NCBI GenBank assembly: GCA_964573185.1
Contig: CAZNIQ010000003.1
Location: 4,595 to 36,594, forward strand
Reading direction: 5' to 3'
From: Candidatus Woesearchaeota archaeon
Lineage (GTDB): Archaea > Nanobdellota > Nanobdellia > Nanobdellales > CAZNIQ01
DNA length: 32,000 nt
The position numbers and the translations under genes were made by a program. Below, in pieces: positions 1 through 32,000 of this stretch. The notes beneath the pieces are model-generated. The model worked only from the letters and a program-made list of their open reading frames with translations, searched no databases and was not told the origin of the DNA. The number at the start of each line of letters is the position of its first letter. Position 1 is the first letter of the stretch.

Positions 1-698
1 AGACTTTCCGTTAAAGGAACCTTATAAAGATCCAATAGGTAAGGATCATCTTGGAATCTTAAGAAATATGCAAAATCTTTATACTTATAAAATAGAGAAT
101 AGAAAGGCAAGGTTATAATAATTGTTGAAAGAATTACAAAAAGAAATTCTGATATATCTCTTTTTTTATGAAAAAAGAAATAAATAAATGTGAAAGCAAT
201 TAAAGAAAATAAAAACGTTGAGATATGCGTATAACCGATTAAAGAAAGAGTTAAGATATTGATTAATGGATTATTGATTAGAAGCAGGGGTATTAAACCT
301 GTAGAGAAAAATTGCGGAAAGTTCCCTTCAGGATTCAAAAGTTTTAATCTATAAAAGTTTAAATAGTAAAAGATGGTGATTATTAAAGCAAATTTCCAAT
401 CTGTGTACTTTTTGGCAATATGATAAGTAATTACCATCAAAATCAGATTTGAAAGAAAAAGAAAAACTTTTATATCAAATAATAAAGAAAGATAATAAAA
501 TAAAGGTGGATAATATAGAAACGTTGGATATCCCACATACCAAAAGTTGTCCCAGTAAAGATTTATATCCTCTTTTAATCTTTCGATTTTATATAAATGT
601 CCAAAAGCATCTCCTTCTGGAGAAAAATCAAATCTAAACAATAGAAGGAGATTAAGTAAAAATAAAATAAAATAAGGAAAATACTTTCTTATCTCCAC
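1..698 (-). CDS. Polytopic membrane protein, N-terminal part only (gene runs off the window start); possibly a GT-C-type glycosyltransferase
   Basis: Absent from the supplied ORF track because it has no stop in the window. Hand translation of the minus strand from GTG at 698 stays open down to base 3: VEIRKYFPYFILFLLNLLLLFRFDFSPEGDAFGHLYKIERLKEDINLYWDNFWYVGYPTFLYYPPLFYYLSLLFDIKVFLFLSNLILMVITYHIAKK... It shows repeated hydrophobic helices and an acidic first loop after TM1. The GTG overlaps the stop of the upstream GT2 gene. The start codon is uncertain; the first in-frame ATG is at 437. Confidence 0.5.
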   Translation of the reverse strand, partial: MEIRKYFPYFILFLLNLLLLFRFDFSPEGDAFGHLYKIERLKEDINLYWDNFWYVGYPTFLYYPPLFYYLSLLFDIKVFLFLSNLILMVITYHIAKKYTDWKFALIITIFYYLNFYRLKLLNPEGNFPQFFSTGLIPLLLINNPLINILTLSLIGYTHISTFLFSLIAFTFIYFFFHKKRDISEFLFVILSTIIITLPFYSLFYKYKDFAYFLRFQDDPYLLDLYKVPLTES

Positions 699-1933
699 CA
701 TTTCTTCTTTCTTCTAATCACATTTATTAAAGCCAATAGTTGTGATATTGCTAAAATCATCCAATAATATGCTAAGTAAATATAACTAATAATTACACTT
801 ATTCTAACTTTGTTGTGTTTTTTAATTATAAAATGATAAATTAATGCCAATATCAAAGAGATTGTAAACAAAATCCATACTCTATTTGTAAGATTTAAAT
901 AAATGTATTCAAAGATATTAAAGTCTCTGTAAGAATTTATTATATAAGATAAATCTATGTATTTTACGTTTGATAATGCCTTTGGAAAATCTCTTAATAG
1001 AAATAAAATAATGATTATTAGAAATGCTAGTAAATTATAGTAGAACGTTGTTAAAGCTAGTAAGAATAAATCCTTTTTGAAAATGTTTATATGTTCTAAA
1101 GTGTGTATAAACCATCCGTAAAACCATCTTATTCTTTGCTTTATTAACTTCCTTAATGTATTAGGAACATCAGTTTTAATTTCAACATCCGGTAGATACT
1201 TTACTTTATATCCTTTTTCAATAATTCTCAATCCATAATCTAAATCTTCATTTATACTGTTCTTATTAAAGAAACCTACTATATCTAAAGCTTCTTTTTT
1301 AACTAGAGCGCCAGTATTTACAATATACCATGAATAGTAATAAGAGAAGAGATCTTTTAGAAAGTTGGATAACGAATACTCTAGTTTTTGTAATTTTTCA
1401 ATCAAGTTTTTATCATTCCTTGGAAGGATTCTTGGAACTACTGCTAAAGTTCTTTCATCAAAGGCTAAAAGCAAGAGGGGATAATTTTTATCTAAATACG
1501 TATCTGCATCTATTATTGCAAAGAAATCAAAGTCTAAGTTTTTCAAAGCATAGTTTAAACCATAATTTAATGCGTCAGCTTTTCCACCATTCAGTTTTTT
1601 AAGGACTATTAAATTATTATATTTCTTTGTTAACTCAAAAGCTTTTTCGAAAGTTTTATCCTTTGATCCATCATCCACAACTAAAATCCAAAACTTATCT
1701 CTAGGATAATTTATTTTCTCTATGCTTTCTATTGTAGCTTGTATAGAATCCTCTTCATTATAAGCTGGAATAATGAATAATATCTTAGGAAGCCTTCCGT
1801 ACTTCTTTTTAATCTCTTCTAAAGATAATCTTATCTTTTCATCTTTTTTTAATAAATATAAGACAAAGAAGTAATTAGATAAAAATATTAGGAAGAATGC
1901 TACTAGGTATAAATATATTTCAAAGACACTCAT
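689..1933 (-). CDS. Family 2 glycosyltransferase, membrane-integrated (processive type)
   Basis: 414 aa. It has the GT-A signature IIPAYNEEDSI...VVDDGSKDKT, a DAD (DXD) motif in FAIIDADTYL and a QRIRW (QxxRW) motif, flanked by N- and C-terminal TM helices. Confidence 0.85.
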   Translation of the reverse strand: MSVFEIYLYLVAFFLIFLSNYFFVLYLLKKDEKIRLSLEEIKKKYGRLPKILFIIPAYNEEDSIQATIESIEKINYPRDKFWILVVDDGSKDKTFEKAFELTKKYNNLIVLKKLNGGKADALNYGLNYALKNLDFDFFAIIDADTYLDKNYPLLLLAFDERTLAVVPRILPRNDKNLIEKLQKLEYSLSNFLKDLFSYYYSWYIVNTGALVKKEALDIVGFFNKNSINEDLDYGLRIIEKGYKVKYLPDVEIKTDVPNTLRKLIKQRIRWFYGWFIHTLEHINIFKKDLFLLALTTFYYNLLAFLIIIILFLLRDFPKALSNVKYIDLSYIINSYRDFNIFEYIYLNLTNRVWILFTISLILALIYHFIIKKHNKVRISVIISYIYLAYYWMILAISQLLALINVIRRKKKWWR

Positions 1934-2228
1934 TGCAAATGATTATATATTTTCCATAACTTATCAAAACGCATTCTCTTGGTTTTAATTCAATCTTCCT
2001 TTCAAATCTTACGTATTTTGGGACAATATCATAATTCCTACATCCAAATCTATTAACTTCAATTAAATTTCCTTCAATTAATACTTTCCTTTCCAAAAAC
2101 CCCACTTCTTTAAAATTCAAGCATCCTTCTTTGAGTTCATCATAAACTTTAATTTTGCCTTTTTCTAAACAAAGACTCCCAGAACTTTTCTTAAAAGACC
2201 TTTCATCAGGAATATATACCTCTACCAT
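1920..2228 (-). CDS. Hypothetical small protein (102 aa), Cys-containing C-terminus (CNEC)
   Basis: The ORF overlaps the GT2 start by 14 nt (ATGAGTGTCTTTGA), which suggests co-translation. I recognise no family. Confidence 0.45.
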   Translation of the reverse strand: MVEVYIPDERSFKKSSGSLCLEKGKIKVYDELKEGCLNFKEVGFLERKVLIEGNLIEVNRFGCRNYDIVPKYVRFERKIELKPRECVLISYGKYIIICNECL

Positions 2229-2261
2229 TAAACTTTTTAATATAGAATAAAAATTTTAATT

Positions 2262-2708
2262 ATGAAGGTCCCATTGCAACCTCTGGGAAAACAAGACATA
2301 CATTTATTGGAAACAGCTTTGTTAGTAATGGCTTTATTTGATCCAGAAGTAATGAAAGAAATAAAGGATCCTGAAAAAAGAGTTACTTGGTTAGATTCCT
2401 TAGCAGTTGCCGCAGCTGCATTTGCAAGAAGAAAAGCTGGAATGTCTATACCTGAAATTGCAGAAGAATTGGGAAGAACAGAATCAACAATAAGAAATCA
2501 TTTGGAAGGAAAAACAAAAGCTGGACAAATAATACAGAAGGTTTACGAGAGATTAGTAAAATCTGGAGGTGAGGTAGAAATAACAATTGGTGAGGAAGCT
2601 GTAGCCTCAAAGAAATTAGAAGAAATTAAGAAAAAATTAGAAGAGATGGAAGAACATCTTAAGAAAGTAGTAGAAATTTTTGATGAGGTAAAGAAAGCTC
2701 TTGAATAA
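2262..2708 (+). CDS. Helix-turn-helix protein with C-terminal coiled coil (putative transcriptional regulator)
   Basis: 148 aa. The segment GMSIPEIAEELGRTESTIRNHLEG resembles a sigma-70 region 4 / LuxR-type HTH. The C-terminal KKLEEIKKKLEEMEEHLKK heptad region suggests a coiled coil. A TATA-like ctttttaatata is centred about 24 nt upstream of the ATG. Confidence 0.55.
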   Translation: MKVPLQPLGKQDIHLLETALLVMALFDPEVMKEIKDPEKRVTWLDSLAVAAAAFARRKAGMSIPEIAEELGRTESTIRNHLEGKTKAGQIIQKVYERLVKSGGEVEITIGEEAVASKKLEEIKKKLEEMEEHLKKVVEIFDEVKKALE

Positions 2709-2717
2709 TTTTTTCTT

Positions 2718-3416
2718 ATGACTATTTTTGTAAAGAATAAGCAAATAGTTGTTCCCGGAACATTAATTGCTGAAGGAAACTATAATGTTGTAGGGCCATG
2801 TATCAAAGAAGGAACTAGGTATTATGCTACAACAGTATCTTTAGTAGAATTCAAAGAAAACGGAATAAAATTAACACCACTATCCGGAATATATTTTCCT
2901 AAAGTTGGCGATCTTGTTATAGGTAAAATAATTGAAGTAACACCTGTTGGATGGTTTGTAGATATAAATAGCCCTTATAGAGCTTTTCTAGCTTTAAAAG
3001 AAGGTGTTAATGAATTTGTAGACATAACTAGAACGGATATTTCAAAATATTATGATGAAGGAGAATATATATTATGCAAGGTAATAAATGTTTCTAAGAG
3101 AGGGATAGTACATGTTTCCACTAAAGAAACAAAATTTAGGAAAATAAAAGAAGGACTAATAATTTCAATAACACCATCAAAAGTTCCCAGAGTCATTGGA
3201 AAAGGGGGATCTATGGTAAAGATGATTAAAGAAATTACAGGTGCACAAGTTATAGTGGGACAAAATGGAAGGGTATGGATTAAAGCTGAAAATCCTGAAA
3301 TAGAAACGTTAGTTGCACAGGCTATTCAGATGATTGATAAAGCCTCTCACATTTCGGGTTTAACTGAAAAAGTAAAAAGATTTTTAGAAGAGAATATAAA
3401 AAATATTAAGAAATAA
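2718..3416 (+). CDS. rrp4: Exosome complex RNA-binding subunit Rrp4 (N-terminal domain + S1 + KH)
   Basis: 232 aa. S1 domain: KVGDLVIGKIIEVTPVGWFVDINSPYRAFL. KH domain with GXXG: KVPRVIGKGGSMVKMIKEITGAQVIVGQNGRVWI. Length and domain order fit Rrp4 rather than Csl4. Confidence 0.85.
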   Translation: MTIFVKNKQIVVPGTLIAEGNYNVVGPCIKEGTRYYATTVSLVEFKENGIKLTPLSGIYFPKVGDLVIGKIIEVTPVGWFVDINSPYRAFLALKEGVNEFVDITRTDISKYYDEGEYILCKVINVSKRGIVHVSTKETKFRKIKEGLIISITPSKVPRVIGKGGSMVKMIKEITGAQVIVGQNGRVWIKAENPEIETLVAQAIQMIDKASHISGLTEKVKRFLEENIKNIKK

Positions 3417-3903
3417 CTTTTATTTCTACAGATTCTATACCTTTCTCGAAACTAAATTTTGTGTGTATTAATATATCTTTCTTCTTTTCTAATGCAACTT
3501 TTATAGCCTCTAATATTTTTTCTTTAGGTGTTACCACCCACATTAAGCCATCTAATCCTATAGCAAATAAATCCAAAGCTGTTTTTGCCTTATAATTTTT
3601 TAATATATATTCATGAAAGATTTCCGAGCTAATTGCTCTAGAAGCTTCACCAGCGATTGTTCTTATTAGATTAATAGTATACTCTTCATTCAACATTTTA
3701 TCTATCGGTTGTTCCTCCTCAGATATCTTTTCTCCTCTTCTCTTTTTCCAAATATTTAAAGCAGCTTCCCTTCTTTTTTCAAAATATCTAAAATCATAAT
3801 CAAATACTAAAACTCTTAAATTATGCCTTAAATTTATTGAATAAAAATTAACAAACTTCAAGTTTCCATTTTCATAAATTTCTTCGAGAATATATAAAAA
3901 CAT
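3406..3903 (-). CDS. Hypothetical protein (165 aa), translationally coupled to rpl18e
   Basis: Its start ATG shares one base with the L18e stop (TAATG at 3901-3905). I recognise no motifs. Its 3' end overlaps the rrp4 3' end convergently by 11 nt. Confidence 0.5.
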   Translation of the reverse strand: MFLYILEEIYENGNLKFVNFYSINLRHNLRVLVFDYDFRYFEKRREAALNIWKKRRGEKISEEEQPIDKMLNEEYTINLIRTIAGEASRAISSEIFHEYILKNYKAKTALDLFAIGLDGLMWVVTPKEKILEAIKVALEKKKDILIHTKFSFEKGIESVEIKVIS

Positions 3904-4268
3904 TAGATTATTATTTTTACAAATGATCCCTTTGGATTTCTTTTTACTAATTCTTCTATACTTATAGCTTCCCCTCCTATCTTTTCAATTTTCTTTTTAG
4001 CAGATTCAGAAAATCTCCAAGCAGCAACAGTAACTTTATGATCTAAAATTCCGCCTCCTAGAACTTTCCCGGGAACAACTACAGTTTCTCCTTCTTTTGT
4101 TAATCTATTTATTTTTCCAATATTTACTTCAATTCTTTGCCTTGTAGGTTTATTTAATAATTCTGCTACATACTTCCATATTCTTGCTTTATATTGATTT
4201 GAAGCTTTTTCCAAGAATCTGATTAGCTTTCTTAAATGAACATTTGTTGGACCAGTTCTCTTAACCAT
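3903..4268 (-). CDS. rpl18e: 50S ribosomal protein L18e
   Basis: 121 aa. The N-terminus [21 protein letters not shown] and the overall length are typical of archaeal L18e. Confidence 0.9.
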
Positions 4269-4305
4269 TGAAAATGTTTAAAGATATTGTTTTTAAAGCT
4301 TCTTG

Positions 4306-5124
4306 ATGCATCAGTACAAAAACGCCTTACAATGGACAATATTCTTTATCTTGTTAGCAGTTGCGTTAGCGATGTTATTGTTCGGGAACATTATCCTAAA
4401 GATTTTAGGGTTTATTTTATTAATTTACGTATTATCTGGAATTAGAGTAATCTATGAATACGAAAGGGGAGTTTTATTTATTTTAGGAAAATACATTGGC
4501 TTGTTAAGTCCGGGTTTGGTCTGGATCATTCCTATTTTACAAGATTTAAGAAAAGTTGATTTAAGAATACAGTCTGTTGACATCCCACCTCAGGAAGTTA
4601 TGACAAAAGATAACGTACCGGTTAAAGTTAACGGTGTTGTTTTCTTTAGGGTAGAATATCCTGATAAAGCAATTCTGAACGTAAAAGATTATAAGTTAGC
4701 AACCGTACTATATGCACAAACAGTTTTAAGAGATATTATAGGAAATGTTGAGCTAGATGAATTACTACAGAAAAGAGAGGAAATTGGAGAGAGAATAAGA
4801 AAAGTAGTTGATGAAATAACAGATCAGTGGGGTATAGATGTTACAGGAGTTAGAATTCAAGATATAGTAATTCCTGAAGAAATAAAGAGAGCTATTGCTA
4901 GGCAAGCAGAAGCTGAAAGAGAAAAAAGAGCCGTAATTATAAAGTCTGAAGGAGAATTAAAAGCTGCAGAGAACTTACAGAAAGCTGCTGAAATTTTAGC
5001 AAAAGTACCGGAAGCTATAACATTAAGAGTTCTACATACTTTAACAGATATTTCTGGTGATCCGAATCAGAAAGTAATAATATTATTACCTACAGATATC
5101 GTTAAAATTTTGAAGAAAGAATAA
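4306..5124 (+). CDS. Stomatin/prohibitin-homology (SPFH, band 7) membrane protein
   Basis: N-terminal TM helices are followed by YERGVLFILGKY...VDLRIQSVDIPPQEVMTKDNVPVKVNGVVFFRV and a C-terminal AEAEREKRA coiled region. The track start at 4303 is a TTG; the adjacent ATG at 4306 is the more likely start. Confidence 0.9.
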   Translation: MHQYKNALQWTIFFILLAVALAMLLFGNIILKILGFILLIYVLSGIRVIYEYERGVLFILGKYIGLLSPGLVWIIPILQDLRKVDLRIQSVDIPPQEVMTKDNVPVKVNGVVFFRVEYPDKAILNVKDYKLATVLYAQTVLRDIIGNVELDELLQKREEIGERIRKVVDEITDQWGIDVTGVRIQDIVIPEEIKRAIARQAEAEREKRAVIIKSEGELKAAENLQKAAEILAKVPEAITLRVLHTLTDISGDPNQKVIILLPTDIVKILKKE

Positions 5125-5127
5125 AAG

Positions 5128-6876
5128 TTATTTTTTCTTTTTTAATTCTTTATATTTTTGGTAAAGCTTGTATCCAATTTCCTTTTCTTTTTCTTTAATC
5201 TCAGAACATGCTTGTAAAACAATTTCTTTTGCTTCCTCAATAGTTTTTTCTTTTAAATAAACTTTTCCCTTCTCAATTAAATGCAAATTCTTCTCTAACT
5301 TTCTAGTTAACTCCACAGAGAAAATTTCAGGAATATATTGCTCTAAAATTTCTATAACAACTCTCCCCAAAGTAGTTATCTGTATAGCCTTCCTTCCTTT
5401 TATATACCTTCTTTTATAGAGAATATAAACTATCTGAGGTCTTGTAGCTTTTGTACCTAATTCCAATTCCTCTAATTTTTTAACTAAAGAAGCAGGAGAG
5501 TATCTTGGTGGAGGTTCAGTATACCTTTTCTCTATTTTTGGATATCCTCTCAAAATTTCACCTTCTTTAAATAAAATACTTTCAAACTCTTTAGAATAAA
5601 TTTTCCAATAAACTCTTATCCATTCACTTTCTAGAAGCCTGTCTTTGAATTTATATTCATAAATAAAGGGTATATCATTGCTTCTAGCAAGAACTTTTAT
5701 ATAATAATAGTAAGAGTGATCCAAAAATGTTGCAATAAATCTTCTAACAACTAAATCGTAAATTAAGAATTCTTTTTTATTAAGATTCTTAGGAATTTCT
5801 CCTGTGGGATGAATCGCTGGATGAACGTCATCTTTAGGTCCATTATTTGGAATTAATTTTTCTTTTCTCAAAGTTATAGCAATATATTCTTTATATAAGT
5901 TTATTTTACTTAAACTTTCAAAAATTTCTCTAAAATTTATTGTAAATGGCAATTTTTGAGATTCAGTTCTAGGATATGAAATATATCCTTGTTCGTAAAG
6001 CTTCTGGGCAATATCTAATGTTCTTTTAGGAGAAATTCTATACAATTTCCATGCATCTTGCTGAAGATCTGATAAATTATAAGGATAGGGAGGATTTAAT
6101 ATTACTTTCTTTTTAATTACTTTTTCTATTTTTAAATAATTATTACATCTATTTTTTAATTCCAAAGCTTGTTTATAATCTTTAATTATATTTGGATACA
6201 TAAATTTAGCCTTTGTTTGGAAAAATAATAAATAATATGGTTCTGGCTTAAAGCTTTCTATCTCTCTTTCTCTTTCGTAAACTAATTTTAGTGTAGGTCC
6301 TTGTACTCTTCCTATACTTAACACCACTTTTTTAACATAGTGTCTGATAGCTTTTGTTAATGCTCTAGAGAGATTTATTCCATAAATCCAATCAACGATA
6401 TGCCTTGTTTCTCCAGCTAAAGCAAAAGATAAATTCATCTCTTTCAAATTATAGAAAGCATAAAGAATGTCTTTTCTAGTAATTGCAGAAAAAATCATCC
6501 TATAAGCATTATTTCTATTAAAGATAAACCTTAATATATTATATCCAATTAATTCTCCTTCTATATCATAATCGGTTGCAATAATTATTTTATTTTCATT
6601 TCTAAATCTCTTTAGAATATTTATAAATTTCTTTTTAACATAAATTTTATCCTCTATATAAGCAGGAACCCATTTATAATTAAAAGAAGGATAATACATA
6701 TCTTTTCTTAAATCAGATAAAGTAAAAAGGTGTCCTAAAGCAGAAGTAATGTAAACTTTTTCATTATTCAATTTAAAATAAATTAGAGGTGGAAATTTTG
6801 AAAGAACTTTAAACTTATTAGATAAAAAACTAGCAATCTTCCTTGCAACAGAAGGTTTTTCTGCAATTATAAGCAT
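5128..6876 (-). CDS. topA: DNA topoisomerase type IA (Topo I/III-like core, no C-terminal zinc fingers)
   Basis: 582 aa. Motifs seen: Toprim MLIIAEKPSVARKIA, acidic cluster TDYDIEGELIG, active-site tyrosine GYISYPRTES, HPAIHPTG, and TEPPPRYSPASLV...GTKATRPQI. Confidence 0.9.
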   Translation of the reverse strand: MLIIAEKPSVARKIASFLSNKFKVLSKFPPLIYFKLNNEKVYITSALGHLFTLSDLRKDMYYPSFNYKWVPAYIEDKIYVKKKFINILKRFRNENKIIIATDYDIEGELIGYNILRFIFNRNNAYRMIFSAITRKDILYAFYNLKEMNLSFALAGETRHIVDWIYGINLSRALTKAIRHYVKKVVLSIGRVQGPTLKLVYEREREIESFKPEPYYLLFFQTKAKFMYPNIIKDYKQALELKNRCNNYLKIEKVIKKKVILNPPYPYNLSDLQQDAWKLYRISPKRTLDIAQKLYEQGYISYPRTESQKLPFTINFREIFESLSKINLYKEYIAITLRKEKLIPNNGPKDDVHPAIHPTGEIPKNLNKKEFLIYDLVVRRFIATFLDHSYYYYIKVLARSNDIPFIYEYKFKDRLLESEWIRVYWKIYSKEFESILFKEGEILRGYPKIEKRYTEPPPRYSPASLVKKLEELELGTKATRPQIVYILYKRRYIKGRKAIQITTLGRVVIEILEQYIPEIFSVELTRKLEKNLHLIEKGKVYLKEKTIEEAKEIVLQACSEIKEKEKEIGYKLYQKYKELKKKK

Positions 6877-6885
6877 TAAAATTTT
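6876..6885 (+). promoter_or_regulatory. Putative TATA box for the + strand sRNA locus
   Basis: ttaaaatttt is centred about 25 nt upstream of the GUGAUGA C box at 6906. Confidence 0.35.
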
Positions 6886-6893
6886 CTAGAGAA

Positions 6894-6905
6894 TAAAAAT
6901 TTATA
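6894..6905 (-). promoter_or_regulatory. Putative TATA box for the topoisomerase gene
   Basis: The minus strand reads tataaattttta, centred about 23 nt upstream of the ATG at 6876. This implies a leaderless or near-leaderless transcript. Confidence 0.35.
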
Positions 6906-7004
6906 GTGATGAAGACCCAGGACTCTGAGACCCCGGTAACCCCGAAGGGCCAGAGATCCCGTAAAGGGTTACGATGAAGGCCCGGTCCTTATCCGGGGTA
7001 TCTA
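6906..7004 (+). ncRNA. GC-rich structured RNA: C box, 12-nt guide and D' box module followed by a multi-stem GC-rich element and a degenerate C'-like GAUGA
   Basis: GUGAUGA (6906-6912), then the 12-nt AGACCCAGGACU, then CUGA (6925-6928). After that come complementary segments ACCCCGG (6930-6936)/CCGGGGU (6993-6999) and UAACCC (6937-6942)/GGGUUA (6966-6971), and CGAUGA at 6972-6977. GC content is far above the local background. No matching D box follows within 12 nt of the C'-like box. Confidence 0.4.
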
Positions 7005-7051
7005 TGATGAGCGGTGAGGAACTGATTACTGATGATGGTGATCCGGACTGA
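7005..7051 (+). ncRNA. C/D box sRNA (2'-O-methylation guide)
   Basis: The architecture is canonical for archaea. C box UGAUGA (7005-7010), 11-nt guide GCGGUGAGGAA, D' CUGA (7022-7025), 4-nt spacer UUAC, C' UGAUGA (7030-7035), 12-nt guide UGGUGAUCCGGA, D CUGA (7048-7051). Confidence 0.75.
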
Positions 7052-7541
7052 TCTTGAATTTCACATCTATTTTATTTTTCTTTAATTCTAAAATAGCAAC
7101 GCTTTTAGTTACTATTGGATATTCTCCGGAAGCAACACCCGTAGCTGTTCCAGGGTTTACATAGTAGATCCCTTGGTAATATGTAAACAGAGGTAAATGT
7201 GTATGTCCAAAGATTACTATCTTTGCATTTTTTGCTTTAGCATATTCATATATTTGATCTAAATCCCCCCTAGGATAGACTTCATCTGAGTGAAATACAA
7301 ATATCCTCCATCCTTCTATATCTAAAACCAATTCTCTTGGCAGATCTAAGTAATCTGTATTTCCTTGTACAGCTTTGACTTCGGCAATCGTTTCTAACTC
7401 TTCAAGGACTTTTGGATCATTTATATCTCCAGTATGGATGATTAAATCTACCTTTTCTTTTTCAAACCATTCTAAGAATTCCTCCGGTATTTTGCTAGCT
7501 CTCCTTGGTATATGAGTATCCCCTATTAATCCTAATTTCAT
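7026..7541 (-). CDS. Metallophosphoesterase, YfcE/MJ0936 family
   Basis: Motifs MKLGLIGDTHIP, HTGDIND and GHTHLP. The track start (TTG at 7580) adds 13 non-conserved residues, so the ATG at 7541 is preferred. The last 8 codons (ISPDHHHQ) are antisense to the C/D sRNA. Confidence 0.85.
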   Translation of the reverse strand: MKLGLIGDTHIPRRASKIPEEFLEWFEKEKVDLIIHTGDINDPKVLEELETIAEVKAVQGNTDYLDLPRELVLDIEGWRIFVFHSDEVYPRGDLDQIYEYAKAKNAKIVIFGHTHLPLFTYYQGIYYVNPGTATGVASGEYPIVTKSVAILELKKNKIDVKFKISPDHHHQ

Positions 7542-7797
7542 AAATACAATATATGCCGTTACATCCTTCAATTTTTCCAATCAAATCTTCTATAATCTTC
7601 GTATCCCCCTCAATTTTTAGCATTTCTTCAAGTTCTGACTCTTTAATAATAATAGAAAGCATGCGATATTCTTTATTCTTTCTTGTAAAGAAAAAGTAAG
7701 ATAGTGTACGTTTATCATTTCTAATGTTGTAACTGTATGAGTATTCTATGATTTCATATCCCTTGCTTTTTAAAGATTTGAGAAAAAGCTTAAGCAT
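7495..7797 (-). CDS. Small hypothetical protein (about 100 aa), paralog of the upstream gene
   Basis: The ATG at 7797 overlaps the stop of 7790..8095 (ATGCTTAA). It shares the pattern L-x-x-L-K-x-x-G-[WY]...SYN...GKI-x-C with its neighbour. Its 3' end overlaps the phosphoesterase start by 47 nt. Confidence 0.5.
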   Translation of the reverse strand: MLKLFLKSLKSKGYEIIEYSYSYNIRNDKRTLSYFFFTRKNKEYRMLSIIIKESELEEMLKIEGDTKIIEDLIGKIEGCNGIYCIYEIRINRGYSYTKES

Positions 7798-8095
7798 TTT
7801 CAATTAAATAACATTTATCATCTTCACATTTTATTTTACCTTCAAAATACTTTTTTATAATTTGAATATACTTTTTAGGAAACTCTATACTTATTTTATA
7901 TTCATCGTTTATTCGTGATGCTCTTATTTTTATAAATTCTACATCTTCATTTATTTTATATAATAAAGCTTCAAATACGTATGTCTTATGAATTCCGTTT
8001 AAGTTGTAGCTTTTCTGTTCTGAAATTGTACCCCTCCATCCTTCCTTTTTTAATTCTTCCAATAACGTTTTGATTCTACTCTCTAGTGATGACAT
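7790..8095 (-). CDS. Small hypothetical protein (101 aa), paralog of the downstream gene
   Basis: The ORF starts with ATG and is coupled to the next ORF. It has no recognised family. Confidence 0.5.
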   Translation of the reverse strand: MSSLESRIKTLLEELKKEGWRGTISEQKSYNLNGIHKTYVFEALLYKINEDVEFIKIRASRINDEYKISIEFPKKYIQIIKKYFEGKIKCEDDKCYLIENA

Positions 8096-8128
8096 TTTAT
8101 TTAATTCAAAATAAAATTTAAACTTTTA

Positions 8129-9109
8129 ATGAAGGTCTCAATACTAATAGGAACTATAATAGGGGCAGGTGTTCTGTCTTTACCTTACGTATATTCAAAA
8201 TTAGGCCCTATTTTAGCAATTCTGTTAACCTTTCTATTTTCTCTTTTCTTTATTCTTATTGCAATAATTTATTCAAAAATAGCTTTAATGTACGGAAAGC
8301 ATCAATTCCCTGGATATGTTGAACTCTTTTTTGGCAAAAAAATAAAATATACCGTGTTATTGCTCTTGCTTATAACTTTATATGGAACTGTATTATCTTA
8401 TTATATTGCTCAAGCAAATGCTATCTACAATCTTACTGGGATACCAAAATATCTTGCTATTTTGTTATCCTTTCTTTTACTAAATCTAGCTTTAATAAAA
8501 AATATAAAAAGTGTTGAAGATTTCGAAAAAGCTAACGTATTAATTGTTATTTCTTTTCTGATAACGATTTCCTTCTATTTTTTAACATTTTACAATATAA
8601 ATATCAATAAACTATTTGAAATCCATCCGGAACATGTGGTTTATTTTATAGGGCCAATAATATTTTCTCTTTTTGGCCTAAATGCTATACCAGAATTAAG
8701 GGAGTTAATAAGTGATGAAAAGGAATTTAGGAATACTATAATCATTGGTTACTTAATACCTACAATTTTATACATATTGTTTTCACTATCTATTGTTTTA
8801 ACTCATAACGATATACCAAGCATAGCAACATTTCTTTTAGGACCATTAGGATATATCTTAACTTATATAATAACATTTAATCCAATGGTCTCTTTATCTT
8901 ACGCTATAAAAGAAATTTATCTCTTTGATTTAAAGCTAGATAATGAATTATCTCATGTTTTAACTGTTTTGCCGCCATTTTTGATCTCTTTTATTATAAA
9001 TGATCCAAAACAATTTGTAGGAGTATTATCAATTGTTGGCTGGTTATCTTTTTTAATAAGTATTCCCTTGATAGTAGTAATGTATTTAAGAATGAGAACG
9101 AAAAGATAG
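8129..9109 (+). CDS. Amino acid permease-like transporter (AAAP/HAAAP-type, short form)
   Basis: 326 aa with about 9-10 predicted TM helices. The N-terminal IGTIIGAGVLSLPYV resembles the GAG(I/M)L-x-(L/M)P signature of aromatic/hydroxy amino acid permeases. Confidence 0.6.
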   Translation: MKVSILIGTIIGAGVLSLPYVYSKLGPILAILLTFLFSLFFILIAIIYSKIALMYGKHQFPGYVELFFGKKIKYTVLLLLLITLYGTVLSYYIAQANAIYNLTGIPKYLAILLSFLLLNLALIKNIKSVEDFEKANVLIVISFLITISFYFLTFYNININKLFEIHPEHVVYFIGPIIFSLFGLNAIPELRELISDEKEFRNTIIIGYLIPTILYILFSLSIVLTHNDIPSIATFLLGPLGYILTYIITFNPMVSLSYAIKEIYLFDLKLDNELSHVLTVLPPFLISFIINDPKQFVGVLSIVGWLSFLISIPLIVVMYLRMRTKR

Positions 9110-9111
9110 AT

Positions 9112-9705
9112 ATGTATTACAAAAGCAATGAGGAAGAGTTCTTCAATTTTTACAGAAGAGTAGCTGAAAAAATAAGACCTAAAATTTATATAGGGGTTTT
9201 AGGTGGAGGAACCCAACATATTTTCTTTTTGAAATACTCTAGAATCACTATTTTAATAGACTTAAACTTGAAGCAAATAGAATATATAAAAGATTATAGG
9301 GATAAAGATTGTTCCTATATTTCAGAAAAACATAGCAAATACCCTATTTTTCCAGAATATGTATATCAAATTTGCTTGAAGTACGGAGACGTCTTAAAGT
9401 TAACTTCTGAAGAAGAATTAATTAATGCAGATATTTGGAAGATCCCCGTAAGAAAGGCAGATTTGATTTATCTTTCAAACGTACCTGATTACTTGCTAGA
9501 TAAGTTTTATAGAAGAAGGGAGTATCAGGAAGGAATTAAGACTTTAGTTAAAAAATTAGAAGAATTGCTGGAAATCTCGAATTACATTTTATTTGTCAAT
9601 ATGTATACACATTTATGGTTTTTGTATTCTAAGCTTCAAAGAATTCTAGAAAGGAAATATAAGGTTGTAAGATATAAGGATGCATATGTGGTTGGAAAAA
9701 CCTGA
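9112..9705 (+). CDS. Hypothetical protein, possible class I SAM-dependent methyltransferase fold
   Basis: 197 aa. IYIGVLGGGTQ is a glycine-rich motif I-like strand, ITILIDLN supplies an acidic residue at the strand 2 end, and ADLIYLSNVPDYL is motif IV-like. The assignment is tentative. Confidence 0.4.
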   Translation: MYYKSNEEEFFNFYRRVAEKIRPKIYIGVLGGGTQHIFFLKYSRITILIDLNLKQIEYIKDYRDKDCSYISEKHSKYPIFPEYVYQICLKYGDVLKLTSEEELINADIWKIPVRKADLIYLSNVPDYLLDKFYRRREYQEGIKTLVKKLEELLEISNYILFVNMYTHLWFLYSKLQRILERKYKVVRYKDAYVVGKT

Positions 9706-11197
9706 CATTCATTGGAAAGCTTATGATGTTTTAGCTCACCAAATTGTAGGATTAACAATTGATTTCGGAGAAGCTGATATAGATTTTGTTTGGAGAACTA
9801 TAAAAAGATGTTACCTGTATAAAGATTTAACTTATGAAGAATTCTTGAAATTGCTTGAATTTTTAGATTCTTTAAAGTTAATAAAGTTTGATAAAGAAAA
9901 TAAAAAGATAACAAAAACTAGAAAGGGATTTTTCTATTATTTAGAAAATGTTTCAATGATTCCAGATGAAAAATCATATGATGTAATAGATATTAACACT
10001 AGAACAAAAATAGGTATTTTACATGAGGAATTTGTTGCTAAGCATGGGGAGCCAGGTACAATATTTATTTTAAGAGGTTTGCCTTGGAAAATAGAAAAAA
10101 TAGAAAAAGATAAAATATATGTTTCATTGGAAAAAGATTTTGAAAGTGCTATACCATCTTGGGAAGGAGAATTAATTCCAGTACCTTTCGAGGTTGCACA
10201 ACTAGCTACTGAATTAAAAAAAGAAAATTTAGAGAAATTTGAGGAATTAAAGAATCAAAAATATTGGTTTATACCTGATAAAAACAAAATCTTTATAGAA
10301 TCATACAAAGATTTTATAATAATCCATTCTCCTTTTGGTTCAAAAGTTAATGATACGTTATCAAGGCTATTGGCTTATATCCTTTCAAAAGAATATGGTT
10401 TAGTCGTTGGTTTAAAAACAGACCCTTATAGAATTATTCTGAAAGGAAACATATCTAAAGAAAAAGTGAAAGAAACTTTAGAAAGTTTACCAGAGGATAT
10501 TGAAAATATATTAAAAGAAGCTTTATTTTATATGGATTATTTTTTATGGAGGTTTAAGCATGTAGCTAGAAGATTTGGTATAATATCTAAAAAAGCAGAA
10601 TATTCTAAAGGATTCTTAAGAAGACTAGCTGAAAGTTTAAAAGATACTTTTGTTGTAGAGGAAACTTTCAAAGAAATCTTTACAGAAAAGCTGGATATTG
10701 AGAGAACTAAAGAAATTATAAAGAAAATAAAAGAAGGAGAAATAAAGATTGAAATTATTAATAAAGATAAGCCAAGTCCTTTAGCGATACTTGGATTGGA
10801 AACATACATATCTGATATAATGTTAGCTGATAGATATAAGGAGATTATAAGGTTAGTTAAAGAGAGATTAGAGAACACCGAATTAATATTTGTTTGTATG
10901 AATTGTAAAAGAATATACAAAATGAAAGTAAAAGATTGGAAGCCATTTAAATGCGTATGTGGTTCAGAATATTTTGGAGTTGTGAAAAGAGAGGAAGATA
11001 TCAAAAAAGAAGAAGTTCTTTATGCTACAGCGGATTTATTGAAGCAATGTGGTAAGAAATTCCTTTTAATATATGCAGGCAAAGGAATTAGTTATACTGT
11101 AGCAGCTCATTTATGCTCAAAGAAATACGAAAATGAAGAGCAATTAATTTTAGATATTATTGAGTTTGAGAAAAAGTTTTTGAAAAGAAGATTTTAA
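9680..11197 (+). CDS. Stand-alone Lhr-type helicase C-terminal region (DEAD/H-associated winged-helix + domain 4 + Zn ribbon); no helicase core
   Basis: 505 aa beginning ...KAYDVLAHQIVGL, the start of the Lhr winged-helix/DEAD_assoc region. A C-terminal CMNCKRIY...CVCGSEY zinc ribbon is present. No Walker A or DEAH motifs occur in this ORF or in the ORF upstream. Confidence 0.7.
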   Translation: MHMWLEKPDIHWKAYDVLAHQIVGLTIDFGEADIDFVWRTIKRCYLYKDLTYEEFLKLLEFLDSLKLIKFDKENKKITKTRKGFFYYLENVSMIPDEKSYDVIDINTRTKIGILHEEFVAKHGEPGTIFILRGLPWKIEKIEKDKIYVSLEKDFESAIPSWEGELIPVPFEVAQLATELKKENLEKFEELKNQKYWFIPDKNKIFIESYKDFIIIHSPFGSKVNDTLSRLLAYILSKEYGLVVGLKTDPYRIILKGNISKEKVKETLESLPEDIENILKEALFYMDYFLWRFKHVARRFGIISKKAEYSKGFLRRLAESLKDTFVVEETFKEIFTEKLDIERTKEIIKKIKEGEIKIEIINKDKPSPLAILGLETYISDIMLADRYKEIIRLVKERLENTELIFVCMNCKRIYKMKVKDWKPFKCVCGSEYFGVVKREEDIKKEEVLYATADLLKQCGKKFLLIYAGKGISYTVAAHLCSKKYENEEQLILDIIEFEKKFLKRRF

Positions 11198-12231
11198 GAT
11201 TTTCCAGCCTCTTTCTTTAACTGCTCAAATCTTTCATCAATCATCTTCTTTAACTTATCACCAATGTATTTACCGGGTGAAAATGCATCCACTCTTGCAG
11301 CTATAGCTATTTTAGCTGCCAAAGTTCTTGCCATTCTACCTCTAAGTTTCTTTGGCAACCTTTGAACGTAAGGGTGATTAAATAATACTCCGTGTTTTGG
11401 TGGTGGAGAACCTTTTCTTAAGTGTCTGAACAAAGCTTTTTCTGCACCTAAGACCTGTATTGTAGAAGCTGGTAACATGGCTAAATCTCTTAATGATCCT
11501 GCTAAAGATATTAATCTTGCACCTACTAAAGGACCAGCAACTGCTGTAACATTTGGAGCAACTTTTTCCATCATTTCCTTTATATACTCTATCAACTTCT
11601 TCCTTAATTCATATAGTTCCTTTATTCTTTTAGCATATTCTTTTAACATTTCTATTTCTTTTTCAGATAATTCTCCACCCATCGTTTCTTTTATTCCTAA
11701 CTCTTTCATTATTTCCTCTCTAGTTTTACTCATCGCCAATTCTACCAATTTTTCGTGATCTTCTATTAACATTTCAACTTCTGGAGCATACAAGCCATAC
11801 CACTCTCTAAACCTTTCAATCATCAAGTTAATAATCCTGTTTAAATCGTCTAGAGCATTTATAGCTTGTATTATCAATAAATCAGATGTTACTGACTTTG
11901 ATATTTCTTTTCTAGTTACGGATACCATCAATTCTTGAACTTTGTTCCATTCTTCTCTCTTTACAGTTTTTCTTATAACTTCCATAGCTTTGTTTATCTT
12001 CTTAGGATCATCATCAAACTTCAAATCCAAACCTTCTCTTTTTGGACCTAAATAAATCAATTCATCATATTTCTTTTTCAATTCTTCATAAATTTTCTTC
12101 TCTTTTTCAATTGCTTTTCCCTCTTTTATCTTTAATACTTCATCAACTGTTAAATCTAAAGGTATTCTTTCTTTTAGATTAAAATTTTCATCAAAAACAT
12201 AGATTCCTGTTACATGTGTCAGTACGTACAT
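11194..12231 (-). CDS. nop5: C/D box sRNP core protein Nop5 (Nop56/58)
   Basis: 345 aa. The Nop domain signature is LGAEKALFRHLRKGSPPPKHGVLFNHPYV, followed by ARTLAAKIAIAARVD. Confidence 0.9.
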   Translation of the reverse strand: MYVLTHVTGIYVFDENFNLKERIPLDLTVDEVLKIKEGKAIEKEKKIYEELKKKYDELIYLGPKREGLDLKFDDDPKKINKAMEVIRKTVKREEWNKVQELMVSVTRKEISKSVTSDLLIIQAINALDDLNRIINLMIERFREWYGLYAPEVEMLIEDHEKLVELAMSKTREEIMKELGIKETMGGELSEKEIEMLKEYAKRIKELYELRKKLIEYIKEMMEKVAPNVTAVAGPLVGARLISLAGSLRDLAMLPASTIQVLGAEKALFRHLRKGSPPPKHGVLFNHPYVQRLPKKLRGRMARTLAAKIAIAARVDAFSPGKYIGDKLKKMIDERFEQLKKEAGKS

Positions 12232-12261
12232 TTAAAAAATTAAGAATGGTAATTTAAAAAT

Positions 12262-12426
12262 CTATTTCTTCTCAAGTAACTTCTCTATTTTCTCATCAAT
12301 CTTCAAAATTTTCTCTTCTAATGAAATAATTTTTTCCTCTAAGATCAGAACTTTCTTTAAAGCAACTGCTATGGCTAGAACAGCCCCTAACGTCAAGGCT
12401 ATTAAGATTAAGATTGCGTACTCCAT
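12262..12426 (-). CDS. Small membrane-anchored coiled-coil protein (54 aa), below the ORF-track size cut-off
   Basis: Hand translation gives MEYAILILIALTLGAVLAIAVALKKVLILEEKIISLEEKILKIDEKIEKLLEKK, ending in TAG. It has one TM helix plus a heptad repeat, and it fills the otherwise empty gap between rps10 and nop5. Confidence 0.4.
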   Translation of the reverse strand: MEYAILILIALTLGAVLAIAVALKKVLILEEKIISLEEKILKIDEKIEKLLEKK

Positions 12427-12440
12427 AAAAAAGAATTATT

Positions 12441-12749
12441 TTACCTTTTTATAACTTTCATTTCAACTTGTACCCCCTCTGGTATCGGAATTCTCATTAA
12501 TTCTCTTATAGTTCTTTCATCCATTGCTATATCTATTAATCTCCTATGTATTCTTAGCTGGTATGTGACATAATACTTCTTTCCCCTAGTTCCAGTATTT
12601 GACATTGTTGAAATTCTCAATATTTTTGTTGGTAGTGGTATTGGACCTCTCATTTCTACTCCAGTTTTCTGAACAATCTTCTTTATTTCATCAATTACTT
12701 GATTTAACTTACCAACATCGGTGGAAGTTAATTTAATGCGGATGTACAT
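12441..12749 (-). CDS. rps10: 30S ribosomal protein S10 (uS10)
   Basis: 102 aa with RIKL...GPIPLPT...RIHRRLIDI, at the canonical position downstream of tuf. Confidence 0.95.
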   Translation of the reverse strand: MYIRIKLTSTDVGKLNQVIDEIKKIVQKTGVEMRGPIPLPTKILRISTMSNTGTRGKKYYVTYQLRIHRRLIDIAMDERTIRELMRIPIPEGVQVEMKVIKR

Positions 12750-12765
12750 AAGAAAAAAGAGAAGT

Positions 12766-14091
12766 TTATTTGATTTGTATTTCCTTCTTCTTGGTTACCT
12801 TTATACACATTCCTGCTGCAACAGTTCTTCCCATATCTCTTATAGCAAATCTTGCTAATTGTGGTATAAATGATACTTCTTCAATTACTAAAGGTCTTGT
12901 TGGTTGTACTGTTATTATTGCTGCGTCACCAGGCTTTATGAATTGTGGGTTTTGCTCTGCTACCTTACCTGTCTTAGGATCTAGCTTAGCATCGATAGAT
13001 ACTATCTTACAAGCTACTGCTGCTGTGTGGACGTGGAATACAGGTGTATATCCGGGAGCTATTACAGAAGGGTGCCATAGAACTATTATTTGTGCCTTAA
13101 ATTCTTCTGCAACAGTTGGTAATGGTTCTCCTATTTTACCTATAACATCTCCTCTTGAAATATCTCTCTTTTCAACACCTCTTATGTTTATACCTATGTT
13201 ATCTCCAGCTACAGCTTCTTCTAATGGTTGATGATGCATTTCTATAGATCTTACTTCACCTACAACTCCATTTGGCTTCTTTGAAGGTAATATAATTACT
13301 TTGTCTCCAACTCTTACTCTTCCAGTTTCTACTTTTCCTACAGGTACAGTACCTACACCCTTAATTGAATATACATCTTGTATTGGCATTCTGAATGGCT
13401 TATCTATTGGTCTTGGAGGTTCTTCTAATAAATCAAAAGCTTCATATAATGTCGGTCCATTGTACCATGGCATCTTATCGGATTTTTTCACAATGTTATC
13501 TCCATAGTAGGCAGAAGCAGGTATTATAGCTTTAATAGCTTTTTCAGGGATTCCTAATAGTTTAAATATTTTTAATACCATATTCTTAACTTCTTCAAAT
13601 CTCTTTTGATCATAATTTACTGTGTCCATTTTGTTTATTACAATAATGTATTGATTTATTCCTAGAACTTTTGTTAATATAATATGTTCTCTTCCTTGTC
13701 CTTCCGGTCCTAAAGCAGTCTCAGCTTCACCAGGTTTTGCAGATACAACAAGTACAGCAGCATCTGCTTGCTTTGCGCCAGTAATCATGTTCTTAATGAA
13801 ATCTCTATGTCCAGGAGCATCTATAATTGTAATTTCATATTTCTTTGTTTCAATCTTATAATGAGAAATATCTATTGTTAAACCTCTTTGTCTCTCTTCC
13901 TTTAATCTATCCATGATAAAAGCAAATTCAAACGTTTCTTTTCCCAATTCTTGTGCTAATTTCTTTAATTCTTCCAAGGTTTTCTGGTCAATCAAACCCA
14001 AATCTACTAATAATCTTCCAATTGTAGTTGACTTTCCGTTATCTACGTGCCCTACGAATACTATGTTCAAGTGTGGCTTTTGTCTAGGCAT
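12766..14091 (-). CDS. tuf: Translation elongation factor EF-1 alpha
   Basis: 441 aa with GHVDNGKST, DAPGHRDF and NKMD GTPase motifs. Confidence 0.97.
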   Translation of the reverse strand: MPRQKPHLNIVFVGHVDNGKSTTIGRLLVDLGLIDQKTLEELKKLAQELGKETFEFAFIMDRLKEERQRGLTIDISHYKIETKKYEITIIDAPGHRDFIKNMITGAKQADAAVLVVSAKPGEAETALGPEGQGREHIILTKVLGINQYIIVINKMDTVNYDQKRFEEVKNMVLKIFKLLGIPEKAIKAIIPASAYYGDNIVKKSDKMPWYNGPTLYEAFDLLEEPPRPIDKPFRMPIQDVYSIKGVGTVPVGKVETGRVRVGDKVIILPSKKPNGVVGEVRSIEMHHQPLEEAVAGDNIGINIRGVEKRDISRGDVIGKIGEPLPTVAEEFKAQIIVLWHPSVIAPGYTPVFHVHTAAVACKIVSIDAKLDPKTGKVAEQNPQFIKPGDAAIITVQPTRPLVIEEVSFIPQLARFAIRDMGRTVAAGMCIKVTKKKEIQIK

Positions 14092-14121
14092 GAGAATGAA
14101 TTAAAGAAAAAATTTATAAAG

Positions 14122-16344
14122 TTATACCAATTCTGCGTTTACGTCTAATCCTTTTCTCTTTCTTATTTCTTCAACTACTTTTGGTAATAATTCATCTGGA
14201 AGCTTCTCATAAGTCTGATCTACTAGATACCAGACACCCCTTCCGGATGTAGCAGATCTTAATTCATCTGTAAATCCAAACATTTCCGCTACAGGCACTT
14301 TTGCTTTTATCTTAGTAACATCCTCTTCCATTTGAACATCCAATACCTGACCTCTCCTTTTTGTTACTAAATTTATGGCTTCAGACATATAATCTGGAGG
14401 AACTACTATTTCGATTATCTGTACTGGTTCATATAGAATTATACCTCCTTGTCTCATTGCTTCTCTTATGGCCATTCTAGTAGCTGGAATTATCTGTCCT
14501 GGGCCTCTATGTATAGGATCTTCATGTAATACAGCATCTACTAGCTTTACTTTTAGGCCCATACAAGGTTCTCTTGCTAATGGTCCCGCATCCATTACTG
14601 ATTTGAATCCTTCAATTATCATCTCAATTACTTCTCCTATATGTACTATACCTCTTGTCATATCTAAGAACATGTTATCTCTATAAACATACCTAACTCT
14701 TCTAGCTTCTTCTTTATCCATTCCCAATTCTTCTACAAATACTTTCCAAAGATCCGATCCTTCTTTTATTCTTCCTTCAGGTATTTTTCCTTCTTTAATC
14801 AATTGTCTTAGCTTATGTAATTGTTCTTCAGGTATGGGTTCAACAACAATATATAATTTGTTGTGCTTGTTCGGTGATTTTCCTTCTACTGGTCCTGCAG
14901 GTTTCCTTACAGATTCTCTATAAACAACTATTGGTGGAGATGTTTTTACGGGAATCTTAAAATCGTTCTTAATTCTGTATTCAATGATTTCTAAATGCAA
15001 ATCACCTAAACCAGAAACAAGGATCTCACCAGTTTCTTGATTTATTTCTACCTTGATTGTAGGATCTTCTTTTTCAAGCAACTTCAGTGTTTCAATTAAT
15101 TTGGGCAAATCTTGTGGGTTTTCTGGTTCGAAAGCTTTTGTAACAACAGGATCTAACCAATGCTTCAATTCTTCAAATGGTTCTATTTGTGGAATTTCTT
15201 CAGGATTCTCTATTTTAACAATAGTTTCTCCCGGTCTTATTTCTCTTATACCTGTTAAAGCAATAATGTTTCCAGCTTTTACTTCTTCTACAGGTAATCT
15301 TTGAATACCTTTCCAGACAGCTAGCTGTTGAATTCTTACTTTCTTTTTGGCAGTAACTAAATAGACAAGATCTCCTTTTCTAAGAGTTCCAGACCAAATT
15401 CTTGCAGTAGCTATTAATTGTTTAGAAACCTTATCAATTATAACATTTGTAACGTTTATGACACAAGGACCGTTTGGGTCACAATTTAACATTGCTTGTC
15501 CATACTTTGAATTTATATCTCCTTTCCATATCTTTGGTATTCTATATTTTTGTGCTTCTACGGGGGAAGGTAAATGTCTAACAACCATATCTAGAACTAC
15601 TTTATACACAGGAGCTTTCTTTGCAGCAGCTTCTTTTAATTTCTCTTTATCATTTCCATATTTTTCATAAATCTCAATTATATCTTTAAATGAAACACCT
15701 GTTTTCTGCATGAAAGGCACAGATAAAGCCCAATGATATTTTGCTGAGCCAAAAGCTACAGAGCCGTCTTGAACCCTTACCATCCATTTGTCTTTAAACT
15801 CTGGAGGAGCATATTTTCTGATTAAAGCATTAACATCTTTTACTATTTTAGCAATTCTTTCCATTATTTTTTCGGGAGGCAATTGTAATTCAGTTATGGC
15901 TCTATCAACTTTATTTATAAATAGAACAGGCTTAACATATTCTTTCAAGGCAGTTCTTAACACAGATTCTGTCTGTGGCATTACGCCGTCTACAAAATCT
16001 ACTACAACTATTGCCCCATCAATAGCTCTTGCAGCTCTTGTAACTTGTCCAGAGAACTCAACGTGACCGGGAGTATCTATTAAGTTAATTAGATATTCTT
16101 TTCCTTCGTATTTATGAATCATAGAAACAGCAGCACCGTAAACTGTCATTTCTCTTTGCCTTTCAGTTTCATGCCACCAAGTAAACATCGCCTCACCTGC
16201 TAATTGTTCTGAGAGCATTCCTGCTCCAGCTAGTAGATTATCTGTTAATGTTGTTTTTCCATGATGTATATGTGCTATAATACCGATATTTCTTATTTGC
16301 TCAGGCTTATTCATAAGTTCCAATACTTTCTTCGTAAGATCCAT
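14122..16344 (-). CDS. fusA: Translation elongation factor EF-2
   Basis: 740 aa with AHIHHGKTT (G1), DTPGHVEF and NKVD motifs, and the diphthamide-loop HEDPIHRGPGQIIPA. Confidence 0.97.
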   Translation of the reverse strand: MDLTKKVLELMNKPEQIRNIGIIAHIHHGKTTLTDNLLAGAGMLSEQLAGEAMFTWWHETERQREMTVYGAAVSMIHKYEGKEYLINLIDTPGHVEFSGQVTRAARAIDGAIVVVDFVDGVMPQTESVLRTALKEYVKPVLFINKVDRAITELQLPPEKIMERIAKIVKDVNALIRKYAPPEFKDKWMVRVQDGSVAFGSAKYHWALSVPFMQKTGVSFKDIIEIYEKYGNDKEKLKEAAAKKAPVYKVVLDMVVRHLPSPVEAQKYRIPKIWKGDINSKYGQAMLNCDPNGPCVINVTNVIIDKVSKQLIATARIWSGTLRKGDLVYLVTAKKKVRIQQLAVWKGIQRLPVEEVKAGNIIALTGIREIRPGETIVKIENPEEIPQIEPFEELKHWLDPVVTKAFEPENPQDLPKLIETLKLLEKEDPTIKVEINQETGEILVSGLGDLHLEIIEYRIKNDFKIPVKTSPPIVVYRESVRKPAGPVEGKSPNKHNKLYIVVEPIPEEQLHKLRQLIKEGKIPEGRIKEGSDLWKVFVEELGMDKEEARRVRYVYRDNMFLDMTRGIVHIGEVIEMIIEGFKSVMDAGPLAREPCMGLKVKLVDAVLHEDPIHRGPGQIIPATRMAIREAMRQGGIILYEPVQIIEIVVPPDYMSEAINLVTKRRGQVLDVQMEEDVTKIKAKVPVAEMFGFTDELRSATSGRGVWYLVDQTYEKLPDELLPKVVEEIRKRKGLDVNAELV

Positions 16345-16361
16345 TGTGTAACGTACATAGC

Positions 16362-16373
16362 AAAATTTTTAAA
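16362..16373 (-). promoter_or_regulatory. Putative TATA box for fusA
   Basis: The minus strand reads tttaaaaatttt, centred about 23-24 nt upstream of the ATG at 16344. Confidence 0.4.
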
Positions 16374-16544
16374 TGAAGGGTAAAATTATTTACTACCTAT
16401 TGGTTATTTTATTTTTAAAAATTTTGTTGTTCAGAAAAGCATAATCCTACATAAATTAACCTAGATTATTTTGATCAAATCTTTCAATTTTCCAAAAGAG
16501 GCATTCGAAATATAGAAAATTTTTAATAACTTTTGTAATTTTAG

Positions 16545-16574
16545 AAGGTCGTATAATTTTAGTTATACGACCTT
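16545..16574. repeat. Perfect 12-6-12 inverted repeat, dif-like candidate Xer recombination site
   Basis: AAGGTCGTATAA-TTTTAG-TTATACGACCTT. The arms are exact reverse complements separated by a 6-bp spacer, and the inner arm sequence is CGTATAA/TTATACG. Confidence 0.5.
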
Positions 16575-16597
16575 ACCCAAAATAAATTTATTAAATT

Positions 16598-16617
16598 TTA
16601 CTACTAGTTAGTAGTAA
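16598..16617. promoter_or_regulatory. 9-2-9 palindrome abutting the start codon of ORF 16619 (candidate operator)
   Basis: TTACTACTA-GT-TAGTAGTAA ends 1 nt before the ATG at 16619. It lies downstream of an A/T-rich TATA-like stretch at 16579-16599. Confidence 0.35.
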
Positions 16618-16618
16618 T

Positions 16619-17722
16619 ATGGAAAAATTAGAAAATACTCTTCAAAGGATGGGTTACCAAGTGATAGTTACACAGCGAGCAGGAAAGCATATAAAAGTAC
16701 CCGGACTACCAGAATTAAAAGAACAAGAGGTTATAAAGCTTTATTATAGATTAGAAAATATTGAGGACATAGAAGACGTTGAAGAAAAGCTACCTATTGT
16801 ATCCAAAAGAATTCTAGAAATGATAAATAGGTTAAAACCTTTAATTGACAGTGGCAAAATTAGAGTTAAATATGATGAAAAGGGGAGGTTGCTATCAAAA
16901 ATTAATCTCCTCTTCGCTATATATGTGCCGGGATACCACTTTGTAGTTTACGTTCCTTATGATATAAACATTCTTAAAGAAACTCTGAAAAGGACGATTG
17001 ATGCTCCTTACAGTAAATTGGTAATTAAGTTAGGAAAAACTTTAAAGCATCAAAGAATACCCTTAAAAGAAGAAGATCTAGAAGCAATTATAGATTTAGC
17101 TTTAAATGAGATCAAAAGAGAATTGTCTTCTTTAAAAGAAAACTATAACTATTACAAAAGGTATGTAAACAATATAGAAAGATCTCCAGATTACAAAACG
17201 GAACTAATAAAAATAGCGATAAGAAAAGTGGGAGCTAGTTTAAATAAAGGAAGAGCCTTAGAGTTTGGTAGGCTAGAAGGAGGTAGAGTTTGTTTTACTG
17301 AGGATAATATTTGTGTAGAGCTTTCTAAAAAGGATTATGAACTTGCAAAGAAAAGAGTAAAACAGAATCTTGAAAAGGAGCTTCAAGATATATCTAATAA
17401 AATTACTATATTAGAAAAGTATTATAAAAGGGTAACAACCCTCCTTGCTCAAAGAAAATATTTGGATGCTCTAAGAATGTTAAAAGAGTTATATCAAAGA
17501 TTCTCCTATTTAGGATACTCCCGCTATATAGAATCTATAAAAATAGAGGGTAACAATGCGTACGTAACAAATGAAAAATATGAAGATGTACCAGATTCCT
17601 TAATTGACACCATTTCTATTACAAAGAAAATTTCAGATAGAATTTATATAAGTTACATTCCTTCTAAAGAAGAATGGGCCAAGAAAATAGAAAAATTGTG
17701 TAAAGAGCAATTAAATCTTTAG
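16619..17722 (+). CDS. Hypothetical protein (367 aa), Lys/Glu-rich with predicted coiled-coil segments
   Basis: A long ATG-initiated ORF with no recognised domain. It sits between the dif-like palindrome and xerA. Confidence 0.6.
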   Translation: MEKLENTLQRMGYQVIVTQRAGKHIKVPGLPELKEQEVIKLYYRLENIEDIEDVEEKLPIVSKRILEMINRLKPLIDSGKIRVKYDEKGRLLSKINLLFAIYVPGYHFVVYVPYDINILKETLKRTIDAPYSKLVIKLGKTLKHQRIPLKEEDLEAIIDLALNEIKRELSSLKENYNYYKRYVNNIERSPDYKTELIKIAIRKVGASLNKGRALEFGRLEGGRVCFTEDNICVELSKKDYELAKKRVKQNLEKELQDISNKITILEKYYKRVTTLLAQRKYLDALRMLKELYQRFSYLGYSRYIESIKIEGNNAYVTNEKYEDVPDSLIDTISITKKISDRIYISYIPSKEEWAKKIEKLCKEQLNL

Positions 17723-17792
17723 TATTTTTTGACCGTTTTTGTCCTATTAAAAAGCAAAATTAAAGAAATCTGAAAGTATAAAAAATATATTA

Positions 17793-18605
17793 ATGTTAGA
17801 AGAATTTGCTACTTATTTAGAACTTCAAGGTAGATCTAAGAATACAATAAGAACTTATTGTTGGATAGTTGAAAATTTCTTAAAATATATAAATAAAGAT
17901 CCTTATGCGATTTCTAAAGAAGATATCTTTAGATATCTAGCATACCTTAAGAAAAAATGGAATTATGATTCGAATAGCATAAGATTGGTAGTTATTGCCT
18001 TAAAACAATTTTTTAAATTTATAGGGAGAGAGGACCTATTAATTTATTTGAAATCTCCAAAGATAGATAAAAGGTTACCGAAATTCATTACATATGAAGA
18101 GTTCTTGCGTTTAGTAGGAGCTTGCGATAATCCAAGAGATAAACTTATGATAAAGTTCCTTTTTTATACTGGTGTAAGAGTTTCCGAACTAGTAAATCTT
18201 AAAATAGATGATATTCTCTGGGAAGAAGGATTTGTAAAGGTAAAAGGAAAAGGAGGGAAAGAAAGAATAATACCCCTTCCAGAATCTCTATTAAAAGAAT
18301 TAAAGGAATACGTTGAAACAAGAAAAATTAAGTCCGAATATCTTTTTCCTTCTAAAAGAGGTAGTAAACTCAGTACAAGGCAGGTACAAAGAATTATTAA
18401 CAAAGCTAGGATAAAAGCTGGGATTCGAAAAAAGGTGACACCTCATATTCTAAGACACTCTTTAGCAACTTTTTTATTATCAAAAGGCGTAGATATAAGA
18501 ATTATTCAGGAAATACTTGGACATTCTTCTTTAAGTGTAACGCAAATATATACACACGTAGTACCAAAGCAGCTTAAGGAGATATATAAAAAGGTTTTCG
18601 AATGA
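17793..18605 (+). CDS. xerA: Tyrosine recombinase XerA (XerC/D family)
   Basis: 270 aa. The N-terminal core-binding domain starts EEFATYLELQGRSKNTIRTY. Catalytic residues are present in YTGVRVSEL (R), KGKGGKERIIPL (K), HILRHSLAT (H-x-x-R) and GHSSLSVTQIYTHV (H...Y). Confidence 0.9.
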   Translation: MLEEFATYLELQGRSKNTIRTYCWIVENFLKYINKDPYAISKEDIFRYLAYLKKKWNYDSNSIRLVVIALKQFFKFIGREDLLIYLKSPKIDKRLPKFITYEEFLRLVGACDNPRDKLMIKFLFYTGVRVSELVNLKIDDILWEEGFVKVKGKGGKERIIPLPESLLKELKEYVETRKIKSEYLFPSKRGSKLSTRQVQRIINKARIKAGIRKKVTPHILRHSLATFLLSKGVDIRIIQEILGHSSLSVTQIYTHVVPKQLKEIYKKVFE

Positions 18606-18617
18606 CTTTAAAAATTT
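18606..18617 (+). promoter_or_regulatory. Putative TATA box for the rpoH-led RNA polymerase operon
   Basis: ctttaaaaattt is centred about 24-25 nt upstream of the rpoH ATG at 18636. Confidence 0.4.
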
Positions 18618-18635
18618 AACCTTAAACAGGTACTA

Positions 18636-18875
18636 ATGCCTAAAAAGGTTGATATCACTAAGCACATTTTAGTTCCAAAACATGAAAAACTTTCTGAAGA
18701 AGAGGCTAAGAAATTATTAGAACAACTTGGCATTTCAAAATTACAATTGCCCAGAATAAAAAAGAATGATCCAGCGATAAAACACTTAAATCCTAAACCA
18801 GGAGATATTATTAAAATTATTAGAAAGAGTCCTACGGGTGGGGAGTATGTTTATTATAGAGTTGTTGTAGAATGA
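18636..18875 (+). CDS. rpoH: DNA-directed RNA polymerase subunit H (Rpo5)
   Basis: 79 aa with [19 protein letters not shown]...[12 protein letters not shown]...[23 protein letters not shown]. Confidence 0.95.
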
Positions 18876-20359
18876 AGCCATACAGAATTCTTACAAAGGC
18901 ATACTATAGAGAATACTCTCCAGTAAGATCTCAAATAGAGTCATTTAATTATTTCGTAGAGTACGAAATGCAAAAGATTATTGATGAAATAGGAGAGGTA
19001 GAAATGACAATAACGCCACCAGGAGTTAAAGAAGTTAAAGTAAAATTTGGCAAAGTATCTATAGGAAAACCAGATGTTGTAGAGCCAGATGGGATAAGAA
19101 GAATAATTTATCCTCAAGAAGCAAGGATTAGGAATCTAACATACTCCTCTTCAGTTTATCTTGAATACGAAATGTACTATGATGATAACCTGAGAGAGAA
19201 AGGGATTGTAGAAATAGGGAGGATTCCTATTATGGTTAGATCGAAGTATTGTAATCTTTATGGTTTATCTGAAGAAGAATTAATCAAATTAGGTGAGGAT
19301 CCTACAGATCCAGGTGGTTACTTTATAATCAATGGTACTGAAAGAGTTGTCGTAATGACAGAAGAGTTATTTACAAATAGGTTATATGTTGAGGAAGAGA
19401 AATCGGGTTCTGCAAAATACGTTGGAAGAATCTTTTCTGAAGCAGGTATCCTAAACGTTCCGCATAAAATAGAATTAATGAAAGATGGTTTATTCATGAT
19501 TTCATTTGGAAAAATAAAAAGAACGCCTGTTTTCGTTATCTTAAAGGCCTTAGGAATGGAAACCGACCAAGAAATAGCCCAAGCAATAGATCCTGAGAGA
19601 CTCTGGGATGAGGTTTTAGTAAATCTATATGAATATCAAGAAATAAAAAATGCTGATGAAGCAGTAAAGTGGTTAGCAAATCATTGGCACATTCCTGGAC
19701 CTGAAGAATTAAGAAAGGAGAGAGTATATGAAATTTTAGATAAATATTTATTGCCACATATAGGACAATCTCCTGCAGATAGATATGCAAAAGCTTGGAA
19801 TCTCTGTAAATATATAAAGAAGATGTTATTAGTAGCTTATGGTGAATTGCCAGAAGATGATAAGGATCATTATATGAATAAACAAATAAGATTAGCAGGT
19901 GATTTGCTTTCAGAGATGTTTAGAGTAGTATTTAAACTTTTGATAAATGATGCAAAATACCAATATGAAAGATTAGTAAAGAGAGGAAAAATTCCAACTT
20001 TCCGATCTGTCATAAGATCAAAAATATTTACGGAAAGATTTGAAACTGCAATGGGTACTGGACAATGGACAAGAAAAAGAGTAGGTGTTTCTCAAATGCT
20101 TGATAGAATGAATAAACTTGCTACGATATCTCATCTAACAAGAATTTGGTCTCCTTTAGAGGCAGAAGGAGAAATGTATGAAATACGTATGCTTCACGGT
20201 ACTCATTGGGGAAGACTTTGTCCTATAGAAACTCCAGAAGGAAAGAACGTAGGTTTAAGAAAGAATCTAGCTTTATTAGCAAGAATTTCACCTGAGGTTC
20301 CTGAAGCGGAAGTTTTAAATAAGTTAAAGGAACTCGGATTAGAACCTTACAAAAAATGA
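18872..20359 (+). CDS. rpoB2: DNA-directed RNA polymerase subunit B'' (N-terminal half of split subunit B)
   Basis: 495 aa. It has conserved Rpb2 N-terminal blocks ([21 protein letters not shown]). It ends with an ATGA overlap into B'. Confidence 0.95.
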
Positions 20360-22170
20360 AGGCGGAAGTTTACTTAAATGATAAATTTGTAGGCTATGTA
20401 GAAAATCCAGAGCAGTTCGTAAGAGCTATTAGGGAAGCTAGAAGGAGGGGCCAATTACCTCCAACAGTAAATGTATATTATGATGAAGAGTCCAATAGAG
20501 TATTCGTTTATTGTAATAAAGGAAGATTATTAAGACCATTGATTGTTGTTGAAAATGGAAAACCTAAGTTAACAAAGGAACATCTTGAGAAATTAGTAAA
20601 AGGAGAATTAACTTGGGAAGATCTTGAAAAGCAAGGAATAATAGAGTGGTTGGATCCTGCTGAAGAAGAAAATGTTTATGTTGCTTTAGACGAGAAAGAA
20701 TTAACACCGGAACATACCCATTTAGAGATTGGTCCTCAAACTTTCTTTAGCATAGTTACTTCTTTAGCTCCATATGCGAATTATAATCAGACTGTAAGAT
20801 TAAACAGAGGAATAAGACCTCAAAAACAAGCGTTATCTATCTACACATATAATTTCTTATTACGTTTTGATTCAGATGTATCTATTTTGTATTATCCACA
20901 GGAACCATTAGTAAGAACTTTCACTCATGAGATTTTCAGAGATTATGATATCATTGGTCAAAATGTTGTAGTTGCTGTAATGGTTGGTCACGGATATAAC
21001 ATGGAAGATGCTTTAGTATTTAATAAAGGTTCTATAGATAGAGGTCTATTCAGAGGAGTATTCTTTAGACCTTATGAAGCTGAAGAATTAAAGTATCCTG
21101 GTGGTCTAAAAGATGAAATCAGAATTCCAGATCCAGATGTTAGGAATTATAAGGGTTCTGAAGCTTATAGGAATTTAGAAGAGGATGGAATAGTTTATCC
21201 GGAAGCAGAAGTAAAAGGAAAAGATGTTTTAGTTGGAAGAGTTTCTCCACCTAGATTTACAGAGATAGCAGCTTTTGAAACATTGACAGTTACAGGCTTA
21301 ACCTTAAGAGATACATCCGTTACTGTGAGATCTGAAGAAAAGGGTATTGTTGATGCAGTGTTTATAACTGAAACAAAAGAAGGAAACAAATTAGTAAAAG
21401 TTAGAGTTAGAGATTTAAGAATTCCAGAGTTAGGTGATAAATTCTGTACAAGATCTGGACAGAAAGGAGTAATAGGTTTAATCTTACCAGAGTCAGATAT
21501 GCCTTTTACAGCTTCTGGAGTTAAACCAGATATAATATTTAACCCAATGGGATTGCCTTCAAGACAGACTGTTGGTTATCTATTAGAAGCTTTAGCTGGA
21601 AAAGTAGGAGCATACTCTGGAAGATACATTGACGGTACTCCATGGGATGAAGAGCCGGAAGAAGCATTGAGAAAAGAATTATTAAAATTAGGTTTTAGAG
21701 AAGATGGAACTGAAACTATGTATGATCCTATATCTGGTGAAGAATTCAAAGTGAAAATATTCGTTGGAAACATCTATTATATGAGATTGAAACATATGGC
21801 TGCAAATAAGTTGCATGCAAGAGCTAGAGGTCCATATACTTTGCTAACAAGACAGCCTACTGAAGGTAAAGCAAAAGAAGGAGGTTTGAGGTTAGGAGAA
21901 ATGGAAAAGGATGTTATATTAGCTTATGGAGCACCAATACTATTAAAGGAGAGATTTTCTTCTGATAAAACTATAATTTATGTTTGTGAAAAATGTGGTG
22001 CAATGGCTATTGATGATACTATTAGAAAAAGAAAATACTGTCCTGTATGTGGAGAAACTGAAAGAATAAAGCCCGTAGAGGTTTCTTATGCATTTAAGTT
22101 ATTCCTAGACGAACTGATCTCTTTGGGCATCTGGCCAAGGTTAAGGGTTAAACCGAAGTACGAAGAATAA
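20356..22170 (+). CDS. rpoB1: DNA-directed RNA polymerase subunit B' (C-terminal half of split subunit B)
   Basis: 604 aa with GYNMEDA, GDKFCTRSGQKG, LRLGEMEKD and the C-terminal Zn ribbon CEKCG...CPVCG. Confidence 0.95.
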   Translation: MKAEVYLNDKFVGYVENPEQFVRAIREARRRGQLPPTVNVYYDEESNRVFVYCNKGRLLRPLIVVENGKPKLTKEHLEKLVKGELTWEDLEKQGIIEWLDPAEEENVYVALDEKELTPEHTHLEIGPQTFFSIVTSLAPYANYNQTVRLNRGIRPQKQALSIYTYNFLLRFDSDVSILYYPQEPLVRTFTHEIFRDYDIIGQNVVVAVMVGHGYNMEDALVFNKGSIDRGLFRGVFFRPYEAEELKYPGGLKDEIRIPDPDVRNYKGSEAYRNLEEDGIVYPEAEVKGKDVLVGRVSPPRFTEIAAFETLTVTGLTLRDTSVTVRSEEKGIVDAVFITETKEGNKLVKVRVRDLRIPELGDKFCTRSGQKGVIGLILPESDMPFTASGVKPDIIFNPMGLPSRQTVGYLLEALAGKVGAYSGRYIDGTPWDEEPEEALRKELLKLGFREDGTETMYDPISGEEFKVKIFVGNIYYMRLKHMAANKLHARARGPYTLLTRQPTEGKAKEGGLRLGEMEKDVILAYGAPILLKERFSSDKTIIYVCEKCGAMAIDDTIRKRKYCPVCGETERIKPVEVSYAFKLFLDELISLGIWPRLRVKPKYEE

Positions 22171-22199
22171 ATTTAAACTTTACTTTTTAAACTTTCATA

Positions 22200-24815
22200 A
22201 TGACCACTCCTTTTAAGCTTTCTGAAATTACCTTTAGATTGGTAGATCCTGAAACAATAAGAAATTTTGCTGTAGTTAAGATTGTAACTCCAGAACTTTA
22301 TGATAAAGATGGATTTCCAGTAGAAGGGGGCTTGATGGATCCCAGAATGGGTGTTATAGATCCAGGATTAAGATGTAGGACTTGTGGTAAAAGATTTGGA
22401 GAGTGTCCCGGACATTTTGGATATATAGAATTAGCAAGACCTGTAATACACGTTTTGTATGCTGAATTAATTTATGATATCTTAAGAATAGTTTGTCATA
22501 ATTGTGGAAGGATAAAATTACCTGAAGAAAAAATAAAAAGATACCTCAAAAGATTTGAATATTTAAAGAAAGTATACGGTCCAGTTACGGCTTTTCAACA
22601 GTTAAGAAAGAAATTGTTAGAAGAAACAAAGAACGTTACAAAGTGTCCTCATTGTGGATACGAAAATCCAAAAGTAGAATTCCAAAAACCATATAAATTC
22701 TTTATTTATGAAAAAGAAGGAAAGAGAAGATTAACTCCCATTGAAATAAGAGAAATATTAGAGAAGATACCTGATGATCATGCTAGGGCTTTAGGTTTTG
22801 GAAAAGACGTTAGACCAGAATGGATGGTATTAACTGTTTTACCAGTTCCTCCTCCAACAGTAAGACCCTCTATAATTTTGGAAACAGGAGAGAGAGCAGA
22901 AGATGATTTAACACATAAATTAGCAGATATAGTTAGAACAAATCTTAAATTGCAAGAAGCAATAGCTACGGGTGCTCCTGAAATTATAGTAGAAGACTTA
23001 TGGGATTTGTTACAATACCACGTTGCCACGTACTTTTATAATAATCTCCCAAATGTTCCAAAAGCTAGACACAGATCTGGTAGACCTTTGAAATCTCTTG
23101 TTGAAAGAATATCTGGAAAAGAGGGAAGGTTAAGATACAATCTTTTGGGTAAGAGAGTAGATTTCTCTGCAAGAGCAGTAATATCTCCTGATCCAAGAAT
23201 AGAAATAGATGAGGTAGGAGTTCCTATAGAAGTTGCAATGGAATTAACCGTTCCGGAAAGAGTTACTGAATGGAATATAGAGTGGTTAAGGAAATTGGTT
23301 TTGAATGGTCCAAATAAGTATCCTGGTGCGAATTATGTTATAAGGCCTGATGGAAAGAGGTTCAGAATTACTGATGAAAACAAAGAAATGTTAGCAAACG
23401 AACTACAACCTGGATGGATCGTTGAAAGACATCTAATGGATGGAGATATTGTACTATTCAATAGATATCCCTCTGTACACAGGATGAATATGATGGCTCA
23501 TAGAGTTAGGGTTTTACCGGGTAGGACATTTAGAATAAATCCCTTTATCTGTACTCCATATTACGCTGATTTTGATGGAGATGAAATGAATATACATGTT
23601 CCACAGACCGAAGAAGCTAGAACAGAAGCGAGATTATTGATGAATCCAAGATATCATATTGTCTCCCCAAGATATGGTTTAGCAATAGTAGGATTAATAC
23701 AGGATGCTATATCCGGATTATATCTCCTAACACAAGATGATACGAAATTGTCTTTTGATGAAGCAGCACAATTGTTATATGATGCTGGAATACCTTTGGA
23801 TAAGTTCAAAAGATTAATGGAAAAAGCTAAGAAAGAGGGAAGAGATTATTTAACTGGAAAAGAAGTATTTTCATGTGTTTTACCGGATGATCTTAACTTT
23901 GAATATGAAGCAAAAGGAATAAGATTTGTAATTGAAAATGGAATGTTAAAAGAAGGAGTTGTAACTAAAGATATTGTAGGTGCAGAAAAGGGACATTTGA
24001 TAAGATATGTTTATGAGAAGTACGGACCGGACTTTACAATCAAGTTTATACACCAATTAGGCTTACTAGGTATTGAATATCAATGGAAACATGGATTGTC
24101 TTTAAGCTTATCTGAATGGGATCTACCTAAAGAAGCTGAAGAGGAGATAAAGAGGATAAAAGAGGAAGCTAGAAAAGAAATAGAGAAGCTAATTGAGAAA
24201 TACAGAAAAGGAGAAATAACACCTATGCCAGGTAAAACCGTTAAAGAAACATTTGAAACAATGGTTTTGCAAGTATTAAATAAAGTAAGAGATGAAGTAG
24301 GAAAAATTGTTGAAAAATATCTAAAGAAAAATACAAATACGTTTATAATGTTAAAATCTGGAGCTAGAGGTAATATATTAAATATAGCGCAGATGGTTGG
24401 TGTTGTAGGACAACAAGCTTTAAGAGGACAAAGAATAGAGTTTGGATATAAAGATAGAAACTTACCAATATTTAAGAAAGGAGATCTTTCACCTGAAGCA
24501 AAAGGTTGGATAGATGTTGGATACAGACATGGATTAAGACCTTGGGAATTCTTCTTCCAGTCTATGGTAGGAAGAGATGCTTTAATGGATACTGCCGTAA
24601 GAACAGCTTATTCCGGATATCTATATAGAAGATTGGTTAACGCAACATATGATGTAAAAGTTTGGTATGATGGTACTGTTAGAGACTCATGGAACAGATT
24701 GATACAATTCTTGTACGGAGAAGATGGATTGGATGTTCAGAAAACAGAAAAAGGAAAATTAAATATTGATAGAATAATAAAGGAAGTCTTAAAAGAATAT
24801 CAACAAAAGAAATAA
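22200..24815 (+). CDS. rpoA1: DNA-directed RNA polymerase subunit A'
   Basis: 871 aa with the N-terminal Zn motif CRTCGKRFGECPGHFG and the metal-A motif YADFDGDEMN (canonical NADFDGDEMN). Confidence 0.95.
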   Translation: MTTPFKLSEITFRLVDPETIRNFAVVKIVTPELYDKDGFPVEGGLMDPRMGVIDPGLRCRTCGKRFGECPGHFGYIELARPVIHVLYAELIYDILRIVCHNCGRIKLPEEKIKRYLKRFEYLKKVYGPVTAFQQLRKKLLEETKNVTKCPHCGYENPKVEFQKPYKFFIYEKEGKRRLTPIEIREILEKIPDDHARALGFGKDVRPEWMVLTVLPVPPPTVRPSIILETGERAEDDLTHKLADIVRTNLKLQEAIATGAPEIIVEDLWDLLQYHVATYFYNNLPNVPKARHRSGRPLKSLVERISGKEGRLRYNLLGKRVDFSARAVISPDPRIEIDEVGVPIEVAMELTVPERVTEWNIEWLRKLVLNGPNKYPGANYVIRPDGKRFRITDENKEMLANELQPGWIVERHLMDGDIVLFNRYPSVHRMNMMAHRVRVLPGRTFRINPFICTPYYADFDGDEMNIHVPQTEEARTEARLLMNPRYHIVSPRYGLAIVGLIQDAISGLYLLTQDDTKLSFDEAAQLLYDAGIPLDKFKRLMEKAKKEGRDYLTGKEVFSCVLPDDLNFEYEAKGIRFVIENGMLKEGVVTKDIVGAEKGHLIRYVYEKYGPDFTIKFIHQLGLLGIEYQWKHGLSLSLSEWDLPKEAEEEIKRIKEEARKEIEKLIEKYRKGEITPMPGKTVKETFETMVLQVLNKVRDEVGKIVEKYLKKNTNTFIMLKSGARGNILNIAQMVGVVGQQALRGQRIEFGYKDRNLPIFKKGDLSPEAKGWIDVGYRHGLRPWEFFFQSMVGRDALMDTAVRTAYSGYLYRRLVNATYDVKVWYDGTVRDSWNRLIQFLYGEDGLDVQKTEKGKLNIDRIIKEVLKEYQQKK

Positions 24816-24816
24816 A

Positions 24817-25944
24817 ATGTTACCGAAATCTATACAAGAAGAATTGGAAAAGAAATTAAAGGAACTTAATGTTCCTGAAGAAGTAAAAGAAGAGATTAGA
24901 AGAAGGGTTATAGAATTATATGAAAAATCTAAGATAGAACCCGGGGAAGCTGTTGGCATAGTTGCTGCACAATCCATTGGTGAACCTTCAACACAGACAA
25001 TTCTTAGGGCTTTCCACTGGGTCGGTATGGCAGAATTCCAGGTCACTTTAGGTTTGCCAAGATTAATAGAAATCTTAGATGCAAAGAAAAAGCCCAAATT
25101 CCCAATGATGCGAATATACTTAAAGGAGCCTTATAAGAATGATCCAGAAAAAATAAAAGAAGTTGCTTTAAAGATTAAAGAGCTAAGATTAGAAGAGTTG
25201 ATGAGAGAAGTAACGATAAATCTTTTAGATAATACTATTGAAGTATATTTAGATCCAGAGAAATTAAATAAAAATAAAATAACTTTTGAGGAGGTAGTTA
25301 AAGGAATTAGGAAAAGTTTTAGATCAGGTTCTATAAAAGATTATTCAGAAAAAGAGTTAAAAATAGTTATTAAGCCTAGAAAGGAAAAACCTACATTAAA
25401 GGATTTATATCAATTAAAGCAAAAAGTAAAAGATATTGTTGTGAGAGGAATTAAAGGAATAAAAGACGTTTTACCTATTTATGATGATAAAGAAGGAGAA
25501 TATGTTATTTTAACTTATGGTACAAATCTAAAGGAAGTTTTGAAATTAGAAGAAGTTGATGAAACAAGAACTATATCTAATGATATACACGAAGTTGCGA
25601 AGGTTTTAGGAATTGAAGCTGCAAGGAACTTGATTATACAAGAAATAAAAAGAGTTTTGGAAGAACAAGGTTTAGAAGTAGATATTAGACATATAATGCT
25701 GTTTGCGGATCTTATGACTTGGTCTGGAACTGTAAAAGGAGTAACAAGATATGGTATTGTTAAGGATAAACCTTCCGTATTATCCAGAGCAGCATTCGAG
25801 ACTCCTATAAAGCATTTCTTAATAGCTTCAATAATTGAAGAAAAGGATGAGATGAAAGGAGTATTAGAAAATGTAATGGCAAATCAAATAGCACCTTTAG
25901 GAACAGGTATTGTAAAGCTTGCTTGGAAAGAAGAGAATAAATAA
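24817..25944 (+). CDS. rpoA2: DNA-directed RNA polymerase subunit A''
   Basis: 375 aa with GEAVGIVAAQSIGEPSTQ and VTLGLPRLIEILDA. Confidence 0.95.
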   Translation: MLPKSIQEELEKKLKELNVPEEVKEEIRRRVIELYEKSKIEPGEAVGIVAAQSIGEPSTQTILRAFHWVGMAEFQVTLGLPRLIEILDAKKKPKFPMMRIYLKEPYKNDPEKIKEVALKIKELRLEELMREVTINLLDNTIEVYLDPEKLNKNKITFEEVVKGIRKSFRSGSIKDYSEKELKIVIKPRKEKPTLKDLYQLKQKVKDIVVRGIKGIKDVLPIYDDKEGEYVILTYGTNLKEVLKLEEVDETRTISNDIHEVAKVLGIEAARNLIIQEIKRVLEEQGLEVDIRHIMLFADLMTWSGTVKGVTRYGIVKDKPSVLSRAAFETPIKHFLIASIIEEKDEMKGVLENVMANQIAPLGTGIVKLAWKEENK

Positions 25945-25964
25945 CTTTTCTTTTTATATTTCTC

Positions 25965-26237
25965 ATGGTCGATCAAAAATTCATTGAAGAGTTAAGAAGA
26001 TTGGTTAAGGAAAAGAAAGCAATTGTGGGATCAAATAGAACAATAAAGCTGTTGAAATTAGGAAAAATAGCAAAAGTTGTAATGGCAAGAAACGTTCCAG
26101 AAGATATTAAAAAAGACATAGAGTATTATGCTAAGCTAGCTAACGCAGAAGTGGTCCAATTAGAAGTAGATAACGTTGAATTAGGAGCCATGGTTGGAAA
26201 ACCGTTTAAAGTAACTGTTATAGGGATACCCAAATAA
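25965..26237 (+). CDS. rpl30e: 50S ribosomal protein L30e
   Basis: 90 aa of the L7Ae/L30e fold family, with DIEYYAKLANAEV...VELGAMVGKPF. It sits at the canonical position after rpoA2. Confidence 0.85.
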   Translation: MVDQKFIEELRRLVKEKKAIVGSNRTIKLLKLGKIAKVVMARNVPEDIKKDIEYYAKLANAEVVQLEVDNVELGAMVGKPFKVTVIGIPK

Positions 26238-26268
26238 TTTTTAAATAAAATTTTATATTCAATTAACA

Positions 26269-26697
26269 ATGCCTAATGGTCTCTTTGCTGGGAGGAAGTT
26301 AAGAAAAAACAGGAAGAAATTCAGATGGGCCAAAAAAGAATATAGAAGAAGGATGCTTAGATTAAAAGAAAAATATGATCCATTAGAAGGTGCCCCCATG
26401 GCTTCTGGTATTGTATTAGAGAAAGTAACTGTTGAAAGAAGACAGCCAAACTCCGGATTGATTAAATGTGTTAAAGTTCAATTAAAGAAAAATGGAAAGA
26501 TAGTAACAGCTTTTGCACCTGGTGATAAGGCTATAAAATATATAGATGAACACGATGAAGTTTTAATTGTAGGTATTGGAGGAAGAAAAGGAAGATCCTT
26601 AGGTGATATTCCCGGAGTAAGATATAAAGTTGTACTTGTTAATGGGCAGCCATTAGAATTGTTAAGAAAAGGAAAGATAGAAAAAGCAAGAAGATAA
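26269..26697 (+). CDS. rps12: 30S ribosomal protein S12 (uS12)
   Basis: 142 aa with [13 protein letters not shown] and [11 protein letters not shown]. Confidence 0.95.
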
Positions 26698-26699
26698 AA

Positions 26700-27134
26700 T
26701 TATCTTATCGGTACCCTCTTTTTTCTATATTTCGCTTCTTCCTTTTTACCAATTCTAATTATTAACACACCATCCCTGTATTCTGCATCAATCTTTTCAG
26801 GATCAGCATCTGGCGGTAATGGGATAAATCTTTGATAACCAACATAAACTCTTTCTCTCCTAATCCATCCTTCTCCTTTTTCTTCCTTTACACCTCTTCT
26901 TACTGCTCTTATCTCTATCCCCTCCGGAGAAACGTATAGTTGTATATCTTCTTTTCTAACACCAGGTAAATCCAATTCTATAACATAATAATCTCCTTCA
27001 TCTCTAATATCCATTAGAGGTTCTATCATTTCTCTTTCCAATGGAATCCTCATTCTTTCTAGCATTCTGCGCGTTTCTTCTAATGTTCTCATTACGGACC
27101 TTTCAATTATTTTGAAGATGTCGTCGATGTACAT
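26700..27134 (-). CDS. Small heat shock protein (Hsp20/alpha-crystallin family)
   Basis: 144 aa with the alpha-crystallin domain MDIRDEGDYYVIELDLPGVRKEDIQLYV...AEYRDGVLIIRI. Confidence 0.9.
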   Translation of the reverse strand: MYIDDIFKIIERSVMRTLEETRRMLERMRIPLEREMIEPLMDIRDEGDYYVIELDLPGVRKEDIQLYVSPEGIEIRAVRRGVKEEKGEGWIRRERVYVGYQRFIPLPPDADPEKIDAEYRDGVLIIRIGKKEEAKYRKKRVPIR

Positions 27135-27140
27135 AATTTT

Positions 27141-27148
27141 TATTTAAA
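27141..27148 (+). promoter_or_regulatory. Putative TATA box for ogt
   Basis: tatttaaa is centred about 26 nt upstream of the ATG at 27171. It lies next to the hsp20 start codon. Confidence 0.35.
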
Positions 27149-27155
27149 TTCTTTC

Positions 27156-27163
27156 TTTAAAAA
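27156..27163 (-). promoter_or_regulatory. Putative TATA box for hsp20
   Basis: The minus strand reads tttttaaa, centred about 25 nt upstream of the ATG at 27134. It is interleaved with the ogt TATA box. Confidence 0.35.
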
Positions 27164-27170
27164 CCTTTGA

Positions 27171-27683
27171 ATGATAACAATATATATTTACAGATTTGCA
27201 GAAGCTTGGATAGGGATAGCTATTAGAAACAACAAAATTGTTGCAATATCCTTTACTTTTGAAGATAAAGAAAAATTAATTAAAAATATTGAAAGAATTC
27301 TAAAAATAAGAAAAATAAAAGATGAAATAGAAATCAAAGAAGAGAAACACCCATGGCTTTCCTTGATTTATAAAATATTTAAAGGAAAAGAAAATCCACA
27401 AAAGATATATCCGTATTTGGATGTTAATATTTTGTCTGATTACGAAAAAGTCGTTTTAAGGAAACTTTGGGAAATACCTTATGGTTCTACAAGAACTTAT
27501 GAGGAAATAGCTTTAGAATTGAAGATGCACCCTAGGTTGATCGGAAGAATTCTTTCCAGGAATCCTTTTGAAATAGTTTTTCCATGTCACAGAGTCGTTT
27601 CTAAAAGAGGGATAGGCGGATTTAGAGGGGGTTACGATGACGATAAGAAAAAGATTTTAGAGTTTGAGAAGAAGAATAAATAA
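27171..27683 (+). CDS. ogt: Methylated-DNA--protein-cysteine methyltransferase (Ogt/MGMT)
   Basis: 170 aa with the active-site PCHRVV and the HTH region TYEEIALELKMHPRLIGRILSRNP. Confidence 0.9.
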   Translation: MITIYIYRFAEAWIGIAIRNNKIVAISFTFEDKEKLIKNIERILKIRKIKDEIEIKEEKHPWLSLIYKIFKGKENPQKIYPYLDVNILSDYEKVVLRKLWEIPYGSTRTYEEIALELKMHPRLIGRILSRNPFEIVFPCHRVVSKRGIGGFRGGYDDDKKKILEFEKKNK

Positions 27684-28075
27684 TGGAGTACCCTCATCTA
27701 GTAATAGTTACCTTGAATAGGGGGAAAAAGAAAGAAGAAACCATTGGAACTTTCTTCCCATACACCTATCTCTTGGTTTTAGAAGCTTTGGAATATAACA
27801 GAAAAATATATCTTCAAAGATTGGAAGAAGAACTAGATTTCGCATTGATTGGGTTATCTAATGATAATTCTGCATTAAGACTGGAAATTCAAGCAGTTCC
27901 CATGAGCTCCGCTGTATTATATATTCTTGCAAGATCTTTGCTAATAGATGAGAATGGGAAAGAAGAGGAAAATACGAATGAGTTAATAAAACTCTTAAAG
28001 TACCACCCAACCATATTACATTTGTATAACTTAGGAGGATTGCTATCCAAACCATACAAAGAATACATAACATGA
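27683..28075 (+). CDS. Hypothetical protein (130 aa), coupled on both sides (TAATG and ATGA overlaps)
   Basis: The ORF is wedged between ogt and the deacetylase with 1-nt and 4-nt overlaps. It has no recognised motif. Confidence 0.5.
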   Translation: MEYPHLVIVTLNRGKKKEETIGTFFPYTYLLVLEALEYNRKIYLQRLEEELDFALIGLSNDNSALRLEIQAVPMSSAVLYILARSLLIDENGKEEENTNELIKLLKYHPTILHLYNLGGLLSKPYKEYIT

Positions 28076-28947
28076 TAGCGTTTTTTCACAAATATTTTTT
28101 GTTTCATAAAGCAGAACATATAGAGAGGCCTGCAAGAGCTTTAGCAGCATATAAAGCTTTAAAAGAAAGTAATGTAAAGATAATTAAACCAAAGTTACTT
28201 GAAGAAGGAAAGGTAAAAGAATATCTCTATTTAATTCATGATAAAAATTATGTTGATAAGATTTGGGATCTGTTAAATAAAAGAAAGGAAATCTGGTTGG
28301 ATTCAGATACATATATTTCTCCTAGAACAAAAGAAAGCATAATTGCATCAGTTTCTTCAGTAGTTCAAGCGGTAGAATTATTAAAAGACGAGGATAAAAT
28401 TATTATTTTAAATAGACCTCCTGGACATCATAGCGGATATCACGGACTGGCAAATGGCACATTAGGTTTCTGCATTTTTAATTTCGCAGCTTTAGCAGCT
28501 GTTTTGCTTGGAAAAGCTATTATATTGGATATAGATCTTCATCATGGTAACGGAACAGAAGATATAATTAGAGGTAAAGGAGGTTTGTACTATATCTCAA
28601 CACATGCTAAAGGAATTTATCCGGGAACAGGATACGAGTCTTATGAAAATATATACAATTTCCCATTAGAATGGTACACTTCTGATGAAGAATACATTAA
28701 TATTTTTAATAGAATAAAAGAAACAATTGAAGATTTGAACATAGAAAATATTGTTGTTTCTTTAGGTTGGGATGCTCATAAAAAAGATCCTTTATCCGTA
28801 TTAAACCTAACTCTAAAATCCTATAAGTATGTATTTGAATTTCTTAAACCATATAAAGTTATTTTTATTTTAGAGGGAGGATATAATTTAAGGGTGATCT
28901 ATAAAGGATATAAACTATTAGCTAAGGTTTTTGCAAAAAATGTTTAA
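28072..28947 (+). CDS. Histone deacetylase-family (arginase/deacetylase fold) zinc amidohydrolase
   Basis: 291 aa with RPPGHH (catalytic His pair), DIDLHHGNGT and GWDAHKKDPL (Zn ligands), and EGGYN (catalytic Tyr). Confidence 0.85.
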   Translation: MIAFFHKYFLFHKAEHIERPARALAAYKALKESNVKIIKPKLLEEGKVKEYLYLIHDKNYVDKIWDLLNKRKEIWLDSDTYISPRTKESIIASVSSVVQAVELLKDEDKIIILNRPPGHHSGYHGLANGTLGFCIFNFAALAAVLLGKAIILDIDLHHGNGTEDIIRGKGGLYYISTHAKGIYPGTGYESYENIYNFPLEWYTSDEEYINIFNRIKETIEDLNIENIVVSLGWDAHKKDPLSVLNLTLKSYKYVFEFLKPYKVIFILEGGYNLRVIYKGYKLLAKVFAKNV

Positions 28948-29184
28948 AGTACCACCATTATATACAATTTTTATTTTGTTGTAACTCTTGTTTAGAATTA
29001 TATTTGTTGAGGTAGTAATGTCAAAATCTCGATTATTTATTTTTATACTGTCTATTCGATAAATCTTTACTATTGTTTTGTTTTCAAGCGTATAACACTC
29101 TGCTTTTACATTGGGTTTCATACTAAAGAAAAAGCTAAGTGCTAAAAGAATTATCGAGATTCCAATTAGTACTCTCCAAAGCAT
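28918..29184 (-). CDS. Small secreted or membrane-anchored protein (88 aa)
   Basis: An N-terminal hydrophobic segment MLWRVLIGISIILLALSFFFSM is followed by a beta-rich region with NKT and NKS sequons. Its 3' end overlaps the deacetylase 3' end convergently by 30 nt. Confidence 0.4.
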   Translation of the reverse strand: MLWRVLIGISIILLALSFFFSMKPNVKAECYTLENKTIVKIYRIDSIKINNRDFDITTSTNIILNKSYNKIKIVYNGGTLNIFCKNLS

Positions 29185-29213
29185 TTAAAACCTTGGATGG
29201 AAATGTTTATAAA

Positions 29214-29262
29214 TCAGCGAGGTCTCCAGTCATCAGTGTTCAGCGTTTAACAAAGTCATCAT
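29214..29262 (-). ncRNA. C/D box sRNA (2'-O-methylation guide)
   Basis: The minus strand reads AUGAUGA (C), CUUUGUUAAACG (12 nt), CUGA (D'), ACAC, UGAUGA (C'), CUGGAGACCUCG (12 nt), CUGA (D). The spacing is canonical for archaea. Confidence 0.8.
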
Positions 29263-29272
29263 TAAAAATTTT
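29262..29272 (+). promoter_or_regulatory. Putative TATA box for tRNA-Arg
   Basis: ttaaaaatttt is centred about 27 nt upstream of tRNA position 1 (29294). Confidence 0.4.
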
Positions 29273-29281
29273 GTTAGAAAA

Positions 29282-29293
29282 TAGATTTTAAAA
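29282..29293 (-). promoter_or_regulatory. Putative TATA box for the minus-strand C/D sRNA
   Basis: The minus strand reads ttttaaaatcta, centred about 26 nt upstream of the C box (29262). Confidence 0.35.
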
Positions 29294-29368
29294 GGGCCCG
29301 TAGCTCAGCTTGGATAGAGCGCCGGGCTCCTAACCCGGAGGTCCCGGGTTCAAATCCCGGCGGGCCCG
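29294..29368 (+). tRNA. tRNA-Arg (anticodon CCU), CCA not encoded
   Basis: The cloverleaf folds by hand. Acceptor stem GGGCCCG/CGGGCCC, D arm GCTC/GAGC, anticodon stem CCGGG/CCCGG with loop CTCCTAA, T arm CCGGG-TTCAAAT-CCCGG, and discriminator G. It is very GC-rich against an AT-rich background. Confidence 0.95.
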
Positions 29369-29404
29369 GGTTTCATTTAAATATGTTTCCTAAAACAAAC
29401 GTAA

Positions 29405-30637
29405 ATGTACTGGGTGCTTCTACTAGTTTTCCTTTATCTTTTATTGCTATTCATAAAAGGTCCCTATTATACAATACAGATTCCAGCAGTAATAAATAAT
29501 ACCGGTATCTTATCTACATTCAAGCTAACAGATTCCTTTGGTAATGGAAAGCTGTATGTTTCAAATACACCATTTAAAGATTATTTAACACAGCTATCTT
29601 TTGAATTTTCCAGATTAGCTTTTTGCTCTTTATTTAATTGTTACAACAAAAACTATTATTTAACAATTGATACCACTACTCTATTTATTGAAGGTCCTTC
29701 TGCTTCTGCGGGTGTCTTTATTTTGTTATCCTCAACAGTCCTAGGATTTCCGAAAGAAATACCAATTACGGGATTCTTAATTCCGAACGGCATAATTCTT
29801 CCTGTTGGAGGCATAAAACAAAAAGTAGAAGCATCAAAAGGCAATATAGTTATCCCATATCTAGAAGATTACGATAAAGGTGTAAAAGCTATGAATATAT
29901 TTGATTTATTAAGAATTTATTTTAACTATGAGCCTAAGGAAAAGAAATATAATTTAAAGAAATATAAAGAAATTATTGAAAAGATAGCGGAAGATATATG
30001 CTCCTATGCAAATGATTCTAAAGCTCTATATTATTTATCTAAAGGTCATTATTATACTGCAGCAAGTTTGTGCTTCTCAGATGTTGTAAAAAATATAAAT
30101 AAAACTGTTAACAAAACAGAAATAATAAACTTTATTAGGAAAGTAGAAAAAATAAAATGTAGAAATTATATTTGTGAAGAAATAAAATACAACGTTTTAG
30201 ATAGAGCATATGAAGCTTTGAATTCTAATGGAACTTATGCTTATTGGAGATTTTATACAGCAAAACAGTGGCTTCAATTTATCAATCTAACTTCAGATAG
30301 GAAACCTAACTGCAGATTTTATAAAGACTTATTTAATATAATGAATTCATATTTTGCTTTAGAAACTTCACAAGAATTGAAATTAAAGAATTATACATGT
30401 ATAGGATATAAGATTTCTACCTTACCAGCTTTCTTAGTATTGGAATACAAATATGGAGCAAACGCTACAAAGCTATTATACGTTTTATGGAACACCACTG
30501 AAGATTATCTTAAATATAAAGGCTTTTCAGTTGCAGCCTATAATTATTTGCAGTACTCAAAAGATCTTTATAAGATGAATGATACGAAATCAGCAATATA
30601 CTATGCAACTTTAGCTCTTTTATATGCTATGACTTAA
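29405..30637 (+). CDS. Membrane-anchored Lon-like (S16 family) serine protease domain without an ATPase, plus a Cys- and sequon-rich C-terminal domain
   Basis: 410 aa. After an N-terminal TM helix, the Lon proteolytic signatures IEGPSASAGV (Ser) and LPVGGIKQKVEAS (Lys) are present. The C-terminal 230 aa or so carry at least 9 N-x-S/T sequons and multiple Cys. Confidence 0.65.
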   Translation: MYWVLLLVFLYLLLLFIKGPYYTIQIPAVINNTGILSTFKLTDSFGNGKLYVSNTPFKDYLTQLSFEFSRLAFCSLFNCYNKNYYLTIDTTTLFIEGPSASAGVFILLSSTVLGFPKEIPITGFLIPNGIILPVGGIKQKVEASKGNIVIPYLEDYDKGVKAMNIFDLLRIYFNYEPKEKKYNLKKYKEIIEKIAEDICSYANDSKALYYLSKGHYYTAASLCFSDVVKNINKTVNKTEIINFIRKVEKIKCRNYICEEIKYNVLDRAYEALNSNGTYAYWRFYTAKQWLQFINLTSDRKPNCRFYKDLFNIMNSYFALETSQELKLKNYTCIGYKISTLPAFLVLEYKYGANATKLLYVLWNTTEDYLKYKGFSVAAYNYLQYSKDLYKMNDTKSAIYYATLALLYAMT

Positions 30638-30645
30638 TTTTTCCT

Positions 30646-31833
30646 ATGTATAAAGTATTGGTTACTACAAATAGAGGATTTGAAGATATTACAAAAGAAG
30701 AAATAAAGGAAATACTTGGAGTAGATGCAAAAGAAAGACCTTTCGGTATTTTAGGAAGAGTTATATTTGAAATAAAGGATCCATTAAAAGTTGCAGAATT
30801 TACTTATGTTACAAAAACTTCCAATAGGGTTATTTTAATGTTAAAGCATTTTAAAACGAAAAGAACAAAGGAAGGTTTGGATATTATTTATAAAGAAGCT
30901 AAGGATATTGATTGGTCAGAATGGCTAGATCAAAATCAATCTTTTGCAGTGAGAACAGAGAGAATGGGGGTCCATGAGTATACTTCAATGGACGTTAATG
31001 CTGTTGTAGGACAAGCAATTATAGATTCTATAAAAGAAAGTAAAGGGTATAGGCAGAAAGTAGATTTGGAAGCACCTGATGTTATTATAAGAGTAGATGT
31101 AATTGGAGATGATGTATTTATTGGGATAGATTTTGTAGGTCCTGATTCTTTATTGAAAAGAGGATATAAAGTATTTAATCATCCCGCAGGTTTAAAAACA
31201 ACTATTGCAAATCAAATGGTTAGATTATCCAAGTGGAATAAAGATAAAGTTCTTTTAGATCCAATGTGTGGAAGCGGAACTATACCTATTGAAGCAGCAT
31301 TAAATGTAACAAATACTCCGGGAGCCTACTGGAGAAAAGATAATCTATACTTTACGAAGTTAAAAATATTTGAAGGAATTGATTGGGATGAATGGTTTGA
31401 AAAAATAGATGAAAGAAGAAATTTAGACGTAGAAGTAAAGGGAATATACGGTTTTGATAAAAATTTAAGATATGTAAGAGGAGCAGAAATGAATTCTATT
31501 AGAGCAGGTGTTAGGAAACTCATTAAATGGGCTAGAGTTGATTTAGAATGGTTAGATGTGAAAATGCAAGAAAAATCCGTAGATGTGATAGTTACGAATC
31601 CTCCTTATGGTGTTAAATCAGCACCTGTAGAAGAGGCGGAAAAAGCACATAAATTGTTATTTTATCAAGCGGATTGGGTATTAAATGATGATGGAATTGT
31701 TGTATTAATTTCAGCAAGGCCGGATTTCGTAGAAAGATGGGCTAAATATTACAAGTTTGAAAAAGTGCATGAGAGAACAGTATATCATGGGACCTTAGAA
31801 TGTAAAGTTTATATTTGGAAAAAATCTGGCTAA
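30646..31833 (+). CDS. THUMP-domain RNA (guanine-N2) methyltransferase, Trm14/RlmL-like (COG0116 type)
   Basis: 395 aa. An N-terminal ferredoxin-like + THUMP region is followed by a class I MTase with motif I LDPMCGSGTIPIEAA and motif IV VTNPPYG. Confidence 0.8.
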   Translation: MYKVLVTTNRGFEDITKEEIKEILGVDAKERPFGILGRVIFEIKDPLKVAEFTYVTKTSNRVILMLKHFKTKRTKEGLDIIYKEAKDIDWSEWLDQNQSFAVRTERMGVHEYTSMDVNAVVGQAIIDSIKESKGYRQKVDLEAPDVIIRVDVIGDDVFIGIDFVGPDSLLKRGYKVFNHPAGLKTTIANQMVRLSKWNKDKVLLDPMCGSGTIPIEAALNVTNTPGAYWRKDNLYFTKLKIFEGIDWDEWFEKIDERRNLDVEVKGIYGFDKNLRYVRGAEMNSIRAGVRKLIKWARVDLEWLDVKMQEKSVDVIVTNPPYGVKSAPVEEAEKAHKLLFYQADWVLNDDGIVVLISARPDFVERWAKYYKFEKVHERTVYHGTLECKVYIWKKSG

Positions 31834-32000
31834 ATTTTTCTATACTCTATTCCTAATTTCTCTAGTTTCTCGATTATCTTTTTCCTGAAATCGGATTTTG
31901 TCCCTTTCCAATCTATCAAAGCATAATCCACTTTTGGAATAGTTTTTTCTATCATTTGTTCAATTAGTTCTTCCTTGGTACAACTCATAACGTACTTTGG
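31830..32000 (-). CDS. Unknown ORF, C-terminal part or small protein (open to the window end)
   Basis: The minus-strand frame is open from base 32000: PKYVMSCTKEELIEQMIEKTIPKVDYALIDWKGTKSDFRKKIIEKLEKLGIEYRKI, ending in a stop at 31830-31832. There is an internal ATG at 31988. The stop overlaps the methyltransferase stop by 4 nt. Confidence 0.35.
   Translation of the reverse strand, partial: PKYVMSCTKEELIEQMIEKTIPKVDYALIDWKGTKSDFRKKIIEKLEKLGIEYRKI

Follow-up and report, generated by a model that had tools for sequence, protein, structure and literature searches.

Positions 6906 to 7051 of the window (the whole 32,000-nt stretch of DNA analyzed here, part of contig C3 of its assembly) probably constitute one transcription unit that encodes a composite guide RNA of a thermophilic nanoarchaeon, a reading that we hold at a probability of about 60%. 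Read 5' to 3' on the plus strand, to which coordinates refer unless stated otherwise, the unit would start with half of a C/D RNA, composed of box C, box D', and a 12-nt guide between them, continue with an H/ACA-type hairpin lacking an ACA box, and end, without interruption, in a canonical double-guide C/D sRNA. Archaeal C/D and H/ACA guide RNAs are normally separate, and RNAs that combine the two are a textbook feature of eukaryotic Cajal-body RNAs. The published archaeal combination is a simple tandem, whereas here most of the H/ACA hairpins encoded in a 0.59-Mb genome are fused to C/D modules, and three of them are nested.

The host genome (0.59 Mb, 30% GC, 37 contigs, 89% complete) is placed in the same order as Nanoarchaeum equitans; its own rRNA genes are absent from the assembly, and a pattern scan detected ∼50 canonical C/D sRNAs genome-wide. 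GC-rich RNAs contrast with this AT-rich background (a tRNA-Arg reaches 71% GC), and GC content at the locus is 56% over positions 6900 to 6999 and 56 to 61% across the GC-rich part, in agreement with the high-GC island that an earlier interpretation made from the DNA alone (hereafter, the sequence-only reading) had recognized in this ∼30% GC genome. All of the boxes and complementary segments listed in that reading are present in the sequence. At the Rfam gathering threshold, the sole match was tRNA.

The 5' half-unit begins with box C (GUGAUGA, 6906 to 6912), the probable 5' end of the transcript, in an AUAUA-GUGAUGA context that is identical in a paralog on contig C13 (loci are named here after their contigs). 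It continues with a 12-nt guide, g1 (AGACCCAGGACU, 6913 to 6924), and with a box D' recognized by its sequence pattern (CUGA, 6925 to 6928), exactly as the sequence-only reading had it. The pattern RTGATGA-N12-CTGA occurs twice in the window compared with 0.02 expected occurrences, and none of 100 shuffled sequences reached two. The guide g1 is identical to the D' guide of the C13 locus at 7 of 12 positions, a likeness suggesting that the 5' part of the focal unit may be a diverged duplicate of a C13-type copy. The C13 D' guide matches 16S rRNA (AUUACUGGGCC) over 11 bp; for g1, no run of at least 9 bp was found in the 16S and 23S rRNAs of five relatives or in the 39 tRNAs of the host. Box C at 6906 would have a D partner only by sharing box D at 7048 or box D' at 7022, and a terminal stem is absent.

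The segment that follows, from 6930 to 6999, is, judging from its architecture, an archaeal H/ACA-type guide hairpin without an ACA box and does not represent a new fold. Its 7-bp lower stem is formed by ACCCCGG (6930 to 6936) and CCGGGGU (6993 to 6999), a complementary pair already pointed out in the sequence-only reading. Above it lie the two strands of a pocket, 10 nt on the 5' side (6937 to 6946) and 9 nt on the 3' side (6984 to 6992), a 5-bp upper stem (6947 to 6951 paired with 6979 to 6983), and a K-turn module (6952 to 6978). In this module, G6953-A6954 faces the bulge G6973-A6974-U6975 together with G6976-A6977, and A6952 faces A6978; the canonical stem of the K-turn is the small hairpin 6955 to 6972 (CCC-GUAAA-GGG with the pair G6955-C6972). 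The tandem GA pairs, G6976.A6954 and A6977.G6953, are located 6 positions above the pocket, and the GA stem spans 8 positions, the same as in hairpin 1 of the N. equitans H/ACA sRNA and within the 8 to 9 seen in the paralogs. Only Watson-Crick pairs make up the three helices (15 in all), and the K-turn retains its GA pairs. The segments GGG (6947 to 6949) and CCC (6958 to 6960) are present as described earlier, and so is CGAUGA (6972 to 6977), although the latter is not the degenerate C' box it had been taken for but the bulged strand of the hairpin's own K-turn; as had been noted, no CUGA follows it at guide distance.

The hairpin thus displays a lower stem, an internal loop within the range of 5 to 11 nt per strand, an upper stem, and a K-turn above the upper stem, and departs from an H/ACA guide in the last feature, the ACA box, in place of which AUC is found at 7000 to 7002, 16 nt from the top of the pocket. 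This AUC is part of a linker, AUCU (7000 to 7003), that occupies the position of the ACA in the paralogs and contains U7001 and C7002, potential pairing partners of A6930 and G6929. In typical single-hairpin guides, the ACA is dispensable if the unpaired UN is at most 17 nt from the ACA position (PMC7075261), and the distance of 16 nt in the focal hairpin is inside this published limit. A covariance model seeded with a stand-alone hairpin of the same genome alone (C1; model R2) aligns the focal hairpin at 11.8 bits, and the Rfam H/ACA family HgcE/Pab105 gives a weak match of 12 bits that covers exactly 6930 to 6999 in a search with E values up to 10. The census model R3 yields 62.5 bits, with the focal hairpin itself included in its seed.

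The same fold recurs in paralogs across the genome. R1, a covariance model derived solely from the focal locus, detected a full-length paralog on contig C13 with a genome-wide E value of 4e-4. The C13 unit reads GUGAUGA, 12 nt, CUGA, CG, hairpin, ACA, 9 nt, AUGAUGA, 12 nt, CUGA, and UUUUU, and its minimum free energy (MFE) structure is the H/ACA fold (z −2.5). The R2 model, in turn, recovers both N. equitans H/ACA hairpins along with those of C12, C13, and the focal unit. In an alignment of five hairpins, fitted to the structure and composed of paralogs with different guides, 97% of the cells pair and 20 of the 21 pairs change on both sides, compared with 33 to 52% pairing when the partners are slid by 1 to 3 columns. 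This covariation supports a common architecture and not the conservation of the focal locus itself. The focal hairpin, C1, C12, C10, and both hairpins of the N. equitans H/ACA sRNA are all laid out as "upper stem, N, GA, small hairpin, GAU, GA, N, upper stem"; the K-turn bulge of C13 is UGU, and the design of the K-turn module is the same in five K-turn hairpins of the genome.

A census by model R3 and a descriptor scan yielded ∼11 H/ACA-type hairpins, 7 of which are fused to C/D modules with gaps of 0 to 12 nt. Four hairpins stand alone (C1, C12, C4:8451, and C23); three are followed by a C/D sRNA after 0 to 5 nt (C2, C4:17198, and C35); one follows a C/D sRNA after 2 nt (C10); and three, namely, C13, C17, and the focal hairpin, are nested between a D' box and a C or C' box. 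The two nested paralogs have the order C-guide-D'-hairpin-C'-guide-D with a true ACA. The ACA is located 0 to 2 nt past the lower stem in all ten other hairpins, and the focal hairpin alone lacks it. The focal unit differs from C13 and C17 in two further respects: the spacer between the hairpin and the next box C is 4 nt compared with 11 to 12 nt, and the hairpin is followed by a complete C/D sRNA rather than by a single C'-guide-D half.

The thermodynamics of the focal hairpin are less telling. The MFE structure of 6930 to 6999, at −27.6 kcal/mol, is not the H/ACA fold (−26.2 kcal/mol) but a three-way junction composed of P1 (ACCCCG/CGGGGU), P2 (GUAACCC/GGGUUAC, a perfect 7-bp helix), and P3 (GAUGA/UUAUC). 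The MFE of −27.6 kcal/mol has a z score of −0.97, and 34 of 200 shuffled sequences fold as well; among the five hairpins folded, the focal one is the weakest, the paralogs ranging from −38 to −41 kcal/mol (z −3.0 to −6.4), and its stems are the shortest of the family. Because the folding energy is not significant, the case for the hairpin rests on its architecture and its paralogs. A reading in which the region adopts the three-way junction and belongs to another L7Ae-binding or unknown RNA class would have the MFE and the perfect P2 helix in its favor, but the junction is more stable than the H/ACA fold by a mere 1.4 kcal/mol, it would destroy the K-turn motif held in common with the N. equitans H/ACA RNA, and no matching Rfam family exists. 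Moreover, P2 and P3 are absent from C13 and from every other paralog, all of which have the H/ACA shape as their MFE structure. We rejected the three-way-junction fold on account of these missing helices and regard the reading as barely credible. The complementarity of UAACCC (6937 to 6942) and GGGUUA (6966 to 6971), which the sequence-only reading had included among its nested helices, is accordingly real, but it belongs to the competing fold and is not a conserved helix. Of the folding and covariation analyses which that reading had proposed, energy minimization gave the junction and paralog covariation backs the H/ACA fold, whereas related genomes provided no orthologous locus and hence no ortholog covariation. 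Its suggestion of a different class of L7Ae-binding RNA found no support, the insertion being an H/ACA-type hairpin by all appearances; its suggestion of a helical insertion that creates an internal K-turn fits both the geometry and the C13 and C17 units, although the H/ACA nature of the insertion had been missed.

The loss of the ACA box, the shortest helices of the family with an energy z score that is not significant, the 7 of 12 positions that g1 has in common with the C13 D' guide in the absence of a good target, and the 4-nt spacer before box C instead of 11 to 12 nt could all be taken as signs of decay. Positions 6906 to 7003 would then be a degenerating duplicate of a C13-type unit that now serves only as a promoter and 5' leader for the C/D sRNA. 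However, both boxes match the consensus with an exact 12-nt spacing, the stem pairs and GA pairs are undamaged, and ∼60% GC has been retained in a reduced genome of 30% GC, where neutral sequence should drift to AT. Decay to a relic therefore appears quite improbable to us.

The focal unit appears to be transcribed from a single promoter. A box A or TATA-like hexamer, TTAAAA (6876 to 6881), is situated 30 nt upstream of G6906; the sequence-only reading had placed a TATA-like box about 25 nt upstream of it. By itself, such a hexamer is weak evidence at 30% GC; box-A-like hexamers, however, precede the focal unit, C13, C2, C12, C23, and C4b at distances of 26 to 31 nt, as they do most units of the genome, with the spacing at −30 in the focal unit and −31 in its C13 paralog. 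In N. equitans, sRNA and tRNA promoters carry TTTAAA 26 nt ahead of the start (PMC3491384). No box-A-like hexamer fits between fused modules, including the interval between the focal hairpin and box C at 7004, and transcription is predicted to begin near G6906. On the 3' side, a T-rich tract (7068 to 7081) is a possible terminator, the first run of at least four T's beginning 19 nt past box D; in the C13, C2, and C10 units, T runs directly follow the last element.

The unit is flanked by two protein-coding genes on the minus strand. An archaeal DNA topoisomerase I gene (5128 to 6876; TIGR01057, 540 bits, model positions 1 to 585 of 618) is divergent from it. C/D sRNAs can mark split genes in N. 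equitans; this role was considered for the focal unit and rejected, the neighboring topoisomerase I gene being complete. The second gene encodes a YfcE-family phosphodiesterase (7026 to 7580), and its last 8 codons and stop codon are antisense to the C/D sRNA: the DNA for the tail ISPDHHHQ and the stop (7026 to 7051, minus strand) is the C' box, guide, and D box read in reverse complement. The sequence of this C-terminal tail is thus dictated by the sRNA.

The canonical double-guide C/D sRNA that the sequence-only reading had located directly downstream spans 7004 to 7051 and consists of box C (AUGAUGA, 7004 to 7010), the 11-nt guide g2 (7011 to 7021), box D' (CUGA, 7022 to 7025), a UUAC linker, box C' (UGAUGA, 7030 to 7035), the 12-nt guide g3 (7036 to 7047), and box D (CUGA, 7048 to 7051). 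The module is picked up by the genome-wide pattern scan; its matches to the archaeal C/D families of Rfam are below threshold, the best being sR2 with 24.7 bits. Guide g3 pairs over 10 bp (including 1 G-U) with the 3' end of N. equitans 16S rRNA and, by the rule of the fifth nucleotide from box D, points to G1530. The D' guide of Neq sR20 is directed at the same nucleotide, and Gm1530 has been found experimentally in N. equitans (PMC5389701). Among 21 genomes of the order, a g3-like guide was found only in the host and in N. equitans (sR20). The 16S Rfam alignments of four relatives from the neighboring family end with ...GCGGCUGGAUCUAGUU and not with GGAUCACCUCC; it looks as if these relatives have a 16S 3' end that is interrupted there or is missing the usual anti-Shine-Dalgarno tail, which agrees with their having no g3-like guide. 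Guide g2 pairs over 8 bp only, with 16S positions 1395 to 1402. Nop5 and fibrillarin assembled on the C/D modules would accordingly be predicted to use g3 for the methylation of 16S G1530 and perhaps g2 for that of a site near 16S position 1396.

Apart from a 5+5-bp match in a variable part of N. equitans 23S rRNA, the pocket of the hairpin was left with no canonical "UN" target in a scan of low power that relied on relatives' rRNAs and that yields only weak matches for the verified N. equitans RNA as well. The 3' pocket strand matches 23S rRNA (UAAGGACCGG) at 10 of 10 positions in four relatives, just before the helix-69 region, but no U follows, and we estimate the chance rate of such 10-mers at ∼0.26 per genome and orientation. 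Of the protein machinery, the host genome encodes Cbf5 (with DKCLD, TruB, and PUA domains), Nop10, and fibrillarin. Gar1 was not detected in the 89% complete genome by a model that also misses the Sulfolobus control. The Nop10 gene lies ∼1.1 kb from one of the tandems in which an H/ACA hairpin precedes a C/D sRNA (C4:17143-17251, minus strand, and C4:18381-18530, plus strand).

In the composite RNA, L7Ae would bind the K-turn of the hairpin and, in addition, a second, standard K-turn formed by D' (6925 to 6928) and C (7004 to 7010), whose canonical stem would be the base of the hairpin (G6929-C7002 and A6930-U7001, followed by the lower stem). These two pairs would extend the helix directly from CUGA and leave U7003-A7004-U7005 as a 3-nt bulge ahead of G7006-A7007, as in a standard C/D K-turn. 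This neat geometry comes from the short spacers and is not available in C13 and C17. The hairpin might recruit Cbf5-Nop10 without the ACA anchor, or it might mainly serve as a protein-bound structural spacer.

The single transcript could instead be a polycistronic precursor, much as the sequence-only reading had suggested with its dicistronic precursor, that is cut into the C/D sRNA 7004 to 7051, perhaps circularized, and an H/ACA-like hairpin RNA, the 5' C-guide-D' part being trimmed or left as a by-product. Precedents exist: N. equitans processes tRNA-sRNA dicistrons and circularizes C/D sRNAs (PMC3491384), and the H/ACA RNA Pab21 of Pyrococcus abyssi occurs in vivo in forms with and without its C/D part (PMC2377435); the module 7004 to 7051 is also complete on its own. 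Cutting is harder to reconcile with C13 and C17, in which box C and box D flank the hairpin and would be released as half-units without a partner box, and with the tandems, in which spacers of 0 to 5 nt between ACA and box C leave little room for a defined cut. In the focal unit, furthermore, D' and C would form a standard K-turn only in the uncut RNA. We consider the precursor doubtful, though far from negligible, and by analogy with Pab21-snoR9, full-length and cleaved forms of the composite guide RNA may both accumulate. The most far-reaching form of the composite reading, in which the intact RNA of ∼146 nt loads both machineries and the D'/C K-turn replaces the ACA anchor, would give three methylation guides and one pseudouridylation pocket in an independent archaeal counterpart of scaRNAs, with guide fusion as the usual organization of the lineage; this version seems unlikely.

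The tandem arrangement of H/ACA and C/D modules is already known from Pyrococcus, where the H/ACA motif Pab21 (Pf1) is located at the 5' end of a transcript annotated as the C/D RNA snoR9, RF00065 (PMC4652768, PMC2377435). Pab21-snoR9 resembles the hairpin-then-C/D part of the focal unit as well as the tandems C2, C4, and C35; the focal hairpin and its C/D sRNA, 4 nt apart, would likewise be carried on a single transcript. In contrast, Pab21 has an ANA box, which the focal hairpin lacks, the papers on Pab21-snoR9 mention no C-guide-D' unit upstream, and the Pab21 hairpin is not nested between D' and C. The RF00065 model did not match the focal locus even at E values up to 10.

A second relevant comparison is the N. 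equitans H/ACA sRNA, a 159-nt RNA with two hairpins between NEQ389 and NEQ392 that has been verified by RNA-seq (Randau 2012, PMC3491384). It has the same elements in the same order as the focal hairpin, namely, a lower stem, a pocket, an upper stem of 5 to 6 bp, and a K-turn of the form "GA, small hairpin, GAU, GA," with ∼16 nt from the pocket to the position of the 3' box, and the two are linked by covariance models, although without sequence-level orthology. The N. equitans RNA is nevertheless a stand-alone molecule whose two hairpins are each followed by ACA, whereas the focal RNA has one hairpin only, without ACA and with C/D boxes on either side. Structured inserts between D' and C' that form a K-turn rather than a K-loop are likewise found in the tRNA-Trp intron of Euryarchaeota and the tRNA-Met intron of N. 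equitans (CUGA-CCC-GAAA-GGG-GAUGA), but these are plain hairpins with neither a pocket nor a K-turn of their own, unlike the focal hairpin.

In overall topology, there is also a eukaryotic counterpart. The U85-type composite C/D-H/ACA scaRNA, said to have been described by Jady and Kiss in 2001, reportedly has the order box C, guide, D', H/ACA domain, C', guide, and D, an order matched by C13, C17, and the focal unit. scaRNAs differ in having two hairpins with H and ACA boxes, in carrying CAB boxes, and in targeting snRNAs within Cajal bodies. Common descent of eukaryotic scaRNAs and the focal composites is unlikely.

Searches for an orthologous locus in 20 other genomes of the order and 150 of the class came back empty: a BLASTN search with 6896 to 7060 against 40 relatives gave no match, the whole-locus model R1 recovered the host genome only among 21 genomes of the order, and the hairpin model R3 recovered only the host and N. 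equitans across the order and 150 genomes of the class. When metagenome contigs were searched with the neighboring topoisomerase as the anchor, one relative with 26% identity and no usable synteny emerged. A pattern scan for the nested architecture (C, N12, D', N55-85, C, N10-13, D) across all species genomes returned at least 80 loci, and among the matches listed, there was no archaeal or bacterial locus with an H/ACA-like insert. The scan also drew attention to a conserved C/D RNA at 8 loci in Methanoregula genomes, with two fixed guides, AACAAUGGGUCUG and CCCGUUGGAGCA, of which the second is complementary to the anticodon-loop sequence CUCCAA, and a variable two-hairpin insert of 55 to 68 nt between D' and C'. 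Presumably, this is the known tRNA-Trp intron guide RNA. Full-text searches of the literature found no report of a nested C/D-H/ACA RNA in archaea, and a 2021 review states that scaRNAs are absent from archaea (PMC7991803).

The genome can serve as a natural test system for several questions: whether one RNA and its L7Ae sites can be shared by two machineries, whether an internal K-turn can stand in for the ACA/PUA anchor, and whether fusions coordinate the modification of neighboring rRNA segments in extremely reduced cells. On the practical side, annotation pipelines that seek stand-alone sRNAs will miss or mis-split such fused units.

Several other loci display complementarity between guides and hairpins. 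In C13 (4331 to 4459, plus strand), the D guide GGGCGACG pairs over 8 nt with CGUCGCCC of its own hairpin, a length reached by none of 100 background guides, and in C17 (137 to 245, minus strand), the D guide CGGCGGA pairs over 7 nt with UCCGCCG of its own hairpin, a length reached by 4 of 100; both matches are significant. The corresponding match in the focal unit is 5 nt, which 36% of background guides reach, and is not significant. One strand of the C13 hairpin is also antisense over 10 nt to 16S rRNA (CGGGCGACGG) in 5 of 5 relatives. In C13 and C17, guide and pocket might be directed at the two strands of a single rRNA helix; alternatively, the RNA may be self-inhibitory. Similarly, the 5' pocket strand of the stand-alone hairpin C4:8451-8502 (plus strand; UACCGCUAUC) shows 10 nt of complementarity to the D' guides of two C/D sRNAs, C22:6522 and C30:3370, both guides being similar to the one that N. 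equitans directs at 16S position 28; the H/ACA hairpin and the two C/D guides may bind opposite strands of one 16S helix.

The C35 tandem (1 to 180, plus strand) has a further peculiarity: its H/ACA hairpin (67 to 119) is located between the arms of an inverted repeat of ∼29 nt, the 5' flank being the reverse complement of box C, the guide, and D' of the C/D sRNA 3' of the ACA. The repeat might fold into a long stem around the hairpin, or it could be the mark of a rearrangement at the end of the contig. Finally, the window contains another compact noncoding RNA island, in which a canonical C/D sRNA (29214 to 29262, minus strand) is separated by 31 nt from a divergent tRNA-Arg(CCU) gene (29294 to 29368, plus strand).

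Follow-up and report, generated by a model that had tools for sequence, protein, structure and literature searches.

The window, by which we mean the whole 32-kb stretch of DNA that was analysed, contains a 30-bp inverted repeat, AAGGTCGTATAA-TTTTAG-TTATACGACCTT, at positions 16545-16574. Direct reading confirms the perfect 12-6-12 geometry given by an earlier, sequence-only reading of this DNA: the two arms are 100% complementary, and the 6-bp spacer between them is asymmetric. The repeat sits between divergently transcribed, highly expressed operons, with the gene for aEF-2 on its left and, further to its right, xerA, which encodes an archaeal Xer-type tyrosine recombinase. The features of the locus are as follows.

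14122-16344, minus strand: aEF-2 gene (Pfam EF-G/EF-2 domains), the conserved divergent left neighbour
16545-16574, no strand: candidate dif-type XerA recombination site (inverted repeat, conservation, shared core, build of the P. abyssi dif)
16545-16556, left arm AAGGTCGTATAA; 16557-16562, spacer TTTTAG; 16563-16574, right arm TTATACGACCT T
16546-16556 and 16563-16573: the 11-bp arms of the site, left and right; pairing continues to 16545 and 16574
16579-16597, plus strand: putative archaeal promoter of the orphan ORF, an A-rich BRE and a TATA-like box (TTTATTAAA), from reading of the sequence
16619-17722, plus strand: orphan 367-aa ORF between the site and xerA
17793-18605, plus strand: xerA, archaeal Xer-type tyrosine recombinase, 270 aa (Pfam, NCBIfam, structure-sequence alignments)

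The inverted repeat and its surroundings

Within the 32-kb window the palindrome matches only itself, even with three mismatches allowed. No second full site and no half-site with up to one mismatch was found in the window, including around the orphan ORF, and no other perfect inverted repeat there combines arms of 12 bp or more with a spacer of 3-10 bp. Under a first-order Markov model of the window, 32 kb should hold 0.0025 perfect repeats of 12-6-12 geometry and 0.03 of 11-6-11 geometry; shuffled windows yielded no match to the palindrome (0/100). In the JGI metagenome sample containing the organism, a single contig carries the site, and dispersed copies were seen neither there nor in the window.

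The intergenic gap that holds the repeat (16345-16618, 274 bp) is real, yet its earlier description as the largest in the window is debatable: the interval 28948-29293 upstream of tRNA-Arg measures 346 bp, which holds only if an 88-aa minus-strand ORF there is not real. Nor does the gap run empty to xerA, since the orphan ORF lies between; the distance of 1.2 kb is right, with 1,218 nt from the end of the site to the xerA start codon. On the other side, 200 nt separate the site from the start of the aEF-2 gene. The cumulative GC skew of this region reaches its minimum at the site. Such minima are usual at origins and not at termini; here the skew follows the coding strand, which makes it uninformative as a terminus test over 32 kb. 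In Sulfolobus, dif lies outside the zones in which replication forks fuse. An origin of replication was considered at this position and rejected, the window having no orc1/cdc6 gene and no repeated ORB-like boxes.

The orphan ORF belongs to no Pfam family (one sub-threshold match) and to no NCBIfam family. A word-indexed search of 5.8 billion proteins recovered only the ORF itself, and an exhaustive HMMER search of 1.8 billion representatives found one remote homologue (33% identity), which adjoins neither xerA nor a dif-like site. Its AF2 model has a mean pLDDT of 65, and a Foldseek comparison of this model with the PDB returned nothing below E=0.1. The segment 16579-16597 is its predicted promoter: it begins 5 bp past the right arm of the site, and the centre of its TATA-like element stands about 26 nt before the ATG at 16619. 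The ORF ends in T-rich terminator-like runs. It is probably lineage-specific cargo and no part of the recombination system; a role as a Xer accessory factor was ruled out because one of the closest relatives (L004, below) lacks it. The single gene between site and xerA differs from lineage to lineage.

The recombinase and known Xer systems

Sequence comparisons identify the product of 17793-18605 as a true archaeal XerA, the single Xer-type recombinase, in agreement with the gene assignment made before database searches. It combines a Pfam Phage_integrase domain (2e-49) with N-terminal SAM-like domains and scores 308.9 bits against the NCBIfam equivalog model NF040815 (recomb_XerA_Arch; cutoff 220). 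It aligns over its full length with P. abyssi XerA (4A8E; E=8.6e-72, residues 2-268), matches T. acidophilum XerA (5HXY) at E=1.1e-54, and is about 52% identical to Pyrococcus XerA over the full length. In the alignment to the P. abyssi and T. acidophilum proteins, the R / K / HxxR / H / Y catalytic blocks are all kept (GvRvSEL, GKGgKeR, tPHilRHs, lGHs and qiYthv). By contrast, it reaches 105 bits against the NCBIfam XerS model, whose cutoff is 267, and the XerH structure 5JJV is a distant match confined to the catalytic domain (E=2e-25).

The closest known systems are archaeal: P. abyssi Pab0255 with its 28-bp dif and T. acidophilum XerA with dif2 each use a single XerA with the same domains as here. 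The experimentally recombined P. abyssi dif reads ATTGGATATAA-TCGGCC-TTATATCTAAA (PMC2958812), and the window site shares its 11-6-11 build and has identical inner arms (TATAA/TTATA). Only 11 of the 22 arm positions match, however, and in each arm the six outer positions are different (GTCG in the window, GGAT/ATCT in P. abyssi). The perfect symmetry of the window arms also sets the site apart from the XerA/dif systems of Pyrococcus, Thermoplasma and Thermococcus. XerA binds dif in Thermococcus kodakarensis, as seen by ChIP-seq. Archaeal dif sites are most conserved in their TAA-N6-TTA core (PMC11840125), and the window site presents this core together with two 11-bp inverted arms, a 6-bp spacer and a position in non-coding DNA, as an archaeal dif does.

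The arrangement relative to xerA also has precedents. Thermococcales dif lies away from xerA, between convergent genes (PMC2958812, PMC11840125), whereas in the window site and xerA are linked and the operons on either side of the site are divergent. In Haloferax volcanii and Halobacterium salinarum, the xerA operon is preceded by a dif-like element (PMC11840125), and an 'individual xerA/dif module' of archaea has been reported (PMC5357621). In such linked modules the site is 5' of xerA, as in the window; unlike them, the window has an unrelated 1.1-kb gene between the two. Our literature search found no published dif site for Nanoarchaeota, nor did a full-text search combining the motif with XerA return anything relevant.

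Bacterial systems had been invoked in the sequence-only reading as well. Its comparison with the inner arms of E. coli dif stands for the left arm (6 of 7 positions) and has to be lowered for the right, where TTATACG and TTATGTT agree at 4 of 7 positions, not 5. The analogy it drew with XerS/difSL (Lactococcus, Streptococcus) and XerH/difH (Helicobacter, Campylobacter) is apt, in that one recombinase serves both arms and the site lies upstream of its gene, as here; those systems differ in that the window protein is neither XerS nor XerH, and difSL, at 31 bp, is atypical. Both XerS/difSL and XerH/difH depend on FtsK, which archaea lack (PMC5357621).

Conservation of the arms

The two closest lineages found, L004 and L013, with XerA identities of 79% and 72%, both keep the arms of the site, again upstream of xerA; the 6-bp spacer and the flanking DNA differ. 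The motif is present at the syntenic position in these two lineages, as the sequence-only reading had proposed to check. In L004, the site stands 68 nt upstream of xerA with no gene between, the start of EF-2 is 203 nt from the site, and the order EF-2(-)/site/xerA(+) is retained despite different genes downstream of xerA. In L013, the site is followed by a 114-aa ORF and then xerA, and an extra perfect 12-nt half-site lies 3 nt before the xerA ATG, such that full site and half-site bracket the 114-aa ORF. An AbiEii toxin gene adjoins xerA in L004 and L006.

Among related genomes, the site is conserved in L001, L004/L005 and L013. In an alignment of the window's intergenic region with those of L001, L004 and L013, the sole continuous invariant block was GTCGT-TAA...TTATACGAC, with the spacer variants TTTTAG, TTTCAG, GTTTCA and TGTCGG. 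Two strains of 99.7% identity are most variable in the 50 bp around the site: 16 of their 39 differences fall within 16529-16578, and the inner 10 bp of each arm are free of differences. Judged from these alignments, invariant arms with a variable spacer and variable flanks are the pattern expected of a tyrosine-recombinase core site. No comparable site was found within 6-10 kb of xerA in Nanopusillus, Nanobdella, AP031373 and two vent MAGs. Because it is absent near xerA in these Nanoarchaeota, whose XerA proteins are 57-61% identical, the linkage of xerA and site is clade-specific.

Beyond close relatives, we scanned 185,579 species genomes, a collection that leaves out the source genome and that of L004, for the arm core GTCGTATAA-N6-TTATACGAC (GTCGTWTAA-N6-TTATACGAC). 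The core occurred in 113 stretches, against about 9 perfect palindromes expected in the scan under uniform base composition; 58 of the stretches carry an archaeal label, and the 57 assemblies they belong to have one site apiece. At 29 loci the core has a XerA-like gene no more than 1.5 kb away, and the site is 5' of that gene in 28 of them. The gap to the start codon was measured at 14 loci; in the 12 where it is positive, it spans 7-83 nt. Six archaeal neighbour genes were compared with the XerA_Arch equivalog model and all exceed its cutoff; at least six archaeal lineages have the core directly 5' of a gene that does so. The same 9-bp arm core recurs in a Halobacteria MAG (L045), Methanoperedens, Methanosarcinales, Methanomicrobia and Thermoplasmatota, where 7-83 nt separate the site from the XerA start, and the arm consensus A-T-GTCGTATAA-N6 is common to marine group II, Thermoplasmata, Methanoperedens, Methanosarcinales, ANME-1, the Halobacteria MAG and Nanoarchaeota. 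Going by the L045 MAG, and by it only, the window core would be identical to the published haloarchaeal sites. The core is also present on 14 IMG/VR contigs, which are classed as viral, and among the 27 archaeal loci that offer 1.2 kb or more on each side, 22 have no XerA gene near it.

The candidate dif site and alternative explanations

We propose that XerA, encoded 1.2 kb downstream, has its dif-type core site in the palindrome, a reading to which we assign a probability of roughly 80%. By these comparisons, site and gene are a nanoarchaeal example of the linked xerA/dif module, a type already known in archaea. The sequence-only proposal of a Xer-dependent site linked to xerA is likewise upheld, as far as comparison of sequences goes, by the conserved arms, the position 5' of XerA-like genes and the identity of the recombinase; each of its refuting conditions that sequence data could address turned out on the side of a Xer site. 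That the site is the chromosome's dif is the more tentative part of that proposal. The XerA of the window presumably acts on the site, and its binding, its cleavage positions and a role in dimer resolution are predicted by analogy. By homology with the P. abyssi and T. acidophilum proteins, one XerA monomer would occupy each 11-bp arm (A-G-GTCGTATAA and its complement), and the active-site tyrosines would cleave at the borders of the 6-bp spacer. Strand exchange via a Holliday junction would then turn a chromosome dimer into two monomers. Given perfectly symmetric arms, the direction of the site would be set solely by the asymmetric spacer TTTTAG, and that direction would cause two direct-repeat copies to be resolved, not inverted. 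The distance between site and xerA would be explained by insertion between the two of the orphan gene, which would have a promoter and a T-rich terminator of its own. Since the site abuts this promoter, one may speculate that XerA bound there might damp local transcription.

On top of a dif function, the few nucleotides to the right of the site could form a spot where genes are captured with the help of XerA, comparable in archaea to IMEX elements or to the dif modules of Acinetobacter; we consider this extension doubtful. It is suggested by the cargo of three close lineages, which is nothing, a 114-aa ORF or the 367-aa orphan ORF, as different single genes adjoin the site in different lineages in IMEX elements and dif modules too. 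It is suggested further by the bracketed cargo of L013, which resembles those modules, by the hypervariable flanks between strains and by the presence of the core on viral-classed contigs. In IMEX elements and dif modules the cargo is bracketed by two Xer sites, whereas the orphan ORF in the window has a site on one side, and neither a circular form nor an excision junction is known for it. We know of no archaeal IMEX.

Could the palindrome be only a transcriptional operator, bound by XerA or another dimeric regulator, for the unit of orphan ORF and xerA, with no recombination involved? Its placement gives some reason to ask: it stops just short of the predicted BRE/TATA of the orphan ORF, in other archaea it overlaps or abuts the xerA promoter at 7-83 nt from the start, and the L013 half-site almost touches the xerA ATG. 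The large share of archaeal loci with the site and no XerA gene nearby (22/27) speaks against an operator, and therefore the site is independent of the xerA promoter, as dif is. In the window, moreover, a whole gene ending in terminator-like runs separates site from xerA, and 11-6-11 arms around a free, asymmetric spacer are the geometry of a recombination core. We thus regard a purely regulatory site as improbable, although operator and dif roles are compatible and not mutually exclusive.

Slightly less credible still is an attachment site of a mobile element or cassette, in which the recombinase would be the element's integrase or the site would serve mainly for Xer-dependent integration. 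The variable content between site and xerA, the L013 cargo between full site and half-site, the AbiEii genes beside xerA and the viral-classed contigs all lend themselves to this explanation. Against it, the recombinase passes the model for the chromosomal XerA equivalog, and in each of the Nanoarchaeota examined, operons for the ribosome and RNA polymerase surround its gene. The window offers neither a second site or half-site nor other mobile-element genes, and integration at dif presupposes that the site is dif. Chance or a purely structural feature (hairpin, terminator or origin element) is effectively refuted: the window is AT-rich, with numerous imperfect palindromes, and the site lies at a local switch of strand and skew, but the number expected by chance is minute, the arms have been kept between lineages whose flanks have diverged, no T-run follows the repeat, the origin elements are missing from the window, and the association with XerA genes crosses phyla.

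A dif-type site of XerA hence remains our preferred reading. It leaves the understanding of Xer/dif systems unchanged, and the find is sound but expected, because linked xerA/dif pairs are known in other archaea. What it provides is a candidate dif site for Nanoarchaeota, uncultured, host-dependent archaea with tiny genomes, which would be useful for closing and orienting nanoarchaeal genomes and for in vitro tests of XerA. Since the arm consensus is common to many archaeal groups, it may also offer a simple means of finding dif in many uncultured archaea.

A 12-6-12 palindrome between EF-2 and xerA

Direct reading of the window at 16545-16574 gives AAGGTCGTATAA-TTTTAG-TTATACGACCTT, two 12-nt arms that are perfect reverse complements around a 6-bp spacer, exact in sequence and position as the sequence-only reading had described it. 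It is the sole perfect inverted repeat of the window with arms of at least 12 bp and a spacer of 3-10 bp, and under a first-order Markov model of the window, 32 kb would hold 0.0025 perfect 12-6-12 repeats. Searches with the 30-mer found no further copy in the window with up to 3 mismatches, and no match in any shuffled sequence. The site lies between two divergent units:

14122-16344, minus strand: aEF-2, left unit, followed by aEF-1alpha, S10 and Nop5
16345-16618: intergenic gap between the two units
16619-17722, plus strand: 367-aa ORF without family (orphan ORF), first gene of the right unit
17793-18605, plus strand: xerA, followed by rpoH, split rpoB, rpoA', rpoA'', L30e and S12

The source organism, a member of the Nanoarchaeota, is known from metagenomes alone, three of which yielded the same locus. 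Two details of the sequence-only reading did not hold as worded: the right inner arm and E. coli dif agree at 4 of 7 positions rather than 5, and it is doubtful that the gap around the site (274 bp) is the largest, as 346 bp separate the genes at 28948-29293 upstream of tRNA-Arg. Just upstream of the orphan ORF's ATG, we observed a perfect 7-2-7 palindrome (ACTACTA-GT-TAGTAGT, 16600-16615), the same in the near-identical strain L001, that may be an operator or a leader hairpin.

The naming of 17793-18605 as xerA is borne out by its product, which aligns over its full length with both crystallised archaeal XerA proteins (4A8E, E=8.6e-72; 5HXY, E=1.1e-54), keeps the catalytic blocks in these alignments and scores 308.9 bits against the NCBI XerA_Arch equivalog model, whose cutoff is 220. 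It is 57-61% identical to XerA of Nanopusillus, Nanobsidianus and Nanobdella, and ~52% identical to Pyrococcus XerA. From these alignments, we regard it as an orthologue of 4A8E and 5HXY. The remaining window genes are ordinary housekeeping genes, and we found no mobile-element genes among them. A reading of the palindrome as the attachment site of a mobile element is contradicted by the housekeeping identity of xerA and its conserved neighborhood, and by our finding no second site in the window.

Conservation of the arms in close relatives

Both nearest XerA lineages that we found have the motif upstream of xerA, as a dif-type site linked to the gene predicts. In L004/L005 (GCA_054017035.1; XerA 79% identical), the site reads ATGTCGTATAA-GTTTCA-TTATACGACAC, with 203 nt between it and the divergent EF-2 start and, without an intervening gene, 68 nt between it and the GTG aligned to the window xerA start. 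In L013 (XerA 72% identical), AGGTCGTTTAA-TGTCGG-TTATACGACCT precedes an unrelated 114-aa ORF and then xerA, and in L001 the spacer is TTTCAG, with one additional outer-arm substitution. In a four-way alignment of the intergenic regions (window, L001, L004 and L013), GTCGT-TAA...TTATACGAC is the sole continuous invariant block. Around the conserved arms, flanks and spacer vary freely, every spacer being asymmetric; such a pattern is characteristic of a tyrosine-recombinase core site.

Over 11.5 kb, the window and L001 show 39 differences (99.7% identical). Of these, 16 fall inside 16529-16578 (497-547 in L001), on either side of the repeat and in its spacer (left flank, spacer and outer right arm), and the inner 10 bp of both arms are free of differences. 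Smaller clusters occur at 19525-19567 and 27262-27419. This clustering suggests that the strains have recombined in patches, most strongly at the site.

In more distant Nanoarchaeota (XerA 57-61% identical), we found no comparable site within 6-10 kb of xerA, and the linkage of site and gene is therefore specific to the window's clade. In Nanopusillus acidilobi, Nanobdella aerobiophila and AP031373, xerA is directly preceded by an element of ~110 nt, G+C-richer than its surroundings and delimited by sequence conservation:

L006, 9838-9950
L007, 9841-9955
L014, 5840-5955
L015, 825-940

Its stem, CCCTACC...GGTAGGG, is backed by two or three compensatory pair changes. The element has no Rfam match, is absent from the window and may act as a small RNA or in regulation.

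The arm core in other genomes

A scan of 185,579 species, one genome each (596 Gb), with the pattern GTCGTWTAA-N6-TTATACGAC returned 113 stretches, where chance would give ~9 perfect palindromes of this kind if base composition is uniform. Archaeal labels are carried by 58 of them, from 57 assemblies with one site each; only ~5% of the species in the collection are archaea. The archaeal carriers are marine group II/Poseidoniales, Thermoplasmata, Methanoperedens, Methanosarcinales, ANME-1, Methanomicrobia, a Halobacteria MAG, one MAG labelled Thermoproteota (L086) and Nanoarchaeota. The lone apparent duplicate is one site at the ends of two contigs: in the Thermoplasmata MAG JAKIWG01, contigs L027 and L107 each end 9-22 bp past the same dif-like palindrome, so the assembly breaks at the site, which matters when ‘copies’ are counted in draft genomes. 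Arm positions 10 and 11 are biased (A 65%, T 56%), giving the 11-bp arm consensus A-T-GTCGTATAA, and spacers are lineage-specific (e.g. CTACCA in 16 archaeal sites, mainly marine group II). JGI metagenomes scanned with the window-type arm yielded 16 stretches; in the sample containing the source organism, only the known contig matched.

The site has a XerA-like gene within 1.5 kb at 29 loci and is on the 5' side of that gene in 28. The gap to the start codon is 7-83 nt in 12 of the 14 loci measured; at the other two (L074 and L079), the predicted start codon is at or upstream of the site. All six archaeal neighbor genes tested pass the XerA_Arch cutoff (240-280 bits). Of the 27 archaeal loci with sufficient flanking sequence for this assessment, 22 have no xerA nearby. 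Thus, the site occurs both linked and unlinked to xerA, as published for archaeal dif (PMC5357621; PMC2958812; PMC11840125), and these many unlinked copies contradict a role as an operator only. Chance, a terminator or an origin is excluded by the 0.0025 expectation, the arm conservation, the XerA association elsewhere and the lack of orc1/cdc6 among the annotated genes of the window. The local GC skew minimum coincides with the site and the flanking operons diverge, which looks more like an origin than a terminus, but skew at this scale merely follows the coding strand.

The dif site of P. abyssi (ATTGGATATAA-TCGGCC-TTATATCTAAA), which XerA binds and recombines in vitro (PMC2958812), shares with the window site the 11-6-11 build, the inner TATAA/TTATA, 11 of 22 arm positions and the TAA-N6-TTA core, the most conserved feature of archaeal dif according to Yamaura et al. 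(PMC11840125). In Haloferax and Halobacterium, the same authors describe a dif-like element that precedes the xerA operon, and Castillo et al. 2017 (review, PMC5357621) speak of ‘an individual xerA/dif module’ in some archaea; this type of arrangement is therefore already known. Our literature search found no dif report for Nanoarchaeota and none giving this arm sequence.

In bacteria, we observed Xer-like genes with a GTCGTATAA-N6-TTATACGAC site (or one with a single mismatch) up to ~700 bp upstream:

L036, L053, L074, L079, L121: Clostridia/Peptoniphilaceae/Tissierellia/Oscillospiraceae
L089, L119, L122: Desulfosporosinus
L017, L019, L026, L088, L090: Patescibacteria

The four genes tested (L036, L053, L088 and L119) passed no NCBIfam cutoff for XerC, XerD, XerS or XerA. 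The loci may be unrecognised single-recombinase xer/dif modules with an arm sequence common to the archaeal ones. The perfect core palindrome also occurs in 14 viral-classed IMG/VR contigs (L145-L158), with no XerA-like gene found in the retrieved stretches; these could be elements exploiting a host Xer system, or host sequence wrongly assigned to viruses.

Variable neighbors and the predicted role of the site

The interval between site and xerA holds nothing in L004, the 114-aa ORF in L013 and the orphan ORF in the window. The last ~50 nt before xerA can be aligned between the window and L004, so the orphan ORF is a clean single-gene insertion just right of the site. It has one remote homologue, located elsewhere in another genome, and an AlphaFold model searched with Foldseek against the PDB gave no functional assignment. 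Upstream of this homologue (L159, ~5690-5860) is an intron-containing-tRNA-like sequence (GCGGGGGTAGCCAAGTGG ... GGTTCGAATCCCACCCCCCGCA) that ARAGORN did not call. In L013, the 114-aa ORF is flanked by the full site (349-378) and a perfect 12-nt half-site, AAGGTCGTATAA (870-881), ending 3 nt upstream of the xerA ATG, an arrangement that resembles a putative Xer-mediated insertion footprint or an extra XerA binding site. Varied cargo beside the site is compatible with Xer-mediated gene capture, a reading we consider improbable; a second site is absent from the window itself.

The canonical archaeal cluster rpoH-rpoB-rpoA-L30e-NusA-S12-S7-EF2-EF1a-S10 is disrupted in the window (11194-26697, compared with L011 and L004): EF2-EF1a-S10-Nop5 is inverted, opposite rpoH across the site and xerA, and S12 is followed by neither S7 nor NusA. 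L011 retains rpoA''-L30e-S12-S7-EF2, with its xerA convergent on EF-2, and L004 shows a further different gene order downstream of xerA. xerA and the site are therefore where the rearrangement breakpoints cluster.

An A-rich/TTTATTAAA element begins 5 bp past the end of the site, correctly placed for a putative BRE/TATA of the orphan ORF, and binding of XerA might therefore influence this promoter as well. The orphan ORF terminates in T-rich runs, and an AT-rich region belonging to xerA itself precedes that gene, which makes it unlikely that xerA is directly autoregulated from the window site; such control is plausible in those lineages whose site lies 7-30 nt from the gene's start codon.

The conservation in relatives, the association with XerA elsewhere and the identity of XerA support the proposal of a Xer/dif-type site linked to xerA, that is, a XerA/dif module in a nanoarchaeon in which the site has a predicted dif role. 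By homology, XerA monomers would bind both arms, the two sites of a chromosome dimer would synapse, the tyrosines would cleave at the spacer borders, and strand exchange via a Holliday junction would yield monomers again. As the arms are perfectly symmetric, the asymmetric spacer alone would set the direction.
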